Below, one piece after another: positions 1 to 64,000 of a DNA stretch of 64,000 nt; within the stretch, counting starts at the first letter, position 1; each line of letters starts with the position of its first letter. A program made the position numbers and the translations under genes. Below the pieces are notes generated by a model that did not search any database, was not told the origin of the DNA, and worked only from the letters and a program-made list of their open reading frames with translations. The stretch is from a virus (Duplodnaviria; Heunggongvirae; Uroviricota; Caudoviricetes). The DNA is taken from positions 30,889-94,888 of the IMG/VR virus record IMGVR_UViG_3300038548_000082; one strand, given 5' to 3'.

Positions 1-153
1 CAAAAAAGCCTGACAGAGGAACAGTTAAAGATGTGCATGGCTGTTAGGTTGAGGACCAAACGAAATGGGATCATCCTTGGAATAATTACCACAGGAATTG
101 GGTTTAGTTTTCTTGTTATTCTGGCATCAGCAATTAAGTCTTTAACAATATAG
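1..153 (+). CDS. 3' end of upstream gene (partial, hydrophobic C-terminus)
   Basis: Open frame from window edge to TAG at 151-153; no start in window. Confidence 0.4.
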   Translation, partial: QKSLTEEQLKMCMAVRLRTKRNGIILGIITTGIGFSFLVILASAIKSLTI

Positions 154-162
154 GGGATTATT

Positions 163-348
163 ATGACAGTACAAGTATTTCTTACAGTATGGTTAGTTCT
201 ACAAATCATCTGCCGATGTTGCAGACAACCTGAGCTAAATAGGTTGCGAGAGCAGACTGAGAAACAATTAGTAGCAGCTATCGGTGGTAATGTTCTTTGG
301 GGTATTGGTATGTTTGCTTGTCTTTATTACGGCGGTTTTTATAATTAA
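163..348 (+). CDS. hypothetical small membrane protein
   Basis: ORF track; hydrophobic/Cys-rich 61 aa. Confidence 0.4.
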   Translation: MTVQVFLTVWLVLQIICRCCRQPELNRLREQTEKQLVAAIGGNVLWGIGMFACLYYGGFYN

Positions 349-362
349 TTAAGAGGTAACTT

Positions 363-566
363 ATGATTGAATGGAAAAACACACGTAAGAATGGGGTAGT
401 TGCTATTGGAACTAAAGCTATTGGTAACAGCTCTATTACATGGGTTATCAAGAAATCTGCTGGTGGGTTAAATTACCAACTGTTTCTAGGTGAGACTGAA
501 AAGAATCCGATGTACTCTAGACCTTCTATTAATGATTGTAAGGTATTAGCAGAAGCCTTTTTGTGA
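363..566 (+). CDS. hypothetical protein
   Basis: ORF track, co-directional tight spacing. Confidence 0.4.
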   Translation: MIEWKNTRKNGVVAIGTKAIGNSSITWVIKKSAGGLNYQLFLGETEKNPMYSRPSINDCKVLAEAFL

Positions 567-634
567 ATTAGGTGTTGACAGTGGTGGGGAGTTGTGAGAA
601 GATACGCTTAACTTAACTGATAGAGGAAAACCAC

Positions 635-1159
635 ATGAGCTTACTTTCATTCCTTACTAAGACTGACCCAGAAGTAACTGAGCTTGAAGCGTGTATTGAA
701 GCCTTACGTATCTTATCTGTTCAGAAGTTCTTCCTACCCGCTACTCTCTCGGAAATTGAGGAAATTAAAAGCTCGGATTTGTTCGGGGAAATCAGTGGGG
801 CAGCTAAGAATAGGTTTGCATATAATGAAAGACGTATAGCAAACGTTAAAGAGCCAGTACTCCAAATTATCGAGGGAATGGTCAATCGCACTATCGACTG
901 GACTAAAGTGAATCACAATGATCCTGATCGTGAGGTACAGGTAACTTACACTTTGATTATCTCTGAGGATGAAGAAATCTCCTTTGAAACTTATCGTGGT
1001 CATCGTGGTAATACTTGTTCTGCTTCTTGGTTGACTGCATCAGAGCGAGGTGTTATCCTAGAGGCAATTCATGGGATTGAGGGAGAGAATCGTGAAAAAG
1101 AAAACAAAGCAGAACGGGAAAGGATCACACAGTTGCTTAAAGCTAAATCCAGTAGCTAA
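635..1159 (+). CDS. hypothetical protein
   Basis: ORF track 174 aa; RBS-like GGAAAA upstream. Confidence 0.5.
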   Translation: MSLLSFLTKTDPEVTELEACIEALRILSVQKFFLPATLSEIEEIKSSDLFGEISGAAKNRFAYNERRIANVKEPVLQIIEGMVNRTIDWTKVNHNDPDREVQVTYTLIISEDEEISFETYRGHRGNTCSASWLTASERGVILEAIHGIEGENREKENKAERERITQLLKAKSSS

Positions 1160-1257
1160 GTATGCTCGTAGGTTCAACCTAGCCACGGTTCAAGAGGATC
1201 GTAAGAAAGCCATGAAGCGTGGTAAGACTAAACACAAGAATTTGAGGAGTTGGTAAC

Positions 1258-2484
1258 ATGGAAACATACTTAGTAGGTGGAGCAGTCAGGGATAAGCTTA
1301 TGGGTTTAACTCCAAAGGATCTAGACTACGTAGTAGTTGGGCAAACACCTGAGAAGATGCTTGAACAAGGCTTCTCTCAGGTTGGTGCTGACTTCCCAGT
1401 GTTCCTACACCCTGAGACAGGTGACGAGTACGCACTAGCAAGGGCTGAGAAGAAAGTTGGAGTTGGTTACACTGACTTCACTTGTGTATGGGACTGTGTG
1501 CCTATCTGGGAGGACTTAGATCGTAGAGACCTAACTATTAACTCTATTGCTATGCATTCTAATGGGGATCTCATGGACCCTTGTAATGGTCAGCAGGATA
1601 TCGAGGATAAGATACTACGACACACCTCAGAAGCCTTCTCAGAAGATCCTGTACGTGTTTTACGTATTGCACGTTTCTTAGCACGTTTTGGCGATGAGTG
1701 GACTGTAGCACCGGAGACTTACGCTCTTTGTCAGCGTGTAGCTTGGGCAGAGTTCAAGCACCTGACACCTGAGAGAGTGTTCAAGGAAATGGATAAGGCT
1801 TTATCTGAGCCTCACCCTTGGCTGTTCTTTGAGTTCCTGCACATGCTTGACTTTCACTGGTTTAAAGAGTTGTGGGATCTAAAAGGTATCCCTCAGCCTA
1901 TCACTCATCACCCTGAGAATTGCACATTTCAGCATACTATGTTAAGCCTTAAGCAAGGTGTGAAGATGAGCTTTTCTAATGAACAGTTGTTCGCTGTTCT
2001 GTGTCATGATCTAGGTAAAGCTCCCTGTTGGAAAGAACGAGGGAATCTACATGGACATGAAAGCGCAGGTATTCCTTTTGTAGAAGCTTTATGTGACCGT
2101 CTTAAAGTTCCCTCATCTTACAGGGAATTAGCTGTGAAGGTGTGTGAGAACCACCAACGGGGTCATAAGGTTATGGATATGAAGCCTGCTAGCATTCATA
2201 ACTTGTTTAAGAAACTTGATTGTATTCGTAAACCTGATATACTGGGTAAATTCACTGAATGTAATTGGGCTGATGCGACTGGTAGGTTGGGGTTTGAAGA
2301 CAAGGATTACCCTCAAAGAGGCTTCTTATTCAGTTGTTTGTTTGCTGTACAAGGGGTAGACACCAAAACTATCGCTGAAGAATGTATTGAAAAAGGTTTG
2401 ACAGGTGCTGACATTGGTGAGAGAATACGTGTAAAGCAAATAGACGCTATTAGAGGAGTTAAGAACACATGGAACAAGAATTGA
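1258..2484 (+). CDS. cca: CCA-adding tRNA nucleotidyltransferase with HD domain
   Basis: N-terminal GGAVRD...DLD head motif and HD motif (LCHDLGK); 408 aa, same size/architecture as bacterial Cca. Confidence 0.85.
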   Translation: METYLVGGAVRDKLMGLTPKDLDYVVVGQTPEKMLEQGFSQVGADFPVFLHPETGDEYALARAEKKVGVGYTDFTCVWDCVPIWEDLDRRDLTINSIAMHSNGDLMDPCNGQQDIEDKILRHTSEAFSEDPVRVLRIARFLARFGDEWTVAPETYALCQRVAWAEFKHLTPERVFKEMDKALSEPHPWLFFEFLHMLDFHWFKELWDLKGIPQPITHHPENCTFQHTMLSLKQGVKMSFSNEQLFAVLCHDLGKAPCWKERGNLHGHESAGIPFVEALCDRLKVPSSYRELAVKVCENHQRGHKVMDMKPASIHNLFKKLDCIRKPDILGKFTECNWADATGRLGFEDKDYPQRGFLFSCLFAVQGVDTKTIAEECIEKGLTGADIGERIRVKQIDAIRGVKNTWNKN

Positions 2485-2918
2485 GAGCATATTTCTTTCA
2501 GAACATGTACTTGCAAGGGATTCATGCAGGTATTCAAAGCCAGCATTGTACTGCTGAGATGTTCTGTAAGTACAGTATCGGTAATGATTTGGATCAACCT
2601 ATGGCAAGAACCTTATATGCTTGGGCTACCTTCCATAAAACAACTATCGTGCTTAATGGTGGCGATGCTTCCAACCTGAAACGTATTGCAACGTTACTGG
2701 ATTCTCACCCACATAATTACCCTTGGACTTACTTCGAAGAAAGTGAAGAAGCCCTTGGTGGTTGTATTACTAACGTGGGGATCATCTTGCCTGAGAAGAT
2801 TTTTAATCACTTTTCTAGTGATGGTGAGATTGTAGAGTGTCCCTACAGTAACACGACATTAACGGAGTTTGAGATTAACTTAGCAATGGAGGTATCACAA
2901 TGCAGGTTGATGAGCTAA
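2469..2918 (+). CDS. hypothetical protein
   Basis: ORF track 149 aa; translationally coupled to neighbours. Confidence 0.45.
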   Translation: MEQELRAYFFQNMYLQGIHAGIQSQHCTAEMFCKYSIGNDLDQPMARTLYAWATFHKTTIVLNGGDASNLKRIATLLDSHPHNYPWTYFEESEEALGGCITNVGIILPEKIFNHFSSDGEIVECPYSNTTLTEFEINLAMEVSQCRLMS

Positions 2919-3421
2919 ACAGTATTGTACAGCACTACGCTGGTTCCTTATCTTATGGGACCAACTTACCCACTTCGGATGTAGATATTCGAGGGGTATT
3001 CTGTGCTGAGCCTAAGAACATTCGTACACCCTTCTACCCTGTACGTGAAGTCACACTACAGGATGAAGAGGATGGTAAGTTATACGAGCTTAGTACATAC
3101 ATGCATCTATACACTCAAGGTAATCCTAATATCTTAGAGACCTTGTGGGTAGACAATACAGATATCATTCAAGGTAGCGATGTTTACTCCTACCTACGAG
3201 GCTATCGTACAGACTTGCTAAGTTCTAAGGTAGCCTTTACCTTTAGTGGTTATGCTATCAGTCAGTTGAAGCGTATCAAAGGTCATAACAAGTGGATAAC
3301 CCAAGAGCAACGTGGGTATGCTAAACTTAGGGCTTCATTACGTTCTGGTGATATTTCTGAGAACCAGATAGTATACCACTTCGGAGAAAAGACTCTAAAT
3401 AAGGTTAAGGAAACAAAATGA
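2900..3421 (+). CDS. predicted nucleotidyltransferase, N-terminal half (pfam10127-like), split gene
   Basis: Motif GSxxYGxxxxxSDVDxRGV typical of pol-beta-fold NTases; stop overlaps HEG start (ATGA). Confidence 0.55.
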   Translation: MQVDELNSIVQHYAGSLSYGTNLPTSDVDIRGVFCAEPKNIRTPFYPVREVTLQDEEDGKLYELSTYMHLYTQGNPNILETLWVDNTDIIQGSDVYSYLRGYRTDLLSSKVAFTFSGYAISQLKRIKGHNKWITQEQRGYAKLRASLRSGDISENQIVYHFGEKTLNKVKETK

Positions 3422-4053
3422 AGTATTATGTGTACACGCTGTCTGATAATCACAAGATTTTTTATATAGGTAAGGGTTCGGGGGACAGGATGTATCGACA
3501 TCTTAAAAAGGTTAAAAGAGGGGCTACAACGGACAATCACCACCTTGACAATAAACTGCAAAAGATGTTACGCGATGGTGTGCAAATCTCATACAACAAG
3601 GTGTATGAAACTGGTGATGAAGGTCTTGCTTATGCTCATGAAAGGGAGCTAGTTGCTAAGGTGGGACTTTCTAATCTCTGTAATATACAAGCAGGGGGTT
3701 ATGGTGGTAACAGTCCCTCACAAGAGACTAGAGACAAAATTAGTGCATCCAAAAAGAGGAAGCCATTGACAGAGGCACACAAACAGAAGTTACGAGAAGC
3801 CAAACTAGGGATAAAACAGACACAGGAAACAAAGGATAAGCGGTCTCTTTCACTGAAAGGTAAGCCACAAACCGATAAACAAAAGGCATCAAACCACAAA
3901 AGGGGTCTTAAGGGTAGAAAACTTACCGAGGAGCACAAGCAGAAGCTACGGGATGCGAAGTTGAAAAACCCGACTAAATACTGGCTAGGAAAAGAAATCC
4001 CAGAAGAAACTAAACAGAAGATATCAACTACTTTAAAGGGGACTGAGAAATGA
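3418..4053 (+). CDS. GIY-YIG homing endonuclease with NUMOD3 repeats
   Basis: KYYVY...IFYIGKGSGDRMYRH GIY-YIG motif; C-terminal repeated KGxKxxEEHKQKLR NUMOD3-like units. Confidence 0.8.
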   Translation: MKYYVYTLSDNHKIFYIGKGSGDRMYRHLKKVKRGATTDNHHLDNKLQKMLRDGVQISYNKVYETGDEGLAYAHERELVAKVGLSNLCNIQAGGYGGNSPSQETRDKISASKKRKPLTEAHKQKLREAKLGIKQTQETKDKRSLSLKGKPQTDKQKASNHKRGLKGRKLTEEHKQKLRDAKLKNPTKYWLGKEIPEETKQKISTTLKGTEK

Positions 4054-4727
4054 ATATAACCAAGTTACTCGCTGATCCTGACGTAAGTCTTTTAACAGAG
4101 GAGAAGCCACAGCACAAAGACTACTTAAAGTTGGTGCAGAACTTTACAACGGCTAAGATTCTACCAAGAGAGTTCAACTTTGATTATTTGCGTGGTCACA
4201 GCATGGTACATTATGGTGGTAATACCTTTGGTGTGGATACTGGAGGAAGTGTTAGTGCTGTTACTGTTGATGGAGATTTCAACGTCTCTGCAAAACAAGC
4301 AGAAAGGAACGCTAACTCAGGTCATACACCTAAGTACATAGTCAAGTACCTAGCAGAAGATTACAAGCTTGCTAAGGAGAAGCATTACAACTACTGGAAC
4401 TGGAAGAACAATCGTAATGAGAAAAGAAGTGCATTAGAAGAAGATTTCGGTTATGATACAAAACATGCCATGCACTTAGTACGATTACTACGTATGGGTG
4501 AAGAGATTCTTTCAGGTCAAGGTGTAATTGTTAAGCGTCCTGACGCTCAAGAGTTATTAGACATTCGAGCTGGTCAGTGGAGCTATGAGGAGTTATTAGC
4601 TTACGCTGAGACGAAGGATGAGCTGATTAGAGGCGAGTTGTACAAGAATACAAGCTTACCTAAGACACCTAACATTAAATTAGCTAGCAAGGTCTTGATG
4701 GAAGCTCAAGACATGTGCTGGAATTAA
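4050..4727 (+). CDS. predicted nucleotidyltransferase, C-terminal half (pfam10127-like helical region)
   Basis: KHAMHLVRLLRMGEEIL motif characteristic of the C-terminal region of the same NTase family; start overlaps HEG stop (ATGA). Confidence 0.45.
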   Translation: MNITKLLADPDVSLLTEEKPQHKDYLKLVQNFTTAKILPREFNFDYLRGHSMVHYGGNTFGVDTGGSVSAVTVDGDFNVSAKQAERNANSGHTPKYIVKYLAEDYKLAKEKHYNYWNWKNNRNEKRSALEEDFGYDTKHAMHLVRLLRMGEEILSGQGVIVKRPDAQELLDIRAGQWSYEELLAYAETKDELIRGELYKNTSLPKTPNIKLASKVLMEAQDMCWN

Positions 4728-4984
4728 GAGGAGGGTTCGCAATGGGTGCTGGAGGATTGAGCTTAGCTTGGGCAGTTAAAGCTACCGCAGGTTATCGACT
4801 TGAAAACTATGATGGTGCTTTTATTGTCTACCCCGGTGCTGCTGCTGATTGCAAATCCTACTGTATTCAAGAGTCATTAGAAGCAGTTGTTATTAACGAA
4901 AAAACAGACCAAATAACCTTGGAGAAATACTATGACGCAACAGGAAAAAGGTACATCAATCCTAACTCGAACGGTTATTTTTAG
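4715..4984 (+). CDS. hypothetical protein
   Basis: ORF track. Confidence 0.3.
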   Translation: MLELRGGFAMGAGGLSLAWAVKATAGYRLENYDGAFIVYPGAAADCKSYCIQESLEAVVINEKTDQITLEKYYDATGKRYINPNSNGYF

Positions 4985-5621
4985 TGGGGGTACGATGGTA
5001 CATGTACGTCCTCATTTTAGTTTGTGTGCTCCAGCTTATGGTAAGGTGGGGAGATCCATAGGCGATTTGTTGACATCATGTACTGGTTTTAATAAAGGTT
5101 CACACCTTATCGAAGTCCTCAGTACAAATATGGCTGGTGGTAACCACGGTATTGAAACCAACAACGACCTTGATACAGCTTTGAGTGGGGTTCTGGCAGA
5201 CCCTTTAACCAAAGTTATTGTTATGGCTGCTGCTGTTTGTGACTTCGAGCCACATCATTTAGAAAACTTTAAAATGATTACTCATGACTTCGGAAAGACT
5301 GAAGAACGTCTTAGTTCACAAGACAGCTACTCACTAACGCTAATACCTTCTGCCAAGATCCTTCAACGTATTAAACAGGAACGTCCTGATATCTTTCTGG
5401 TTAGTTTCAAAACTACCTCTGACGAGGACGTGACAGCTTTGATAAGTAAGTCTAAGCAGAACATGAGTGTGACAGAAGCAGATGTGGTCTTTGGTAATGA
5501 TATAAAACGCCATTTTAACCTGTTAGTTAGTGGGGAAAGTATTACCTCTCTTGATAGATCGGGATGTGTGTCTGAGTTGGTTGGTATTCTAAAAGATGTT
5601 GTTGAGAAGTTCGAGGTATGA
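4932..5621 (+). CDS. CoaB-like (DFP / phosphopantothenoylcysteine synthetase family) protein
   Basis: Alignable by eye to E. coli Dfp CoaB domain: TVIFSGGT..VRPHFS..APAYGKVG vs RVLITAGPT..VRYISNHSSGKMG; AAAVCDF vs CAAVADY; NDI vs NDV. Confidence 0.5.
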   Translation: MTQQEKGTSILTRTVIFSGGTMVHVRPHFSLCAPAYGKVGRSIGDLLTSCTGFNKGSHLIEVLSTNMAGGNHGIETNNDLDTALSGVLADPLTKVIVMAAAVCDFEPHHLENFKMITHDFGKTEERLSSQDSYSLTLIPSAKILQRIKQERPDIFLVSFKTTSDEDVTALISKSKQNMSVTEADVVFGNDIKRHFNLLVSGESITSLDRSGCVSELVGILKDVVEKFEV

Positions 5622-5682
5622 CATTAGCCGGTATACCACTCAAGTGGATTCTCATTATGGCCTCAAGGGGGTTTTGATTATC

Positions 5683-5753
5683 CGCTCAAGCGATTTCTCA
5701 TATACGACTCAAGCGATTTCTGATTCACGCCTCAAGCGATTTCTCATATACGG
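5683..5753. repeat. three tandem direct repeats (~23 bp, core CTCAAGCGATTTCT)
   Basis: Core at 5685-5698, 5708-5721, 5731-5744; degenerate copy at 5661. Confidence 0.7.
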
Positions 5754-5799
5754 GTTTACACGTTTTTACACGAGAATTTGCTTTGAAAAGTGGATTTTT

Positions 5800-5900
5800 A
5801 CGAATACGAATGAGAATCATTATCAAACGCGAATGATTATCATTCAAGGTGTGAATACGAATCATTATCATTATCAAACACGAATAAGAATCATTAGCAT
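5800..5900. repeat. AATACGAAT...AATCATT repeat family (4 copies)
   Basis: Repeated AATACGAATgagAATCATTATCAAAC units; inverse of repeats at 13229-13386. Confidence 0.65.
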
Positions 5901-6014
5901 TTAGAAAACACCGCCCACTCTCTCTTCCTCTCTGATGAGATTCCGCTTAGACTTCCCTGCCTACCCCCTCTCAACAAGGCGAACTTCTTTCGCCCTCTCT
6001 CAAGTAGTGGGGCT

Positions 6015-6042
6015 ATCTTAACAGGCTGATAGCAGCTGTCAA
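6015..6042 (-). promoter_or_regulatory. sigma70-like promoter on minus strand (TTGACA-16-TAAGAT) reading leftwards into ORF-free repeats
   Basis: Reverse complement of 6015-6042 gives TTGACAgctgctatcagcctgtTAAGAT; part of 35-bp perfect inverted repeat. Confidence 0.5.
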
Positions 6043-6277
6043 CACTTTATTAAAAAGAATTTAAAATACTTTATTAGTAATGAGAATCATTCGCATTCGC
6101 TAAATAACGCCCACCTTCCCCTCCTCCGTAGTCAGAATGTATAGAGATCATAACATACTGATTAGCCCCGTCAACCACTAATTACAACTAATCACAAATA
6201 AACCTAAATTAAATTACCTATATAAGAAGCAACAACAAATCAAAAGTATTTTAAATTCTTTTTAATAAAGTGTTGAC
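6038..6277. repeat. 35-bp perfect inverted repeat (arms 6038-6072 and 6243-6277) carrying divergent promoters
   Basis: gtcaacactttattaaaaagaatttaaaatacttt vs its exact reverse complement. Confidence 0.8.
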
Positions 6278-6300
6278 TCTCTCTGTAGCTTTGTTAAGAT
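6273..6300 (+). promoter_or_regulatory. sigma70-like promoter (TTGACT-16-TAAGAT)
   Basis: Consensus boxes upstream of ORF 6340. Confidence 0.6.
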
Positions 6301-6339
6301 AGCACCACTTAAACAAAACGACTAAACAGGTACAAGCGA

Positions 6340-6645
6340 ATGATCACTAAAACCTCTATTAATACAACTGTTATTCTAAAGCTTTTAAAAGCCTTTCGTG
6401 AAGCTCAAAAACACGGAATAGCCCATGTTAGGAATAGGAAAGGAAACGCCTTTTTAGCTGTTAGAAAATTCATTGTTAACGGTAAAGTTTTTTTCCAAGT
6501 GTTAGACAAACATGGTAACAATGTTAAAAGGTTGATAACTTCAATGGTTTGCTCTTTTATGAATGCTGATATTGTTTCTCATAATGTGGCTGGCCTTTTA
6601 GTGGATCGTTTAGCCTACCCTTTCCAATTAGGGCAAAGAGCTTAA
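6340..6645 (+). CDS. hypothetical early protein
   Basis: ORF track; own promoter and conserved leader. Confidence 0.5.
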   Translation: MITKTSINTTVILKLLKAFREAQKHGIAHVRNRKGNAFLAVRKFIVNGKVFFQVLDKHGNNVKRLITSMVCSFMNADIVSHNVAGLLVDRLAYPFQLGQRA

Positions 6646-6652
6646 AAAGTTC

Positions 6653-6681
6653 TTGACAGCTAAATAGATACCCTGTAAATT
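6653..6681 (+). promoter_or_regulatory. sigma70-like promoter (TTGACA-17-TAAATT)
   Basis: Sequence boxes. Confidence 0.5.
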
Positions 6682-6711
6682 ACAAACTCAATTAATTAAA
6701 AGGTTTAGAAA

Positions 6712-6855
6712 ATGACTAATTCAGCGATGCAAAAAATCCGTAAACATCAAAAGCCAAAGACTAACAAGGATCTAGTCAAAGAGCATAAGAGCACAATTCG
6801 CAAGGCGAGAAAAAACCGCCATAATCTTTGGATTATCAAAGGAGATTTATTATAA
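6712..6855 (+). CDS. hypothetical small basic protein (47 aa)
   Basis: ATG after promoter; stop overlaps next start (TAATG). Confidence 0.3.
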   Translation: MTNSAMQKIRKHQKPKTNKDLVKEHKSTIRKARKNRHNLWIIKGDLL

Positions 6856-7145
6856 TGACTAATTTTCTAAACCGTAATGAAGTAGACGCCATTTTATTCG
6901 ACTTACAAGGTCAAATGGTAAGTGTTGACTTTATCAAAAAAGATGGAACAAAACGTAAACTTAACGGACAATTAGTACCTAGCCCCGGTAGCCATAATGG
7001 GCATAGTAATCTATTCACTATTGCGCTAGCTAGTAGCAAAAAGGACAATAAAGCATTTCGTTCTGCTAGTCGTGATAAGATTACGCGAATTGCTGGCAAG
7101 GGTAAAGTTTTTGCTGTACGTAGTAGCCTAGCAAGCTTGATCTAA
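6855..7145 (+). CDS. hypothetical protein
   Basis: Internal ATG with GGAG RBS preferred over ORF-track start 6828. Confidence 0.5.
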   Translation: MTNFLNRNEVDAILFDLQGQMVSVDFIKKDGTKRKLNGQLVPSPGSHNGHSNLFTIALASSKKDNKAFRSASRDKITRIAGKGKVFAVRSSLASLI

Positions 7146-7223
7146 GAGGTTTTAGCCCTTAGCCTATGCGATTGTATAGGCTAATACTAAACCCTTTTAA
7201 ACCGCCTTATAGGACGTTCTACG

Positions 7224-7577
7224 ATGTTTGACGATACCACATTAAAAGCAATACATTGTTATAAATCCTTTGAGCAAGATATAAGCCACAATTACAGTTT
7301 TGACAGAAAAGTTGTTATTTTAAAAAGTGTTGACGGCAGCTATAGATTTTGCTATAAACGTGCATTAGACCAAGGTATACGCGCTTTTGATAGTTGCTTA
7401 ATTGTGAGTAGTTCAAACACTATTACCAGTGTTTACACTGTACCTAGTAAGAGGCGGCAAAAAATAGCTAAACAGCTACTATTAGTAGCACGTTTAACAC
7501 TTGGTAGTGTTTACCATAACGACCATTTAACGGTTAGCGGTAAACTATGGCGAGATAGTGTAGAAAACTTAAAATAA
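7224..7577 (+). CDS. hypothetical protein
   Basis: ORF track; contains internal promoter-like TTGACG-17-TATAAA at ~7327. Confidence 0.5.
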   Translation: MFDDTTLKAIHCYKSFEQDISHNYSFDRKVVILKSVDGSYRFCYKRALDQGIRAFDSCLIVSSSNTITSVYTVPSKRRQKIAKQLLLVARLTLGSVYHNDHLTVSGKLWRDSVENLK

Positions 7578-7581
7578 AGTG

Positions 7582-7609
7582 TTGACAGCTACTATCAACC
7601 TGTTAAGAT
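7582..7609 (+). promoter_or_regulatory. sigma70-like promoter (AAGTGTTGACA-16-TAAGAT) + conserved leader
   Basis: Sequence boxes. Confidence 0.6.
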
Positions 7610-7641
7610 AGCTACAACTTAAACAAAGAGAGCAAACAACC

Positions 7642-8325
7642 ATGACTAAACTTACATTAAAAGCTGCTAAAAAATTCGGTGTCGTTACTAAAGGCAATAG
7701 CAAAATTCATGGTTCTACATTCTCTACTGATCCTTATCGTTGCAAGGTGGGATCTAAGCTTGTCAATGTCGAAGGTAGCACTTGCTCTAATTGCTACGCT
7801 CTTAAGCTTGCTAAAGTTTACCCAAGTGCGGCTAAGTCATGGTCCGATAACTTAGACTTATTTAGGGGCGCTGTTTATACTGGTGAGTTGCTAGAATGGT
7901 GTGAAGCAATCGCACATCAAATCAAAATGATTAGCAATCTAAAAGTTAAAAAAGGCGACAAAGGCGCTATGTTTCATCGGTGGTTTACAGCTGGTGATTT
8001 AGACAGTATGGATATGTTGCGCGCTTTTGTTAAAGTGGCTCAATTATTACCTGAAATCGAGTTTTGGCTACCAACACGAGAAAAGGCACTTGTTAGCCAA
8101 TATAAAAACGGCCTTGGTGTTGTCCCTAGTAACATGGTAATACGTCTCTCAAGCGCAATAATAGACGCTAGACCAATACTAGCAGCTAACACTAGCACTA
8201 CGCACAATAAAGGCGCTAAATCATACGGTTTTAAATGCCCAGCTCAAAAGACTAGCGGCAATTGTAACGATTGTACAACATGCTGGAATTCAGACATTAA
8301 AAACATTTCTTATGAAATACACTAA
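7642..8325 (+). CDS. hypothetical Cys-rich (putative zinc-binding) protein
   Basis: ORF track 227 aa; CxxC...C clusters. Confidence 0.5.
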   Translation: MTKLTLKAAKKFGVVTKGNSKIHGSTFSTDPYRCKVGSKLVNVEGSTCSNCYALKLAKVYPSAAKSWSDNLDLFRGAVYTGELLEWCEAIAHQIKMISNLKVKKGDKGAMFHRWFTAGDLDSMDMLRAFVKVAQLLPEIEFWLPTREKALVSQYKNGLGVVPSNMVIRLSSAIIDARPILAANTSTTHNKGAKSYGFKCPAQKTSGNCNDCTTCWNSDIKNISYEIH

Positions 8326-8333
8326 ATAAGTGT

Positions 8334-8362
8334 TTACAAGCCATACTGCACAATGTAGTATG
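8334..8362 (+). promoter_or_regulatory. promoter-like TTTACA-17-TAGTAT overlapping terminator hairpin
   Basis: taagtgTTTACA resembles cassette -35 consensus. Confidence 0.4.
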
Positions 8363-8370
8363 GCTTTATT
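8340..8370 (+). terminator. rho-independent terminator
   Basis: GCCATACT-loop-AGTATGGC followed by TTTATT. Confidence 0.6.
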
Positions 8371-8394
8371 AATCACTAGTAAGGAAGTAAGGAT

Positions 8395-8619
8395 ATGTCA
8401 TTCAGTAGAGATCAAAAGTTTTGCGGTAAATGCGGTAAACCTTGCGAGGTTATCACTATTGACGATGGCATAGGTAGCCACGAATTTTGGGGTAGTGTGT
8501 CAATTCACCATGATTATATTACCGTATCGGATTGCTGTGAGAGTGAACAGTATTTTGATGAAATAGAAGCTTTTGAGGAGCTAGGTGATAGCCACTTACA
8601 AATTGATTTAAAATTGTAA
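8395..8619 (+). CDS. small zinc-ribbon-like protein
   Basis: CGKCGKPC...DCC motif. Confidence 0.45.
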   Translation: MSFSRDQKFCGKCGKPCEVITIDDGIGSHEFWGSVSIHHDYITVSDCCESEQYFDEIEAFEELGDSHLQIDLKL

Positions 8620-8626
8620 TTAAGTG

Positions 8627-8655
8627 TTGACAAGTTAAAAACCGCTTGATAAGAT
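8627..8655 (+). promoter_or_regulatory. sigma70-like promoter (TAAGTGTTGACA-17-TAAGAT)
   Basis: Sequence boxes; stop codon TAA embedded in extended -35. Confidence 0.6.
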
Positions 8656-8687
8656 AGCTACACATTAAACGAAGCGAGTACAAAGTA

Positions 8688-8975
8688 ATGATATATTCAA
8701 CCATTACAACTGTTAAGAAAACTATTAACGTATTACCTCATAAAGTGCCAGCTATCAAAGATGCAGCTGCGAGGGGTGAGCAAGTTTTCTTCACTAATAG
8801 TGGCTATAATGCTAACAAAGGCACGGTACTCTTTGATGGTGGCTTAAATTATCATGTGTATGGTGGTAAACTGGGTCTAAGTCAAGAAACCATTGAACAA
8901 TTACAAGCTAAAGGCTTGGGTATTCTGGACACAACAAAAGGCTTTTTTCAATTCGCGTATTATGAAAATAAGTAA
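8688..8975 (+). CDS. hypothetical protein
   Basis: ORF track. Confidence 0.5.
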   Translation: MIYSTITTVKKTINVLPHKVPAIKDAAARGEQVFFTNSGYNANKGTVLFDGGLNYHVYGGKLGLSQETIEQLQAKGLGILDTTKGFFQFAYYENK

Positions 8976-8983
8976 ATAAATAC

Positions 8984-9011
8984 TTGCTAATAGCTGTCAG
9001 AGTGTTAAGAT
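8984..9011 (+). promoter_or_regulatory. sigma70-like promoter (TTGCTA-16-TAAGAT)
   Basis: Sequence boxes + conserved leader. Confidence 0.55.
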
Positions 9012-9043
9012 AGCTACAACTTAAACAGAAAGAGTATAAGACA

Positions 9044-9436
9044 ATGAACAACCCAAACATGATTAAAACAGCCCGTAATATCCTAGAAACTTCTATCAAT
9101 GCCGTAGATGCTAGCCCTAGCGATTACACGCTAACAGAGCTAAAGGAGCTTATGGCTGAAATTCTAGACAACACAGAGGTTGACTATTGTCTAGAGTTAG
9201 ACGGTTTTGGTGAGGTTCGTTTAATTCATTCAGATGATATGGCTGAAATCTGGACCGAATCACTACTTGAGCAAATTAAAGACTGTTATGAACTTGATAA
9301 GATTCCCGCCTTTGTTTCTATTGATTGGGAACAGACCGTCGAAAATTGCAAGATTGACGGCATGGGTCACCACTTTTCTAGTTATGATGGCAACGAATAC
9401 AGCTCAGGGGACTGGTATATATTCAGAACTAACTAA
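9044..9436 (+). CDS. hypothetical acidic protein
   Basis: ORF track. Confidence 0.5.
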   Translation: MNNPNMIKTARNILETSINAVDASPSDYTLTELKELMAEILDNTEVDYCLELDGFGEVRLIHSDDMAEIWTESLLEQIKDCYELDKIPAFVSIDWEQTVENCKIDGMGHHFSSYDGNEYSSGDWYIFRTN

Positions 9437-9459
9437 ACCAAGTTATTTTAACAAAGTGC

Positions 9460-9488
9460 TTTACATTGTGAGAGCACTTGATTAAGAT
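9460..9488 (+). promoter_or_regulatory. promoter (TTTACA-17-TAAGAT) with inverted repeat AAGTGCT/AGCACTT in spacer
   Basis: Sequence. Confidence 0.5.
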
Positions 9489-9520
9489 AGCTACAACTTA
9501 AACAAAACGAGTACAGCTCA

Positions 9521-9604
9521 ATGATTAATCTAAATAATGTAGTTAAAGGTGTTTCTTGGGGTTCTATCTTGTTGACAGTAGTCACCGTAGCTTTAGGGGC
9601 CTAA
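9521..9604 (+). CDS. 27-aa hydrophobic peptide
   Basis: ATG directly after conserved leader; single TM-like segment. Confidence 0.3.
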   Translation: MINLNNVVKGVSWGSILLTVVTVALGA

Positions 9605-9608
9605 AACA

Positions 9609-9749
9609 ATGTTAGATACTGCAATTACGCTAACAGGTCTATTTGTCTTTGTAATGGTTTTCGCTATTGGTGGTAGTGTTATTACCAACAAACTGTTAAA
9701 ATCGCTTAAAACGCCTCTCAGGGGCGCTACAAAGCATCCAACTAATTAA
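9609..9749 (+). CDS. 46-aa small membrane peptide
   Basis: ATG 5 nt after previous stop; hydrophobic N-terminus, basic C-terminus. Confidence 0.3.
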   Translation: MLDTAITLTGLFVFVMVFAIGGSVITNKLLKSLKTPLRGATKHPTN

Positions 9750-9837
9750 GAGAATGTATAGAAAAAGCTTGCTATTAGGATTAGTAAGCTTTAATATGTA
9801 GTTTCTTTCAACAGTAAAGCAAAAGCGAGTGCAATTT

Positions 9838-10068
9838 ATGAGTAATGTCGTGTTAGTAGCAACTAGTTATACAGGTTTTTTAAATTCTCAAAAAGCTGTC
9901 AAGGAAGCTTTTGATAATGACAAGGATTTCATTATTAAAAACGTTACAGACAGGTACTATGGTAAACCCTGTAATAAGTCGGATTTGTTACAAGCTACAG
10001 AGTATAATTGTGCTCAAATTTATTATGGTAAGAATAACGCTAAAGTGGTTTGTATTTATTTCAAATAA
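9838..10068 (+). CDS. hypothetical protein
   Basis: ORF track (start moved to MSNVVL). Confidence 0.45.
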   Translation: MSNVVLVATSYTGFLNSQKAVKEAFDNDKDFIIKNVTDRYYGKPCNKSDLLQATEYNCAQIYYGKNNAKVVCIYFK

Positions 10069-10071
10069 GTG

Positions 10072-10099
10072 TTGCATTGTTCTCAAAAGTCTGTAATAT
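10072..10099 (+). promoter_or_regulatory. promoter (TTGCAT-16-TAATAT), leader family 2 (CTTACTTACTTA)
   Basis: Sequence. Confidence 0.5.
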
Positions 10100-10133
10100 A
10101 GATCTTACTTACTTAGACAAGCAAGGCAGCGAC

Positions 10134-10253
10134 ATGAAACAGCATACTAAAGACATACTAGGCGGATTCGTTCAAGTGGTTGAAGTGGCTGACCATGGCA
10201 TAGTAGTTAGCTTGGTTGTCAAGTGTTTATTTCTTACAATTATTATTAAATAA
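10134..10253 (+). CDS. 39-aa small hydrophobic protein
   Basis: Internal ATG downstream of promoter. Confidence 0.35.
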   Translation: MKQHTKDILGGFVQVVEVADHGIVVSLVVKCLFLTIIIK

Positions 10254-10366
10254 GCCGCCACTTTGAGAGAGTGCGAACAGGTCGCTAGTAGGGATTCCAA
10301 ATCTCGAACGCGCCTTATTAGGTATGCTCAAAGCTGGCGCAATTATTATTAAATAGGGTTGACATT

Positions 10367-10618
10367 ATGAAAGCTTTAGTAACTATTAATTCAGTATTGA
10401 CTGTTATCATTAGTGGTCGTGGGTGTCAAGAAATTGACGATAAAACAGCTAAGTTAGTTAGTGCTGGCAATCCTGATAATAAGATTAATAGCTGGTATGT
10501 TGAATATGAGAAAAAGTCAAATACAGCGCCAGTTATCAGTATCCATAAAAACGCTAGTTTGGATCTTTACAAACAAGCGTATGAGACAATCGAAAACTTC
10601 CATAAATATCGTAAATAA
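10367..10618 (+). CDS. hypothetical protein
   Basis: ORF track. Confidence 0.5.
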   Translation: MKALVTINSVLTVIISGRGCQEIDDKTAKLVSAGNPDNKINSWYVEYEKKSNTAPVISIHKNASLDLYKQAYETIENFHKYRK

Positions 10619-10621
10619 GTG

Positions 10622-10648
10622 TTGACAGCTTAAGCCAAGGTCTATAAT
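10622..10648 (+). promoter_or_regulatory. promoter (TTGACA-15-TATAAT), leader family 2
   Basis: Sequence. Confidence 0.6.
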
Positions 10649-10690
10649 ATAGGCCTTACTTACTTAAACAAGCAATCAGGATTACAGAAT

Positions 10691-11086
10691 ATGAGCATTT
10701 TTACTAAATCAACAGTTATCGCATCCTACCCAGCATATGACATTATTAAGCGCGAAAAAGCTAGACAAGGTTATGTCAATCTTGTAGCTGGTGAGACCTT
10801 GGTAAAGTCTGACCATTTAGGCAGCTACAAAATCAATAGTGCGGTATCTTATGCCCTAGAGAATAATCAAGATCCTATTGAATCGTATAATCAGTGCCTG
10901 TCTAATGGTGACGATACCCATTGGATTAACGCTCAAGCGTCTAGCCTATCAGATTGCAAGGAAGCTAAAAAAGTTCATATTGAGATTGACTTTGAAACAA
11001 CTTATATGTTTGAGGGTAAATGGTTCAATATTAAGCCATCTGCTAATAACAACCTAAGGTTAGTACCGGCAACTTTTATCTTGTAA
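10691..11086 (+). CDS. hypothetical protein
   Basis: ORF track. Confidence 0.5.
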   Translation: MSIFTKSTVIASYPAYDIIKREKARQGYVNLVAGETLVKSDHLGSYKINSAVSYALENNQDPIESYNQCLSNGDDTHWINAQASSLSDCKEAKKVHIEIDFETTYMFEGKWFNIKPSANNNLRLVPATFIL

Positions 11087-11093
11087 TTAAGTG

Positions 11094-11122
11094 TTGACAA
11101 GGGGCGCAAGCCCCTATACTAT
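11094..11122 (+). promoter_or_regulatory. promoter TTGACA-[AGGGGCGCAAGCCCCT hairpin]-TATACT
   Basis: Sequence; GNRA-loop hairpin inside spacer. Confidence 0.55.
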
Positions 11123-11153
11123 AGCTACTCATTAAACAAAACGAGCAAAGATT

Positions 11154-11531
11154 ATGAAAACCTTTATTTTCTGGAATCCTGAAAAAGTTAGCGGTAACAC
11201 TACTCTCAACGGTTATACGTGTACCGTAGGGGAGCTACAAACCTTTGAAGCGGAGGAGAGTATTAGTATTAGTAGCACTCTATCGTTAGTTGATGAGGAG
11301 CAAGCCAAGGCGTTTGTAGAAGCTGTTTTATGTGAAGGTGACTTAGAGCTACGCTATGCTGAAATAATAGACTTCCAGAAGCTCTTATCAGTAATGGAGT
11401 GCTTGATTGATACAGTACAGAGTACTACAGACCTAGAAAATGTCTATGATGACAGCAAAGAACAGTCTTTTAGCTGGCAGGAAGTTATGGAACAGTACCA
11501 AGTATTAAAAGTACTTGCTAAGGTTGAATAA
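11154..11531 (+). CDS. hypothetical acidic protein
   Basis: ORF track. Confidence 0.5.
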   Translation: MKTFIFWNPEKVSGNTTLNGYTCTVGELQTFEAEESISISSTLSLVDEEQAKAFVEAVLCEGDLELRYAEIIDFQKLLSVMECLIDTVQSTTDLENVYDDSKEQSFSWQEVMEQYQVLKVLAKVE

Positions 11532-11534
11532 GTG

Positions 11535-11563
11535 TTGACAAGGGGCGCAAGCCCCTATACTAT
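11535..11563 (+). promoter_or_regulatory. promoter TTGACA-[hairpin]-TATACT (duplicate of 11094 module)
   Basis: Near-identical 60-bp module. Confidence 0.55.
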
Positions 11564-11594
11564 AGCTACTCATTCAACAAAACGAGCAAAGACT

Positions 11595-11858
11595 ATGAAA
11601 ACTTCAAAAACCGTATTGTCAGACGCGATTTTCTACTGCATGCAAAGTGAAAAGCTTTGGGACCATAACGACCAAAAATTTAAGGTTTGTGTTGACGTTT
11701 TGCAGCTGCCTTGCTTGATTGATGGGGTGACTGTTAGCGGTCAAAGCATCGTTGACTATGCTAGTGACATGAAAGAGCTGTATGCTGAGGGTAGCTACAG
11801 CCCTAGCGAGTTTCATGACATGTTTATAAGTGTTGAGAATTTCTTAGAGATCCAATAA
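11595..11858 (+). CDS. hypothetical protein
   Basis: Internal ATG after promoter/leader; ORF-track start 11532 would read through promoter. Confidence 0.5.
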   Translation: MKTSKTVLSDAIFYCMQSEKLWDHNDQKFKVCVDVLQLPCLIDGVTVSGQSIVDYASDMKELYAEGSYSPSEFHDMFISVENFLEIQ

Positions 11859-11865
11859 ATAAGTG

Positions 11866-11896
11866 TTGACAAGGGGCTAGCGCCCCTATACTATGG
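11866..11896 (+). promoter_or_regulatory. promoter TTGACA-[AGGGGCTAGCGCCCCT palindrome]-TATACT
   Basis: Sequence. Confidence 0.55.
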
Positions 11897-11928
11897 TTAC
11901 TCTTTAAACGAATACAGGAATTAAACAA

Positions 11929-12099
11929 ATGTACTGCATTTACAGTCTAAACCATACTAGCCAGAAAACATATCTCACAGACTTGGATGGCGAGCGTGTA
12001 ATCTACACAAAGGAGCTAGCAGAGCAACAACTAGAAATCTTTGAACAATTACCGTATAAGTCTTTGTATGTTACTTGGCATATGATCAAATATAGCTAA
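11929..12099 (+). CDS. 56-aa hypothetical protein
   Basis: ATG after leader family 1 variant. Confidence 0.4.
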   Translation: MYCIYSLNHTSQKTYLTDLDGERVIYTKELAEQQLEIFEQLPYKSLYVTWHMIKYS

Positions 12100-12125
12100 T
12101 ACAATCCAGCGAAAGCCTACAAAAC

Positions 12126-12155
12126 CTCTAGTGGTTATCTGCTAGGGGTTTTTCT
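12126..12155 (+). terminator. rho-independent terminator ending early cassette
   Basis: CCTCTAG-loop-CTAGGGG + TTTTT. Confidence 0.6.
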
Positions 12156-12181
12156 ACATCTAGTGCCTACCAACAGTCTAT

Positions 12182-12218
12182 ACCACAACATGTAGTATGA
12201 TACCATATGTTGTGGTAC
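12182..12218. repeat. 11-bp inverted repeat hairpin (TACCACAACAT / ATGTTGTGGTA); partial third copy at ~12311
   Basis: Sequence; also CTACATCTAGTG direct repeats at 12154 and 12237. Confidence 0.6.
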
Positions 12219-12887
12219 AAGTGAACCAATAACACTACATCTAGTGGTATATAAAAACTCTGTTTAATATAACAAAACGTTCTAGGTTAATTTATAACCA
12301 CTACCACTACATGTTGTGGTTTGCAAGTTATTTTTAACTATTATGAACTGTATTCTAAAATAGTGTGGTACAATCTCTATAAGGGTTTTTATAAGGTCTT
12401 ACAAAGCAGTTAAACGCACTATAAAAAGGTTTGTAAGCGAGTATAGCAGCTCCTCAAGAGAATAGATATACCCATAAGGCATAGCCAAAGGGTATAGAGT
12501 GTAAATACTATAAGAGACGTTTAAAGGCCTTTAAAGAGTATGATATTAAATAGGCCTTTTAAAACGTTTTAAGTAGAGTAAAACTTAATCACTCTAGTAT
12601 CGGCTTTGCCTACTACCTCTATTAATACTAGCCTTATAGCGAATAGGCGAGCCGTTAAAGCTCTTATAAGCGAGTTTGCCTAGCATCCTATAAAGAGGGT
12701 AGGGTATAAGCTAACATTGCTTACAGGCTACTATAGGGGCTATGAGAGTTGTCAAGTGTTATTAGCTGCTAATATGAGTTGTAAATTCTTCTACATTGTC
12801 TCTTATTCTCTCTTATGGGTTAGACCCCCTCACATCTTTCCACATATGTCAAGCTTTATTTTAATTATTTCCTCTCGTTAATAAGTG

Positions 12888-13340
12888 TTGACAATACCCT
12901 ACCAGCATGCTAGGCGTATCACTCTAGCTGCTAAGCAATTACCATGCCAGAACTTTCCAATAGTGTGAGCATACTAACAGCCCCTTGTCAACCCTTAATT
13001 AATCCTTGACAATACCCTTGCCCTATGCTAGGGCTATTCCAATCCTCATAGCACACACAAGGCCCCTTGTCAACCCTTGACATTATGTTATCAGTATGCT
13101 ATGAACATCGGTATAGTGTGAGCATACTCTACACTCTATGTCAACCCTTGACAGTATGCTGATAGTATGCTAGTGATGATGAGGTGTTGACAAGGAGTTA
13201 ACAGTATGCTAGCCACAGCATGAGAATGATTCGTATTAGCCATATGATAATGATTCGCATTCAACTAATAATACTTGACAAGGCGATGATAGTATGATAG
13301 TGATAATTAATAGTTGACAAGGCATTGATAGTATGCTAGG
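12888..13340. repeat. array of ~10 units TTGACA-N11-(G/C)(T/C)ATGCTAG, 7 direct and 3 inverted
   Basis: Direct units at 12888, 13006, 13077, 13148, 13187, 13275, 13314; inverted (CCCCTTGTCAACCCTT ... GAGCATACT) at ~12966-12993, 13046-13078, 13121-13150. Confidence 0.75.
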
Positions 13341-13386
13341 AGGATGATGAGAATGATAGTGCGAATGATAATGATTCGTATTCAAT
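13229..13386. repeat. AATGATTCG(T/C)ATT repeat family (inverse orientation of 5800-5900 family)
   Basis: GCGAATGATAATGATTCGTATTC (13362-13384) is 20/23 reverse-complement match to 5853-5875. Confidence 0.65.
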
Positions 13387-13591
13387 AAAAATATTCTTAA
13401 AAACCTATTGACTTTTGATATGGTTTTGTGGTACGGTTAAACACCTATACCGATAAGTTCAAATATTCAAAAGGTACTTCAAAGGGTTAACAACGTTAGG
13501 AGGATATTCTCCCTATAGGAGACAGGAGAAACCCCTTTCAATTGCTGATCGGGGTTATAAAAATTTGGAATTGTGAGGAAGAGGTGTACAA

Positions 13592-13798
13592 TTATTGATC
13601 AATCTTGAAATGGTTCTTAAATGTAGTAGCACTTACATACCCTATCATCCCTCCTGTGTCACACCTACTCAGACGATACCGTTCAATCCCTCTGAAGCCT
13701 CCTAAGGGAGTTGCTACTACTTTGTCATGTAGTTGGTAACGTCCTCTTTGGTCTCTGACAATAGCCACAGCATAGACGTTCTTACCTTTTAGTTCCAT
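13592..13798 (-). CDS. hypothetical protein
   Basis: ORF track, minus-strand block. Confidence 0.4.
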   Translation of the reverse strand: MELKGKNVYAVAIVRDQRGRYQLHDKVVATPLGGFRGIERYRLSRCDTGGMIGYVSATTFKNHFKIDQ

Positions 13799-13975
13799 TT
13801 ATAAATCACCAGATAGTCTCTTGTGTACTCTCCTGTCTTGTCATTCTGTACCAAGGGTGAGGTAGGTACTATCTGAACCACAGCTACCGTTCTAGGGAGT
13901 GCATTAATCACATTTTTAAGTTTGGTAGCAGTACAGTCCTTAGCTTCATTACACATTGTCATATATTACTACCTC

Positions 13976-14167
13976 CTATATTATCACACAACTGAAGATC
14001 CGATAAGTCTCTTCTAAATACCTAGCAGTCAGTGGCATACACTCGTTATCCTCATCATCCCAAGAGAAAGTGATAGGACGCCCGTCTTCGTCTCTGAACT
14101 GATCAACCTCGTCTCTGACACACTGAGGTGCTCCTCCTAAACCTATTACAATTGAATCCCTACTCAT
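13976..14167 (-). CDS. hypothetical protein
   Basis: ORF track. Confidence 0.4.
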   Translation of the reverse strand: MSRDSIVIGLGGAPQCVRDEVDQFRDEDGRPITFSWDDEDNECMPLTARYLEETYRIFSCVII

Positions 14168-14168
14168 G

Positions 14169-14360
14169 TTAATCTCCCATAACAGTTAGTTCTAATGCTT
14201 GTGTTATATGTCTCTTTATGATCCGGTAGCTCTCCTTCCCGTCTAATAGAGTACCATCATCATAAGCTAGTAGGAACTCCAGTTCGTTGTCAATCACATC
14301 ATGAATGATCTTGAAGCCACTCCCATCGTATTTAAGATTTGCCATACTCTTAACCTCCAC
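14169..14360 (-). CDS. hypothetical protein
   Basis: ORF track. Confidence 0.4.
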   Translation of the reverse strand: MEVKSMANLKYDGSGFKIIHDVIDNELEFLLAYDDGTLLDGKESYRIIKRHITQALELTVMGD

Positions 14361-14733
14361 TTCTAGCTATAATATTAATATCCTGTTTACAGGTAGGGCT
14401 ATAATCGTAACCACCTTTAAAGATCTTGCAAACATTAGGATGGTTCTCTGTATCTCTTATCTTGCATCCTACACCAACTTCCAAAGCCCTGCAAGTAAAG
14501 AACCCAGCAGTCTTTAAATACGCCTTGTTGTCCTCTAGTGTAAAGATATAAGGGTTTATCTTCTTAGCCCTACGCTTCGAAATAGGTGTCCAGTACTTAC
14601 GGAGTAACCTACCATCAGTGTAACGTTTCGGATCTTTTAGAAGGTTAGGCCAAACCTTAGCGGGGATGTGAATTACCTCGCAACATTTGGTACACCTACC
14701 TGTAGTGGATATGCAACTCATACCACCCTCCAC
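14350..14733 (-). CDS. hypothetical Cys-rich protein
   Basis: ORF track; multiple CxxC. Confidence 0.45.
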   Translation of the reverse strand: MEGGMSCISTTGRCTKCCEVIHIPAKVWPNLLKDPKRYTDGRLLRKYWTPISKRRAKKINPYIFTLEDNKAYLKTAGFFTCRALEVGVGCKIRDTENHPNVCKIFKGGYDYSPTCKQDINIIARSGG

Positions 14734-14963
14734 TTATATGTGTATTTACGTCTACCTTTAATAAAGTTCTTATTTGATTTTATCACAATTAACATTACAT
14801 CTACGGGTAGGTGTCGATGAAGTTGATACTGAAGGTGTTTGGTGTTACAAAACTTGGGTACTGTGATTATAAGGATTCCTCCTATCACACTCTCCGTGAT
14901 GTCAGCTCTCCACACCCCTGTCAACTTTAAGACGTTTTTTACATCTTGTCTAGTCTTTATCAT
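14718..14963 (-). CDS. hypothetical protein
   Basis: ORF track. Confidence 0.4.
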   Translation of the reverse strand: MIKTRQDVKNVLKLTGVWRADITESVIGGILIITVPKFCNTKHLQYQLHRHLPVDVMLIVIKSNKNFIKGRRKYTYKWRVV

Positions 14964-14972
14964 ACTAACCTC

Positions 14973-15440
14973 CTATATATTACCTGTTGCTAAATACTTA
15001 ACCTTATCCCATAAAGTCGCTTTAGGGTCTTCTTCAAACCTTGTCTCCCACGTTTGAGGGGGTGTGGGGTTAGGTGCTAAGGGTGTGTTAAAATACGAAA
15101 TAGCCTTTTCTAATTGTGTATCCAGTAACTCCCTCTGAGAAGGAATAGTATGAGAATTTTTAGTGAAAGTATACAACTCCTCTACCTCTCCTGTCCCTAC
15201 ATTAGTCCTGAACTTAAGTCTAGGCTTCTCAACATCTTGTTCTTCCAATGTAAGGAGTTCCTCGACTGCTCTAGCTATGGTGATCATACCAGAACCTAGG
15301 ATATGATTCAACCCTACCTTATCTGTGTACCACGCCTCAAACTCTTCACCAGAGTCAAACTTGTCTAGGTAGTCATTGTATATTCCTGCACCAGTACTAT
15401 GGTACTGTTCATACCACTTGAGTGTTTTTCTTTTAAACAT
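14973..15440 (-). CDS. hypothetical protein
   Basis: ORF track. Confidence 0.5.
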   Translation of the reverse strand: MFKRKTLKWYEQYHSTGAGIYNDYLDKFDSGEEFEAWYTDKVGLNHILGSGMITIARAVEELLTLEEQDVEKPRLKFRTNVGTGEVEELYTFTKNSHTIPSQRELLDTQLEKAISYFNTPLAPNPTPPQTWETRFEEDPKATLWDKVKYLATGNI

Positions 15441-15443
15441 AGA

Positions 15444-15641
15444 CTATTCCTGTACCCTGAATATCTCAGAGAGTTCCTTAGCTTTAAACATAATCCACTC
15501 ATTATCAAGTCGGTAAGTTTCTTGACCATCTTTACTCTCCACAAGCAGTGACCCCTCTACAGTGATATCCGTGTACCCTGTGTTGGTTCTTGAAACCAAA
15601 GTACTAGCTACTTTTGATAGCTGATTGTTTGTGGGTCTCAT
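15444..15641 (-). CDS. hypothetical protein
   Basis: ORF track. Confidence 0.4.
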   Translation of the reverse strand: MRPTNNQLSKVASTLVSRTNTGYTDITVEGSLLVESKDGQETYRLDNEWIMFKAKELSEIFRVQE

Positions 15642-15937
15642 TATGAAGTCTCCTTAGGGTACACTATCACCTCAGCCTCGTCTCTAGCTTCCTTAGCTAC
15701 TAACAACGCCTTAGCGTATTCACAGGCTTTGATAATAGTGTCTAAGGAACTTGGGTTATCAGTCCTAATCTCTAAGAAAGGGGTACGAACTTCTTCCTCA
15801 AGATTTTCTCTAGACACAAGATCACCTGCTTCACGTTCAATGTTACTTGTTGCGAGGACTATAGCAGCCACTCCACTTGATTTGTAAATACCTGCACTTA
15901 CTACTGTCTTACCATCACCTAATTCTAAGGTAAACAT
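15641..15937 (-). CDS. hypothetical protein
   Basis: ORF track. Confidence 0.45.
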   Translation of the reverse strand: MFTLELGDGKTVVSAGIYKSSGVAAIVLATSNIEREAGDLVSRENLEEEVRTPFLEIRTDNPSSLDTIIKACEYAKALLVAKEARDEAEVIVYPKETS

Positions 15938-15966
15938 ATTAATTCTCCTTATGGTTAAAGTTATCT

Positions 15967-16449
15967 CTACAGCCCTTGCTGTACATAGAAGTCATTAAGT
16001 TTAAACTTACTCTTAGCTTCACCCAAGATAGTGAAAGCTTCATGATACTTCTGCACACGTAGTGCATCCTTAACTGACAGCCCCTTTAAACGTGTGATAC
16101 AAGAGTTATGCTCCAGATCCTTACGCTTAACTCGTATGGCATCTAAGTTAGTTGTGATACCTGCAATGTAGGTCTCAAGATAGTCATCACCATCTTTGTG
16201 GGTTAACAAGTCTAATGCACCACGAACACGAGAGCTAAACCCCTCTACCAGAAGATACCCCATAGTGATTTGACTATCCTCAATCACATCATGTAACACA
16301 GCGATAGTTGCTAGCTGTGTATCAAACATTAATTGATTCATCAAATGCAGTGGATGTAAGATATAAGGTTTACCACCCTTATCGAACTGTCCTGTGTGAG
16401 CTTTTGTGGCTATCTCAATAGCTGTTGCTAGTTGTTCCATTTCGTTCAT
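15967..16449 (-). CDS. HD-domain (p)ppGpp hydrolase-like (small alarmone hydrolase / SpoT-hydrolase-like)
   Basis: KGGKPYILHPLHLMNQL and AVLHDVIEDS motifs = RelA/SpoT HD hydrolase signature. Confidence 0.7.
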   Translation of the reverse strand: MNEMEQLATAIEIATKAHTGQFDKGGKPYILHPLHLMNQLMFDTQLATIAVLHDVIEDSQITMGYLLVEGFSSRVRGALDLLTHKDGDDYLETYIAGITTNLDAIRVKRKDLEHNSCITRLKGLSVKDALRVQKYHEAFTILGEAKSKFKLNDFYVQQGL

Positions 16450-16455
16450 ATATAA

Positions 16456-16854
16456 TTACTCCTTAAAAGCGTTATTAATAACTCTGGTAGTTCGATAAAG
16501 GTCGCTATCTATATAGGCGATACCACCAGTCCGTTTAACTAGGTCAACAACAGCTTTAAGACTTCTCAACTGGAATTCATCGAATCCTTCTGGAATCACA
16601 TGTAAGATGGTGACCTTACCTTTGGTATTAGCTGAATCTACTACTTCCGCTATACTGAAAACACCTGTCATCTTTTTGGTGATAACATAAAGGTGAATAT
16701 CACACTCCATTTCTTTTTCATACTCTTCTATCGCTTGACAATCTGGTGTCCAATCCTTAACAACTGGATTGAAGGATGATACCCCTAGGGACAGAATAAG
16801 ATAATCCCTCCATGACGTACCAGCACAAGTTCCACCTAAAAATACTTTACTCAT
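16456..16854 (-). CDS. hypothetical protein (possible nucleoside 2-deoxyribosyltransferase-like Rossmann fold)
   Basis: N-terminal VFLGGTCAGTSW glycine-rich start; weak resemblance only. Confidence 0.4.
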   Translation of the reverse strand: MSKVFLGGTCAGTSWRDYLILSLGVSSFNPVVKDWTPDCQAIEEYEKEMECDIHLYVITKKMTGVFSIAEVVDSANTKGKVTILHVIPEGFDEFQLRSLKAVVDLVKRTGGIAYIDSDLYRTTRVINNAFKE

Positions 16855-16855
16855 A

Positions 16856-17110
16856 TTAACCTCCTAATAATTCAACATACCCTTCCAAGCTTCCTAACAT
16901 AGCCTCATCCAGAAAGGTATACAAGCGTTTAAGACCTTCAGGATCTAATGTGACGCTAGTCAAAACCCTCTCACCATTTGTCATGATCTCGATATTAAGC
17001 TCATCAATATTAGGCATGTGTGTAAGAGTGATAGTATCCTCTGGAGATAGGTTACAGGGTAGCGTTAAGACACTAATGTCACTCATCTTGTTTCTCCTTA
17101 ATTTGCTCAA
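16856..17110 (-). CDS. hypothetical protein
   Basis: ORF track. Confidence 0.4.
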   Translation of the reverse strand: MSKLRRNKMSDISVLTLPCNLSPEDTITLTHMPNIDELNIEIMTNGERVLTSVTLDPEGLKRLYTFLDEAMLGSLEGYVELLGG

Positions 17111-17291
17111 TCATGTGATATTCTACCATGATTTTGTGATATCTGCAAGTAAATTCATGCTCCATATAATCAGGAGTCTTGGTACAGCAATCACAAGACC
17201 CTATGACATCTACCAGCATCTTTAACTTCCTATCAGTAAGGTCCGTCATCAACATCCCCACTGGACTTAGAAGCTTTGAAGGGTTCACCAT
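17079..17291 (-). CDS. hypothetical Cys-rich protein
   Basis: ORF track. Confidence 0.35.
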   Translation of the reverse strand: MVNPSKLLSPVGMLMTDLTDRKLKMLVDVIGSCDCCTKTPDYMEHEFTCRYHKIMVEYHMIEQIKEKQDE

Positions 17292-17481
17292 TACCCATCA
17301 TAAGGATTGTACCTACCATCACCTCCTCTACTGTACGACAGGATTGTGTGACCCTCTGTGGGGTTGCTCTCTTAAGGGCTTCCATACGTTCTTTGTATTC
17401 CCTATGAGCTTTATAACGTGTGTAGACTATACCTACCCCAGTTAGCACCAACAACGCTAAAAACACTGTTAAAGTAACCAT
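17233..17481 (-). CDS. small membrane protein (N-terminal TM)
   Basis: ORF track; hydrophobic N-terminus. Confidence 0.4.
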   Translation of the reverse strand: MVTLTVFLALLVLTGVGIVYTRYKAHREYKERMEALKRATPQRVTQSCRTVEEVMVGTILMMGNGEPFKASKSSGDVDDGPY

Positions 17482-17483
17482 AT

Positions 17484-17651
17484 CTACTTCTCCTTCTTAG
17501 CTGCTGCAACTAACTGATTAGCTAATTCCATTAGAGCGAAGTTAAGATTAAAAGGCTTGTCCTTCTTCTCTACTCCATCTTCAAGAGACAAAGTGATCTT
17601 CACACCCTCTGCCTCATCTTCAAAAATCTTTGTATATGTCTTCTCTGTCAT
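17484..17651 (-). CDS. 55-aa acidic protein
   Basis: Minus-strand ATG at 17651; stop abuts next start; below ORF-track cutoff. Confidence 0.3.
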   Translation of the reverse strand: MTEKTYTKIFEDEAEGVKITLSLEDGVEKKDKPFNLNFALMELANQLVAAAKKEK

Positions 17652-17758
17652 CTTTTAAACCCCTCTCCTAACGCCGAAACTGTGAATAACACGCAGACTA
17701 CAAATAACACTATAGCTGCGCAGGTAATAGCCCCTACTACTGCAAGGAATGTTAGCAT
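17648..17758 (-). CDS. 36-aa membrane peptide
   Basis: Minus-strand ATG at 17758; ATGA overlap with next gene. Confidence 0.3.
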   Translation of the reverse strand: MLTFLAVVGAITCAAIVLFVVCVLFTVSALGEGFKR

Positions 17759-17952
17759 GTTATCTCCCCACGACCTTTAACAGTCTCTGTACCTGTGTCA
17801 TCAGGACCACCTGTAGCCTGTTCCCAACATACTCCCATAATAAAGCCAATAGCTAACACCGCAATAAAGCTTAAACTTAAAATCAAACCCATATCAACTC
17901 TCCTTAAATATTGATGCATAGATATTATGCACTTGTTTTGTAATCCTACCAC
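17752..17952 (-). CDS. small membrane protein
   Basis: ORF track. Confidence 0.3.
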   Translation of the reverse strand: MVGLQNKCIISMHQYLRRVDMGLILSLSFIAVLAIGFIMGVCWEQATGGPDDTGTETVKGRGEITC

Positions 17953-18499
17953 CGTTTAAGTGGTCTAGACGCTGTAAAAGCACCATAGCTTCGTTATTGT
18001 CTCTCAAGTTGTAAGTGGGTATACCTAATTTCATAGCTAGGTTAACAGCAGTCCTAGTCCCACCAAGAACTTGACCATACTCATCTGTTGGTGCGTAGTA
18101 GACTACAAAATCACTCTTAACCTTCTCCTTACCAAGCACCTGAAAGACGTTACGAGCGTGGAAAGCTTGTGTCATATCATCCATCTTGTCGAATTTAGGT
18201 AGAACCTCAGACTTTATCAACTGTTTCCTCGCCCATTGGAAAGCTTTATCATTCAAAGTCAAGTAATTGACACCATCAATGTTAGTAGCCTTCCTAAAAC
18301 CACCCCAAGGTAGGTAAATTGATGTCTTATTAGGTGAAATGCTTGCAGCACCTCTCTCAAAGTTAATATCACTACCAGATGCATGACCTGAACGCAGCAC
18401 TAAGCCCGCATGAGCAAGGTGAGCAGCAATAGCCACTTGAGCGAAAGCTACTTCTACGGGTACTCCCTCTTCCCTACAACCAATACCTGTATAAAACAT
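17894..18499 (-). CDS. DprA/Smf-like Rossmann-fold (SLOG superfamily) protein
   Basis: LRSGHASGSDINFERGA resembles DprA SGxAxGID..AHxGAL nucleotide-binding motif. Confidence 0.45.
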   Translation of the reverse strand: MFYTGIGCREEGVPVEVAFAQVAIAAHLAHAGLVLRSGHASGSDINFERGAASISPNKTSIYLPWGGFRKATNIDGVNYLTLNDKAFQWARKQLIKSEVLPKFDKMDDMTQAFHARNVFQVLGKEKVKSDFVVYYAPTDEYGQVLGGTRTAVNLAMKLGIPTYNLRDNNEAMVLLQRLDHLNGGRITKQVHNIYASIFKES

Positions 18500-18553
18500 C
18501 AGTGTACCTCCGACGAGAAGTTCTGAGGTACTATTTTACCTTCAAAAACTGCT

Positions 18554-18841
18554 TTAACCAGACGTTGCCTCATCTCGTCCTCTTCTTTTTGGAGCTGCAT
18601 TAATTCTTGCAGCGAGAGTAGTATCACCTTCATCTTTTGACCTCCTATCCATAACTGTACCTTTTAATGAATGTTTACACATCCTACCGATCATAACGTT
18701 CCTGTTCGGGTTACCTGTGTTCAACAATACACTAAGAGAAGTCTCATTGTCAAATAATTTAGTGTTACTTAACCCGAAAACTTCATCAATTAGGGCTAGA
18801 AACTCTTCTTTGGAAGTGGTTTTAACGTGATTAATGGTCAT
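18554..18841 (-). CDS. hypothetical protein
   Basis: ORF track. Confidence 0.45.
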   Translation of the reverse strand: MTINHVKTTSKEEFLALIDEVFGLSNTKLFDNETSLSVLLNTGNPNRNVMIGRMCKHSLKGTVMDRRSKDEGDTTLAARINAAPKRRGRDEATSG

Positions 18842-18850
18842 ATACTCCTC

Positions 18851-19291
18851 CTAGTAACTCCAAAGCCTTGGGGCTGCTCTACGTTCATCTAAATGGATAA
18901 AACGGCTCCCTGAGTCTCCTGTGAGGTTTATACCTATACCTGTGTATCCAAGTGCAAAGGCTTGTTTAACAATCTTGTGGCAATCTTCTGTCGGCACTCG
19001 AAAGTCGATGGCGGCAATGCTATGATATCCGGGTTTGGATTTGTCCACTTCGATAGGATGGGTTGGGGAACGATAAGCACTATTGACATACATAGGCTTA
19101 TCGTACCAATCACGGATTTCCTGAATACCGTCCATAAGTTGTGTGAATTCTTCGACATTGGGGTTTTCCTCTCCAGTGTGTTGGCAGACTAACTCTTCTT
19201 TTGTGAAGTTAGGCCAGCGATCATAATCATACATAATCATGTTCCTCTTAGTTAGAATGTTGTTGGTTGAGCTATCCCTCGGATCACCCAC
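18851..19291 (-). CDS. peptidase M15 family (zinc D-Ala-D-Ala carboxypeptidase fold; putative endolysin or cell-wall hydrolase)
   Basis: SAYRSPTHP ... HSIAAIDF ... FIHLD motifs (H/D/H zinc ligands of M15). Confidence 0.6.
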   Translation of the reverse strand: MGDPRDSSTNNILTKRNMIMYDYDRWPNFTKEELVCQHTGEENPNVEEFTQLMDGIQEIRDWYDKPMYVNSAYRSPTHPIEVDKSKPGYHSIAAIDFRVPTEDCHKIVKQAFALGYTGIGINLTGDSGSRFIHLDERRAAPRLWSY

Positions 19292-19476
19292 ATAAAACCT
19301 TGTTGTAAGTTGGTCTTACCTAAGGCGACACACCGTTGGTCAATAGCATCAGAACCCTCTATCTTGGCTAAGAACTCTTTGCATTCTTCTGCTAGGGCCT
19401 TACCCTCGTTCATCAGGGCTATCTCTGCTACGTTAAGGTCTCTGTAACCTTTGATCATCTTGTGTTGGTTGTCCAT
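19252..19476 (-). CDS. hypothetical protein
   Basis: ORF track. Confidence 0.4.
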   Translation of the reverse strand: MDNQHKMIKGYRDLNVAEIALMNEGKALAEECKEFLAKIEGSDAIDQRCVALGKTNLQQGFMWVIRGIAQPTTF

Positions 19477-19477
19477 A

Positions 19478-19924
19478 TTACATCTCCTTGTTTAAATGGG
19501 GTCTTTCACCGTTAACCCAACCTGAGTAACTAACCTCGTAATCCTTTCTTTGGAAGGCGTAGTGTATCACTACATTGTTGGTATTGACAGTAGTTTCTGT
19601 GTGATCATGATCTACTTGTAGTAGCCAGCACCGCTCTGAGAATATCATGTCATCTACGAGGTTGCATAGTTCACAGTCATCTTCAGGGTGGGGCTTGCTT
19701 AATAGCAGATCCTCAACATTACAGATAGCTTGTTCGGCTTGAGACTTTGTAGGGTTGTGGATAACAAACCAACCTTTGTGAGTAGGGTCAGTGTTCAATA
19801 ACCTTCGTTGGATAGCACCCCTGCTAACCCCAAACCGCATAGCAATAGGTGTTATACTGGGGTATAGTCCTTCTGGGGTATTATATACTCTTGTAAATTT
19901 AGCGTTTCTTACTCTTTTAAACAA
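19478..19924 (-). CDS. HNH endonuclease with N-terminal HTH
   Basis: CELC...VDHDH His-Me finger motif; N-terminal helix-turn-helix-like IAMRFGVSRGAIQRRL. Confidence 0.5.
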   Translation of the reverse strand: MFKRVRNAKFTRVYNTPEGLYPSITPIAMRFGVSRGAIQRRLLNTDPTHKGWFVIHNPTKSQAEQAICNVEDLLLSKPHPEDDCELCNLVDDMIFSERCWLLQVDHDHTETTVNTNNVVIHYAFQRKDYEVSYSGWVNGERPHLNKEM

Positions 19925-20200
19925 AATAATGTCCTTTTTCCGGTGGGTATACAGTTTTATCTTTTTATGTGTTATAGTTTATTCCCTCTTTAAAGCTTCT
20001 TTTAGGTTCTCTTAACCTAACCTTTAGGGATTTAGAGTAAGGGAGGGATTACCCCCTCCTTTGTTTACTTAAACCCCTATATATTTAAAGTATATTAATA
20101 ATCTATAAAGACCTTTAAAGCATATTTATAGCTAATAGGGTATCACACAATTCTGTATTGTCAACCCCCTAATTATAAACTATTTTAAGGGGACAATAAT

Positions 20201-20332
20201 ATGCAGACTAACAGTGATAAAGATGCTGAAAGCCAAGCAGAACGAAGTGATGTGGAATTAAACGAATTGTTATCAGAGGTTCCTGAGTTAGAGGACTCGA
20301 TAGAACAGAATAAGGAACCAGATGATGAGTGA
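20201..20332 (+). CDS. 43-aa highly acidic protein
   Basis: ATG with upstream GGGGA; overlaps next start. Confidence 0.3.
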   Translation: MQTNSDKDAESQAERSDVELNELLSEVPELEDSIEQNKEPDDE

Positions 20333-20702
20333 TACCCCTGTAGAGGAAACAAGCCAAGAAGACCCTCAAAAGCGTAAAGGCTTCGGAAGTAATCCTGAGA
20401 ATATCAATAGGAAAGGTAGACCTAAAGGCAGTCGTAACAAGTCTAAGCTTATTCAAGCTCAGTTAGCATTTGACGACTATTCAACTCTTGCAGTAGAACG
20501 TCTAAAGCAGATCATGATGAATGATACAGCTGCGTTAGGAGTGAAAGAAGTCCCCGTATCGATGCAAGTACAAGCTGCTAAGGTAATCATTGATAAGGCT
20601 ATCGCTAACGAGAAAGAGAAAGACGCCAAGGCTAAAGCTAATACACCTACTAGGGAAACCCCGCAGGTTCCTAAAGTCTTTTCAACAGCTTCAGCAAACT
20701 AA
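20322..20702 (+). CDS. basic DNA-binding-like protein (GRPKGSRNK AT-hook-like motif)
   Basis: ORF track; could be regulator or small terminase-like, unresolved. Confidence 0.45.
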   Translation: MMSDTPVEETSQEDPQKRKGFGSNPENINRKGRPKGSRNKSKLIQAQLAFDDYSTLAVERLKQIMMNDTAALGVKEVPVSMQVQAAKVIIDKAIANEKEKDAKAKANTPTRETPQVPKVFSTASAN

Positions 20703-20715
20703 TTCAAAATAGGTG

Positions 20716-20744
20716 TTGACAGAAGCTGAAACAGGGCTTATACT
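20716..20744 (+). promoter_or_regulatory. strong sigma70 promoter (TTGACA-17-TATACT) driving tRNA-Arg
   Basis: Sequence. Confidence 0.6.
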
Positions 20745-20762
20745 TGTCGCATACAAATTAAA

Positions 20763-20836
20763 AGCCCCTTACTTAACAGGAGAAAGCTTAGTTTACGAAA
20801 CTAAGGATCAGGGTTCGAGTCCTTGAGGGGCTGCCA
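20763..20836 (+). tRNA. tRNA-Arg (anticodon ACG)
   Basis: Manual fold: acceptor AGCCCCT/AGGGGCT, AC stem TTAGT/ACTAA loop TTACGAA, T-loop TTCGAGT, CCA encoded. Confidence 0.7.
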
Positions 20837-21143
20837 ACATAGGAGAAGTTAAAATGAAAGTAACATGCAGTAAAGTTAAACGTCTCCGACAAGGTGGCGG
20901 CTCTAGTAACAGTCCTACAGTTACCAGTAAAGTAACAGCATTCCGATGGCAACCTAAAGACCTAAGCGATATTAAAGGTATTTAGGGTTACGGACACAAG
21001 GTGTCAGAAGGATTCCAAACCCTTCTTACGGGGAGCATTACCTCGGTAGCCTGCCAAAGAGAGAACAACGGATTAAGGGACAGGTACTTGCATCCTGCTT
21101 ATCGACGCTGTAACAAGCTTAGCAAGAAAAGTAAAATAAAGAG

Positions 21144-21171
21144 TTGACATATACAAGAGTCGTGTTATTAT
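21144..21171 (+). promoter_or_regulatory. promoter (TTGACA-16-TATTAT) with hairpin across -10
   Basis: Sequence. Confidence 0.5.
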
Positions 21172-21287
21172 AACCACTCTTGAAGAAAGAAATCCAAAGT
21201 AACTTAACAGAAACTAAGGAGGACGATATGCAAATCGGGGGCTAAAGACCCTCAGCCAAGAAAAGTAGAATTAACTGTTGACAGTGA

Positions 21288-21315
21288 GTAAAAACGTGTT
21301 ATACTGTGCAACATA
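21288..21315 (+). promoter_or_regulatory. promoter (TTGACA-16-TATACT) upstream of tRNA-Lys
   Basis: Sequence. Confidence 0.6.
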
Positions 21316-21376
21316 ACTTAAACTAACCCATAAGGAGGGTTTCAATGAAACAATCAGACAAACCCAATAAACTTAT

Positions 21377-21452
21377 GGGTGTGTAGCTCAATTGGTAGAG
21401 CAGGGAGCTTTTAACTCTCAGGTCGTCGGTTCAATCCCGACCACACCCACCA
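21377..21452 (+). tRNA. tRNA-Lys (anticodon TTT)
   Basis: Manual cloverleaf; GGGTGTG/CACACCC acceptor, loop CTTTTAA, CCA encoded. Confidence 0.85.
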
Positions 21453-21849
21453 AAGAGTGTATTTAAAGGAGACCTTTAACCACAACAGTTATAACATCGT
21501 GTTGATGTAGAAACAGTAAAGTTAGAGATCTCGTTTAAGTATATTCACTTGAAATAGATAATTCAGTGTAGCCTAAGAAGCAGCTTGAATGTACTTATAG
21601 ATCCTTTTAATTGACACATAGCAGCTAGTAATGAGTGACTAATTAGTCAATGTGTTCTATAAAATATTAACAATGAAACATTTGCTCTACGCACTAAACA
21701 GTAGAAACACATCTTATAAAGAAGATTAGTGGATGTAGAGCACTTAATTAAGGAGATTATCATGGAATCACGAGAGATTATAACCGATCCCAGATAACTC
21801 ACCGCAAACTATAAACGGTTGTGGTGGGTTTTATTTAGGATCACTACAA

Positions 21850-21926
21850 CCGAGTGTGGGGCAGTTTGGTAGCCTACTCTGTTTGGAACGGAGGTGTCGC
21901 AGGTTCGAATCCTGCCACTCGGACCA
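21850..21926 (+). tRNA. tRNA-Pro (anticodon TGG)
   Basis: Manual cloverleaf; loop TTTGGAA; T-loop TTCGAAT. Confidence 0.8.
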
Positions 21927-21939
21927 ATTTTTAAATTGT

Positions 21940-22015
21940 GTCCTTATAGTTTATATGGTTAGAACGGTGGGCTTTCACCCCGCAGAACCGAGTTCGATCC
22001 TCGGTAAGGACACCA
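21940..22015 (+). tRNA. tRNA-Glu (anticodon TTC)
   Basis: Manual cloverleaf; loop CTTTCAC. Confidence 0.8.
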
Positions 22016-22017
22016 AT

Positions 22018-22093
22018 GCTCTGGTAGCTCAGTTGGTAGAGCAAACGGTCGATAACCGTTAGGTCATTGGTTCAAGTCCAATACAGAGTACCA
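22018..22093 (+). tRNA. tRNA-Ile (anticodon GAT), C at position 33
   Basis: Manual cloverleaf; loop TCGATAA; 7-66 mismatch. Confidence 0.6.
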
Positions 22094-22100
22094 AATTAAT

Positions 22101-22170
22101 GCGGATAAGCTTAAGGTTAGTCGCTGGGTTTCCAACCCATGTAGTTAGGGTTCGACTCCCTGTATCCGCT
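22101..22170 (+). tRNA. tRNA-Gly (anticodon TCC), 3' CCA not encoded
   Basis: Acceptor GCGGATA/TATCCGC as in T4 tRNA-Gly; loop TTTCCAA; ends ...GCT then CAA. Confidence 0.7.
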
Positions 22171-22321
22171 CAAACATTGACAGCAAGATCTGAGGAAAGG
22201 TGGTTTCATGCAGTGAGATGCAGTCCTCTATAAATCTCGTAAAGCTCCTAATGTAGGAGTCGAACCACACGCTGTTAATTAGTCCATATGCTTTGGAAGA
22301 GTAATGGACGACCAAATTAAA

Positions 22322-22396
22322 GGTTTTGTAGCTCAGAGGCAGAGCAGTCGGTTGTCAGCCGTCAGGTCGGGATTTCAAAATTCCTCAAAACCGCCA
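22322..22396 (+). tRNA. tRNA-Asp (anticodon GTC)-like, noncanonical T-arm
   Basis: Acceptor GGTTTTG/CAAAACC; loop TTGTCAG; U-U mismatch in AC stem, weak 53-61 pair; possibly pseudogene. Confidence 0.45.
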
Positions 22397-22398
22397 AT

Positions 22399-22474
22399 GC
22401 TCGAATAGCTCAGTTGGCAGAGCGCCTCCCTTGTAAGGAGGATGTCGTGGGTTCAACTCCTACTTTGAGCGCCA
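22399..22474 (+). tRNA. tRNA-Thr (anticodon TGT)
   Basis: Manual cloverleaf; loop CTTGTAA. Confidence 0.8.
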
Positions 22475-22557
22475 AATTAAACGGGGGTGCTATAGACAAG
22501 GCTGGATAATTACCAGATGATATAGATTCCATCTCCGACCAAACAATTGCGGTATAG

Positions 22558-22633
22558 AGAAGTGGTTATCTCGTTGGGTTCATAACCCAAAGATCGGGGG
22601 TTCAAATCCCTCTACCGCTACCAAACATTAATT
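22558..22633 (+). tRNA. tRNA-Met (CAT), initiator-like
   Basis: GGG/CCC in anticodon stem, A11-U24, 1-72 mismatch (T-T); loop TTCATAA. Confidence 0.75.
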
Positions 22634-22655
22634 AATACAAGGCTGTATATATTAA

Positions 22656-22865
22656 ATGAGCGTGATACATTTAACGACTAAGATACAAGAAACAATTAAA
22701 ACGATCCTTACCCCTTTGGAAAAGACTGAAATGGAAGAGGTGATCGAGTCAGTAAATGATGAAAGTACTATTCGAGGCGAATGGGCTTTTGAAGCTGGTA
22801 AAAAGGCTAGAGATGTAGGAAGAACTAATTCACCACCTGAAGTCTACGATGTTTTAGTAGACTGA
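22656..22865 (+). CDS. hypothetical protein
   Basis: ORF track. Confidence 0.4.
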   Translation: MSVIHLTTKIQETIKTILTPLEKTEMEEVIESVNDESTIRGEWAFEAGKKARDVGRTNSPPEVYDVLVD

Positions 22866-22888
22866 AGTTACTTAACAAGTACAAACAA

Positions 22889-22965
22889 TTCCTCGTGGGG
22901 CGCAAGGTGTGCCGAGTGGCTGTTAACCACTGTCGTAGTAACGTTCGATTCGTTAACGGGGAGCC
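22889..22965 (+). tRNA. tRNA-Asn (anticodon GTT)
   Basis: Acceptor TCCTCGT/ACGGGGA, AC stem AGTGG/CCACT loop CTGTTAA, T-loop TTCGATT; 7-nt variable loop. Confidence 0.65.
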
Positions 22966-23048
22966 AATTTCGACTAGACATACTTAAATCGTGAGTTCAC
23001 GAGCCTTCGGGTGGGTTGGTCAAGTCTCTGTTAATATGGAGACAAAAC

Positions 23049-23423
23049 ATGAAAGTTTGCACTTTGTGCGAAGAGAATAAACCCTTAACCGAGTTTAGGA
23101 AAAGGGCTAATAGAACCGGGTATCATGTACACTGTAAACCCTGCCAAGTCCTTTACGTGAGTAATAGGAGAAGGGAAATAAAGAAGCAGTGTCTTGAGTA
23201 TAAAGGTGGGTGTTGTTCAAAGTGTGGTTACGATAAATCAGACTATGCTTTAGAGTTTCACCACAGAGACCCCGAAAAGAAAGACTTCAGTATAAATAGA
23301 GGAGCTTCTTTAGTTTTTGATAAACTAAAAGAGGAACTTGATAAATGTGACTTACTTTGTGCTAATTGCCACAGAGAGGAACACGAACGATTAACACATA
23401 CACTAGGAGATTCGTCATTATGA
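23049..23423 (+). CDS. HNH endonuclease
   Basis: CTLC...C..C zinc knuckle, EFHHRDP and CANCH motifs. Confidence 0.65.
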   Translation: MKVCTLCEENKPLTEFRKRANRTGYHVHCKPCQVLYVSNRRREIKKQCLEYKGGCCSKCGYDKSDYALEFHHRDPEKKDFSINRGASLVFDKLKEELDKCDLLCANCHREEHERLTHTLGDSSL

Positions 23424-23500
23424 ACTTTACTTATCAACATAGCCAATTTAGTTTCCAATATTACTTTAGTTAGATAAGTAGGTTCCCGAGTGGATGCTTA

Positions 23501-23584
23501 TTTAATATAGGGTCTGCTCGCATGATGGAGAATGCACCGCACTGTAAATGCGCTACGAGAGTTGTCTTGGTTCGATTCCAAGTA
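23501..23584 (+). tRNA. tRNA-Tyr (anticodon GTA), type II
   Basis: Loop CTGTAAA, long variable arm, T-loop TTCGATT. Confidence 0.6.
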
Positions 23585-23591
23585 GGCCCAC

Positions 23592-23677
23592 CAAAATTTA
23601 GGAAGATTGGCAGAGCGGTAATGCAGCTCCCTGCTAAGGAGTACAGTCGAAAGGCTGCGTAGGTTCGATTCCTACAT
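23592..23677 (+). tRNA. tRNA-Ser (anticodon GCT), type II
   Basis: Acceptor GGAAGAT/ATCTTCC, loop CTGCTAA, long variable arm. Confidence 0.8.
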
Positions 23678-23678
23678 C

Positions 23679-23754
23679 TTCCGCCAAGGGTCTGTAGCTC
23701 ATCTGGTAGAGCATCGGTGTGAAGTACCGAGTGTAATAGGTTCAAGTCCTATCA
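23679..23754 (+). tRNA. tRNA-Phe (anticodon GAA)
   Basis: Manual cloverleaf; loop GTGAAGT. Confidence 0.8.
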
Positions 23755-23877
23755 GGCCCACCAAATTATAGTGGTGGTCTAATGCAAACAGGTGAGCAGC
23801 TGGATTGTGATTCCAGTGATATGGAGTTCGAGACTCCAAGGCCACACATCTATTCTATCAACGTCGAGGAGACTGTT

Positions 23878-24264
23878 ATGGATACAAAAACGAAGGCTAA
23901 ACAAAAGAAAGCCCTTCAACTTGGTATGAACCCTGCCACAGCGAGTGGTAGGTTGGTTAAAGATACGCTATTCCGCTTAGCTGTATCTACAGGACACAAG
24001 TGCTTCCAGTGCGGTGAAGAACTAACCAGAGAAACGTTCTCCATAGAGCACATGGAACCGTGGTTAGATAGCGAAGACCCTAAAGGTAACTTCTTTGACC
24101 AAGGTAATATAGCTTTTAGCCACCTTAGTTGTAATCGTGCAGCAGCCCGCCCCAGACCACGTACAGCAACTCGTGCAGAGGCACAAGCTACCTTTCGAGG
24201 TAGATTGGGTAAAACCGAACAGGCTAGACGACGAAAGGAGCAGTACCAACGTACAGGCACCTAG
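23878..24264 (+). CDS. HNH endonuclease (terminase-associated type?)
   Basis: CFQCGEEL...SIEHMEPW...SHLSCN; internal ATG with GAGGAG RBS chosen over 23782. Confidence 0.55.
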   Translation: MDTKTKAKQKKALQLGMNPATASGRLVKDTLFRLAVSTGHKCFQCGEELTRETFSIEHMEPWLDSEDPKGNFFDQGNIAFSHLSCNRAAARPRPRTATRAEAQATFRGRLGKTEQARRRKEQYQRTGT

Positions 24265-24559
24265 ACACCAATTAATAAGGTTTTTATTATGAGTACAGAA
24301 GTGTAACTTACGTCAATAAGACGACAGTAAACATCAAAATTAAGGAGCTACAAAAGCTTCTTAAAACTGCACAGAACCCCATTATAAAAGATAGGCTTCT
24401 GGTAGACTTAAAGTCATATAGGGCAATAAAGCACCTATTAGATCAAAAAGATTAAAAGGAAATATACCAATGTTCAAAATTACTTACATACTATTATCGC
24501 TCTCGTTATCCCTTAAATAGGGAGGATGAGTAGCACCTTATCTTCCTTAACAATACATT

Positions 24560-24645
24560 GGAAGGTAGGGCTTAGTGGTAAGCAACTAGTCTTGAAAACT
24601 AGCCCTGTGTAAAAGCAGATGGTTCGACTCCATTACCTTCCTCCA
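24560..24645 (+). tRNA. tRNA-Ser (anticodon TGA), type II
   Basis: Acceptor GGAAGGT/ACCTTCC, loop CTTGAAA. Confidence 0.75.
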
Positions 24646-24652
24646 AACAATC

Positions 24653-24729
24653 GCTCCGGTGGTCAAATTGGAATAGGCAGCAGACTTAAAATCTGTGGAT
24701 TGCGAGTTCAACTCTCGCTCGGAGCACCA
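24653..24729 (+). tRNA. tRNA-Leu (anticodon TAA) with short variable loop
   Basis: Loop CTTAAAA, A73 discriminator, 5-nt variable loop (atypical for Leu). Confidence 0.65.
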
Positions 24730-24734
24730 AACAT

Positions 24735-24811
24735 GGGCTGGTATAAGAATTGGCATATTTGCCTCGCTTAGAACGAGGAGTTTTCGGGTTCGAGTCCCGA
24801 TCAGCCCACCA
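24735..24811 (+). tRNA. tRNA-Leu (anticodon TAG) with short variable loop
   Basis: Loop CTTAGAA, A73, 5-nt variable loop. Confidence 0.65.
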
Positions 24812-24830
24812 AATTCAAGACTAACCTCTA

Positions 24831-24881
24831 GGGCCTCTAGCTCAATTGGTTAGAGCACTCGACTCTTGGGAAGGCCCACCA
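24831..24881 (+). pseudogene. truncated tRNA-like element (acceptor + canonical D-arm + 3' acceptor-CCA; anticodon/T arms missing)
   Basis: GGGCCTC TAGCTCAATTGGTTAGAGC ... AAGGCCC A CCA, 51 nt. Confidence 0.35.
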
Positions 24882-25031
24882 AATCCACTAGATAGAACAC
24901 CAAACCCTTGTTAAACGACAGACGGAGGTGAACAGACGGCTTAGTATGCGTCATATCTTGGCTTGCAGGAAAGACTGCTATAAGGCTCGTCGTGAGACGC
25001 CCTGCCCCACCCACTACTTATTAAGGTTCTC

Positions 25032-26600
25032 ATGAGTGCTAATGTTTACAGACCCCAAGAGGGTGCTCAAGAAATAGCTATGAATGCTCCACAGGACATC
25101 GTAATTTATGGTGGGGCTGCTGGTTCTGGTAAAACGCACTTAATGCTACTTAGACCACTATTACAAATTCACGATCCAAAATTTAATGCTATCTTCTTCC
25201 GTAGAACAGGCCCTCAGTTATCTGGTGCTGGTTCTGTATGGGATGAGGCTAAACAACTTTATTCGGAATTCGGAGCACGTATCCGAGAGAATGATAGAGA
25301 GATCATCTTCCCCTCAGGTGCGAAGATTAAGTTTTCTCACATGGAACACGAAAAGAACAAAATAGACCACCAAGGTAAGCAGTATACTCATGTCTACTTT
25401 GATGAAGGTACACACTTTACTCAAGGCCAAATAACATATCTTATGTCTCGACTGCGTTCGGCAGCTGAGGTAAAGAGTTCTATGTTTATTTCTTGTAACC
25501 CTGATCCTGATAGCTTCATCGCCCAATTAATTGATTGGTGGTTAGATGAAGATGGCTTCCCAGATAAAAAGAAGTCAGGAGTTACCAAGTATTATGGTAG
25601 TGTCAAGAACGACATATACTTTACAGATACTGAAGAGGAGATGGCTGAACTGTATCCACAAGTTTGCTGGGTATGGAATCCGTTAACAGAAAAAAAGATT
25701 TACGTACCACCAAAGACTATCACCTTTATAGGTGGGACTATCTTTGATAACCCTGCCTTGATTATGGCTAACCCTAACTATCTTGCTGAGCTTAACGCTT
25801 TGCCTCAGATAGAGAAGGATCGTTTATTACATGGTAACTGGTATGCTAGACCTGAAGGTTCCTCACATTTCCAGAGGAAATGGTTAACAGTTGTAGATCG
25901 AGTTCCAGAGTCAGCTATTAATTGCAGAGCTTGGGATAAGGCAGCTACAGAACCTTCTGAAAAGAATACTCACCCAGATTATACAGCCTCTATAAGAATG
26001 GCTAAAGATCGTCATGGTTTCTTCTACTTGATAGGAGACTTTCAGGAAGATAACTATGATAAAAAAGATTGTAAACAGAATAAGGTACTTGGACGATTCA
26101 GAGAACGTTCCGGTAGGCGAGACGTACTGATACATAAACAAACGGAACACGATGGTAGTAGTTGCACTGTAGTCTTTTCACAAGACCCCGGTTCAGCTGG
26201 TATAACGGAATTCACAGAATCCGCTAAGAAACTTATTTGTGAGGGATACGTGGTTAAAAAAGATCCTATGCCCACACAAAGTGGTAAGCTCACTAGATAC
26301 CTACCTTTTTCAAGTGCAGCAGAGAATGGACTTGTTTACTTAGTCAAAAACACTTTCAACCCTGCAACACTAGAAGCATTCTTTAAGGAGAATGAAGCTT
26401 TTGATGGGGAGAGGTCTAGTGACCACAGGAAAGATGATTGGCCTGATACAGTTGCTTCTGCTTTTAATCACTTATCCTCTGCACGAACAGTTAGATTGGT
26501 ATGTCGTAACCAAAACAGAACGAGTACGATGGCTTCAGAAATACTCGCTACAGAGTCTGTTAAGGTTTCCGATCTTGAACGGATGGATATGAAAATTTAA
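25032..26600 (+). CDS. terL: terminase large subunit
   Basis: Walker A GGAAGSGKT near N-terminus; 522 aa; position upstream of portal. Confidence 0.85.
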   Translation: MSANVYRPQEGAQEIAMNAPQDIVIYGGAAGSGKTHLMLLRPLLQIHDPKFNAIFFRRTGPQLSGAGSVWDEAKQLYSEFGARIRENDREIIFPSGAKIKFSHMEHEKNKIDHQGKQYTHVYFDEGTHFTQGQITYLMSRLRSAAEVKSSMFISCNPDPDSFIAQLIDWWLDEDGFPDKKKSGVTKYYGSVKNDIYFTDTEEEMAELYPQVCWVWNPLTEKKIYVPPKTITFIGGTIFDNPALIMANPNYLAELNALPQIEKDRLLHGNWYARPEGSSHFQRKWLTVVDRVPESAINCRAWDKAATEPSEKNTHPDYTASIRMAKDRHGFFYLIGDFQEDNYDKKDCKQNKVLGRFRERSGRRDVLIHKQTEHDGSSCTVVFSQDPGSAGITEFTESAKKLICEGYVVKKDPMPTQSGKLTRYLPFSSAAENGLVYLVKNTFNPATLEAFFKENEAFDGERSSDHRKDDWPDTVASAFNHLSSARTVRLVCRNQNRTSTMASEILATESVKVSDLERMDMKI

Positions 26601-26628
26601 AATAATTTAAACAAAGGGGTCACAATTA

Positions 26629-27111
26629 ATGACACAAGAGAATAAACCAGATCGCCTAGTAATCTTATCTAAAGGTTTCGGCGCACGTTTTGAAAAAGAA
26701 TTCTTCCTGCGAATCCAAGAAGCATTTGATGGTGGTTATCGTATCGCAGAAACAGATCTACGTGATGACGTATCTATGCGTAATTTCCGTGGGCATCAGG
26801 GACGTGCTGTATTGTATCTAGAAGGTACTGCTCCTGAGAAGTGGACCCCAGTGGTTGTTAAAGCCGAGGCTGAACTGGTAAAGGACAAAGCACCTATTGT
26901 TAAAGAAGAAGTTAAAGAAGTGGCAACAGGTGCAGCAGAGAATAAGCCACTTTCCTCTCTTGAAGAACTAAACACACTATCAAAGGCTAAAGAGCTTAAA
27001 GAGTTCGCTGTTAAGCACAAGATAGAACTTCCAAACGATGTTAAGGCTGCTAAAGCTATCAAGAAGTTTCTCCAAGATAATCTAGAAGCTCTGGATGCTC
27101 CAGAATCTTAA
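26629..27111 (+). CDS. hypothetical protein (C-terminal HeH/SAP-like helix pair)
   Basis: ORF track. Confidence 0.45.
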   Translation: MTQENKPDRLVILSKGFGARFEKEFFLRIQEAFDGGYRIAETDLRDDVSMRNFRGHQGRAVLYLEGTAPEKWTPVVVKAEAELVKDKAPIVKEEVKEVATGAAENKPLSSLEELNTLSKAKELKEFAVKHKIELPNDVKAAKAIKKFLQDNLEALDAPES

Positions 27112-27142
27112 TCAATAAACCCTCTGTCACAGGATAGATAAT

Positions 27143-28762
27143 ATGTCTGATATAGAAAAGGCAGAGAGTACTAGTACAGTGGTGACCCGTCCCCTTACAG
27201 AGAAGGGTCAACCTCAAATACTGACATCAACCCGCTTTATACAAGACCAACGAAAAGTTGACTTGGTAATGCCTAAACGTCTATGTACGTTCGATAAGAT
27301 GGCAGAGGATGATGCTGTAGCTAACTCTATAGATGTTACCAACATCTTGGTAACCACTGCAATAAAGAATGGGGAGTTTGTTTCTCCTAGTGGAAGTGCA
27401 TCTAGTAAGTTAGCAGCAGACTTTCTTAATTACGCAATCAGGAATCTAACTTCAGGTACTTGGTTAGAGTCTGTGAATAACTCTACTACTGATCTTCAGT
27501 ATGGCTTCTCATTACAAAACATTGTAGTGGAAACTAGAAGAACTGGTCAGTTCGCTGGCGCTAAAGTCCTTAAGAAACTATCCCCACGAGATCAAAAGTC
27601 AGTTTTTGGTTGGGTCTGGGATAAAAGTTTACGAGATTTAAAAGGTTTTGTACAGAAGCCTAACAGGGTACAACTCAGAGAACCTAAAGCATCACAATTC
27701 GAGAACGGGATTTTACTTTCTAGTATTTCAGGGGGTTTGTTAAGACCTCGATACCCGTTTATTAGTAAACAACAAATGCTTCACTTCAGGCATAACCCTA
27801 CTAACAATAATCCACAAGGCGACTCCCCATTAACTCATATCTATGATGCGTGGCTGGAAAAGAAACTTGTAGAACGTTACGAAGTAGTGGGTGTATCTAA
27901 AGACCTTGGTGGGGCTGTCGTATTACGAGTTCCATCTGAGTTAGTAGAACGAGCTAACGATCCTGTAACCTACCCTGTTGAAGCAGCTGAGTATTCGCAA
28001 CTTCAAAAAGACGCAGGCGCATTACACGCTGGTGAATCTAGTTTTATTGTTTTGACCTCAGATGTGGATGAAAACACAAAGACGCCTTTATTCGATTTCG
28101 AATTAAAAGGTATTGATGGTGGTGGTAAGCAGTACAACACTTCTGACATTATTGATCAGAAGCGTAAAAGTATTTACAACATGTTTGGTACTGGTTTTCT
28201 ATTAACTGGTCAATCTGGGCATGGCTCTAACGCTCTATCATCTAACCAAATGACTACTCATGACTACTATGTTAATCGTAGTGTTATGTGGAAAGAAGAT
28301 GTTATCAACACCCAATTGGCACCACGTCTTCTTGCAATAAACAACATAAAGTTAGATTGGAAAGACATGCCGGTGTTTAAGTCAGCTGATCCTTCCAAAC
28401 CTGACCTAGATGTTGTTTCTAAAGTGTTACAACGTGCTGACTCAGTTAATGCTCTAACACCTAAAGCGTTTGAGTCTTTATACGCAGATGCTGGGTGGAG
28501 CACTGACGGGCTAGAGGAGTTCCTTGATAAGCGGGCTGCTGATGCAGAGGCTGCTGCTACAGCTGTTAACGAAAGTAAAGCTGGTGGTGCTAACGGTGGA
28601 ACAAGCGGTACAGGTAACTCTCAAAGCGGTAAATCTGGTGGCTCTAACACTAATAACAGTGTTGCTAAGAGCTTAAGAGTTGAAGGTGATAGAATCATCG
28701 ACAATGATACTGATGAAGTAGTTAACCTTGAAGAATTAGACGATGAAGGTAACTACAAATAA
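27143..28762 (+). CDS. portal protein
   Basis: 539 aa, follows terL; glycine-rich C-terminus. Confidence 0.75.
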   Translation: MSDIEKAESTSTVVTRPLTEKGQPQILTSTRFIQDQRKVDLVMPKRLCTFDKMAEDDAVANSIDVTNILVTTAIKNGEFVSPSGSASSKLAADFLNYAIRNLTSGTWLESVNNSTTDLQYGFSLQNIVVETRRTGQFAGAKVLKKLSPRDQKSVFGWVWDKSLRDLKGFVQKPNRVQLREPKASQFENGILLSSISGGLLRPRYPFISKQQMLHFRHNPTNNNPQGDSPLTHIYDAWLEKKLVERYEVVGVSKDLGGAVVLRVPSELVERANDPVTYPVEAAEYSQLQKDAGALHAGESSFIVLTSDVDENTKTPLFDFELKGIDGGGKQYNTSDIIDQKRKSIYNMFGTGFLLTGQSGHGSNALSSNQMTTHDYYVNRSVMWKEDVINTQLAPRLLAINNIKLDWKDMPVFKSADPSKPDLDVVSKVLQRADSVNALTPKAFESLYADAGWSTDGLEEFLDKRAADAEAAATAVNESKAGGANGGTSGTGNSQSGKSGGSNTNNSVAKSLRVEGDRIIDNDTDEVVNLEELDDEGNYK

Positions 28763-28789
28763 CCCCTTTAAAAGAGAGCAAACAATTAT

Positions 28790-30169
28790 ATGAATATTAA
28801 TGTAGATAAAGCTACGGTGGAAAATCAACGCCGTTTACTGTCAGATGCGGTTACTGATGGGTGGGTAACAGACTTTGATCTTGATAGTAGTGAGGTGTTT
28901 ATTGAAAGATGGCAGGGGGATAAACATAGAACATTCCGCCACACTTTCACTATGACAGATACCTCAGTGGAAATTTCTGAAGATAGTACAGAGGTTATAC
29001 GAACTACTGATTTTAAAGATGTTGAGAAATCTCTAGAAGTACCTGTCACAGAAAGTAAACTTATGGCTATACTAGACAAGTTCTTCGGTGGCTCTAAGCG
29101 ACAGGTTAACGTTATCAAGCAGTTTGGTGATGACAGCGAAATGTATTGTATCGAGCCTCTTTATACTGCTCCCGGTGAGACAGATGGTCATGGCGATGTC
29201 ATGGATCTGGAAGGTCTTACTGGAATGGTTGACAGCATTAACAAAGCTAATGACGAAGGCCGTTTGCAGAATGGTTTGTTTCACAAGCACAAGACAAACG
29301 TATGGTCTCTTGAGAAAGCTTGGATCAACCCTACCGAATGTATGATCGGAGACACATTGGTTCCTGAAGGTCAGCCTATTGCTAAGACAGTCTTCAATAA
29401 CGAACGTGCTTTCCAAATGCGTGTTGATGGTGATATCTCTGGACTTAGTATCGGAGCACGAGCGACAGGTACTGTTGATCTGACTAAAGATCTAGCCGAC
29501 ATCCAAGCACGTCCTACAGCTGTTCGTAAGCTACTAGGTGTACACTTCGACTGGGATCACCCAGAACTAACATACACAAGTCCTTCTCAAGGAGGAGCAG
29601 CCAGTTTGAAAAACGAATCATACGAAATTAGCAAGGCCAAGAAAGCTACAATCAAAGACCTTGATAAAGAACAAACATTAATCTTGAAAGAGATTGATGA
29701 AGAATTTGTCTCACTTGAAAAACATTTAGGTGTAGATGATAACCAGACCCCTTCTTCCTCGGCTGAGGCTAAGGTTGGGGAAGATAACCAAGTAACTAAA
29801 GGTACTAATATGACTGACGTAACTCGTGAAGAGTTTGAAGCCCTTCAAAAGGCACTGGCAGTTTCTGAGGCAGTAAACGCATTAAGTGGGTACGGTTTTG
29901 AAACTGATATTAATAAAGCCGTAGCTGGCGCTATCGCTGCTCTGGACGACGAAGGTAAGGAAGCTGTTACAAAAGCTTTCGATGCACTTGTAGCTCGTAC
30001 AGAAGCAGAAGTAGAAAAAGCTAAAGCAGCTACCCCTGAAGAAGAAAGCGAACTGTCAAAAGCTCTCTCTAAAGAAGCTGGTGAAGGTGGTGAAGCAGAG
30101 GAGCCTGTTGAAAAATCTCTTGCAGAACGTGCTCGTGACGCCCAAGATAAAATGAAAGGAGATAAGTAA
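28790..30169 (+). CDS. prohead protease / scaffolding protein (Mu gpI-like)
   Basis: Position; C-terminal acidic coiled-coil scaffold-like segment. Confidence 0.55.
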   Translation: MNINVDKATVENQRRLLSDAVTDGWVTDFDLDSSEVFIERWQGDKHRTFRHTFTMTDTSVEISEDSTEVIRTTDFKDVEKSLEVPVTESKLMAILDKFFGGSKRQVNVIKQFGDDSEMYCIEPLYTAPGETDGHGDVMDLEGLTGMVDSINKANDEGRLQNGLFHKHKTNVWSLEKAWINPTECMIGDTLVPEGQPIAKTVFNNERAFQMRVDGDISGLSIGARATGTVDLTKDLADIQARPTAVRKLLGVHFDWDHPELTYTSPSQGGAASLKNESYEISKAKKATIKDLDKEQTLILKEIDEEFVSLEKHLGVDDNQTPSSSAEAKVGEDNQVTKGTNMTDVTREEFEALQKALAVSEAVNALSGYGFETDINKAVAGAIAALDDEGKEAVTKAFDALVARTEAEVEKAKAATPEEESELSKALSKEAGEGGEAEEPVEKSLAERARDAQDKMKGDK

Positions 30170-30837
30170 TGCCAGTTAACGCTACCGCTCGTAAATTCCT
30201 AACCGATCTAGTAAAAGCTGTTGATAACTTCGCTGAAGATACAGCTGTTCGTTTTAATTTTGAAACCGTAGGTGTAGAAGGTTCTGGTGATGTCGATAAC
30301 ATTGGTATTCCTCTGTTGTGGGACGAAACTGCCGCTGCATTCCTAGAACTAGCTGCTCCTGCTGATTGGACTGCTAGTGTCGTTACTGCTGTTGGGGATG
30401 TTGTCAAGCCCACTACTCGTGACGGTAATGAGTACGTTTGTACTGTAGCCGGTACTACTAATGACACTGAAGGTGAGCCTACTTGGGTCACAACCCTTGG
30501 TGGTGAAACTATCGAAACTGATTTAGTACAATGGACAGCTCGTAAAGCTTACGCTGTAGATTCCGCAGGTACATCACCTCTTAAGAACAAGTCCCGTATC
30601 GCTGTAACTGTAGGTGATCTGTTCGGAGTAGGTTTCAACAAGAAAGATACAACTCTGTCAGGTACTCCTGTAAATATGACAGTTATTTATCGTGGTGAAG
30701 CTGCCTTGATTAATGAAGGCTTTATCTGGGGAAGTGTTGCAGCTGCCGACCAAGCTGAGTTCTTATTAGCTCTGGAAGACGCTCGTATCACAACTATCAC
30801 CAATGCTGAAGTTGTTTCTCCAACATTCACTTCTTAA
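30169..30837 (+). CDS. head protein (possible decoration protein)
   Basis: Position between scaffold and major capsid gene. Confidence 0.4.
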   Translation: MPVNATARKFLTDLVKAVDNFAEDTAVRFNFETVGVEGSGDVDNIGIPLLWDETAAAFLELAAPADWTASVVTAVGDVVKPTTRDGNEYVCTVAGTTNDTEGEPTWVTTLGGETIETDLVQWTARKAYAVDSAGTSPLKNKSRIAVTVGDLFGVGFNKKDTTLSGTPVNMTVIYRGEAALINEGFIWGSVAAADQAEFLLALEDARITTITNAEVVSPTFTS

Positions 30838-30854
30838 TTTAAGGATAACAATAC

Positions 30855-31937
30855 ATGAAAATTGAACAAAGTGGAATCGAATTCGATAAGGCGCTAAGCC
30901 CTGCACAAGGAAGCGATTTTGAGATGGAGGACGTAAGTCCTCTCGTGGAACGAACTGAGGTCTCTCCGGGCCTCTTGACTGCCCTTTTAGGTGGGATGAC
31001 TAACGATGTTTTCCTAGAAACTAATACCATCAAGTATGATGAACTGGATGACACCGCTCAGTTGCCTGACGGTAAGGCGTTTGATGCTTACGGTCCAGAC
31101 ATTCAGAAAGACAAAGCTCGTCAGTTAATCTACGAAGTAGGTTCTTTCGGGATTCGTTCTAACGTAGCTCCTAAGGATTACGCAAATAAGCGTGTTCCCG
31201 GTACACAGGAACTAATGGATGAAGCATACCTGTTAGGTCGTATGAACATGAAGGCTGAGAAGTCTTGGGCAATGTTCGATGAGCTGGCTTTTGCTCAGCT
31301 ACTGACTCTGGATACAAACATCACTCGTGGTGGTCCTCAGCCAGTATACAACTACCATACAGATATTCTGGGTGGTGCTCGTCCCGCTAAGATCTCTATG
31401 AACTTGGCTGGTTCTGTAGATCACTTCCAACTGTTTGCTGAGCAACTTGACTTGCTGGAAACTGACGTTGAGAAGACCAACAACACTATGGATATGCCAG
31501 TGGTTATCTGTGGTAAGGACTTCTTCAACACACGTCTGACTATTGAGAAGCAAGAAGGACTAGCCCGTGATATGCGTGGTATCCTTGATCTGCAAACAAT
31601 GGGTGTACCAACTAGTAGCTTCGGTTCTGGTAATGGTCGTTTCCAATATCAGTGGTTCGATTCTTTCGACGGTCTACGTTACATCCGTTACAGTGCCTCT
31701 ATTCTGGGTACTAAGATGATCGGTGACGACGATGCTTACTTGATCCCTATCGGTGCTGAAACGTTCATGAAACGTGCTTATGCTCCTGCTCAGACACGTA
31801 CATACGTTAATACCACTGCTCAGAAGCGTTATGCTTGGAGTCGTGAGCATGAGCGTAATGGCGTAACAATGAATCAGGAAAGTAATTGCCTTCCTATCGA
31901 CGTGAATCCACAACTGATTCGTGCGTTGACTGTTTAA
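30855..31937 (+). CDS. major capsid protein
   Basis: 360 aa, position, followed by strong terminator. Confidence 0.65.
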   Translation: MKIEQSGIEFDKALSPAQGSDFEMEDVSPLVERTEVSPGLLTALLGGMTNDVFLETNTIKYDELDDTAQLPDGKAFDAYGPDIQKDKARQLIYEVGSFGIRSNVAPKDYANKRVPGTQELMDEAYLLGRMNMKAEKSWAMFDELAFAQLLTLDTNITRGGPQPVYNYHTDILGGARPAKISMNLAGSVDHFQLFAEQLDLLETDVEKTNNTMDMPVVICGKDFFNTRLTIEKQEGLARDMRGILDLQTMGVPTSSFGSGNGRFQYQWFDSFDGLRYIRYSASILGTKMIGDDDAYLIPIGAETFMKRAYAPAQTRTYVNTTAQKRYAWSREHERNGVTMNQESNCLPIDVNPQLIRALTV

Positions 31938-31957
31938 TCACAGGTTCAGCTTTAACA

Positions 31958-31990
31958 AAAGAGCTACAATTAAGTAGCTCTTTTTGCTAT
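31958..31990 (+). terminator. rho-independent terminator after capsid gene
   Basis: AAAGAGCTAC-AATTAA-GTAGCTCTTT + TTTTT. Confidence 0.65.
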
Positions 31991-32028
31991 TTGTTTTTCA
32001 TAAAGAATAAATAGCAAAAATCATATTC

Positions 32029-32547
32029 TTGGAGGAAACCGTGGCAACAATAGATAGAGCACAATTACTAACAGAGGAAAAGGTATGGTTGCCAACTGAC
32101 AATGTCTTAACTGATGCCCATATGAACGCGATTAACGAAAGTGTCATCGCTAATCAAATTCCTGCTGATAACGATGTATATTTTGCTGAAGCATTATGTA
32201 AAGGTCTTAGAGCAATAGCTTTCGCTAATAAATCAAAGTTCCAAGTAGATTCCAAAGGTATAAAGAAAGAGAAAGTCGGTGATGTTGAGGTAGAGAAATT
32301 CGCATCAACAGGTTCAGATCCTTGGGGCGACTTTATTAAGTCATTAGTAGACCTTTGTCCTCTCTTTGGTTTCACAGGATTGAAGAATGCAGGCCCAACA
32401 AGTATCGGTATGCAAATCAGCCCTAGTGACGGATTCAAAATTACTGATGAAGCAAATGCTGATAGTCTTATAGATGTAGATATCACTTGCCCCAACACAG
32501 GTACTTCCTCAGTATTAAGGGATGATACAGGGTTATTAACCCTCTAG
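32029..32547 (+). CDS. hypothetical virion-associated protein
   Basis: ORF track. Confidence 0.45.
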   Translation: MEETVATIDRAQLLTEEKVWLPTDNVLTDAHMNAINESVIANQIPADNDVYFAEALCKGLRAIAFANKSKFQVDSKGIKKEKVGDVEVEKFASTGSDPWGDFIKSLVDLCPLFGFTGLKNAGPTSIGMQISPSDGFKITDEANADSLIDVDITCPNTGTSSVLRDDTGLLTL

Positions 32548-32620
32548 TGTAAACACACTAAAGAGACATACAACTGATATGTCCATTGAAGATAAATATT
32601 AACAGATATAGGATAATAAA

Positions 32621-32875
32621 ATGGTTACTCGCGCATACCTTCAAGACCCAGCTTCAGATGTAATTCCAGTAACTAAAGCTGACGCTGATCTCCCAGACGG
32701 TGTATGTAAAGCCCTCCTGATTGGTTCAGCTGGTACTCTCAATGTCCAAATGCTTGGCATAGATGGTGTAGCTGTCACCAGAGCTAGTTTACCTTTAGAA
32801 GCAGGGATATACCCTTTCCAGTGCGTACAAGTACGAACAGGTGGGACAGCAGATAATATCCACGCTATTTACTAA
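32621..32875 (+). CDS. hypothetical protein
   Basis: ORF track. Confidence 0.4.
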   Translation: MVTRAYLQDPASDVIPVTKADADLPDGVCKALLIGSAGTLNVQMLGIDGVAVTRASLPLEAGIYPFQCVQVRTGGTADNIHAIY

Positions 32876-33048
32876 GGGGTTTAACTATGAAATTAAATAG
32901 GATGCTATCTTTTAGACTAGGATTCTTTCCAACAAAAAATTACACTGATGGTATAGGTTTACTTTTAAACTGGATTTTGACCACAGGTTTTTGGGTTGAT
33001 GATAATATTTGGCTGGATGAAGCCCTATGGAATGATGGAGTATAATAA

Positions 33049-34407
33049 ATGGCGAAGATAACACCAGTAACCAATGGGTTACAAGGTCTAACAACTAGAA
33101 CTCAGCTTAACGAGGCTATGAAAACTGTTGAGGTATCCTCTAAGTTTTCTGGCGATGGTTCTGAAGGTAGTACCTTAGATATTGATAATATTCCTTGGGG
33201 AACTCTTAACGGCACTTTGAGTAATCAGACTGACCTACAAACTGCTCTTGATGCAAAACAAATAGCATATCAAAAACAAGTTGTAGTTAACTCTATGTCT
33301 GATTTCCCAGCACCAGTGACTGGGGTTATTACCTTAGTAGCTGATACTAGATATTTAATTGCAAACGACTTAACAACAAGTGATCGTTTTGTATTACCAA
33401 ATAACTGTACTCTTAAAGGGTTATCAACCAACGTATCTACTATGACTTATACTGGTACGGGAGATATGTTCACTTGGGTCAATTCTGGAATCATTTTAGA
33501 AGATTTCATTATTGTAGCAGCTTTAGGAAGGGTTATTAATGCTAGCAACACTGGACAAGTACTACGTTTTGAAAACATCGTAATCCTTGAGTGTGATCGT
33601 ATAGGGATTTTCGCAGGATCATCCTCACCTAGATTTACGTTTTTCACTTGTGTTGATGCTAAAACTGATGGAATTGAGTTTAGTGGAACATTTGCTAATG
33701 TACTTTATGGTCCGAGTTTGATGGTTCTTAATGGTGGAACTATGTTTAAACTAGGTTCATCTACCTTTGATTCTTTTACTGTAAATCCTATTGATATAAC
33801 TTTAGGTGTTGGTACAACATTTATTTCTGGCTTAGCTAACTCAGGTAACATTAACGTAGGTGGGACAGGACAAGTCCTTACAAGTAGATTCTCAGGCGCA
33901 GGTACAATCTTAGCAGATATAAACATCGACGATATACGTTGGGTGTTCGATAACAACGACGACATTTCTGATACTAACCCCGACTCGTTAATAGCGATAA
34001 CTGATAATGCTACCGAGACTGTTATCGCTAATCCAAGTACAGACGGAACAAACGCAGTTTTAGTTACAGGGACATGGGATTTAATTCGTGAGTCTCAGTA
34101 CTCTAGTACAGCTGCTGGGCGTGTAACTGCATTAGCACCGAGACCTATGGCGCAACCTGTAGATATCCAAGTGACAGCAGCAGCTGTATCAGGGACTAAC
34201 AAAGTTGTGGCTATATACTTAGCTGTAGATGGAGTTGTAATCCCAGCAGCTAGGAGTGTAAACAAGGTAGGTCAAAACGATCCAAGGACTTTTAGTATTC
34301 CTTGGCAGATCAACTTCACAACAGGTAAGTTTATTGAAGTCTTCGTTGAAAACCAATCAGATGCAGTAAACATTATAGTTACTGATGCGATCATTAGAGT
34401 AAGATAA
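33049..34407 (+). CDS. structural protein with predicted beta-helix repeats (fiber/depolymerase-like)
   Basis: Repetitive G/T/N/S-rich 452 aa typical of beta-helix fibers. Confidence 0.45.
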   Translation: MAKITPVTNGLQGLTTRTQLNEAMKTVEVSSKFSGDGSEGSTLDIDNIPWGTLNGTLSNQTDLQTALDAKQIAYQKQVVVNSMSDFPAPVTGVITLVADTRYLIANDLTTSDRFVLPNNCTLKGLSTNVSTMTYTGTGDMFTWVNSGIILEDFIIVAALGRVINASNTGQVLRFENIVILECDRIGIFAGSSSPRFTFFTCVDAKTDGIEFSGTFANVLYGPSLMVLNGGTMFKLGSSTFDSFTVNPIDITLGVGTTFISGLANSGNINVGGTGQVLTSRFSGAGTILADINIDDIRWVFDNNDDISDTNPDSLIAITDNATETVIANPSTDGTNAVLVTGTWDLIRESQYSSTAAGRVTALAPRPMAQPVDIQVTAAAVSGTNKVVAIYLAVDGVVIPAARSVNKVGQNDPRTFSIPWQINFTTGKFIEVFVENQSDAVNIIVTDAIIRVR

Positions 34408-34425
34408 ACAGTTTGTGGAGGAGCT

Positions 34426-34920
34426 ATGTCAGTTAGTTTTAAAATGAAAAAGGTTGGAAACAGCTTACAAAAAATCACACAGCAATTCCACAAGATTGAT
34501 AATGAATCGGTAGAGGTAGGACACTTTAAAGAACAAGGCACACACCCTTCGGGGTTCACCTATGCTCAACTAATGGCCTTACACCATAATGGCGGTAATC
34601 CATCGGGTAGTGCGCCTATCCCACCTAGGCCTGTCTTAGACTTACTATTCTTCAAGAATTCGAACCTCTCTGATCCAAAGTTTGCAGCTGCATTTAAAGC
34701 TTGGAGGGGGAGAACCTTAAGCGAAAGTTCTAATGGTATACTCCTAGCACAAATAGGAATTATCCTTAGGAAGAAAGAAAAGGCTATATTCGGATCATCA
34801 GCACTAGCCCCTAATGCGGTTCCTCCTAAAGACAGGAATGACCCTCTGGTAGACACTGGTGAACTTAGGTCTAAGGTCGCTTATAAGACCTCTATTAACA
34901 AACAAGTGAAGGAGGAGTAA
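34426..34920 (+). CDS. virion morphogenesis / head-tail joining protein
   Basis: Position. Confidence 0.4.
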   Translation: MSVSFKMKKVGNSLQKITQQFHKIDNESVEVGHFKEQGTHPSGFTYAQLMALHHNGGNPSGSAPIPPRPVLDLLFFKNSNLSDPKFAAAFKAWRGRTLSESSNGILLAQIGIILRKKEKAIFGSSALAPNAVPPKDRNDPLVDTGELRSKVAYKTSINKQVKEE

Positions 34921-35304
34921 TTGCTTAAACTATTAAAGACATCAACCCTCACAATAACAAGGGATAACGGTGGTGGTTTCTGGGATGATAAGGGGCGATG
35001 GACAGAAGACGCAACCCCAATTGACTTCGATATTCTATGTAGCATCCAGCCATTCAAGTTGGGGGATATACAGAAGGTACTCCCTGAGGGTATCACAACA
35101 AACGACGCAGTTATTGTCAGAACTAAAACAAGCTTAAAGACTTCAGAGCAGATCGGAGTTAAAGAGAAGGCAGATACAACCAACCTTGATGGGTTCACGT
35201 ATGAAGCCTTCTTCTCTGAGAACTGGAGTCGCTTTGGACTTTCAACCGATCACTATAAAGTCACGTTTCTCCGTAAGGATCAACCATCTGGAGGTTCCTT
35301 ATGA
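34921..35304 (+). CDS. neck/tail completion protein (TTG start)
   Basis: ORF track. Confidence 0.4.
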   Translation: MLKLLKTSTLTITRDNGGGFWDDKGRWTEDATPIDFDILCSIQPFKLGDIQKVLPEGITTNDAVIVRTKTSLKTSEQIGVKEKADTTNLDGFTYEAFFSENWSRFGLSTDHYKVTFLRKDQPSGGSL

Positions 35305-35882
35305 GTCTTGATTATGATGGTATTTTAGATAAGTTTATTCTGGTTGCACAAGAAGCTTTACCTACTGAACTTTCTTTAATAGGTATTAATTCTGATCTCC
35401 CTGCGGTTATTAGGGCAAGACAAACAGGCCCTAAACCTGATTACCCTTATGTAACGATAGATGTGTTAGACACAATAGATGAGTCTGGTTGGTTAACCAA
35501 TACGCATATCGACACTAACGATGACACTGTTGTCGAAACAAATAAACAACTCTTAATTAATTATAGAGTTTATGGTGGTAATGCCATCAACATAGCTAAT
35601 AGTCTTTACGGATTCTTTCGATTGAATAGAGTCCTTGGAGATGTTAGAAGCACATTGGGGGGTTCTGTAGTATCTACTTCAGATATAGATCAGTTACCAA
35701 TTCTATTGGCAGATGAGTTTCTGGAGTCTGCTTCCTTTAACCTAATTTTTAATATTACGGATACCTTTACTGACACCTCTGGGTCTGACGCTTTTGATAA
35801 GGTCAATTTAGATGGTGAATTATTTGATAGTGCAGGCTCACCTGTATTACCTAATATAAGTATCACTGTACCCACACCTTAA
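35301..35882 (+). CDS. neck/tail completion protein
   Basis: ORF track; overlapping start. Confidence 0.45.
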   Translation: MSLDYDGILDKFILVAQEALPTELSLIGINSDLPAVIRARQTGPKPDYPYVTIDVLDTIDESGWLTNTHIDTNDDTVVETNKQLLINYRVYGGNAINIANSLYGFFRLNRVLGDVRSTLGGSVVSTSDIDQLPILLADEFLESASFNLIFNITDTFTDTSGSDAFDKVNLDGELFDSAGSPVLPNISITVPTP

Positions 35883-35902
35883 CGCATAAAAGGAGAATTA
35901 TC

Positions 35903-37249
35903 TTGGCCTTACAAGATATCGTAAACGTATCTATCTCCCTTCAAACTACAGCAGTTTCAAGGGCAGGATTTGGTACACCAATCTTTATCGGAGCACACCG
36001 TTGGTTCACAGAACGTGTACGCTCTTATACTTCAACTACAGCTGCTGCTGTTGACCTCCCCTCTGGTTCAGAAGAACTAGCGGCGATTAACTCGGCATTC
36101 TCACAGGATGTATCTCCATCCGTAGTTAAAGTTGGTCGTCGTGACGTAGACCTATTAACCTACACTCCAGACGCTGTATTAGCTGTTGGTGAAGTTTTTG
36201 AGATTACTGTAGTTGGTACTGATGATGTAGCTATTGCTGCTTCTTTCACAACTATCACAGGCTCAGAGACACCTACAGAGATTGTAACTGCACTTACCTC
36301 TGACCTATCAGCTATTGTCGGTGTTACTGTTGGTGGTACAGCTACTTTAACATTAGCTGAAGCTACTCCCGGTACGCCTTTTGCGGTTACTAAGATCACT
36401 AAGTTGACTCAAGTGGCAACAGTTACAGAAACTGCTGGTGACACGCTTACTGCGATTGAAGCTGTTGATATAGACTTCTACTTTATTGCAGCTAACGACC
36501 ATACAGAGGCTTTCGTCCTTGCTATGGCAGCAGCGGTAGAAACACGTAGTAAGATCTATTTTGTCTCTACGGACGAAGCAGGAGCACTAGCTACCCTCGC
36601 AATACCTGCTACAGACATCTTAGGTAAGCTGGCAGAAAATAACCAATTCCGTACTTCAGGTTGGTTCCATCAAAATGCAGATACAACATTCCCAGAAATG
36701 GCGTTTATCTCTCTTGCTGCTCCTTCTGATCCGGGAAGTAAAGTTTGGGCTAACAACAAGATTGCAGGTGTTCCATCCTCTCGTGATGCGCTAGGTATTC
36801 CACTTACTTTCACACAACAAAGTAACTTGGATGCTCGTAACGCTAACTGGATTGCCACAGTTGGTGGTGTTGATATCTCTAGACGAGGTAAAGTAGCTGG
36901 TGATGAATGGATCGACACTATCCGTAATCGTGACTTCCTTGAAGCACGTTTAACAGAAGGTTTGCAGAACTTACTGATCAACCAACCTGTTATCCCTTAC
37001 ACGGATAGTGGTATTAGTACAGTACGTAGCACAGTTACTTCTGTGTTGAATCGTTCTGTATCTACTTCAACAACACCATCTATCTTGCAAGAAAATAACC
37101 CGTACACAACTGACTTCCCAAGAGCAGCTGACGTACCTTTCGCGGATAAGCAGAACAGAGAATTAAATGCCTCGTTCGTTGGCTTCCTAGCCGGTGCTAT
37201 CCAAATCACTAACATCACAGGTGTTCTCACCTTTGATAACTTAGCTTAA
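35903..37249 (+). CDS. tail sheath protein
   Basis: 448 aa immediately upstream of ~170-aa tube gene; contractile-tail gene order. Confidence 0.6.
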   Translation: MALQDIVNVSISLQTTAVSRAGFGTPIFIGAHRWFTERVRSYTSTTAAAVDLPSGSEELAAINSAFSQDVSPSVVKVGRRDVDLLTYTPDAVLAVGEVFEITVVGTDDVAIAASFTTITGSETPTEIVTALTSDLSAIVGVTVGGTATLTLAEATPGTPFAVTKITKLTQVATVTETAGDTLTAIEAVDIDFYFIAANDHTEAFVLAMAAAVETRSKIYFVSTDEAGALATLAIPATDILGKLAENNQFRTSGWFHQNADTTFPEMAFISLAAPSDPGSKVWANNKIAGVPSSRDALGIPLTFTQQSNLDARNANWIATVGGVDISRRGKVAGDEWIDTIRNRDFLEARLTEGLQNLLINQPVIPYTDSGISTVRSTVTSVLNRSVSTSTTPSILQENNPYTTDFPRAADVPFADKQNRELNASFVGFLAGAIQITNITGVLTFDNLA

Positions 37250-37262
37250 GGGGTAAGTTTAA

Positions 37263-37763
37263 ATGGCACTTCCTGTATATTCAAGTCGTGATGTAAGCAT
37301 TGCATGGGCTGGGGTAGCCTTAGACGGTTTAGCCCCAGATACTTTTGTAACGTTCTCACGTAGCGTTGACCTAACTGATGAAGAAGTTGGTTCGGATGGT
37401 AAAGTTGCAATCTCACGTACTCCAGATAAAACTGGTAGTTGTACTTTGTCTTTCCAACAAAACTCAGAAGCTAACTTAATCCTGTCTGGTGTAATGGCAG
37501 CACAAGAGGGTAGCTCTACTTTCATCACAGGTAGTATTACGGTTGTAGATCCTTCTGGCAGTACGGTAGCTTTGCTAACCAACTGTCACATTAAGACTGC
37601 ACCTGAAACTACTCTAGGTATTACCGCAACAGGCCAATCAAAAGATTGGGTATTTTTCTGTGAAGGCATGAACTTCACTTCAGCTCCAGAGGGAGTTGCT
37701 TCAAGTTCAGAAGAAGCAGCACGAATCGCCAGCGGGATTAGTACTATCTTAGGTAATATTTAA
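37263..37763 (+). CDS. tail tube protein
   Basis: 166 aa, followed by terminator then chaperone pair. Confidence 0.6.
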   Translation: MALPVYSSRDVSIAWAGVALDGLAPDTFVTFSRSVDLTDEEVGSDGKVAISRTPDKTGSCTLSFQQNSEANLILSGVMAAQEGSSTFITGSITVVDPSGSTVALLTNCHIKTAPETTLGITATGQSKDWVFFCEGMNFTSAPEGVASSSEEAARIASGISTILGNI

Positions 37764-37777
37764 AAAGTAAAAACAAA

Positions 37778-37806
37778 GGGAGAAGTGTAACAGCTCTCCC
37801 TTTTTC
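37778..37806 (+). terminator. rho-independent terminator after tube gene
   Basis: GGGAGA-loop-TCTCCC + TTTTT. Confidence 0.65.
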
Positions 37807-37827
37807 TAATTTAGGAGGAAACTAAAT

Positions 37828-38304
37828 ATGAGCGATATCGCATCAATAGCAGCAAAAACTTTAGAACAAGCTGGGGTACACTCAGTTACAATTAAGGATA
37901 AGGCATACACAATTACCTTACTCCCTGCTACCCAATCCTTGGCAGTAGCTACTCAACTCTTTAAACTATTTCTTCCATCTCTGGGTGCGTATTTTGACTC
38001 AGCTGAAAGTGCAGATTTAGTCTTACCAGAAGACAGTAACCCCTTCACAGAGATCTGTTTACTTCTCGTGGGACAATTGGATAAGATCAGCGTCCTAGAA
38101 ATTGTTACGATCCTAACACAAGGGATTAAACGTAATGGTGTTGACATTGACGTAGATGAAGAATTCAAAGGGGATCTAGCTGGATTACTCACAATCCTAG
38201 AATATATTCTGAGAGAGAATTGTGGTAATTTTTTAGCAGATTGGCTGGCGGTAAAGGGTATCACTCTCCCCTCAATGGGAACTCTGATGCAGAGTCAGGC
38301 GTAA
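37828..38304 (+). CDS. tail assembly chaperone (G-like)
   Basis: Position before tape measure; slippery site near 3' end. Confidence 0.6.
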   Translation: MSDIASIAAKTLEQAGVHSVTIKDKAYTITLLPATQSLAVATQLFKLFLPSLGAYFDSAESADLVLPEDSNPFTEICLLLVGQLDKISVLEIVTILTQGIKRNGVDIDVDEEFKGDLAGLLTILEYILRENCGNFLADWLAVKGITLPSMGTLMQSQA

Positions 38305-38534
38305 ACCACAGATCAGTCATGAAATCGATAGAGAAAACTTCTTCTCTTGAAAATAATGACTGGTTCTTTCTTAATATTCTTGCTTCAAAAAGTTGTAGAG
38401 GGGAGACCCTCCACAGCTTGATGTATCAATACTCCCTCCCAGAAATTTTAAAGTTAAAAGAGTTTGTGGAGATTATGGAAGATGTTGAACGGGCTGCCTA
38501 CAAAGACCAAAAAGCAGAAAGTAAGACTAAATAA
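37828..38534 (+). CDS. tail assembly chaperone -1 frameshift product (GT-like)
   Basis: Slippery heptamer T_TTT_TTA at 38229-38235 in frame of 37828 ORF; -1 frame open to 38534. Confidence 0.55.
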
Positions 38535-38581
38535 GAACAGCTACAACAAATGTATAAATAACAACAGCAGGGGATAGATTA

Positions 38582-40516
38582 GTGACTACACAGGTAATAA
38601 ATGATTGGCTTGTAAAAGTTGGCTTCGATGACTCTGAGGTTACAAAAGGTTCTAAAAGAACTTTAGCTACAATGCAGAAAGTGGCTAAGGCTCAGAACTC
38701 AGCTTTAACCAAGCAAGAAAGGGCCGCAGCTAAAACAACTAACCACTTAAGAGCACAAAACGCTTTAGAATCTAAGCGACTACAGCTACTTAGATCCATA
38801 GACCGAGCTAAAGATTTAGGATTAAAAACTGGTGGATTCACTCAATCCCTAAGGGGTGGTAATCCTGTTAGGTTAGAGCAACGTAGGTTAGAGCTTGAAA
38901 AGCTAGTAACACAAGAGAAAAGAAAGCAGAAAGATTTAGCAGCCAGAGCTACACCACAAGGTTTGAAAGCTAGGCCAAGGCCAAAGGCTTTTGGTTTAGG
39001 TGAAACTGGTGAGCTACAAGCTACTAATAAGATAGACACAGTAGTGAGAGCAGCTGAACGGGGTTTAGGTAAAACCTCTGAAGAGTTTAAGAGAATTAAT
39101 GCAGAAGCTATTAAACTAAAAAAGACTTTCTCGACTATCACTTCTAAAACTGGTTTGATCAAACTTAACAATCAAATCCTACGTTTGAGAGAAAGAACAA
39201 CCGCTGCTACTTCTGCTGCCAGAAGACAGACAGGGGTTATGGAGTCTCAGAAGTCTGCTGCTAATAACTTACGAGCTAGTATTCTCCAGCTAGGTAAATC
39301 ATACGCTTCGATCTTTGCTATTATCGAAGGTGGTAGAGCTTTCTTCCGAGCTGGTACAGAGATTGAATCCCTCAAGGCGACTTTCCTTGCAGCTTCAGGG
39401 AGTATAGAAGAGGCAGGACAAAACTTCGAGTTTGTTAAAGGTGCTGCAAATGATATTGGGATAAGCTTAGTAGCCGCAGGTAAAGGTTATGCTAAGATAG
39501 CGGCCTCTGCCAAAGGGGCTGGACTTGGTATGGCAGAAACCAACGAAATCTTTCTGGCTGCCGCTGAATCTTCTCGTACCTTCGGTCTAAATGCTGAAAG
39601 AACTAACTTAGTCTTCTTAGCATTTTCTCAGATCTTATCTAAGGGTAAGGTATCTCAGGAAGAATTACGTAGACAGTTAGGTGAGCAGCTTCCCGGTGTA
39701 ATGACAACAGCCGCGAAAGCTATGAATGTCACCACAGGGGAATTAGAAAAAATGATTGCGGCAGGTATTCCTGCTGAAGACTTTCTTGGGAAATTCTCTA
39801 AGCAACTACGTTTGCAAGTAAGGGAGAACGGAGCACTTTCAGCTGCTCAAGGAAAGCTATTAGCTAACTTTGATAGATTTAAGAACTCACTAGTACTCTT
39901 CTCTTCAACCCTTTTTGAAATGGGTGGGATAGGTAAAAGTTCAGGTCGAGCACTTAACGCAGTTGGTAAATTAGTAAAGTCAATTACACCGTTCTTCACA
40001 GTACTCGCTAAAGGTATAAGTTTCCTTATAGACATAATCACAGGTGTGATTGATGGTGTCTCTCTTGCAATAGATATCTTTACCATGTTCACAGGCATCT
40101 TAATAGATGGTGATAGTAGTATTAAAGACTACACCAGTTCGTTAAGGATTCTTATAGGAATGTTTAAAATCCTTGGTGGGGTATTGTTGCTACCTTTTGC
40201 ATTAATGACTGATATGGCTAGTATCTTTGATAGATTCAAAGATACTATTGACACTTCATCTTTTGCTAAGTTCGCATCTACTCTCGTAGGTGTTGGTCTT
40301 GAAGTACGTAGGTCAGTGCTTTTATCTGCTGGAGATATTGGTGGGGCTGAGTTTACTAATCCCTTCCTAGGTGATAAGAAGGGTTCAGAAGGTAAGACGA
40401 TAAACTCTAACAATACCTTTAGTCCACAAATTACTGTACAAGGAACTGGTGACCCAGAAGCTATTACAGGTGCCTTAGATGACTGGTGGAATGATAAAAT
40501 GAGGTTAGCAAACTAA
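38582..40516 (+). CDS. tail tape measure protein (GTG start)
   Basis: 644 aa, coiled-coil/Ala-rich, follows chaperone pair. Confidence 0.75.
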   Translation: MTTQVINDWLVKVGFDDSEVTKGSKRTLATMQKVAKAQNSALTKQERAAAKTTNHLRAQNALESKRLQLLRSIDRAKDLGLKTGGFTQSLRGGNPVRLEQRRLELEKLVTQEKRKQKDLAARATPQGLKARPRPKAFGLGETGELQATNKIDTVVRAAERGLGKTSEEFKRINAEAIKLKKTFSTITSKTGLIKLNNQILRLRERTTAATSAARRQTGVMESQKSAANNLRASILQLGKSYASIFAIIEGGRAFFRAGTEIESLKATFLAASGSIEEAGQNFEFVKGAANDIGISLVAAGKGYAKIAASAKGAGLGMAETNEIFLAAAESSRTFGLNAERTNLVFLAFSQILSKGKVSQEELRRQLGEQLPGVMTTAAKAMNVTTGELEKMIAAGIPAEDFLGKFSKQLRLQVRENGALSAAQGKLLANFDRFKNSLVLFSSTLFEMGGIGKSSGRALNAVGKLVKSITPFFTVLAKGISFLIDIITGVIDGVSLAIDIFTMFTGILIDGDSSIKDYTSSLRILIGMFKILGGVLLLPFALMTDMASIFDRFKDTIDTSSFAKFASTLVGVGLEVRRSVLLSAGDIGGAEFTNPFLGDKKGSEGKTINSNNTFSPQITVQGTGDPEAITGALDDWWNDKMRLAN

Positions 40517-41091
40517 TGTCAATCTATTACATTATAGACGAAGACGGTGTTATCTATGCTTTAGACGCTACCACTCAAGTCGCTTATACAGAGACTGGGG
40601 TAGCTACTGATAACGTTATTGAGTCAGGGGATTCAGCCTCTGACCATTTCGTCAACAAGCCTTTGACTATTAGTTTTCAAGGTGTTATCTCTGATACGAA
40701 ATCTGTATCTTCTTCGGAGATAAATTCAAAGACACCAGAAGACTATATCAACGGACTTCGAAGTCTAAAACAAAGTAAGCGTTTTGTTTCATTCTTTTAT
40801 GGGGAGAAGCTAGGAAGAATAAGTAATTGTCTTATAACACAGTTACTTATTACCCAGAACCGCAGGAACGGGTCTTTTAATGGGATAGATAGTTTTTCTA
40901 TCAAATGCTCATTAAAGCAAGTACGTATAGCTCAAAGAGCATTAGTTACTCCTTTCAGAGACCCTACAAAAGCAGATGACTTCCAAGACCAAGTAGACGG
41001 AAAAGCAGGTACAGAAGAAAAAGAACCAGCAACCGCTGTTGGTAGAGCACTAGCCTTAATAGAGTCTGGTGTTGAAGATGTTACTAACTAA
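40516..41091 (+). CDS. tail protein (DNA circulation/tail X-like position)
   Basis: Position. Confidence 0.4.
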   Translation: MSIYYIIDEDGVIYALDATTQVAYTETGVATDNVIESGDSASDHFVNKPLTISFQGVISDTKSVSSSEINSKTPEDYINGLRSLKQSKRFVSFFYGEKLGRISNCLITQLLITQNRRNGSFNGIDSFSIKCSLKQVRIAQRALVTPFRDPTKADDFQDQVDGKAGTEEKEPATAVGRALALIESGVEDVTN

Positions 41092-41108
41092 CCCTGAGGA
41101 ACCGTAAG

Positions 41109-41435
41109 ATGCCGTTAAGTTTACCTGTACCTGATGCAGCTTGGTCTAGCCAAGGTATTACCTTAGGTGGGAAAGACTACACGTTTACCTTCTCCTACAA
41201 TACTAAAGATAGTCGGTGGAGGTTTGACATATCCTTAGGTGGAGTAGTAGTCATTGCTGGTGTTAAAGTAATGGAGAACCAATCCCTACTCAGTAGGTAC
41301 ATCCTAGAAGACTTTGATCACGGTGATATACTTTGTATGAGATTTAAGGATGATGACCTTCCTGTGGGAAGAGATAACTTGGGGTTAGGCAAACCCTACG
41401 AGCTAATTTATTTCACTAATGAAGAATTGAGTTAA
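41109..41435 (+). CDS. tail protein
   Basis: ORF track. Confidence 0.4.
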   Translation: MPLSLPVPDAAWSSQGITLGGKDYTFTFSYNTKDSRWRFDISLGGVVVIAGVKVMENQSLLSRYILEDFDHGDILCMRFKDDDLPVGRDNLGLGKPYELIYFTNEELS

Positions 41436-41444
41436 GAGGTTTTA

Positions 41445-42428
41445 ATGGAGGACGTATTTAATCGTAGATACTCTTTAACCATAGGGAGGTCTGCACAACT
41501 GATCCAAAGAACTATCCCTGCCTCCATCATTAAACCGGGTGGAGTAGAGAGTACACCTTCGCCAGCAGGAGCAGGGTTTACTCTTGCAGATGGTAGCTAT
41601 AAAGACTTTCTCGTGAAGCCGGGGGGTGCTATAACACTCTCAGAATTACGTGTGACAGCAAGTGTAGAGTATACCAAAGAAGGTAAAACAAACAAACAAA
41701 CAACAGTCATAACTATCTTTAATCTATCCCAAACTAATCAGCAATTTATTAGGTCTGAGGATACTGTTCTCTTCAGAGCAGGTTATGATAAGGATGGGGA
41801 AACCCCTCCGTTAGTTTTTGTAGGTCAGATTAAGAGTGTGACTACAGAGAAGAAAGGACAAGACACTATTACGAAACTTCTGTGTACCGATGCCGAAATT
41901 CCTAGGAAGAATGTTAGGATTAGTAGGCCACCTACCAGAGATGAGACTAGCGAGACAATAGCACAATGGTTTGCAGATATAGCAGCTAAAAATGGGATAC
42001 CAACGGGCAACGTATTTGTTCCAATAGCTATTCCTTATCCTTCTGGACTACCTTTAGCTGGACCGTTATTTCCTCTTATGGAAGACTTCTGTGATAGAAA
42101 CAACCTTAAAGCTTATGTCACTTTAGGAAGACTTTACATAGAACCAATAGATAGCATCCCAGTTAGTGAAAAGGTTGATATAGAAGCTATAAACATAAAG
42201 GGTTCTATAAGAAAAGAAGATGACTCCACAAGTAAGAGTTCATTAGATAGCGATAAACGTTCCGGTATTATCTTTAACGTTTTCCTTAATGGGAACATCA
42301 CTTTGGCTACTGTAGTTAACATTAAGTTTGGAGACTATAGAGGTGAGTATGATATTTCCTCCCTAAAAGTTAAGTTGGATCTTGAAGGGAAGGATTGGGA
42401 CACGATAGTTAGTTGTAAGAGGAGGTAA
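41445..42428 (+). CDS. baseplate hub / tail protein D-like
   Basis: 327 aa preceding spike gene, Mu gp44/P2 gpD position. Confidence 0.5.
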   Translation: MEDVFNRRYSLTIGRSAQLIQRTIPASIIKPGGVESTPSPAGAGFTLADGSYKDFLVKPGGAITLSELRVTASVEYTKEGKTNKQTTVITIFNLSQTNQQFIRSEDTVLFRAGYDKDGETPPLVFVGQIKSVTTEKKGQDTITKLLCTDAEIPRKNVRISRPPTRDETSETIAQWFADIAAKNGIPTGNVFVPIAIPYPSGLPLAGPLFPLMEDFCDRNNLKAYVTLGRLYIEPIDSIPVSEKVDIEAINIKGSIRKEDDSTSKSSLDSDKRSGIIFNVFLNGNITLATVVNIKFGDYRGEYDISSLKVKLDLEGKDWDTIVSCKRR

Positions 42429-42430
42429 CA

Positions 42431-43102
42431 ATGGCATCAGTAGAATTGTCAGATATAGTGCTAAGATTGATGGAGCAGTTTGTAAAAGAACGTATGTACA
42501 CATCCACTCTTGCTACAGTTTTGAATACAGATAACTTTGGAGAAGATCAAACAATAGATGTTCAACCAGATATCAATAATGTGTTTGATGATGGAGTTAT
42601 TTTAGAGCTTCCCCCTATCCTTGATGTACCCGTACAGTTTCCTTCTGCTGGTGGTGGTATAATGTCTTTTCCAATTAAAAAGGGAGACACGGTACTGTTA
42701 GTATTCTCCATGCATAGTCTTGATGAATGGATGGAAGGAAAAGCAGCTGACACTGGTTCAATTACACCAGCGGATAGACGGATGTATAACCTTAATGACG
42801 CTATTGCGATTCCGGGGGTGTATACTAAACACACTAATCTCAGTCCTAACATTACCGACACTGAGTTAAAGTTTAATGAGTTATCTATAAAGCTTGAAGA
42901 AGCTGGTGATGTAAGTGTATCAAACCCTACCCACTCCCTTAAGTTAAAAGCTAACGGTGATGTACTGCATTCCAGTGGAGCTAAGATAACAGCGGCAGGG
43001 GATTTTATTACAGCGTCTGGTATCTCTTTAGATAACCATGTACATGTTGGTTCTGCAACTGCACCAGATGGCCCAGTATCAAACACAGGAGCGGCTCAAT
43101 AA
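42431..43102 (+). CDS. baseplate spike (gpV-like)
   Basis: C-terminal ...DNHVHVGSATAPDGPVS motif typical of gpV spike apex. Confidence 0.65.
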   Translation: MASVELSDIVLRLMEQFVKERMYTSTLATVLNTDNFGEDQTIDVQPDINNVFDDGVILELPPILDVPVQFPSAGGGIMSFPIKKGDTVLLVFSMHSLDEWMEGKAADTGSITPADRRMYNLNDAIAIPGVYTKHTNLSPNITDTELKFNELSIKLEEAGDVSVSNPTHSLKLKANGDVLHSSGAKITAAGDFITASGISLDNHVHVGSATAPDGPVSNTGAAQ

Positions 43103-43494
43103 TGGCAGTTGATATATTTTTAAACCCAGCTACGGATGATATAGATATCTCCAGCAATAAAACTATGAGGCTAACTAGTAATATTGAGGAGAGTTCAAGG
43201 CAGCAAGTTTTAATTAACCTAGCTACTTTCAAAGGTGAGTGGTTCGCTAATATCTTGTCTGGACTCCCCTACCTTAAAAACGATAATAACCCAGAACAAT
43301 TGATGGGGCAGACTGAAACGTTAAACTTCGATATAGCGATTAAGGAAGGTATTTTAAGTAGGGAAAACATTACCTCCTTAGCTTCATACACTTCTGAGTT
43401 CGATAGGCAGGAACGAGTTTTCACAGTTAGCTTCACAGCCATAACAAATACAGGAGAAGTCATTACAGTTGATGATCTCTCAGTAGTAATATAG
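43102..43494 (+). CDS. baseplate wedge protein gpW/gp25-like
   Basis: 130 aa, position after V. Confidence 0.6.
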   Translation: MAVDIFLNPATDDIDISSNKTMRLTSNIEESSRQQVLINLATFKGEWFANILSGLPYLKNDNNPEQLMGQTETLNFDIAIKEGILSRENITSLASYTSEFDRQERVFTVSFTAITNTGEVITVDDLSVVI

Positions 43495-43505
43495 GAGGAA
43501 TACCC

Positions 43506-44960
43506 TTGGCAGGTTTAGATGAGAATGGTCTTACGATATTAAGACTCCCAGAAGTAATCGAAGAAGTAGAAACGTCTGAGCAAACAAATATAGATCCAAA
43601 CATCAACACACAAGATGATGAGTTACTGGGACAACTTAACACTATCTTTTCAGCAGCTATTGCAGAACAGTGGGCGATAGGACAAGCAGTTAACGATAAC
43701 TTTAACCCACTTAAAGCAGAGGGAAAGAACTTAGATGATGTAGCAGCTATTATTGGTATTACCAGAATAGGTGCAACTAAGTCCTCTACAGATAGCCAAG
43801 AGTTTACAGGGGATGAAGGTACATCTATTCCTGTTGAGACTATCCTTGAGAACCCAAATACTACTGATAGATTTGTAACTACAACAGCGTTAATCCTTTC
43901 CATTGCGAGTGCTATCGCCGCTAACTTAAATGTGCAATCAGTTTTAGATAACACAACCTACACAGTTTTTGTTAACGCTACTCAGTATGATTTCCTTAGT
44001 GATGGCACAGCTACTGAAGGTGAAATACTTGCGGGCCTTAAAGCTGCTATAGATGCTGATGGGGCTGCAACATGGACAGCAGATGTTGTTGGTTCTGATT
44101 TAATTATCACAACCTCTGACACAAGTAACATTGCAGTTTCTGGTCTTGTTAACATGGTTGCTAATAAGGCAACAGACAATACGGATGCTTCAGCAGTTGT
44201 TACTGGTTCTATCTCTGCTACTACAAACTCAGTTGTAACTTTAATCTCAACTATCGCAGGACTAGATTCTACTACCAACACCTCTGCATATGTGGTAGGT
44301 AGAGATACTGAAACTGATGAAGAGTTCAGAATACGTATCATAACTTCCCAACAAATCTCTGGTAGATCTACTGTACCTGCTATTGAAGATGCAGTCGCTA
44401 ATGTTATTGGGGTGTCTAGTACAAAAGTTTTTGAAAACAGAACTCTTATAACTGATGGCGATGGTCGTCCCGGTAAATCATTCGAGACAATTGTTTCTGG
44501 TGGTACAGATACCGATGTTTCACAAGAGATTTATGATTCTAAACCAGCAGGTATAGAAACCTTTGGTACTACTAATTCTGAAGAAGTTTTAGACTCACAA
44601 GGAGAGACAGCACTAGATAGTGATGGTGCTCCTGTGTTAATTAACTTCACAAGACCTTCCGCTATTAGTTTAGGGTTTAGAGTTAGATATACTAAGTATG
44701 ATGAAGAAACTTTCCCAGCTGATGGTGATACAGCGATTAACAATGTCGTAGTCGCGTTTACAAATGCCCTTGGGGTTGATGTAGATGTTATACCGAGCCG
44801 TTATTTCGGACCTATCTATGCAGCTGTTGAAGGTATTAATTCTTTAACTGTGGAAGTGGAGCTTATTTCTAGTCCCGGTTTCCAGACTACTAAATTACCA
44901 ATAGACTTCAGAGAGTTTGCATCAACTATTACAGCTAATGTTGATGTAGCGGAGGTGTAA
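43506..44960 (+). CDS. baseplate J-like protein
   Basis: 484 aa, position W-J-I. Confidence 0.65.
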   Translation: MAGLDENGLTILRLPEVIEEVETSEQTNIDPNINTQDDELLGQLNTIFSAAIAEQWAIGQAVNDNFNPLKAEGKNLDDVAAIIGITRIGATKSSTDSQEFTGDEGTSIPVETILENPNTTDRFVTTTALILSIASAIAANLNVQSVLDNTTYTVFVNATQYDFLSDGTATEGEILAGLKAAIDADGAATWTADVVGSDLIITTSDTSNIAVSGLVNMVANKATDNTDASAVVTGSISATTNSVVTLISTIAGLDSTTNTSAYVVGRDTETDEEFRIRIITSQQISGRSTVPAIEDAVANVIGVSSTKVFENRTLITDGDGRPGKSFETIVSGGTDTDVSQEIYDSKPAGIETFGTTNSEEVLDSQGETALDSDGAPVLINFTRPSAISLGFRVRYTKYDEETFPADGDTAINNVVVAFTNALGVDVDVIPSRYFGPIYAAVEGINSLTVEVELISSPGFQTTKLPIDFREFASTITANVDVAEV

Positions 44961-44961
44961 T

Positions 44962-45528
44962 GTGACAGAAATAGTTTTTGTAGATCAAGTTACGCAAGGG
45001 CTTGAAAGGCTTATCACTCAGTGGAAGGATAAGCCTAATGTAGTGGGGCTTCTTACCTCTTATCTTGAGAATGTTCAGGAGGTCCAAGACACATACCAAC
45101 AGCTTAATGATGAACGTGGCTTAGAGACAGCAATAGGAGCACAACTTGATGTTCTAGGGATTATCATTGGTGAGTCAAGAGTTGGACGAAATGACACTGA
45201 CTACCGAGTAGCTCTTAAAACTAGAATTGCTATTAATACTTCTGATGGTACAGAACCTAAAATTACTGAAGCATTAAAAATCCTTACTGGGGTTTCTAAC
45301 TTCTCAGTTAGAGATAGCTACCCCGCAGCAATTCGTGTAGTTTTTGGGGTAGGTTTAGAAGAGTCTGAACTACAAGCAATTTTTGATGCTCTAGATCAGA
45401 TTGTATCTGCAACGATACTCCCTGCATTAGATGCAGAGTTTGAATTAGTTTTTGATGATGGTAATACCTTAGGGGTCTCTCAAAGCCCTGACGATAACTT
45501 CAGTGTTATCACATCTATAACCTCTTAA
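44962..45528 (+). CDS. baseplate/tail protein I-like
   Basis: 188 aa after J. Confidence 0.5.
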   Translation: MTEIVFVDQVTQGLERLITQWKDKPNVVGLLTSYLENVQEVQDTYQQLNDERGLETAIGAQLDVLGIIIGESRVGRNDTDYRVALKTRIAINTSDGTEPKITEALKILTGVSNFSVRDSYPAAIRVVFGVGLEESELQAIFDALDQIVSATILPALDAEFELVFDDGNTLGVSQSPDDNFSVITSITS

Positions 45529-45544
45529 GAAGAACAGGACATTT

Positions 45545-46006
45545 ATGGCAAATGTAAGATTAAGTACAAGACCAGATGCCCCTACAGGTATTGATCCATC
45601 CTCTATTGTTTGGGTGGAACGAGATACTGGGGGTAGTGTTTTTGTAACAGAAAAAACCACGGTAGGTGCTTTGGTAACCCCTGAGTTTATTTCCAGAGCA
45701 GATGCTTATACTGCTATTGCTGGGGATCATATTCTTCCAGACAACTCAGCTGGTGTGTTGACTATTAATTTACTAGCAACACCTAGTACAGGAGATACTG
45801 TAATTTTCAGGCCAACCAAGGATCAGTTATATTCTGTCTTTGCATTGACCGTAGGGAGAAACGGATCAACTATTATGGGTCTTGCAGAAGATACTGTAGC
45901 TGGTTTTGATGGGGCAACTACAGAAGATAACATAGAATTTGAATTTAAATATAACGGAACAACTTGGGTTATTTCCCAAACAGCCGTTATTGGAACAACA
46001 CTCTAA
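45545..46006 (+). CDS. tail fiber-associated protein
   Basis: ORF track. Confidence 0.4.
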   Translation: MANVRLSTRPDAPTGIDPSSIVWVERDTGGSVFVTEKTTVGALVTPEFISRADAYTAIAGDHILPDNSAGVLTINLLATPSTGDTVIFRPTKDQLYSVFALTVGRNGSTIMGLAEDTVAGFDGATTEDNIEFEFKYNGTTWVISQTAVIGTTL

Positions 46007-46020
46007 GAGGAGGAAAACTT

Positions 46021-47892
46021 ATGAGTAATATTGGAGATTTTTTTGGAGGTGGTGGTGTAGGAAGCCCTGAGTGGCAGTACATTACCAAAGACCTAGGAAC
46101 AGCTGGTGTTTATTCCGCAGTAGATGGCGATGATTTGCAGGTGGATACTGTAGATGCTACGGCTGTTGTAGTTGCGGTAGCACCTCATGATACTTCTTGG
46201 GTAGATGTGGCAGAGTCCACTATAGCGCAACCTAGGATAACAGCTTCAAGTGCTAATATGGGAACTGTCTCAACCACAGACGTATTCACTACGACAGATT
46301 CACAGAGCATTACGATAAGCGATTATCTGGCTACTTCTGCGTCAAATGAAGTTTTTATAGGCTTTGCAGATATTGCAGCCTCTGCGTCACCAGCAGTCGC
46401 ATCAGACATTTTTTACAATATATCCGTCAGGAATAATACAAGCTTTGTATTTGTAGATGGTTCCTCGGTATATAACCACGGCGCTCAAGCTATTACAGCA
46501 GAAGTGCAATTGAGGCTCAATGGCGATGTTGTCTTTTGGATGGACGAAGAAATTGTACATACAGCAACCGGAAGAACTACAAGCCTGAGACCTTCGGTTA
46601 TCATTCTTCCTATAAATGACTGGGTAGAGACTCAGCTATCTGCACGTGCAGAAGATGGCAAAACAGGTTACACAATTGAACTTCCGGTCACAGATATTGC
46701 TGCTGTAAACATGGTATTGATTGATGATTGGTCTAAGGATTTCGACGTATTTCCTATGACTATCAAAGGTCAATCCGGTGACACTGTAACAGGTGAGACT
46801 GAACTAACACTAGATACTGTAACCGAAGCTAGAGATTTTGTTTCAGCTATTGGGTCTACTGATTGGGCTATTGCAGATAAAGCGATAGTAGCAGCTCCAG
46901 AGGCTATAATCCCACCTAAACGTAGTACTGAATTCCCTAATAGGAACTTAGCAAATGCTGTCTATAATACAGGAGCAGCGAATTCGGCAGTAATAGATAG
47001 TACTACTCAGCGTGGGTCTTACTTACCTATATCGGATTCCTCTGATGATATGATCAGTATTAGGTTAAGTGATCCTGAAGCTGTCACTAGTATTCAAACA
47101 TTAGTAAGGAAGAATATAGTAACATACAGTCAAGTCTGGTCTAAAACCACCATAGACGGTATTAATCATCGGAGTAACTTCCACTATGACGTAGCTGGGG
47201 GTAAGATATGGTTAGTGTTAGGCTCAAATAGTGTCGTCACCGCCTTGGTAGAAATAAATATTCTAACAGGGGCTGAAACTTCTCATGCATTTTCATCGAG
47301 TTTTAATACCCAGACTGATAACGACCCTTTTGCTGCGACACCTAACTTATACCGATTAGCAAGTGGTAACTTTATACTTCTATGGGTTAACGTTACCGCA
47401 GTTACTGCTATCCCTGAGATGCAGTATCAAGAATTCACAGCAACAGGTACGTTAGTTGGTGCTATTACTACCGTGCAAGTTAATGGAACAGATGCCTTCT
47501 TTAATGGTACTTACATTACTAAAGATAATAAGACCATGTGTGATTCTATTTATGAATCTACCCATAAGGTTGGGGCATCTAACATTAATATCTACAGAGG
47601 TGGGGGTATAATGAATGTCACCTACTCCGGAGCTACTTCCGAGCAATTAGGATCAACTAACATAGTTAGTAGCCAACAAGACACCTTAATGTTTGCTACT
47701 AAAATCATGGTCTGGGGGGAGGATACAGTGGCTATTGTAGCCGACCAAACCCCTGTAGACCCTCGTGTTTTCCAACCTGTATATGGGGTTAGGTTCTTCG
47801 ACAGGACAGACTTTGATAGATGGTTAAATGAACTGGCAGATGTTTATGATATGCCACTTGGCGTAGACCTACTAAACGGATTGGTGCAATAA
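46021..47892 (+). CDS. tail fiber protein
   Basis: ATG with AAGAGGAGG RBS; G/T/S-rich repetitive 620+ aa. Confidence 0.55.
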   Translation: MSNIGDFFGGGGVGSPEWQYITKDLGTAGVYSAVDGDDLQVDTVDATAVVVAVAPHDTSWVDVAESTIAQPRITASSANMGTVSTTDVFTTTDSQSITISDYLATSASNEVFIGFADIAASASPAVASDIFYNISVRNNTSFVFVDGSSVYNHGAQAITAEVQLRLNGDVVFWMDEEIVHTATGRTTSLRPSVIILPINDWVETQLSARAEDGKTGYTIELPVTDIAAVNMVLIDDWSKDFDVFPMTIKGQSGDTVTGETELTLDTVTEARDFVSAIGSTDWAIADKAIVAAPEAIIPPKRSTEFPNRNLANAVYNTGAANSAVIDSTTQRGSYLPISDSSDDMISIRLSDPEAVTSIQTLVRKNIVTYSQVWSKTTIDGINHRSNFHYDVAGGKIWLVLGSNSVVTALVEINILTGAETSHAFSSSFNTQTDNDPFAATPNLYRLASGNFILLWVNVTAVTAIPEMQYQEFTATGTLVGAITTVQVNGTDAFFNGTYITKDNKTMCDSIYESTHKVGASNINIYRGGGIMNVTYSGATSEQLGSTNIVSSQQDTLMFATKIMVWGEDTVAIVADQTPVDPRVFQPVYGVRFFDRTDFDRWLNELADVYDMPLGVDLLNGLVQ

Positions 47893-47893
47893 C

Positions 47894-48424
47894 ATGAAGA
47901 AGTTTAATTATGAAGAACGTGGTGGTATTTACGGAGCGCAGATTAAGTATCCTGATGATACTTTTGATGAGAATGGAGTCCTGATAGTAGATGGCATGTA
48001 CTTGTGGGTAGCTGCCTCTCGATTAGGTAACATAGTTATTGGCTACTATAAAGGTACTTTGGAACTTGAAGACTATGTCCCAGATGTACCTCCAGTAGTC
48101 CCAGTAGCTATAACATCCCTTACAGGAGCCTTAACAGTCTCTCAGGACTTCTCAACAGCAGTAGTAACAGAGTTAACGCCCTTTACCTTTACTGCTAGCG
48201 TACCTCTAGGTGTAGACTCAACATTCTTAATGCCCATTAAGAGAATTGATACTGGCAGAACTGTTTACGTGACTGCTAACGTAGTTTCAGATGTCCTGAC
48301 AGTTACAGCTTCCTTACCAACATCTGGTAAGTGGGTTTGCGGGGAAGATGAAATTAATTCCAACTTGACAGATGAAACATTTAGTTTCTCTTTCTCTGGT
48401 ATTACTATCACAGCAGTCCAATAA
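47894..48424 (+). CDS. tail fiber assembly / distal fiber protein
   Basis: Position. Confidence 0.4.
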   Translation: MKKFNYEERGGIYGAQIKYPDDTFDENGVLIVDGMYLWVAASRLGNIVIGYYKGTLELEDYVPDVPPVVPVAITSLTGALTVSQDFSTAVVTELTPFTFTASVPLGVDSTFLMPIKRIDTGRTVYVTANVVSDVLTVTASLPTSGKWVCGEDEINSNLTDETFSFSFSGITITAVQ

Positions 48425-48435
48425 GGCGGTTTGTA

Positions 48436-48666
48436 ATGAAAGGTATTAAAAGGTACTTTTGGAATATCCTGATCTGGGTTACTCAAGGGCTTAACACTTT
48501 CCTTGGCGGTAATCCTGATGAGGCTACTAGCTCTCGTTGTTGGAGACTTAGGTACAAACCTTTCTGGAAACACCTTAGACGTTTAATTGATAAGTTGTTT
48601 GGAGAAGGACATTGTGAAGCTGCTTATGAAGCAGAGAAAAGAAAAGTAGAATCTTGGAAGAAGTAG
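48436..48666 (+). CDS. hypothetical protein
   Basis: ORF track. Confidence 0.35.
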   Translation: MKGIKRYFWNILIWVTQGLNTFLGGNPDEATSSRCWRLRYKPFWKHLRRLIDKLFGEGHCEAAYEAEKRKVESWKK

Positions 48667-48742
48667 TTTCCTCCTACGATGGACCGTACTGACGGGAAAG
48701 GACTCCCATAATTTACAGTATAAAGAATGACGGGAGTTATTA

Positions 48743-49075
48743 ATGCCACCATTCGATGATTTAATAGGTTGGTTTTTTAAAGTAGCTATTGCGGGAATTA
48801 TGTCTTTCCTATGGTGGGGTAAGAAAGAGGACAAGAAATTGTTAGAATCCCATTCAGAAGAAATTGTAAAACTTAGATCAACGGCTGTTACGGAAGATAA
48901 AGTGAGAGAAATTATCACTGAAGTTACCTGTACAGCTATTCATCCTATGATCGAAACCATGTCGGAAATTAAACGACTGGTAAGTGATAATAGGGAAATA
49001 ACAAAGTCTCTCCAACTTAAAATGGCAGAGCAAGAAGGGTATCAAAAAGCTCTTAAAGAAATGACAGATAAGTAA
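48743..49075 (+). CDS. membrane protein with N-terminal TM (lysis-module candidate)
   Basis: Hydrophobic N-terminus + charged coiled C-terminus. Confidence 0.4.
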   Translation: MPPFDDLIGWFFKVAIAGIMSFLWWGKKEDKKLLESHSEEIVKLRSTAVTEDKVREIITEVTCTAIHPMIETMSEIKRLVSDNREITKSLQLKMAEQEGYQKALKEMTDK

Positions 49076-49085
49076 CAGGTGAACT

Positions 49086-49514
49086 ATGGCGTACATACTT
49101 ACTCTACTATTTATTGCACCTTTCATTGATAGGAAGGAGAGTAGGTGGTTCGTTAGTGCATACGCTTTTATATTCTTTGTTACGAGAGAACTCCACAGCA
49201 TTTTTAATGTTGTAGGAGCTGATGGGTTCTTAGTAAACTCTTACGTTCAAATGGCCTGTATGTGTCTGAGCGTCTTTCTCCTTGAGGGTAAGGAAAGGGT
49301 TATCTCTGCCTTAGTCTTTCTCCTGTTTGCTACCTACAACGTTTGTGTAGCTCTCTGGTGGGGAGTTATCCCTTTGTTCTTTCATCCGTGGTTAGTCGTT
49401 GGGGTTATCATGTTACAAATGACAATAGTAACTTTCAAAGAGAGAGGTATTGTTAAAAACACACTTATGATATGCATAGCTACTATAGTAAACTTTGTGG
49501 CGATTAGGTACTAA
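49086..49514 (+). CDS. multi-pass (4 TM) membrane protein
   Basis: Hydropathy by eye. Confidence 0.45.
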   Translation: MAYILTLLFIAPFIDRKESRWFVSAYAFIFFVTRELHSIFNVVGADGFLVNSYVQMACMCLSVFLLEGKERVISALVFLLFATYNVCVALWWGVIPLFFHPWLVVGVIMLQMTIVTFKERGIVKNTLMICIATIVNFVAIRY

Positions 49515-49516
49515 TT

Positions 49517-49747
49517 ATGAAGAAGCCAGCTCACCAGCATTTGAGAGATTGGAGAATAGTTCAAATCGGAGTAACAGGTTTTCTATGTTACGTCCTTTAC
49601 GTTCTAGTTGTATGGATGGTGGCAACACCTTTTGTAAGTTTACAAACTTGGCACTTAGCACCAATCACAATTGCATTCCCAGCCCTAGTAACTGGATTGT
49701 TCGCAATTGTTAACACTATCATGAAAAGGAATGAGAAGGAGGAATGA
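49517..49747 (+). CDS. holin-like small membrane protein (2 TM)
   Basis: 76 aa, two hydrophobic stretches, charged C-terminus. Confidence 0.45.
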   Translation: MKKPAHQHLRDWRIVQIGVTGFLCYVLYVLVVWMVATPFVSLQTWHLAPITIAFPALVTGLFAIVNTIMKRNEKEE

Positions 49748-50165
49748 TATGGCTTGGTACTCAACACTGTTATCCCCGTTGGTTTCAACCATTGGCGGTT
49801 ACTTTAAAGATAAGCAAAAGAATAAAGCAGATAAAAGCAAGCGTAAGGATGAGTTAACACAAGCTAAGCATGAAGCTTCTGTTGAAAGAATTAAACGAGG
49901 TGATAAGGCTGAAGCGGATTATGATAGAATAGCTCAGCAAGCTAAGAAGAATACTATGATGGACGAGATCCTAATTCTTTGGACGCTTGTCATTGTAACA
50001 CTACTCTTTATTCCAGCTACAGCCCCAATTGCAACAGCAGGTTTTGTAGCTTTAGGAACTGCACCAGTTTGGTTCCAGCTAATCTTTATCGGCTGCTATA
50101 TCTCAACCCTTGGTTTGCGATTCTTATTCAGCGGTAGAACGCTGCTAGGTAAAGTAGTTAAGTAA
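49731..50165 (+). CDS. membrane protein (basic N-domain, 2 C-terminal TM)
   Basis: ORF track. Confidence 0.45.
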   Translation: MRRRNDMAWYSTLLSPLVSTIGGYFKDKQKNKADKSKRKDELTQAKHEASVERIKRGDKAEADYDRIAQQAKKNTMMDEILILWTLVIVTLLFIPATAPIATAGFVALGTAPVWFQLIFIGCYISTLGLRFLFSGRTLLGKVVK

Positions 50166-50205
50166 TTTATATCTCAGTTCCTCCTGTTGGTTGTAATGAC
50201 CAACC

Positions 50206-50238
50206 TTGCCTCCTTAGAGAAATCTTTGGAGGCTTTTT
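50206..50238 (+). terminator. rho-independent terminator
   Basis: GCCTCC-loop-GGAGGC + TTTTTT. Confidence 0.65.
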
Positions 50239-50243
50239 TGTGC

Positions 50244-50272
50244 TTGACAGAAAGTGAAGCTCATGGTATACT
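50244..50272 (+). promoter_or_regulatory. sigma70 promoter (TTGACA-17-TATACT) for HEG
   Basis: Sequence. Confidence 0.6.
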
Positions 50273-50297
50273 AACGTTTTATCAAATAGAGTTTAAA

Positions 50298-50906
50298 ATG
50301 AGTAAAGCTACGAGAAAAACCTACGTATACCAGATAGCACGACAAAAAGATGTAGGAGATACAACTAAGGGGTACATTGGGGTCAGCTATAGACCAATGT
50401 ACAGGTTTGCTCAGCACAAGGGACATAGCCCGTGTAATTTAATACTGACCAGAAATTTCAATAAGTACGAGGACTTAGTTATGAAGATACTATTTGAGGG
50501 AACCGAGCAGGAGGCTTATAAGAAAGAGGAAGAGTTACGACCTGATCCAGCGATGGGTTGGAATATAGTACAAGGGGGTAACATACCTCCAACTCGTATG
50601 GGTGGAAAGGTTAGCGACGAGACAAAGTTAAAACAGTCTAAGGCTAAGTTGGGAAATACAAATGTTGGGGAGGGGGAGAACCACCACTTTTACGGTAAAG
50701 TAGGTAAAGACTCTGTTAGGTTCGGTACTAAAGGAGAAAAATCACCCAATCATAAAGGCTTTTGGTTGACGCCAGAAGGAAAATTTGGTTCAATGTCCTT
50801 AGCGGCAGATCATTTTGGTTTGGCTAAGTCCACAATACACTACAGATGTAAAACAAGTACCGCTTGGCAAAAGAAAGGTTGGTGCTTTTTGGATAAGGAG
50901 GAGTAA
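50298..50906 (+). CDS. GIY-YIG homing endonuclease (NUMOD3 + C-terminal HTH)
   Basis: YVYQI...GYIGVS GIY-YIG motif; repeated KxxxHxxKxxxSxxxK; start moved downstream of promoter. Confidence 0.75.
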   Translation: MSKATRKTYVYQIARQKDVGDTTKGYIGVSYRPMYRFAQHKGHSPCNLILTRNFNKYEDLVMKILFEGTEQEAYKKEEELRPDPAMGWNIVQGGNIPPTRMGGKVSDETKLKQSKAKLGNTNVGEGENHHFYGKVGKDSVRFGTKGEKSPNHKGFWLTPEGKFGSMSLAADHFGLAKSTIHYRCKTSTAWQKKGWCFLDKEE

Positions 50907-50909
50907 GCT

Positions 50910-52085
50910 ATGTTAGAAGTACAAAAGTTTTTAAACAGAGAGACAGCGAACTACGGGGTAGGGGATGAGCAGCGAAAGGGGGAGCATGCACTTGCCATGC
51001 TAAAAGAAGCATACGGGATAAAAGCTAACATCTGGAAAGGGCAACTAGTTTGCTTAAACTATTGCCAGATAGAAAGCCCTAAGACTCACCCTATCACGAT
51101 AGAGTCCCGTTCTTTAGTACTAGAATTTGGATCTTGGGAGGTTATTTCAAGGTCGTTCTCAAGGTTCTTTAATCTAGGAGAGATCGGTGAGGTGAATGAA
51201 GAGTGGGTTCCTTGTCCTACTAAAGGTGTGAGTCGATTCCGTACTATGACCTTCCACGAGAAGATGGATGGTTCTTTGATTGGTATCTTCACTTACAAGA
51301 ACCAATTACTTTACCGTACTCGTTCTCTGATTATGCCAGAAGGGGATATCAATGGGACTGGAACTACTTGGAAGGAAGCTATTGAGTCTTGTTTACCTAT
51401 CTCTTGGCGACCTCCTTACAGTAGTGCTCTTGACGTTACATTGATCTGTGAGCTTACTTGTAGGGAGAATCGTGTGGTTGTTAAGTATGATGCCAAACCT
51501 GACTTGACGTTACTGGCTATAAGAGGTCGTGATGGTAAGTATCACGATGCTGAAACAGCTACGTTTATAGCAGACCGTTATGGTTTCTCACTTCCACATA
51601 CCTATAACTTTAGCACAACAGCTGACTGTTTAAGGGCTTGTAAAGAGCTACCAAACCTTGAAGAGGGTTACGTAGGTTATAACCCTGCTGGGATACCTTG
51701 TGTAAAGATTAAGAACCCAGCTTATGTAGCTGCTCATCACTTACGAGGTGAAGGCTTAAATGAGAAACGTATTCTTGATATAATCATTATGCATGAAGAG
51801 GTAGAGTACTTGACACTCTTCCCAGAAGATGAGAACATGTTCGAACCGTATACAGATGCTTATGCTGAAATGGTACAGTCTTTCTATACGTTAGAGAAGC
51901 TGATTAATGAATGGCACTTTGTTCAGATGGATCAGAAGACCTTTGCTATGTTCTTCAAGGACATGCATTACTCTGCTATGGCTTTCCAGATCAGGAAAGG
52001 TAAGACTTGGAAGCAAACGTTTGAAGGGTTGACACAACAGAAGAAACGTGATTTAATACTGAACTACAAAGGAGGATTAGAATGA
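50910..52085 (+). CDS. rnlA: RNA ligase 1 (T4 RnlA-type)
   Basis: Motif [10 protein letters not shown] (T4: KEDGSLVS), EGYVGY (motif IV) and [12 protein letters not shown] (T4: KIKSDWYVSLH). Confidence 0.8.
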
Positions 52086-52249
52086 AAAACAAACGAGGGT
52101 TTACCCTAATTGAACTTATGATTGTTGTTGCTGTTATGGGGATTCTGGCATCAGTGACAGTTCCAGCTTATGAAGATTATCAAGCACGTCAAAACGGCAC
52201 AATGATTTCTTCTGAGAAAAGTGTTGACAACGGTATGATGCTTCAGTAA
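52082..52249 (+). CDS. 55-aa type IV pilin-like (prepilin) peptide
   Basis: MKNKRG|[31 protein letters not shown]: class III signal with G-1, F+1, E+5; AGGAGG 6 nt upstream; ATGA overlap with rnlA stop. Confidence 0.55.
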
Positions 52250-52252
52250 GAT
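52224..52252 (+). promoter_or_regulatory. promoter AAGTGTTGACA-17-TAAGAT (within 3' end of pilin-like ORF)
   Basis: Same extended -35 as early cassette. Confidence 0.55.
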
Positions 52253-52304
52253 ATACAAACTTTAAACTTAACTATTAAAATTAACTAACAAGAGGAAATA
52301 TTAT

Positions 52305-53183
52305 ATGAAAAACATTACACTTCCAAAACTGATCGGCGGTGTTGCCGCTTTACTTCTTACCCTTATCGTGAGCTTGAATAGCTTTACAATCTGTGGTGTA
52401 GGTGAGGAATGCACAGCAACAGCCTTTGGTAAGGTTGTACAAGAAGATATCACGGGTTTTGAAATCATGCCTTTCTGGTATACCGTTCATACCATGAACA
52501 TAAAGGATCAATCTTGGTCTTTTAATGACATGGGAGTACCAGCTAAAGATAAGTTCAAAACGTCAATGGACGTAAGCTTTAATGGTAAGTTTATGTCTGG
52601 GTTCGGTGGGGAGATTACGACTAATGTCGGTACTACGAGTCAGTTCCTCCGAACGCACGTAAACAAGCCTATGCGTTCTTGTGTTATTAAGGCGGGTACT
52701 GCTACTGACAACTCCAAGGAGTTCTTTGATGAAGCAACTCAACGGTTAATGGCACAGACAGCTAAAGAGTGTGTCAACACATACCTTGAGAACATTAAGG
52801 ACACTGGTGGAGCCTTTAAGGTTACAGAAGTACGGTTCTCTGATATCCGATTAGACTCTCGTGTTGAGGCGATGATCGTCAAGACTAAAGAACGAGAAGA
52901 AGCTGAAGAACGTCAAGCATCTCAACTACGTATCAAAGACCTTGAAGCTCAAGAGGTTCAGAAAGTTGCAGCAGCTAACAAGCTAGCAGCAAAGGATAAC
53001 AAAGATGCTGCGATCTCTAAAGCAGAGGGGGTTAAGGAATCTATGATTCTGGAGGCGGAAGGTAACGTCAAGTTAGCTAAGTCAATTACTCCTGCCCTTG
53101 TAGAGTATATCAAGGCTAAGAACTGGGATGGTAAACGGTCTACCCACGTCCTTGGATCAAACACTTCAATGTTCTTGAAGTAA
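52305..53183 (+). CDS. SPFH/band-7 (HflK/C-, stomatin-like) membrane protein
   Basis: N-terminal TM, SPFH core, C-terminal EREEAEERQ...coiled coil. Confidence 0.7.
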   Translation: MKNITLPKLIGGVAALLLTLIVSLNSFTICGVGEECTATAFGKVVQEDITGFEIMPFWYTVHTMNIKDQSWSFNDMGVPAKDKFKTSMDVSFNGKFMSGFGGEITTNVGTTSQFLRTHVNKPMRSCVIKAGTATDNSKEFFDEATQRLMAQTAKECVNTYLENIKDTGGAFKVTEVRFSDIRLDSRVEAMIVKTKEREEAEERQASQLRIKDLEAQEVQKVAAANKLAAKDNKDAAISKAEGVKESMILEAEGNVKLAKSITPALVEYIKAKNWDGKRSTHVLGSNTSMFLK

Positions 53184-53202
53184 ACTAAAGAAAGGAAATA
53201 AA

Positions 53203-53230
53203 GGGGTTGCTTCGGCAGCCCTTTTGTGTT
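53203..53230 (+). terminator. rho-independent terminator (UUCG tetraloop)
   Basis: GGGGTTGC-TTCG-GCAGCCC + TTTTGTGTTT. Confidence 0.65.
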
Positions 53231-53259
53231 TATATAGAGAAAACACAGAGGAGGTTCTT

Positions 53260-53544
53260 ATGAAAGGCTACAGAGTTATTGTAACAAGGCACTGTCAAGT
53301 TAGAGCAAAGCAAAGGTTAAGACTTTTCCTTAGACAACATGAGCTGGAGAACATAGAACGTTTCATAAGACAAGAGTTTAAAGATGCTTATAAATGTATC
53401 CAAATAAACAACGTACCCTTCTACAAAGCTAATGTAGGTTGCGAGATCTTCATTACAAAGTTTGTTAAGTTCTACTGTAAGGTGGAAGGTGAGGTCATCA
53501 TTATAAAGACGATTGTAAAGAATAGAGGTGAATGGAGATATTAG
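53260..53544 (+). CDS. DUF4258-like small protein (possible toxin-fold)
   Basis: VTRHCQVRAKQR resembles DUF4258 FTKHALERMKER motif; GAGGAGG RBS. Confidence 0.35.
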   Translation: MKGYRVIVTRHCQVRAKQRLRLFLRQHELENIERFIRQEFKDAYKCIQINNVPFYKANVGCEIFITKFVKFYCKVEGEVIIIKTIVKNRGEWRY

Positions 53545-53606
53545 TTCTTGACACTAACCTTATTTTGTGTTTATATAAACTTACTTAAACAAAACGGAGA
53601 TTCAAT

Positions 53607-54515
53607 ATGAGCTGGGAAACCCCTTACACAGTAGTCTATGAAGATGATGCAATCCGCTTACTCTGCTTCCGAGAAGTTGATGGCAATCCTATAGTAATCG
53701 TACCTCCACAGGCAGGACATTCAAGTTGGATTGCTGATTACGGTAAAGGTCAAAGCCTTGTCGCAGCTGCAATGGAAACCAGCAATGCTCCTGTGTATTG
53801 TATCGATTTCAAAAGTTGCACATTTGCCAGAAAGCGTGAAGGTATTATGGACCTGCTAAGTCAAGTTGAGATTGCCATAAGCCATGCTGGTGATTGTCCA
53901 GTACACCTTATTGGTCTATGTCAAGGTGGTTGGTTGTCTACGATATTCACTGCCCTCTATCCAGAGCAAGTTGCAAGTCTTACAGTTGCTGGTGCTCCTA
54001 TCGATGCTCATGCTGGCGATTGTATCCTTGCAGATGCTATTAAGAAACCTATGTGGCAATATGAGCTGGTAGTCAAAATGGGTTTAGGTTTAGTTCATGG
54101 GGAGTTTATGCTTGCCAATTGGAAAGCTCCCAATGCTCGAAAGCACTACATAGATCGTTATTTGTTCCCAAGTGAGCGTAATGAGAAATTCTACTCTTGG
54201 TACGATAAAACTTGTGATATAGCAGGCGGCTGGTATCTTTGGTGTATTCAGAACCTTTTTAAAAACAATGATCTTATTCATAATCGTATGGAGATTGATG
54301 GACAAGAAGTGAAGCTATCAAACATCGATTGCCCTGTGTATCTAATTGCAGGAGAGCGTGATGATATCTCTCCAAAAGAGCAAACATTTAATCTGGCTGA
54401 TGCTGTAAGTGGTTATTCACTTAATATCTTGATTCCAAATGCAGGTCATATTGGAGTCTTCATGGGGCCTAAGTCTATGCCAGTTTGGAAGGAACACATC
54501 TTTTCTAAAATGTAG
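53607..54515 (+). CDS. alpha/beta hydrolase with Cys nucleophile (PhaC/PhaZ-like lipase box GLCQGG)
   Basis: G-x-C-x-G-G box, Asp and His candidates downstream. Confidence 0.5.
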   Translation: MSWETPYTVVYEDDAIRLLCFREVDGNPIVIVPPQAGHSSWIADYGKGQSLVAAAMETSNAPVYCIDFKSCTFARKREGIMDLLSQVEIAISHAGDCPVHLIGLCQGGWLSTIFTALYPEQVASLTVAGAPIDAHAGDCILADAIKKPMWQYELVVKMGLGLVHGEFMLANWKAPNARKHYIDRYLFPSERNEKFYSWYDKTCDIAGGWYLWCIQNLFKNNDLIHNRMEIDGQEVKLSNIDCPVYLIAGERDDISPKEQTFNLADAVSGYSLNILIPNAGHIGVFMGPKSMPVWKEHIFSKM

Positions 54516-54576
54516 TTTACATCTAATCCCACTTGTGGTTTAATAGCTTCACTTAAACAGAACGGAGAAACAAAGT

Positions 54577-56229
54577 ATGAAGAACACAGCAGAACAGAAC
54601 ACTTGCGTAGACATTTATTCAGATAAGAAACCTTTCAAGGTTGAAGCTGTAGCAGGTTCTGGTAAAACTACCACTGTTCGTATTATGGCTGAGTCAGATA
54701 TGGAACGTTCAGCTTTGTACTTAGCTTTCAACAAGGCTGCTGCTGATGAAGCTGCTGAGAAGATGCCTTCTAACACAGAGTGTCGTACAACTCACTCTAT
54801 CGCTTACCGTTCAATCATAGGCAGTCCTAACTCGGTACTGGGAAGTAAGCTCTCACGTCCTGCATGGAACCCTAAGAAGTATGTTAATGCTGGTGGTACT
54901 GTGAAAGAGATTAAGAACTTGGCTAAAGTTAAAGATGTACCGGGAGCTAATAAACTAGCTATCGCTCGTGTGGCTAAGCAGTCTGTAGCTTGTTTTGAAG
55001 CTTCTGCATCTAATGCTATCACTGAAGACCACATTCCTTATGTTGAGCTTCAGAAGCTACGTGATAAGGCGGCTAAACTAGATACAGCGTTCTCTGAAAA
55101 GCAGTTTATCAAAGGTGTGCTGTGTTGTGCTGAGACACTTTGGCAAGCTCGTATCGATGAAACTTCACCTGTAGTGATGAGTCATGATACTTATCTAAAG
55201 CTTTACCAACTGAGCAAGCCAGTACTCAACTACGATGTGATCTTCTTAGATGAAGCACAAGATACCTCTGATTGCGTTATCGATATTGTTATGCAGCAGA
55301 TGGATCGAGGTACACAGGTTGTATGTGTTGGTGATACCTACCAGTCCATATACGGCTGGAGAGGCGCTGTAAACGCTTTAGCTAAGATAGACACCAAGAG
55401 TACCCCTTTATCTCAATCGTGGCGCTATGGCCCTGAGGTTGCGTCTGTGGCTACTTATATCCTCGATAGTAAGATGATTGTTAAGGGTTCACCACATTTA
55501 GACACAAAAGTAGGTACTGTTGATACCACCAAGCCTTATACACAGTTATTCCGTACTAACATTAAGTTGATCCAGCAAGGTATTAAGCTTATCCGTCAAG
55601 GTGTAAAGGTCCGTATGGATGTAGATGTTAAGGGCTTTGTAAAGATGCTAACTTCTTTGATCGCTCTTAAGTATGGTGACAACAAGAACGTTAAGCATGA
55701 GGACGTAGTTATACACTCTACTTGGGATGATCTTCTGGATGAGGCTGAGGTAGTTAAGGGCGAGTTAAAGCTCCTGTCAAGCCTTGTAGAGCGTGGTAAT
55801 GCACAGGAAGTACTTGACATCCTTGGCGGTTATACTAAGGCTAGAAACCCTCATGTAATCCTCTCTACTGCACATAAGTCTAAGGGTATGGAATACCCTC
55901 AAGTAATCCTTGGTGATGACTTCATGGATGTATTTGATGATGAAGGTAACTTCATTGAGCCTAGTGATATGGAACGTAACCTTATGTACGTTGCTGCTAC
56001 TCGTGCTATAGAGTGTTTGCAGTTGAATAAGACTGTCTCTGATATCATTGCTCATCGTAAGCGTGGTTCTGACCTATCATTTGAAGAAGATCATGATCGT
56101 TCAGATATGGATAACTTTGAATTAGAGGGATTACTTGAAATGGAAGCGTCTAGCATTGAAGAAAAGTTTGACAAGGTAGTGGGAAATCAAGTAAGATCAC
56201 TTCAAACAGACTTACCTTGGAGGGCGTAA
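54577..56229 (+). CDS. UvrD/PcrA-family DNA helicase
   Basis: Walker A AGSGKTTT, DEAQD box, motif III GDTYQSIYGWRGA. Confidence 0.8.
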   Translation: MKNTAEQNTCVDIYSDKKPFKVEAVAGSGKTTTVRIMAESDMERSALYLAFNKAAADEAAEKMPSNTECRTTHSIAYRSIIGSPNSVLGSKLSRPAWNPKKYVNAGGTVKEIKNLAKVKDVPGANKLAIARVAKQSVACFEASASNAITEDHIPYVELQKLRDKAAKLDTAFSEKQFIKGVLCCAETLWQARIDETSPVVMSHDTYLKLYQLSKPVLNYDVIFLDEAQDTSDCVIDIVMQQMDRGTQVVCVGDTYQSIYGWRGAVNALAKIDTKSTPLSQSWRYGPEVASVATYILDSKMIVKGSPHLDTKVGTVDTTKPYTQLFRTNIKLIQQGIKLIRQGVKVRMDVDVKGFVKMLTSLIALKYGDNKNVKHEDVVIHSTWDDLLDEAEVVKGELKLLSSLVERGNAQEVLDILGGYTKARNPHVILSTAHKSKGMEYPQVILGDDFMDVFDDEGNFIEPSDMERNLMYVAATRAIECLQLNKTVSDIIAHRKRGSDLSFEEDHDRSDMDNFELEGLLEMEASSIEEKFDKVVGNQVRSLQTDLPWRA

Positions 56230-56750
56230 TGACAACGATAGTTATAGACAGACTTAATAAAAGGTTGTACACTGACTCTAGAGTAACGATTACCCCGAAG
56301 GCTACTAAAATCTTTGGAAAGGTAATCTACAGGAAGGGTGAGGAGAGCATCAGGGATGACTGGTGTAAGGTGATGTACAGTACACGTAATAGGATTATAA
56401 CAGGAAGTGGTAACGTTGCTCTGATACAGAAGTACCGAGACTACCTATTAGGTAAGCGTAAGTTCTGTCCTAAGTTAGTTGACACAACGGTATACGATAT
56501 TACTTTCGCTCCTACCTTCAAAGTCATCTGTAATGATGACGGGAAGATCCACGAGTGTACTGGGGACTTCCACGTAACTGGAAGTGGGGCTGACTATGCA
56601 TGTGGTGCTATTGTGGCAAGACCTTTCGCTGAAAGTAAAGATAAAGTGACTACTGCAATAAAAGCAGCTATAAAACTTGACAAGTATTCTGGGGGCGACA
56701 TTGTTGAATACGATCTCTCAGGACGCTGGTACGATGAAGATAAATGTTAA
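56229..56750 (+). CDS. HslV-like Ntn-hydrolase peptidase (proteasome beta family)
   Basis: MTTIV N-terminus (Thr2 nucleophile after Met removal), GSGNVAL and TGSGADYACGAIVA aligning to HslV GFAGGTADAF / IGSGGPYAQAAARA. Confidence 0.6.
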   Translation: MTTIVIDRLNKRLYTDSRVTITPKATKIFGKVIYRKGEESIRDDWCKVMYSTRNRIITGSGNVALIQKYRDYLLGKRKFCPKLVDTTVYDITFAPTFKVICNDDGKIHECTGDFHVTGSGADYACGAIVARPFAESKDKVTTAIKAAIKLDKYSGGDIVEYDLSGRWYDEDKC

Positions 56751-56764
56751 AAGGAGAATAAAAT

Positions 56765-57898
56765 ATGTTACCAACACTATACGGTAAAGCAAGTAATGGA
56801 AAGATTAGGCAGTGGGTTGTCTACGTGGAAGACGATGAAGTTGTTGTCTTATCTGGGCAAGTTAATGGCAAGCAAAAGGAAGATCGCTCTACCAGTGCTC
56901 CCAAGAATATCGGTAAGTCCAATGAGACTACCGCCCACCAACAAGCATGGTTGGAAGCAGAGTCAAAGTGGAAGAAGAAACTTAAGCAAGACTATCGGGA
57001 ATCTGTAGAAGATATCCCTCAGTCAACACTACCTAATCTTGCTCATAAGTATCAAGAGAAGGCTCACACTATCAACTGGAATCAAACTTGGGAACTACCT
57101 AAGCTAGATGGAGTTCGTGGTAGTAGCTTCTATAAGAACAATGGTCAGATTCTTCAGTCACGAGGTGGTGAAGAGTATCCAGTTATTCAGGAGATAGCTG
57201 ATGAACTTGAAGAGTGCTTCTTTGCGGATTATCCAGATTCATTTGTTGATGGTGAGCTTTACTGTCATGGTATGTACTTGGAGGATATTACAGCCTGTGT
57301 TAAGAAGCACAATGAGGATACTAAGAAGATTGAATTTCATGTATTCGATTGGTTGCATAACCAAGATGACAATCATGGATGGTATGAGCGTTATAACAGG
57401 TACTCAAATAAACTAAGTTTGTACTACATGGGCTTAGGGGGAGACTACAACGGACGTATTAAAGGTGTTTACGCAGCCCCCTGTCCATCAGAGCAATTGA
57501 TGTTAGACACTCACGCGATGTATGTTAAACAGGGTTACGAAGGTATCATCCTACGTGACCAGTTCGAGAAGTACAGCTTCGGTAACCGTACAACAGGTAT
57601 CATCAAGTACAAGGTGCCAGAGTCTGAGGAGTTTGTAGTAGACTCCTTCGAGATCTCTAAGCGAGGTGAGGGTACACCTTGGTGTATGTATGTAGGTCTT
57701 GATGGTAAGCCGGGATTATTTAAAGCCCCAGTTGCTACGACTATTGAACGCCGTAAGTTCTATGCTCAGAACCCAGAGAAGTTCATTGGTAAGCATTTAA
57801 CAGTTGACTTTGAGAAGCTTTCGAAGTATGGTAAACCAACTAAGCCAATTGGCAAAGCATTTAGGGAGGTAGATTTAGATGGCAACCCGAAAACATAA
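56765..57898 (+). CDS. ATP-dependent DNA ligase
   Basis: KxDG motif LPKLDGVRG; 377 aa (T7-ligase size). Confidence 0.8.
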   Translation: MLPTLYGKASNGKIRQWVVYVEDDEVVVLSGQVNGKQKEDRSTSAPKNIGKSNETTAHQQAWLEAESKWKKKLKQDYRESVEDIPQSTLPNLAHKYQEKAHTINWNQTWELPKLDGVRGSSFYKNNGQILQSRGGEEYPVIQEIADELEECFFADYPDSFVDGELYCHGMYLEDITACVKKHNEDTKKIEFHVFDWLHNQDDNHGWYERYNRYSNKLSLYYMGLGGDYNGRIKGVYAAPCPSEQLMLDTHAMYVKQGYEGIILRDQFEKYSFGNRTTGIIKYKVPESEEFVVDSFEISKRGEGTPWCMYVGLDGKPGLFKAPVATTIERRKFYAQNPEKFIGKHLTVDFEKLSKYGKPTKPIGKAFREVDLDGNPKT

Positions 57899-58088
57899 AA
57901 GTAATATGAAATACGAGATAGGGGATGAAGTAAACTTCTATCAGAATAAAGAGGTCCGTACAGGCACTGTCAGTTTTATTGGTAGTAGTTTTATTTCTGT
58001 TTACCCAAACACGGCAGAAGTTTCAGATGCAGCTGGTGAGCCTATACGAGAGATTGAATATGTTGTTGAGAAAGGAGATATTATATGA
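57879..58088 (+). CDS. hypothetical protein
   Basis: ORF track. Confidence 0.35.
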   Translation: MATRKHKSNMKYEIGDEVNFYQNKEVRTGTVSFIGSSFISVYPNTAEVSDAAGEPIREIEYVVEKGDII

Positions 58089-58942
58089 GTAGTTTTACAG
58101 TGAGGTTATGTGGAACCAGACAATCTTATTGCACAATGGAGTACACTCTTTTTAATGGTGGTGAAGTAAACCTACGGTTACCTGAGAATTTCCTAGGTAA
58201 TCCAGAGGTGGGGTCAGTTATTGTTGACGCTTGGCTGCAAAGTTCAGATGATATTATAGCTTTGTGTATGCTCACTGATGCGTTGAAACGAGAATATCCA
58301 GTTGCCAAGTACCAACTTCTAATAAACTATATCCCCTATGCTAGGCAGGATAGAGTGTGTAATGAAGGCGAGGCTTTATCTATTAAGGTTTTTGCTAATA
58401 TTATTAATACTCTAAGCTTCGATTCTGTGGCGTTAATAGACCCACATAGTGAAGTCGCAGGTGCTGTACTGGATAATGTAACTCGTGTAGTCACACAAGA
58501 TGAGATTATACAAACGTCCCCTGTGTTAGCTACTAAGCTAAGCGAAAAAGGCGTCATTCTGATTTCCCCTGATGCTGGAGCTACGAAGAAGACTGAAACC
58601 GTTTCTAAAGCTTTTGGTGGTGTACCAGTAGTTCAGGGTTATAAGCAACGGGATCTAGCCACAGGAGCATTATCAGGCTTCGGTGTTAGCGATCCTGAAG
58701 GACTACTACATCAAGCTGATTGTCTAATTGTAGATGATATCTGTGATGGTGGTGGAACTTTCCTAGGGTTAGCTGCTGAACTACGTAAGGCTGGTGCTCA
58801 AACTGTTTCACTCTATGTCACTCACGGTATCTTTTCACAAGGAATTGAGAAACTACTGGACAATGGTATTGACCGTGTGTACACTACGGATTCATTCTTA
58901 AGTGGGGAACAGCATGAGCGACTTGAAGTTATCAAACTGTGA
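58085..58942 (+). CDS. prs: ribose-phosphate pyrophosphokinase (PRPP synthetase)
   Basis: PRPP-binding loop LIVDDICDGGGT. Confidence 0.8.
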   Translation: MSSFTVRLCGTRQSYCTMEYTLFNGGEVNLRLPENFLGNPEVGSVIVDAWLQSSDDIIALCMLTDALKREYPVAKYQLLINYIPYARQDRVCNEGEALSIKVFANIINTLSFDSVALIDPHSEVAGAVLDNVTRVVTQDEIIQTSPVLATKLSEKGVILISPDAGATKKTETVSKAFGGVPVVQGYKQRDLATGALSGFGVSDPEGLLHQADCLIVDDICDGGGTFLGLAAELRKAGAQTVSLYVTHGIFSQGIEKLLDNGIDRVYTTDSFLSGEQHERLEVIKL

Positions 58943-59235
58943 GATCAAAGACTACATCTTGCTGAAGCACGTAAGCAGAGATAGTGGTAAACTTAGAACT
59001 TATTTCATCAAGAGGAGCACTTTGGATGGGAACAGCTACGAGTTTGAAGATGGTTTCAACGAGCGGTATGCTATGCTGCTATCAGACATTGTTACGGAAG
59101 GTCATCTTGTATTCAAATGCAGGTACGACATTAACACCCTACTACTGTTAGGATTAAACATTTATTAAATAATGGTGGACACTTACTCAGTAAATCAGTA
59201 TAGTGTCCTCACTAACTAATACAAAGGAGAAACAC

Positions 59236-60984
59236 ATGAGTAATTTCCCAGCCACTTTGAGTTCAGACGTCTATAAGGTATTCCACCCAGCAGCAGGTCA
59301 CCCTGATATTGTGGCAACCTACGAGAACTTTACAAACCGTAGTGGACGTTTGAGTAACGTCAAAGATAATAAGGCTGTAGTCAATGTAGGTTGGCAGGCT
59401 GTTATTAAGAAGCACTTGATTGACCGTTGGAATAACACCTTCTTCAAGGTAGAGAAGTCTAAGGCTATTGCCCGTTACAAGGTGGTAACTACATCTATCC
59501 TAGGTTACGAAGTCTCTACCACTCACTTGGAGAAGCTACATGATCTTGGCTACTTGCCACTACGTGTTAAGACTTACCCCGAAGGTACTTTAGTTCCTTA
59601 TAGTGTCGCTAGTGCTACATTTGAAACAACTGTATTTGGTTTTGAATGGTTGCCCGGTATGCTTGAGACTGTTATCTCTCAAGAGGTTTGGCCCATTCAG
59701 ACTGCGGCTACCACCTCTCTTGCGTATCAGCGTAAGCAGAAACAGTTATTTGAAGAAACTGGTGGTCCTATGGAGCTGTTACCTTTCATGATTCACGACT
59801 TCTCAGCGCGTGGTGGCTTTGGTGAAGAAGCTTCTGCAATGTCAGGTTTTGGTCACCTAGCAGCAGGTTCAGCAGGTTCGGATACTATCGCAGCAGGTAT
59901 GTTTGCTGAGGAGTACTACTGTGCTGACTGGGAGAATGAATTGATTATGGCTTCCGTCAACGCCACTGAACATAGCGTTACCTGTGGATGGTTAGAAGAA
60001 GGTGAAGCAGTATACTTCAAGCACTTGATGGAGAACGTTGCACCTGAGGGCATCCTGTCCGTTGTATCGGATACTTGGGACTTCTGGCACACTGTTACTG
60101 TAATTGCAGACGAGCTTAAAGAAGTTATCATGAACCGTAATGGTAAGCTTGTGTTCCGTCCTGATAGTGGTGACCCTGTTGATATCTTGTGTGGTACAGG
60201 AGCTGAGTTTAATTTTGAAACCTTGGAAGACGCTCTAGATGAATTTGAGGACTACCACTCTAACCAAGCAACCGAAGATTGTGAGGGTGCTTATAATATT
60301 GGCAACGAGAGCTACACTGATCTAGTTCAGGCTGACGGTAAATACTACGAGATCACTACCAAGTTTGAATATAACCGCCACGACAAGATGTACTACTTCA
60401 TTGACAATTATACCTCTGGATATGGAGAACCTGTTGCAGTGGAAGTAGAAGCTACACCAGAAATGAAAGGTCTTGTAGAAGTCCTATGGGATACCTTCGG
60501 TGGTACAGTTACTGACAAAGGTTTCAAGATGCTTGACGAACACGTTGGTGCTATCTACGGTGATGCAATCACATTAGAACGTCAGGACCAGATTGGTGAC
60601 CGTTTGAAGGCTAAAGGCTTCGTACCTCAGGTAGTACTTGGTGTAGGCTCTTTTAGTTTCCAGTACGTTACTCGTGATACTCACGGCTCAGCTATGAAGG
60701 CTACTAATGTGACTAAGGTAGATCATGTAGCTGCTTCTGAGACGTTTGGGGAGACCCCAACTTATGACCAACCAATCTTCAAAGATCCTAAAACGGATTC
60801 TAAGAAGAAGTCTGCTAAAGGTCTACTACGAGTAGAACGTGAAGATGGTCAGCTTGTTCAATACGACATGCAAACTCGTGAGCAAGAGAAAGAAGGCTTA
60901 CTACAAGTTGTCTTTGAAGATGGTGTGCTGTACAATGAGCAAACCTTAAAAGGCATCCGAGAGCTTGTTGCAAGTCAGCTGTAA
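59236..60984 (+). CDS. nadV: nicotinamide phosphoribosyltransferase
   Basis: N-terminal NFPATLSSDVYKVFHP and overall ~580 aa NAMPT-like; AAGGAG RBS. Confidence 0.8.
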   Translation: MSNFPATLSSDVYKVFHPAAGHPDIVATYENFTNRSGRLSNVKDNKAVVNVGWQAVIKKHLIDRWNNTFFKVEKSKAIARYKVVTTSILGYEVSTTHLEKLHDLGYLPLRVKTYPEGTLVPYSVASATFETTVFGFEWLPGMLETVISQEVWPIQTAATTSLAYQRKQKQLFEETGGPMELLPFMIHDFSARGGFGEEASAMSGFGHLAAGSAGSDTIAAGMFAEEYYCADWENELIMASVNATEHSVTCGWLEEGEAVYFKHLMENVAPEGILSVVSDTWDFWHTVTVIADELKEVIMNRNGKLVFRPDSGDPVDILCGTGAEFNFETLEDALDEFEDYHSNQATEDCEGAYNIGNESYTDLVQADGKYYEITTKFEYNRHDKMYYFIDNYTSGYGEPVAVEVEATPEMKGLVEVLWDTFGGTVTDKGFKMLDEHVGAIYGDAITLERQDQIGDRLKAKGFVPQVVLGVGSFSFQYVTRDTHGSAMKATNVTKVDHVAASETFGETPTYDQPIFKDPKTDSKKKSAKGLLRVEREDGQLVQYDMQTREQEKEGLLQVVFEDGVLYNEQTLKGIRELVASQL

Positions 60985-60998
60985 GTAAAGGAGCACCT

Positions 60999-61169
60999 AT
61001 GAGGTTTATTCTAGTACTGGGATTACTATTATTACTTCATGGGTGCTCTACACAGTTGGAAAAGAACGATGAAGGTTGGGATAGACCTACAATTGGAGAA
61101 GGGGCTTGTCGAGTACGAGGTAAGATTTGGAAAGGTGAGCCTAAACTTAAATGCGAGTGGGCTTTTTAA
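60999..61169 (+). CDS. 56-aa lipoprotein candidate (signal MRFILVLGLLLLLHG|C)
   Basis: AAGGAG RBS, lipobox-like LHGC; alternative to ORF-track 61039..61371 in another frame. Confidence 0.4.
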   Translation: MRFILVLGLLLLLHGCSTQLEKNDEGWDRPTIGEGACRVRGKIWKGEPKLKCEWAF

Positions 61170-61363
61170 TAGGAGGGAGAATGTTCTTATTCTATCTAAT
61201 TTTGGTGTACGTGAGAAAGACCCGCTCAGTGTATACCATGACACAGAAAGGGGTTCAGAGCCTCATTCAACGAGGAGAGACTGTTGTCTCGTGGATACCG
61301 CACTTCTTGAGGTAGTGTATGGGTCTAAAATGAAAATAAATCAGAAGAGGAGTTTGAACACGT

Positions 61364-61624
61364 ATGATTAAAGTAGAGAGTAAAGATGGAAAGGTTTTTG
61401 ACTTTACAAAAATAGATGAGGTTAAGCTATTAGACTCCTCAGTAGATATAGTAAATATCTGGTGGATTGTCTTTTGGGTTATCATCTTCTTTCCTATCGC
61501 TATTGTGTTGGCAGTACTTGGTATGAGTAGTAAGAAATATACTTGCGTAGTTAAAAGCGATGATTATAATGGAGTCCATACATTTGATAAAGTTAATTAT
61601 CACCGATTAATGGTTGGGCTGTAG
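61364..61624 (+). CDS. small membrane protein
   Basis: ORF track; central TM. Confidence 0.4.
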   Translation: MIKVESKDGKVFDFTKIDEVKLLDSSVDIVNIWWIVFWVIIFFPIAIVLAVLGMSSKKYTCVVKSDDYNGVHTFDKVNYHRLMVGL

Positions 61625-61626
61625 CT

Positions 61627-61992
61627 ATGAGTGAAGTTGAAATGTACAAACCATTACCAGATAATCCATTACTTGTAGCACATCCTGCTGGGGATGGTAG
61701 TGTAGCAACACATCAAAGGTTTGTGGCAGGGGTTGCAAATATGGCAAAGGATGGTACAATCTTTCTAGGAGTGAGACACTTCTGTCCGTTGATGCGTCAG
61801 AACCTTGACAACTGGATAGCAGCCAAGGGTATCGATGGAGTCCCTGAGAGAGGTATGGCACAAGGTTTTGTAGACCAACATGGTACTTTCATGGATCGTA
61901 AAGAAGCTAAGCTTGTTGCTGTAGCGGCTGATCAGATTAAACGTGAGATAGACTATTGCGGCGATGAACTGTTTTCAGAACATTTACACTAA
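61627..61992 (+). CDS. hypothetical protein
   Basis: ORF track. Confidence 0.45.
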   Translation: MSEVEMYKPLPDNPLLVAHPAGDGSVATHQRFVAGVANMAKDGTIFLGVRHFCPLMRQNLDNWIAAKGIDGVPERGMAQGFVDQHGTFMDRKEAKLVAVAADQIKREIDYCGDELFSEHLH

Positions 61993-62054
61993 GGGGTTGT
62001 TTAATTCACGGAGTTGGTATACAATGGCTTCAACTTAACAAAGAGGACACTATT

Positions 62055-62492
62055 ATGTTAAAACGAGAAGTTACTATTACCGTGGAAAACACATACTGCG
62101 TCTATGCCTGTATCGTCAAACCGCGTATAAAGTTTGGTTGTTCTGGTCGTTCAGTAGATGATTATGAGGATTCTATTATCGTGTTCTTAACAGAAGAAGA
62201 ATGTGAGCAGATTAAACGCATCAACCCCAAAGCGGTGAAGGAGTACACAGACCTTGATTTCTTAAAACGTTTTAAGATACCTCCCGCAGCTGATCTTAAT
62301 GGTAAGGCTTATGTCATGACTTTAACTAACCCTTGTAAGGATACTGTAGTTTTGGATTCCTCAGGTAACCGAGTAACTACTGACCCTGTTGGGAAGTTTG
62401 CAGTATCTTCTGTGACCTTTACCGAGGTTGATTGGGAGTCTCAAAGTCAGAAGGGAACGAGCCTACGGTTGAAAAGTGTAACAATTATGTAA
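62055..62492 (+). CDS. hypothetical protein
   Basis: ORF track. Confidence 0.45.
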   Translation: MLKREVTITVENTYCVYACIVKPRIKFGCSGRSVDDYEDSIIVFLTEEECEQIKRINPKAVKEYTDLDFLKRFKIPPAADLNGKAYVMTLTNPCKDTVVLDSSGNRVTTDPVGKFAVSSVTFTEVDWESQSQKGTSLRLKSVTIM

Positions 62493-62503
62493 GAGGAGAA
62501 AAT

Positions 62504-62929
62504 ATGACTAAATGGGATGAACGCTACTTAGATCTATGTGACTTGGTAGCATCTTGGAGTAAAGACCCTTCCAGTAAATTTGGAGCTGTCATTGTGGACA
62601 AACAAAACAGGGTAGTAGCTTTAGGCTTTAATGGTTTTGCATCAGGCTTCGAGGATACAGAAGAACGTTGGAATGATCGACAGTTTAAATATCGACATGT
62701 TATTCATGCAGAAGAACAAGCAATCTTACACGCTAAGGTTGACTTAAGTGATTGTAGGGTGTATATTCAAGCTCCACCTTGTAGCAGCTGTATGTCTAAG
62801 ATTGCTCAATCTGGTATAAAGCAAGTTATTTGTCGTAGTCCCAGTGAGGATTATCTGTCCAGATGGAGTGTTGATGAGCCTATGCAAGTAGCCAAAGAGT
62901 GTGGCGTAACTGTAACAATGCTTGACTAA
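62504..62929 (+). CDS. dCMP deaminase
   Basis: HAEEQAI ... PCSSCMSKI zinc-binding CDA motifs. Confidence 0.8.
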   Translation: MTKWDERYLDLCDLVASWSKDPSSKFGAVIVDKQNRVVALGFNGFASGFEDTEERWNDRQFKYRHVIHAEEQAILHAKVDLSDCRVYIQAPPCSSCMSKIAQSGIKQVICRSPSEDYLSRWSVDEPMQVAKECGVTVTMLD

Positions 62930-62972
62930 AGGAGAAAAGTATGATTAATGAATTTTCAGGGGGTAAGAAAAT

Positions 62973-63254
62973 ATGAAAAAGTTGTATAAGTTCTATTGGG
63001 ATTGTGGTCGTATGGGGTCGCTTGATGGTATCTTCATAGCAGACGAGAAAGATGTGGCTGACCTTATTGGTAAAGAGATCAGCTTCGGTGAGGTTCTAGG
63101 GAAACACTCTGACGTCTTCGGGACACTAGATAAAGAAGATCTTGAAGTGGTTTCAGAAGACCAAGACCTTATTCAAAAGATTGAGGACATCTTGGGAGAA
63201 ACATTGGGGGGATTTAACCCCTTGGATTATTATGAACCCGAAGAGGAGAATTAG
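62973..63254 (+). CDS. hypothetical acidic protein
   Basis: ORF track. Confidence 0.4.
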   Translation: MKKLYKFYWDCGRMGSLDGIFIADEKDVADLIGKEISFGEVLGKHSDVFGTLDKEDLEVVSEDQDLIQKIEDILGETLGGFNPLDYYEPEEEN

Positions 63255-64000
63255 ATGACAATAAGTGCTAAAATTATAGCGGATTCAATCAGTAACGGTA
63301 AAAGGATTACAACATGGGAATTAGAGTATCCCCGTTTTATTCATGCAGAGCTTATGACGCATCGGTTGTTTAGCCGTAATGCTGCTAGCTCTCGTGCTAT
63401 CCCTATTGACAAAACTCTTGATCAAGTTCTTAACAATGCTGCAAGCCCTGAAGAGTGGGGTTACAACCAAGCAGGTATGCAAGCTGAGAAGTCCATGTCA
63501 GGTTGGCGTGTAGTCACTGCTAAGTGGTTGTGGAAACAGGCTGCTAAGTTTGCTGTAATGGCAGCAAAGAACCTTCAAGATTTTGGCTTACATAAGCAGA
63601 TTGTAAATCGTGTATTAGAACCATTCGTTCATATGAAAGTGGTAGTTACTGCTACTGAGTGGAACAACTGGTTTTACTTACGTGATCATAAAGATGCACA
63701 ACCAGAGATTCGCATCCTTGCAGCTATGATGAAAGAGATCGTAACTGATGCAACACCACAAGAGCTTAAAGCTGGTGAGTGGCATTTGCCTTATGTAGCC
63801 AATGAGAGACACAGGGGGGGCTTACGAAGCAAACTAGAGGATGGAACTTTGATAACTCTAGAAGATGCTAAGAAGGTCTCATCTTCTTGTTGTGCTCAAG
63901 TAAGTTACCGAGTTCTTGACGAAAGTTTGGAGAAGGCTTTAAAGATCTATGATCAACTTGTAACTATGACTCCAGTACATGCTAGTCCTTTTGAGCATCA
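63255..64000 (+). CDS. thyX: flavin-dependent thymidylate synthase ThyX (3' end beyond window)
   Basis: ThyX motif LMTHRLFSRNAASSRA (RHRx7S); ORF open to window end. Confidence 0.75.
   Translation, partial: MTISAKIIADSISNGKRITTWELEYPRFIHAELMTHRLFSRNAASSRAIPIDKTLDQVLNNAASPEEWGYNQAGMQAEKSMSGWRVVTAKWLWKQAAKFAVMAAKNLQDFGLHKQIVNRVLEPFVHMKVVVTATEWNNWFYLRDHKDAQPEIRILAAMMKEIVTDATPQELKAGEWHLPYVANERHRGGLRSKLEDGTLITLEDAKKVSSSCCAQVSYRVLDESLEKALKIYDQLVTMTPVHASPFEH

Follow-up and report, generated by a model that had tools for sequence, protein, structure and literature searches.

Type IV pili (T4P) are major phage receptors and are also organelles of motility, adhesion, and DNA uptake. Tip and Aqs1 are small phage inhibitors of T4P that bind PilB. 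PfsE is a small phage peptide of the inner membrane in N-in orientation that blocks T4P via PilC, and peptides of the PfsE type, about 30 aa long, carry a conserved aromatic YxWGW motif (PMC8764522). Members of the type IV pilin family are also encoded by phages. The prophage FimU mimics (P-FimU) of F10-like Pseudomonas phages are incorporated and block phages that use the pilus tip (PMC12952977). P-FimU, which prophages express, is a full-length minor pilin. It has a folded head and additional loops, functions at the pilus tip, relies on the pilus machinery of the host, and serves phage-versus-phage competition. A truncated PilA of about 60 residues ('P-PilA') has been noted in virulent Pseudomonas phages by Sztanko et al. 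(Cell Rep 2026, PMC12952977), who put forward the hypotheses that it may be incorporated into pili without phage-binding sites or may inhibit assembly. The 59-aa ORF of Nankokuvirus Ab11 is an example. No experiments on any truncated phage pilin were found in the literature searched.

Headless pilins are also made by bacteria. In Neisseria gonorrhoeae, the first ~38-43 mature residues of PilE engage the machinery in a PilD-dependent manner and support transformation without forming pili (Obergfell and Seifert 2016, PMC4877100). This N-terminal domain needs PilD cleavage, acts with the assembly apparatus in the absence of extended pili, and arises in the host from nonsense variants or S-pilin cleavage. 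Geobacter PilA-N (PDB 2m7g, 6vk9), also called 'geopilin domain 1', is a headless type IVa pilin of 61 aa in its mature form and a structural subunit that works with a separately encoded PilA-C. A further point of comparison is the SPFH-NfeD operon pair of bacteria and archaea, in which an SPFH gene and the gene of a small membrane protein form one transcription unit.

Here, we describe a phage gene for a 55-aa protein, the mini-pilin, in a 64-kb stretch of DNA (64,000 nucleotides), which is referred to as the window. Like P-PilA, the protein corresponds to the pilin N-terminal helix only. Unlike P-PilA, it belongs to another phage lineage with a marine host and to an RNA ligase (rnl) / pilin / SPFH setting; homology does not extend past the generic pilin N-terminus, and its tail shows no relationship to the tail of the Ab11 protein. 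By sequence comparison, the two appear to share a design with no demonstrable orthologous family. Like P-FimU, the mini-pilin is a phage-encoded protein of the type IV pilin family, but it is headless and lies on what is probably a large virulent-type myovirus. It matches the same part of a type IVa major pilin as the gonococcal domain at about equal length, whereas that domain is host-made rather than phage-encoded and sustains transformation. The match to Geobacter PilA-N has an E value of about 1e-9, but there is no PilA-C partner gene beside the mini-pilin, its neighbors being an RNA ligase gene upstream and an SPFH/Band_7 gene downstream. The proposed role, superinfection exclusion via T4P disabling, is that of PfsE, Tip, and Aqs1, of which PfsE is likewise tiny and N-in; however, these proteins have no sequence relationship to the mini-pilin, do not mimic pilins, and are encoded by temperate or filamentous phages, and the YxWGW motif is absent from the window peptide, which has no Trp. 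As in the SPFH-NfeD pairs, a small membrane-protein gene adjoins an SPFH gene in one unit, but the mini-pilin has neither the NfeD OB-fold (no Pfam match to NfeD at E<=1) nor a protease domain, and a partnership would be suggested by gene adjacency only.

The mini-pilin is not new as a kind, since such proteins form a class in PHROGs, the protein itself has been named by JGI, and truncated PilA has been published. The new element is the recurrent pairing with SPFH genes, which is unreported as far as could be found.

The mini-pilin gene and its transcription unit

The unit comprises three genes and their signals, listed below with positions in the window:

50910..52085, plus strand, T4 Rnl1-type RNA ligase, 391 aa (PF09511, E=4e-15; PF09414)
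52070-52075, plus strand, Shine-Dalgarno sequence AGGAGG, read directly from the sequence, followed by the 6-nt spacer ATTAGA before the mini-pilin ATG
52082-52249, plus strand, mini-prepilin gene, 55 aa (ORF, PF07963, TIGR02532, AlphaFold2, and omega against contig L002)
52082-52099, plus strand, leader MKNKRG, net charge +3
52100-52246, plus strand, mature chain of 49 aa, an alpha1-N transmembrane (TM) helix (E5, G14, P22) and then a hydrophilic tail of 17-23 aa
52224-52252, plus strand, sigma-70-like promoter-like site TTGACA-N17-TAAGAT (10/12 match) overlapping the final codons of the mini-pilin gene and its stop codon, directed toward the SPFH gene
52305..53183, plus strand, SPFH/Band_7 membrane protein, 292 aa (PF01145, 27.9 bits against a cutoff of 23.6; phrog_200, E=3e-25)
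53198..53227, plus strand, intrinsic-terminator-like hairpin with a 13-bp stem and a T-rich stretch after it, at the end of the rnl / mini-pilin / SPFH unit

The protein carries a prepilin signal, MKNKRG/FTLIE, with G-1, F+1, and E+5, and the mature chain also contains G14, P22, Y24, and Y27. In the alpha1-N segment of pilins, Glu5, Gly14, and Pro22 are assembly-critical residues. The mature chain has no Cys, and Trp is absent throughout. Matches to Pfam N_methyl (PF07963; E=7e-11, 41.7 bits, cutoff 21.2) and to TIGR02532 (38.7 bits, cutoff 16.3) exceed the curated cutoffs and bear out the initial annotation, which had recognized a genuine prepilin-type signal and alpha1-N helix; the scores are far above chance for 64 kb of DNA with its few thousand small ORFs. 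The closest full-family likeness is to the type IVa major pilins PilA and PpdD, with the equivalog cutoffs not reached (NF041775 PilA, 43.8 versus 400 bits; PRK10574 PpdD, 42.3 versus 138), nor is that of the T2SS pseudopilin GspG (TIGR01710, 32.2 versus 88.85 bits). The PilA, PpdD, and GspG profile matches span just the first ~35-40 residues. The top PDB matches are PilA, PilE, and Geobacter PilA-N. AlphaFold2 predicts a helix (residues 9-38) followed by coil (39-55) with no head domain, in agreement with the earlier description of a 49-aa mature chain lacking a globular head. A single TM segment is predicted at residues 9-27, in N-in/C-out orientation. With the head domain absent from the predicted model, the mini-pilin is classed as a pilin-signal protein and not as a canonical pilin. 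Judged from its sequence, it appears to be a 'headless' mimic of type IVa major pilins encoded by a functional phage gene. No leftover head-coding sequence is found downstream; the mini-pilin stop is 55 nt from the SPFH gene, which lies in a different frame. A regex scan of the window yielded no other prepilin-type ORFs, and no prepilin-peptidase-like multi-TM protein is encoded within it.

At the 5' end, AGGAGG stands 6 nt upstream of the ATG, as first described, and the ATG at 52082 overlaps the TGA of the RNA ligase (52083-52085) as ATGA. The overlap is present, but the earlier term 'translationally coupled' is overstated, as the relative on metagenome contig L002 lacks such an overlap; there, the start region reads TAA-GGAGG-ttat-ATG with GGAGG 5 nt upstream of the ATG. 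At the 3' end, the promoter-like site is matched in L002 by TTGACG-N17-TAAGAT in the equivalent position, with the rest of the tail diverged; two DNA islands, GTTGAC and TCAGTAAGATA, are invariant between the two at this site. Because of the embedded promoter-like site, part of the conservation of the mini-pilin tail is explicable at the DNA level, and the tail may thus be functionally unimportant. Promoter-like sites are not enriched in the region, with 6 found and 6.2 expected from shuffles. The SPFH-directed promoter-like site reported earlier is upheld and is kept in the relative, but its description as 'cassette-type', a repeated promoter, was rejected: TTGAC-N18-TAAGAT with at most one mismatch occurs 5 times in the window where 1.95 would be expected, and a count of 5 was attained in 7 of 100 shuffles, which is not significant.

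The downstream gene had been taken for an SPFH membrane scaffold, and the PF01145 match above the cutoff confirms this. The protein has one N-terminal TM segment with flanking charges of +2/-3 and is predicted to be N-in/C-out, so the SPFH domain is predicted to be periplasmic. The label 'lipoprotein' carried by phrog_200 was rejected by eye for the window protein, whose only N-terminal Cys lies in FTIC, a non-canonical lipobox with Ile at -1; the SPFH ortholog in locus L069 has no Cys at the lipobox position.

The window also contains T4-like baseplate genes, 16 tRNAs, and DNA and nucleotide metabolism genes, and it covers part of the genome only. Genes of these kinds are typical of large virulent myoviruses. 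The phage is known from metagenome assemblies only, and no DNA near-identical to the locus was found among INPHARED phages.

Relatives of the mini-pilin and selection on its gene

A protein identical to the mini-pilin has already been called in public assemblies, where JGI names it 'prepilin-type N-terminal cleavage/methylation domain-containing protein', and an identical Logan contig exists; the initial label 'unannotated' holds for the ORF track used at the time only. A 54-aa homolog with 64% identity is found on L002, and the rnl / pilin / SPFH synteny is kept (L002/L003): an RNA ligase ortholog of 61% identity lies upstream in L002, and an SPFH ortholog, 62% identical over 65 aa, lies downstream in L003. 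Between the window and L002, dN/dS is 0.19 for the mini-pilin overall and 0.20 for the ligase. For codons 1-32, covering the leader and helix, omega is 0.065 (13 synonymous and 5 nonsynonymous changes), and for the tail it is ~0.3 with dS saturated. The L002 gene has retained its length and the place of its stop even though synonymous sites are near saturation (dS ~1.3). Conservation in relatives had been set as a test of the gene, and the homolog, its synteny, and the purifying selection on it dispose of a random ORF.

The initial annotation had also allowed for a pilin gene remnant. A decaying fragment of a captured host pilA, or a functionless chance ORF, would suit the very short peptide and the poor conservation of its tail, but this explanation is effectively refuted. 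The pseudogene reading was rejected on dN/dS: the helix is under purifying selection (omega 0.065), the stop is kept, and headless forms recur in many phage lineages. A consensus RBS is present in both the window and L002, and no head sequence is left over. The reality of the gene, the purifying selection on it, its pilin signal, its headlessness, and its conserved synteny are established here.

The position next to the ligase is less widespread. In IMG/VR, single-sequence scans with the SPFH and Rnl proteins gave no matches, and alignment-based scans did. Because none of 57 more distant RNA-ligase-anchored loci (<=47% identity) has a mini-pilin beside the ligase, the rnl-pilin arrangement is confined to a close clade, apart from L083/L084, in which the ligase is non-homologous. 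Among cultured phages, the nearest Rnl is that of Vibrio phage D69 (42% identity), and no pilin-like ORF lies near its rnl gene.

Headless pilins and SPFH genes in other phages

A search for similar truncated pilin ORFs, suggested by the initial annotation, found headless forms with 38-102 mature residues in many phage lineages, among them KVP40-like phages, Aeromonas T4-like phages, PhiW-14, and Nankokuvirus, and PHROGs includes several short pilin-like families. G-1, F1, and E5 are invariant across 13 phage mini-pilins. Across unrelated large phages, conservation is limited to the pilin N-terminus, with unrelated tails, a pattern that an active N-terminus would predict. A charged Glu within a TM helix would not persist in a mere anchor. 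No functional data on cyanophage 'pilin' genes were found in the cyanophage literature.

Pilin-like genes, headless or atypical, lie directly beside SPFH (Band_7) genes in five or more phage lineages and in both gene orders. These lineages are the window with L002/L003; L069, in which the pilin and SPFH genes overlap; Aeromonas T4-like phages such as phage 25, 60AhydR15PP, GomatiRiver_11, and L076; L081, with an SPFH protein of lipoprotein type that is non-homologous by BLAST; and L161. In a sample of IMG/VR, none of 68 loci with a full-length pilin has an SPFH gene within 3.5 kb. At three SPFH loci that have no pilin (L070, LAh_8, and PJNS034), other small TM ORFs come after the SPFH gene. 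The adjacency recurs across phage lineages, which the initial annotation missed, and is not incidental. Mini-pilins without an SPFH neighbor occur in KVP40-like phages, PhiW-14, Ab11, Acibel004, BUDD, cyanophages, L083, L150, and L155, and most phage SPFH genes (727 records, mainly T5-like, RB43-like, and Slopekvirus) have no pilin. No link between SPFH proteins and pilins was found in the literature.

Possible roles of the mini-pilin

We lean, though not heavily, toward the view that the mini-pilin is an inner-membrane decoy that would be processed by host PilD and would interfere with the assembly of type IV filaments, for receptor removal or superinfection exclusion. For its processing, target, and phenotype we infer the following course. 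The gene would be co-transcribed with the RNA ligase and SPFH genes and translated efficiently from AGGAGG. The peptide would be inserted in the host inner membrane in N-in/C-out orientation, where a host prepilin peptidase, the presence of which is assumed, would cleave and N-methylate it; processing would have to depend on the host because the window encodes no such enzyme. The decoy subunit could then engage the components that read the pilin N-terminus, namely the PilC platform, the PilMNOP alignment complex, the peptidase, and possibly the PilS sensor. As a headless subunit would be unable to build a normal fiber, pilus assembly would be blocked or corrupted, and possibly that of a T2SS or competence pseudopilus too. 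The phage would benefit from removal of the receptor from infected cells, with superinfection exclusion and fewer progeny lost on infected cells and debris, or alternatively from a shutdown of DNA uptake or secretion. Joint action with the adjacent SPFH scaffold protein is possible. Precedents are the gonococcal PilE domain, PfsE, and P-FimU. The initial annotation had already suggested PilD processing and poisoning of T4P, T2SS, or competence pili; these are plausible hypotheses, and they match those published for the truncated PilA of virulent Pseudomonas phages (PMC12952977). Interference is only one possible outcome, since the gonococcal N-terminal domain supported function and not poisoning. 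As judged from the sequence, the generic N-terminus would fit T4aP, MSHA, T2SS, or competence systems alike and singles out none.

The recurrent SPFH linkage hints against a pilus-centered role. It could be that the mini-pilin is a small bitopic subunit of the SPFH protein, that the pair remodels or compartmentalizes the inner membrane during infection, and that pili are not the target or that the two together corral host pilins or pilus platforms; the pilin signal would then serve insertion, orientation, and oligomerization. We consider this a fairly unlikely alternative. It draws on the adjacency in at least five lineages and both orders, on its absence from the 68 full-length pilin loci, on the small TM ORFs that come after SPFH genes lacking a pilin, on the common N-in/C-out prediction for both proteins and the single terminator common to the three genes, and on the analogy of small membrane partners in SPFH operons. 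Against this, many mini-pilins lack an SPFH neighbor and most phage SPFH genes lack a pilin, the NfeD-like domain is absent, no literature joining SPFH proteins and pilins was found, and the adjacency may simply arise because membrane accessory genes cluster in plastic regions. A two-part device, in which a periplasm-facing, HflK/C-like SPFH cage uses or is targeted by the mini-pilin helix and corrals host pilins, type IV filament platforms, or another membrane machine so that they are out of service during infection, is a little less likely.

The decoy might also be regulatory or enzymatic, mimicking the pilin pool to PilS so that host pilA is turned off, or saturating the prepilin peptidase so that host prepilins and pseudopilins remain unprocessed. 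The retained part is the conserved N-terminal segment, and the strong RBS suggests high expression. PilS-PilR responds to the level of PilA in the inner membrane (PMC6058289), and a direct intramembrane interaction of PilA with PilS is reportedly described by Kilmury and Burrows (PNAS 2016), as cited in that paper. However, a transcriptional effect would be slow relative to the lytic cycle and the existing membrane pool of pilin, and PilS-PilR control of pilA is not universal. The sequence does not separate this explanation from a poison subunit. We regard it as distinctly unlikely. Lower still in probability is incorporation as camouflage, in which the headless pilin would co-polymerize into host pili, like PilA-N with PilA-C in Geobacter or like P-FimU, and the fibers would persist with their phage-binding epitopes missing or masked. 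Sztanko et al. suggested this for the truncated P-PilA (PMC12952977), and Geobacter PilA-N (61 aa), among the best PDB matches, occurs in filaments (2m7g, 6vk9). Yet the neighbor of the mini-pilin is an SPFH gene and not a PilA-C-like partner, the gonococcal N-terminal domain alone gave no detectable filaments, and a headless subunit would gap the fiber surface rather than mask it.

The mini-pilin is a clean candidate for a first functional test because it is extremely minimal, with a helix, a short tail, and no cysteines, and has a diverged relative. If the decoy role is true, a peptide of ~50 residues that acts via the universal pilin N-terminus would be a compact and possibly broad-spectrum anti-pilus tool, and it would explain a type of gene labeled 'hypothetical' that is scattered in large marine, Aeromonas, Vibrio, Pseudomonas, and cyanobacterial phages. 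The SPFH pairing offers a lead into the role of the SPFH proteins carried by hundreds of virulent phages. If the two-part device were true, the pair would constitute a new phage module of host takeover or superinfection exclusion and the first functional link between SPFH proteins and type IV filaments.

The mini-pilin gene

The window mini-pilin, a 6-residue prepilin leader (MKNKRG) with a 49-aa mature chain, lies between the genes for a T4 Rnl1-type RNA ligase and an SPFH/Band_7 protein.

50910–52085, +, RNA ligase gene (rnl), T4 Rnl1-type, 391 aa, upstream of the mini-pilin
52070–52075, +, Shine-Dalgarno AGGAGG, six bases 5' of the mini-pilin ATG
52082–52249, +, mini-pilin ORF, 55 aa, translated from the window
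52305–53183, +, SPFH/Band_7 gene, 292 aa, downstream of the mini-pilin
53198–53227, +, terminator-like hairpin 3' of the SPFH gene

The mini-pilin matches the prokaryotic N-terminal methylation motif PF07963 at 41.7 bits (curated cutoff 21.2, E=7e-11) and TIGR02532 at 38.7 bits (curated cutoff 16.3). Among full-length families, it best resembles the T4a major pilins PilA and PpdD, far under the equivalog cutoffs because the alignment covers residues 1–40 only. The closest solved structures are the PilA and PilE major pilins and Geobacter PilA-N, which is naturally headless like the window protein. An AlphaFold2 model consists of a single helix (residues 9–38) and a coil tail, hydropathy identifies one transmembrane (TM) segment (residues 9–27), and cysteines are absent. 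As only 55 nt separate the stop from the next gene, no head domain is hidden further 3'. In sequence, the protein is a class III signal-anchor of the Sec/SRP type; it has all the residues recognised by prepilin peptidases and the assembly machinery, and nothing more. The structural interpretation as a pilin N-terminus without a head is thus supported, and the initial annotation described the prepilin signal, the AGGAGG, the overlapping start, the missing head and the SPFH neighbour accurately.

A protein identical to the mini-pilin is present in public collections, where its JGI name is already prepilin-type domain protein, and a Logan contig carrying the called gene is identical to the window over 20 kb. 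The closest homolog, P0002 (54 aa, 64% identical), occurs on two ENA contigs, immediately flanked by an RNA ligase gene upstream (61% identical) and an SPFH gene downstream (62% identical). Compared by Nei-Gojobori counts, the two mini-pilin genes have an omega of 0.19 over the whole ORF vs 0.20 for the RNA ligase. The value is 0.065 for the leader and helix (13 synonymous vs 5 nonsynonymous differences) and about 0.31 for the tail, where synonymous sites are saturated. The stop codon occupies the same aligned position in both homologs, and a consensus ribosome-binding site precedes both. A headless pilin ORF could also be a gene remnant, as the initial annotation allowed, or a random ORF; the low omega, the shared stop and the ribosome-binding sites rule these readings out, and a non-functional remnant is scarcely credible. 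By these comparative measures, the ORF is a gene.

The mini-pilin ATG and the RNA ligase stop (TGA) have their TG in common. This ATGA overlap, from which translational coupling had been proposed, is found in three unrelated phages (window 52082, and loci L081 at 4001 and L008 at 2501), but in the close relative L002, a metagenome contig, the mini-pilin starts without it.

Putative transcription unit and genomic surroundings

The mini-pilin tail contains two DNA islands fully conserved between the window and L002, GTTGAC and TCAGTAAGATA. They coincide with the hexamers (-35 and -10) of a sigma-70-like site (TTGACA-N17-TAAGAT, 10/12 match) reading into the SPFH gene, so part of the tail conservation (V48-D49, Q55-stop) may act at the DNA level. 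A cassette-type promoter had been placed here; the site is present and conserved, but its motif is not significantly repeated in the window, and the mini-pilin region is not enriched in promoter-like sites. The hairpin and the internal site are consistent with one rnl/pilin/SPFH unit with an internal promoter.

The window also encodes T4-like baseplate genes, a UvrD helicase, a DNA ligase, NAD-salvage genes and 16 tRNAs, an array typical of large virulent myoviruses (20763–24811, +; Arg, Lys, Pro, Glu, Ile, Asp, Thr, Met, Asn, Tyr, Ser x2, Phe, His, Leu x2). No close relative was found among cultured phages. The nearest Rnl relatives, at about 40–43% identity, belong to Vibrio, Paraglaciecola and Pseudoalteromonas phages, which suggests a marine gammaproteobacterial host. 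No prepilin-peptidase-like protein was found encoded within the window.

Four consecutive small membrane-protein ORFs (48743–50165; 110, 142, 76 and 144 aa with 1, 4, 2 and 2 predicted TM segments) separate the baseplate/tail module from the rnl region; the 110-, 142- and 144-aa ORFs have no Pfam family, and the group may be a cassette for lysis or membrane remodelling. Directly 5' of rnl, a 239-aa ORF (50187–50906) with no Pfam match on record is, judged by eye, a candidate GIY-YIG-type homing endonuclease. Just after the SPFH unit comes a 302-aa alpha/beta-hydrolase (53607–54515), unusual for a phage, with PHB-depolymerase-like and DUF3141 matches and a weak esterase/lipase PHROG match. PRPP-synthetase-like and NAPRTase genes (58085–60984) together resemble an NAD-salvage pair.

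Headless pilins and SPFH genes in other phages

By tblastn, 180 phage records contain a pilin-like N-terminus (Synechococcus 49, Pseudomonas 49, Vibrio 32, Aeromonas 26, Acinetobacter 8 by host), with short forms in many phages. Further short forms occur on the large IMG/VR contigs L146, L147, L150 and L155 and on metagenome contigs (P0004, P0060).

Mature lengths of short phage pilins
38 aa: Delftia phage PhiW-14 gp119
49 aa: window mini-pilin and L002
53 aa: Nankokuvirus Ab11
62 aa: KVP40-like ValKK3 ORF231, annotated 'PulG'
about 70 aa: Aeromonas T4-likes
74 aa: Xanthomonas BUDD
77 aa: Vibrio phage 1.081.O
102 aa: Acibel004 and cyanophage ACG-2014f

Invariant positions in an alignment of 13 phage mini-pilins are limited to G-1, F1, T2, L3, E5 and a few in the helix, and the tails are unrelated. 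Six PHROGs families are pilin-like; three of these are short, and all except one carry the label 'unknown function'. The Aeromonas T4-like mini-pilins (72–75 aa) conserve a two-cysteine tail loop, ACP(H/N)G...LVCRK (L066 2921–3148, Aeromonas phage 25 ORF086c; L073, L074, L076), which recalls the pilin disulfide loop, whereas the window protein has no cysteine with which to form one. A family of truncated PilA of about 60 residues has been described in six virulent Pseudomonas phages (Sztanko et al., Cell Rep 2026, PMC12952977), and literature searches found no functional study of truncated phage pilins. The truncated phage pilin is therefore a kind already known and annotated, of which the window mini-pilin is a new, very minimal example.

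An RNA ligase directly 5' of a mini-pilin recurs in a second lineage (L083 484–2547 and L084; mini-pilin of 54 aa), more weakly than the SPFH association. That ligase is of a different, PHA02142/Rnl2-like family (PHA02142 OB-fold and PF09414), with no BLAST similarity to the window Rnl1-type enzyme, and the gene after the mini-pilin encodes a GH19 lysozyme with an N-terminal TM segment.

The window SPFH protein belongs to phrog_200. Its homologs are present in 727 phage records, chiefly those of T5-like, RB43-like, Slopekvirus and Aeromonas phages, and most are without a pilin; pilin-like genes adjoin SPFH genes in at least five lineages.

Lineages with adjoining pilin-like and SPFH genes
i: window and L002/L003; pilin then SPFH
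ii: L069; SPFH 48% identical, TTG-start 83-aa mini-pilin overlapping the SPFH 3' end by 17 nt
iii: Aeromonas T4-likes; phage 25 ORF087c then ORF086c (75 aa), SPFH 30% identical; also 60AhydR15PP, L076 and GomatiRiver_11
iv: L081; mini-pilin, 111-aa TM protein and, third, a Band_7 protein of lipoprotein type that shows no BLAST similarity to the window SPFH
v: L161 2538–3995; SPFH, 10-nt gap, 165-aa protein with a perfect prepilin signal (MLRKIKG|FTLIEL...) and then a non-pilin, apparently folded C-terminal region

Of the 68 loci with full-length pilins in the same IMG/VR sample, not one has an SPFH gene within 3.5 kb. Pilin-less SPFH loci carry other small TM ORFs directly 3' of SPFH, one or two of 45–79 aa (L070 3340–3797; L067, Aeromonas phage LAh_8, 3056–3256; L068, Escherichia phage PJNS034, 3923–4060), which suggests that phages generally pair SPFH with a small membrane peptide.

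Possible functions of the mini-pilin

Prepilins take up an N-in/C-out orientation in the membrane. PilD cuts them after G-1 and methylates F1; during polymerisation, E5 pairs with the neighbouring subunit's N-terminus, and the head domain forms the surface of the type IV fibre. The mini-pilin would be processed by PilD and, as a decoy in the membrane, block or corrupt the assembly of type IV filaments; the phage would benefit through receptor removal and superinfection exclusion. We lean towards this model, on balance the likeliest account, given the signal-anchor sequence, what is known of type IV filaments and three precedents. A pilin N-terminal domain of 38–43 residues is PilD-dependent and engages the apparatus but makes no pili (PMC4877100); PfsE, a 30-residue N-in phage membrane peptide, can shut down T4P via PilC (PMC8764522); and phage-encoded pilin mimics confer anti-phage protection (PMC12952977). 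The pilus interference put forward in the initial annotation is a plausible hypothesis, one that is already in print for analogous proteins.

Among the alternatives, a partnership with the SPFH protein is unlikely, yet the least so. Their adjacency is observed, and the positive-inside rule gives both proteins an N-in/C-out topology, in which the pilin tail and the SPFH domain would face the periplasm; a functional partnership is hypothetical, and the null explanation is that membrane accessory genes cluster in plastic regions. A decoy for PilS or for PilD seems rather improbable. Still less probable is a camouflage subunit incorporated into pili; for truncated PilA, Sztanko et al. (PMC12952977) proposed that it either enters pili without offering phage-binding sites or inhibits their assembly.

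A truncated phage pilin by itself will not surprise a specialist, and the window mini-pilin is an ideal minimal test case for the class. A literature search turned up no paper that connects SPFH proteins with pilins; the SPFH linkage of phage pilins appears unreported and is the most original lead here, a pairing that could open a new question.

Follow-up and report, generated by a model that had tools for sequence, protein, structure and literature searches.

The product of one gene in the window, the whole 64-kb stretch of DNA that was analysed, is probably a standalone peptidase with an N-terminal threonine, a member of the proteasome-beta/HslV superfamily and of the compact phage PPH type (phrog_1040). 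Its predicted fold, its catalytic residues, its family placement, its gene context and the absence of an AAA+ neighbour all stand behind this. The core of the original prediction, an Ntn-hydrolase of this superfamily with a predicted N-terminal Thr, is borne out by profile comparisons, the predicted fold and residue conservation. Its description as 'HslV-like' holds at the level of the superfamily and fails for HslV itself, as the protein matches neither the HslV models nor PF00227, lacks the second helix (H2), and scores at least equally well against 20S beta subunits. The window also carries tailed-phage genes for terminase, portal, major head, sheath, tape measure and baseplate, and the features relevant to the peptidase are summarised in Table 1.

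Table 1. Features of the peptidase gene and its surroundings, in positions of the window
Feature	Position	Strand	Remarks
Candidate prohead protease (XkdF/S78-type)	28790-30169		Between portal and major head genes; Peptidase_S78_2, 23.6 bits
UvrD/Rep-type SF1 helicase gene	54577-56229	+	PF00580, E 4.5e-19; stop overlaps peptidase ATG; context
Shine-Dalgarno GGAGG	56219-56223	+	5 nt 5' of peptidase ATG, within 3' end of helicase gene; read from sequence
Peptidase CDS (proteasome-like N-terminal-threonine, PPH-type; phrog_1040)	56229-56750	+	173 aa, stop included
Thr2 codon	56232-56234	+	Thr1 after initiator Met removal, predicted nucleophile; aligned to Thr1 of beta5i and HslV
Asp16 codon	56274-56276	+	Proteasome Asp17 equivalent; D in 114/114 homologues; aligned to Asp17
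Residues 20-45, about 14 of them an extra beta-hairpin insertion	56286-56363	+	Between Asp17 and Lys33 equivalents; S3/S4 site beside active-site cleft
Lys47 codon	56367-56369	+	Proteasome Lys33 equivalent; K in 111/114 homologues; aligned to Lys33
GSG motif codons (Gly118-Ser119-Gly120)	56580-56588	+	Ser119 = proteasome Ser129; aligned to GSG of beta5i and HslV
D151-K-Y-S154-G-G codons	56679-56696	+	Proteasome Asp166 and Ser169 (D-x-Y-S-G-G motif); aligned to beta5i 'DSYSGG'
C-terminal tail DLSGRWYDEDKC	56712-56747	+	Conserved in closest subgroup; predicted disordered
ATP-dependent DNA ligase gene	56765-57898	+	PF01068, E 3.9e-12; downstream of peptidase; context

Gene, family and active site

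The open reading frame was read from the sequence as originally placed, with an ATG at 56229-56231, a stop at 56748-56750 and an MTTIV N-terminus, and its 173-aa product opens with MTTIVIDRLNKRLYTDSR. The TAA stop of the upstream UvrD-like helicase (550 aa) and the peptidase ATG overlap by one base in the sequence TAATG. The GGAGG motif and an N-terminus that is exactly MTT in 101 of 113 homologues favour ATG 56229 as the start and make the alternative TTG at 56217 improbable. A promoter-like site just upstream of the gene (TTGACA-18-TAAGAT, 56168-56197) was discounted, since such sites are no commoner around the gene than in shuffled sequence (21 observed vs 19.4 ± 4.2 in the promoter scan).

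Relatives of the peptidase can be detected with profiles, the single sequence being insufficient: single-sequence searches against Pfam and, with phmmer, the PDB gave no match. The protein matches phrog_1040 (E 7.9e-16), which 30/30 aligned homologues match as well, and the family profile matches beta5i (9e-10) and HslV (1.3e-7) among PDB sequences. Direct comparison of the family with E. coli HslV by hhalign gave Prob 94% and E 1.2e-7, and set ITGSGNVALIQ opposite AGFAGGTADAF and VTGSGADYACGAIVA opposite IGSGGPYAQAAARA, so that both pairings of Gly-rich segments proposed earlier were recovered. The Pfam Proteasome family (PF00227) was not matched by the peptidase at E up to 10, and is matched by 2/30 relatives at E 1e-4 or weaker. 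Neither NCBIfam HslV equivalog (NF003964, TIGR03692; cut-offs 137 and 157.75 bits) was matched at E up to 1, and against the archaeal beta equivalog the peptidase reaches 17.6 bits vs a cut-off of 224.

Residue conservation was counted over 114 homologues, and the start motif over 113; a repetitive protein of 2553 aa (P0039) was left out as a low-complexity false positive of the representative search. The collected homologues are 116-264 aa long (median 170) and come from phages of Vibrio, Caulobacter, Pseudomonas, Rhizobium, Erwinia and Salmonella, with one contig labelled Sinomicrobium; 41 BFVD viral clusters contain homologues. Phage proteins of this kind are already catalogued and widely annotated, for example as phrog_1040, as a 'putative proteasome beta subunit' in KPP10 and as 'HslV without HslU' in pSal-SNUABM-04, and the present gene adds no new category. 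The phage itself has no sequenced close relative among 50,697 phage records, as a megablast of the 4.5-kb peptidase surroundings against them found no match, and a pattern search of IMG/VR for related loci returned 34 pattern matches with no confirmed relative. PADLOC gave no match for the peptidase, which thus resembles no modelled component of a known defence system.

Every predicted catalytic residue is present. In the alignments, all members of the proteasome catalytic pentad (PMC11947121) and the oxyanion-hole Gly are matched, by T2, D16, K47, S119, D151 and G61. Position 2 is T in 112/114 homologues and S in the other two, and G61 is conserved in 112/114. Within the GSG motif, Gly118 is invariant (114/114), Ser119 is kept in 107/114 with T in four more, and Gly120 is kept in 113/114; further on, Asp151 is D in 109/114, and residue 154 is S or T in 112/114. 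The D-x-Y-S-G-G motif resembles that of 20S beta subunits and not that of HslV. The equivalents of Thr1, Asp17 and Lys33, together with GSG, align with HslV by hhalign, and the MTTIV N-terminus is identical to that of HslV (ClpQ), the peptidase component of the ATP-dependent bacterial protease HslUV.

Initiator Met is expected to be removed by host methionine aminopeptidase where the second residue is small, and E. coli HslV is processed likewise to expose its Thr1. By analogy, Met1 of the peptidase would be cut off by the host enzyme with no need for a propeptide, leaving Thr as residue 1 and presumptive nucleophile at an exposed N-terminus of the mature protein. Lys47 and Asp16, with Ser119 and Asp151, would then complete the pentad.

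Fold, insertion and C-terminal tail

Structure prediction, a check suggested with the original prediction, gave a proteasome-type Ntn fold. The AF2 monomer model (pLDDT 88.7, pTM 0.83) has the alpha-beta-beta-alpha arrangement of this class, and Foldseek placed it against 20S beta, HslV and BPH in the PDB, all near E 1e-7. The model retains helices H1, H3 and H4, through which subunits of proteasome-like assemblies touch one another within and between rings. Only one helix (63-73) occupies the place where HslV and beta subunits carry H1 and H2. The hhalign comparison has a 19-column gap facing HslV residues 73-91, i.e. H2, and a 147-aa relative (P0028; pLDDT 93.4) likewise shows the single-helix topology. 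At the C-terminus, a disordered tail comes after a strand (158-162), and neither H5 nor any other helix occurs beyond residue 150.

Absence of H2 is a trait common to two groups only, PPH and RPC (PMC8665760). The PPH group, represented by WP_042125023.1 and described by Fuchs et al., 2021, was reported to have no known function and no co-occurrence with AAA+ proteins (PMC8665760). Like the peptidase, its members are phage-borne, start with MTT, lack a propeptide, have a compact group-I proteasome-like fold without H2 or the C-terminal S12/H5, and combine intact catalytic residues with the absence of an AAA+ partner. They differ in length, at about 140 aa vs 173 aa. Two elements that are extra in the peptidase account for this excess, the S3/S4 insertion with about 14 aa and the C-terminal tail with about 11 aa. 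We place it with PPH through phrog_1040 and these shared features, and RPC, AAH or CPH could also be its formal cluster.

Other proteasome-like proteins are less similar. The 20S beta subunits (beta5/beta5i; archaeal PsmB) have a propeptide, H2, H5 and an alpha-subunit gene, all of which are missing here, and the peptidase is about 30 residues shorter. BPH and Anbu, standalone bacterial proteasome homologues, are cellular, not viral, and both keep H1 and H2, the latter being absent from the peptidase. BPH assembles as a heptameric double ring, and HslV as a dodecamer of two hexameric rings. A long C-terminal helix H5 makes coiled-coil contacts in Anbu, and a long acidic pore loop follows H1 and H2 in BPH (PMC8665760), whereas the peptidase model has no H5 and no acidic pore loop, its 74-86 linker (LGKRKFCPKLVDT) being basic. 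A standalone mode of action like that of Anbu or BPH, one of the options raised earlier, is conceivable.

The D16-K47 spacing is 31 positions, whereas HslV and beta subunits space Asp17 and Lys33 by 16. The model fills the added length with extra strands at 25-28, 31-34 and 40-42 (pLDDT about 70), which are absent from the 147-aa relative. The tail is a 10-12-residue acidic/aromatic segment, SGRWYDEDKC in the peptidase. Nine close homologues carry the pattern SG[RK]W[YFW]D[ED]DKC, 8 more have degenerate aromatic/acidic forms of it, and members of 140-165 aa have none. Among the homologues, the insertion and the tail are confined to the close subgroup of the peptidase. Tail pLDDT averages 72 over residues 161-170 and 37 over 171-173, with residues 169-173 below 50, and since confidence is low to moderate, the modelled placement of insertion and tail relative to the active site is uncertain.

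Genomic context and competing readings

The flanking genes are those originally named, a UvrD-type helicase and an ATP-dependent DNA ligase. The region also holds genes for PRPP synthetase and NAMPT, forming a replication and nucleotide-metabolism block, and family searches assigned all neighbours of the peptidase in the window. The overlap of stop and start codons suggested the helicase as a conserved functional partner. The helicase-peptidase-ligase order is kept in a 61%-identical relative and lost in a 38%-identical one, and the helicase was rejected in this role because the latter has a different upstream gene and more distant homologues lie among unrelated small genes.

That no hslU is adjacent was likewise confirmed. 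Every ORF of at least 60 aa in the window was scanned for Walker-A motifs. The motif turned up in terminase and helicase ORFs and in ORFs assigned to portal, tape measure, baseplate wedge or ligase. The two remaining matches were an antisense ORF and an ORF of 642 aa (45964-47892) that family searches left unassigned; no AAA+ unfoldase could be recognised among the Walker-A ORFs of the 64-kb window. Nor was hslU or another AAA+ gene found around nine homologues, whose surroundings were inspected to a distance of about 5-10 kb. As the scan covers the window, and the contig is at least 95 kb long, another part of the phage genome could carry an AAA+ gene, and an unfoldase supplied by the host is also conceivable.

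It had been proposed that the phage protein could hijack host unfoldases of the HslU or ClpX type to degrade host or defence proteins. HslV-like rings of the protein would then dock onto host HslU, or another AAA+ unfoldase such as ClpX, and redirect ATP-dependent degradation. In HslUV structures, HslU engages an apical surface built from H1 and H2, of which H2 supplies one half. The proposal is therefore weakened by the missing apical H2, a deletion seen in the model, in hhalign and in P0028. Around Lys28 of HslV the alignment gives no residue-by-residue match, as an insertion occupies this region, and both the failure to match the HslV equivalog models and the lack of AAA+ co-occurrence in PPH (Fuchs et al., 2021) speak against such docking. 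The hosts are also very different (Caulobacter, Pseudomonas, Vibrio and Rhizobium, with the Sinomicrobium-labelled contig), which makes a single conserved docking surface less likely. We found no support for this proposal, and regard it as distinctly improbable. An unlikely alternative, which we rate above host docking, is a sequence-specific processing enzyme or transpeptidase resembling connectase, a monomeric archaeal proteasome-like protein ligase. In monomeric or small oligomeric form it would act on one defined target, with the insertion as a specificity lid and the tail recruiting a replisome or host partner. The conserved catalytic residues are equally compatible with a ligase/transpeptidase of this kind. 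However, connectase lacks H1 and H2 and has a two-helix insertion, whereas the peptidase keeps H1 along with H3 and H4, the ring-contact helices, and its insertion, a beta hairpin, shows little conservation and is lacking in most family members. The structural score of connectase against the peptidase is below that of ring-forming proteases, and at 38% identity the relative no longer has the helicase and ligase as neighbours.

Phages require a protease for prohead maturation, and with its intact protease active site the peptidase might be thought to process capsid or scaffold during head assembly. This is hardly credible given the location of the gene amid replication and nucleotide-metabolism genes, some 25 kb away from the portal-major head block. 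A candidate XkdF/S78-type prohead protease is already encoded within that block, and homologues in other phages sit amid small early-type genes. It is also very improbable that the protein is a non-protease Ntn amidohydrolase acting on a small-molecule amide, or a silent scaffold like proteasome alpha or inactive beta subunits.

Proposed function and significance

The most likely function is that of an ATP-independent threonine peptidase produced together with replication genes. The gene would be co-transcribed, and is apparently translationally coupled, with the genes for the UvrD-like helicase, DNA ligase, PRPP synthetase and NAMPT, and this co-expression with replication and nucleotide-metabolism genes suggests that the protein acts inside the infected cell and not in the virion. 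The loss of the apical H2 and the absence of an AAA+ gene beside any relative examined make it most likely that it works without a dedicated unfoldase, as a small homo-oligomer whose substrates would be peptides, unstructured proteins or one particular target. Proteasome subunits in isolation lack activity before assembly (PMC8665760), so activity of the peptidase would depend on assembly as well. The hairpin beside the substrate cleft and the acidic/aromatic tail of the subgroup probably tune substrate access and partner docking.

The hairpin, which lies next to the catalytic Thr at the S3/S4 site also used in connectase, and the subgroup-specific C-terminal tail also lead us to a more speculative reading, which we consider unlikely on present evidence. 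The subgroup would be a targeted ATP-independent threonine protease or transpeptidase, whose tail docks one partner, such as a host defence protein or a protein of the replisome or of repair, and which cleaves or remodels one defined substrate early in infection. If true, this would be the first function assigned to any viral proteasome homologue.

A catalogue of viral proteasome homologues dates from 2021. They routinely carry the label 'peptidase HslV family', and no member with a characterised function was found. In the literature we found no activity, oligomer or substrate data for any phage member. The peptidase offers a defined test case, with a confident model, an intact pentad and a fixed position of its gene in a replication/NAD-salvage block, and the insertion beside the active site and the conserved C-terminal peptide are natural handles for finding its substrate and partner. 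The function of one such protein would fill an acknowledged gap, and could uncover phage proteolysis of host or defence proteins.

The peptidase gene and its predicted active site

The 173-aa proteasome-like peptidase is encoded exactly where the original prediction placed it, in an open reading frame that runs from an ATG at 56229–56231 to a stop codon at 56748–56750 and begins MTTIVIDRLNKRLYTDSR. The ATG overlaps the TAA stop of the preceding 550-aa gene by its A (TAATG), and a GGAGG Shine-Dalgarno sequence lies 5 nt 5' of the start. As 101 of 113 homologues begin exactly with MTT, the ATG at 56229 is the start and a propeptide is absent; a TTG at 56217, an earlier start in a mechanical ORF list, was ruled out on the same count. 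Promoter-like sites around the gene are no commoner than in shuffled sequence.

On its own, the protein had no match in single-sequence searches of Pfam and the PDB, and only three close homologues among 5.8 billion clustered proteins. Against PHROG it matched phrog_1040 ('peptidase HslV family', E 7.9e-16), which takes in the window protein and all 30 aligned relatives. A profile search from it gave 32 homologues; scanning 1.84 billion representatives exhaustively with HMMER gave 92 at E <= 1e-3, nearly all standalone proteins of 140–190 aa. A 30-homologue profile matched proteasome beta5i (E 9e-10), beta5 and HslV (1.3e-7) among PDB sequences, with alignments spanning Thr1 to the D-x-Y-S-G-G motif. 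Alignment of the family with E. coli HslV by hhalign (Prob 94%, E 1.2e-7) recovered the glycine-rich matches noted originally, pairing ITGSGNV... with AGFAGGTAD... and VTGSGADYACGA with IGSGGPYAQAA. An AlphaFold2 model from a 30-sequence alignment (pLDDT 88.7, pTM 0.83) found 20S beta subunits, HslV and BPH in the PDB by Foldseek at E ~1e-7; the predicted fold is the proteasome-type Ntn fold, as had been proposed, and not a non-Ntn one.

E. coli HslV also begins MTTIV, its Thr being exposed by methionine aminopeptidase. With a small second residue and this precedent, the window protein would likewise have its Met removed by the host enzyme, leaving Thr1 exposed. Proteasome catalysis requires a 'pentad' of Thr/Lys/Asp and Ser/Asp (PMC11947121), and all of these residues are present. 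In a 114-sequence family alignment, T2 (proteasome Thr1) is found in 112 sequences (S in the remaining 2), D16 (Asp17) in 114, K47 (Lys33) in 111, the oxyanion-region glycine G61 in 112, G118-S119-G120 (the Ser129 motif) in 114, 107 (T in 4 more) and 113, respectively, D151 (Asp166) in 109, and S or T154 (Ser169) in 112. Because pairwise identity within the family is just ~25–35%, this near-invariance argues for a working enzyme.

Relation to HslV and to published phage homologues

The description 'HslV-like' holds at the superfamily level, but it is over-specific and not new. Neither the NCBIfam HslV equivalogs nor PF00227 matched the window protein, and the score on the curated archaeal beta-subunit model was 17.6 bits (cut-off 224). 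In the window model, a single helix (63–73) between strand S5 and the following sheet strand takes the place of helices H1 and H2 of HslV and beta subunits; hhalign leaves a 19-column gap facing HslV residues 73–91, and the model of P0028, a 147-aa relative (pLDDT 93.4), has the same one-helix topology. The absence of an adjacent HslU was borne out more widely. A Walker-A scan of all window ORFs of >=60 aa picked out the terminase, helicase, portal, tape measure, baseplate wedge and ligase, plus two others, an antisense ORF and an unassigned one of 642 aa that matches no family; together with family matches, this revealed no recognisable AAA+ gene in the 64-kb window. In nine other contexts, too, the homologue had no AAA+ gene beside it. 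These comprised the same phage from a second sample, two relatives (one 61% identical and keeping the order helicase-peptidase-ligase-PRPP synthetase-NAMPT, the other 38% identical and with another gene upstream), further metagenomic contigs, Vibrio phages vB_CoeS_P1 and F100, and Caulobacter phage CcrBL9. With three defining features failing (models, H2 and AAA+ partner), the protein is not HslV proper.

Phage proteins of this type have been described before. A survey of proteasome homologues defined 22 new groups, which lack propeptides; H2 is absent only from PPH and RPC, and S12/H5 elements are absent from group I (Fuchs, Alva and Lupas, 2021; PMC8665760). The survey identified neither a genomic context nor an AAA+ interactor co-occurring with these homologues, and describes their function as unknown (PMC8665760). 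The window protein shows all of these architectural traits, and its assignment to PPH over the neighbouring RPC, AAH and CPH is based on its architecture and PHROG family rather than on the cluster map of the survey. A Salmonella jumbo phage encoding HslV without HslU was noted in a 2020 genome report (PMC7823757). BFVD holds 41 viral clusters at E <= 1e-3, several labelled 'proteasome subunit beta', 'Ntn hydrolase' or 'HslV', and P0028 alone matches 95 phage records. Among these are Erwinia and Salmonella jumbo phages, phages of Vibrio and Rhizobium, and the Pseudomonas KPP10/PAK_P3 group, in which the KPP10 homologue carries the annotation 'putative proteasome beta subunit'. The proteasome-type fold is common among sequenced phages; no experimental study of a phage member came up in the literature searched.

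Relative to the 140-aa core, the window protein has two additions, an S3/S4 insertion and a C-terminal tail. The D16–K47 spacing is 31 positions, compared with 16 between Asp17 and Lys33 in HslV and beta subunits, and the model places additional beta strands at 25–28, 31–34 and 40–42 (pLDDT ~70); among relatives, the insertion differs in both its sequence and its length. The C-terminus reads DLSGRWYDEDKC. Nine close homologues, with identities as low as ~33%, share its motif, SG[RK]W[YFW]D[ED]DKC; 8 more have degenerate aromatic/acidic versions, and shorter members lack it. The tail is predicted to be mostly disordered (residues 169–173, pLDDT <50), as is typical of a docking peptide, and C-termini in this family point outward from the presumed rings, offering possible interaction sites (PMC8665760).

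Genomic setting

The window phage is tailed and contractile, with terminase, portal, major head, sheath, tape measure and baseplate genes in the window. Its terminase is just 45–52% identical to those of Aeromonas, Klebsiella and rV5/Mydo-like myoviruses, and no close DNA relative was found among 50,697 phage records. The helicase and DNA ligase originally named as neighbours do flank the peptidase. Before this block lie the alpha/beta hydrolase, SPFH protein and RNA ligase genes, and after the ligase come a PRPP-synthetase-like gene, a nicotinamide/nicotinate phosphoribosyltransferase and a dCMP deaminase. The first two form an NAD-salvage pair; in phages, NAD-reconstituting genes of this kind have been linked to resistance against defences that deplete NAD. 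The RNA ligase, tRNA set and CCA enzyme together suggest a tRNA-repair capacity. The apparently split phrog_388 gene looks like an interruption by a mobile endonuclease, or by an intron or intein; an intron, intein or homing element may likewise interrupt the ribonucleotide reductase gene. The 459-aa product is probably the prohead protease, which may be fused to a scaffold.

Features of the window and of L001, a contig of the same phage from another sample
Feature	Position	Strand	Details
CCA-adding tRNA nucleotidyltransferase	1258–2484	+	phrog_2244, E 4.5e-126
Nucleotidyltransferase, apparently split	2900–3421; 4050–4727	+	phrog_388, profile 32–179; 178–335
Homing-endonuclease ORF	3418–4053	+	phrog_314; between phrog_388 halves, overlapping both
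DprA-like recombination mediator	17894–18499	-	phrog_768, E 1e-45
16 tRNA genes	20763–24811	+	Arg, Lys, Pro, Glu, Ile, Asp, Thr, Met, Asn, Tyr, Ser x2, Phe, His, Leu x2; just 5' of terminase gene
459-aa ORF	28790–30169	+	Portal–major head interval; Peptidase_S78_2 (XkdF-type) 23.6 bits, cut-off 24; phrog_1530 'DNA methyltransferase'
RNA ligase	50910–52085	+	T4 Rnl1-like, PF09511
55-aa ORF	52082–52249	+	N-terminal type IV pilin/pseudopilin methylation motif (PF07963 N_methyl match on identical gene in L001); unusual in a phage; directly precedes SPFH/Band-7 gene
SPFH/Band-7 protein	52305–53183		
Alpha/beta hydrolase	53607–54515	+	Similar to DUF3141 and PHB depolymerase C-terminus; odd for a phage
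UvrD/Rep-type SF1 helicase			Upstream of peptidase; PF00580, E 4.5e-19
Sigma-70-like site	56168–56197	+	TTGACA, 18 nt, TAAGAT; 3' end of helicase gene, ~30 nt before peptidase ATG
Peptidase	56229–56750	+	
ATP-dependent DNA ligase			Downstream of peptidase; PF01068, E 3.9e-12
PRPP-synthetase-like	58085–58942	+	Just past ligase; adjacent NAD-salvage pair with next gene, same order in 61%-identical relative
NAMPT/NAPRTase family	59203–60984	+	
Ribonucleotide reductase large subunit	L001 18211–19056; 19748–20522		Past window end (~window 64439 onward); fragments of 281 and >305 aa, both PF02867, ~700-bp gap; single 735-aa gene in relative's contig

Proposed role and alternatives

Judged from sequence and model, the window protein is most likely an intracellular, ATP-independent N-terminal-threonine peptidase, co-produced with replication and nucleotide-metabolism genes. 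It would act catalytically as a peptidase, and a homo-oligomer is expected because it keeps the helices for contacts within and between rings (H1, H3 and H4). Such an enzyme may need no dedicated unfoldase, and its insertion and tail may modulate substrate access and partner binding.

In HslUV structures, HslU contacts an apical surface to which H2 contributes. Deletion of H2 therefore weakens the idea that the peptidase hijacks host HslU, as does the spread of the family over phages of unrelated hosts. A part in capsid maturation is very unlikely: some 25 kb separate the gene from the head genes, and between portal and major head there is already a candidate XkdF/S78-type prohead protease. 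A connectase-like enzyme with a specific target is a live alternative and the most interesting reading; connectase carries its specificity-determining lid at the same S3/S4 site, beside the substrate cleft (PMC8665760).

The window peptidase is a somewhat embellished new member of a class of phage proteasome homologues already known, and its presence would not surprise a specialist.
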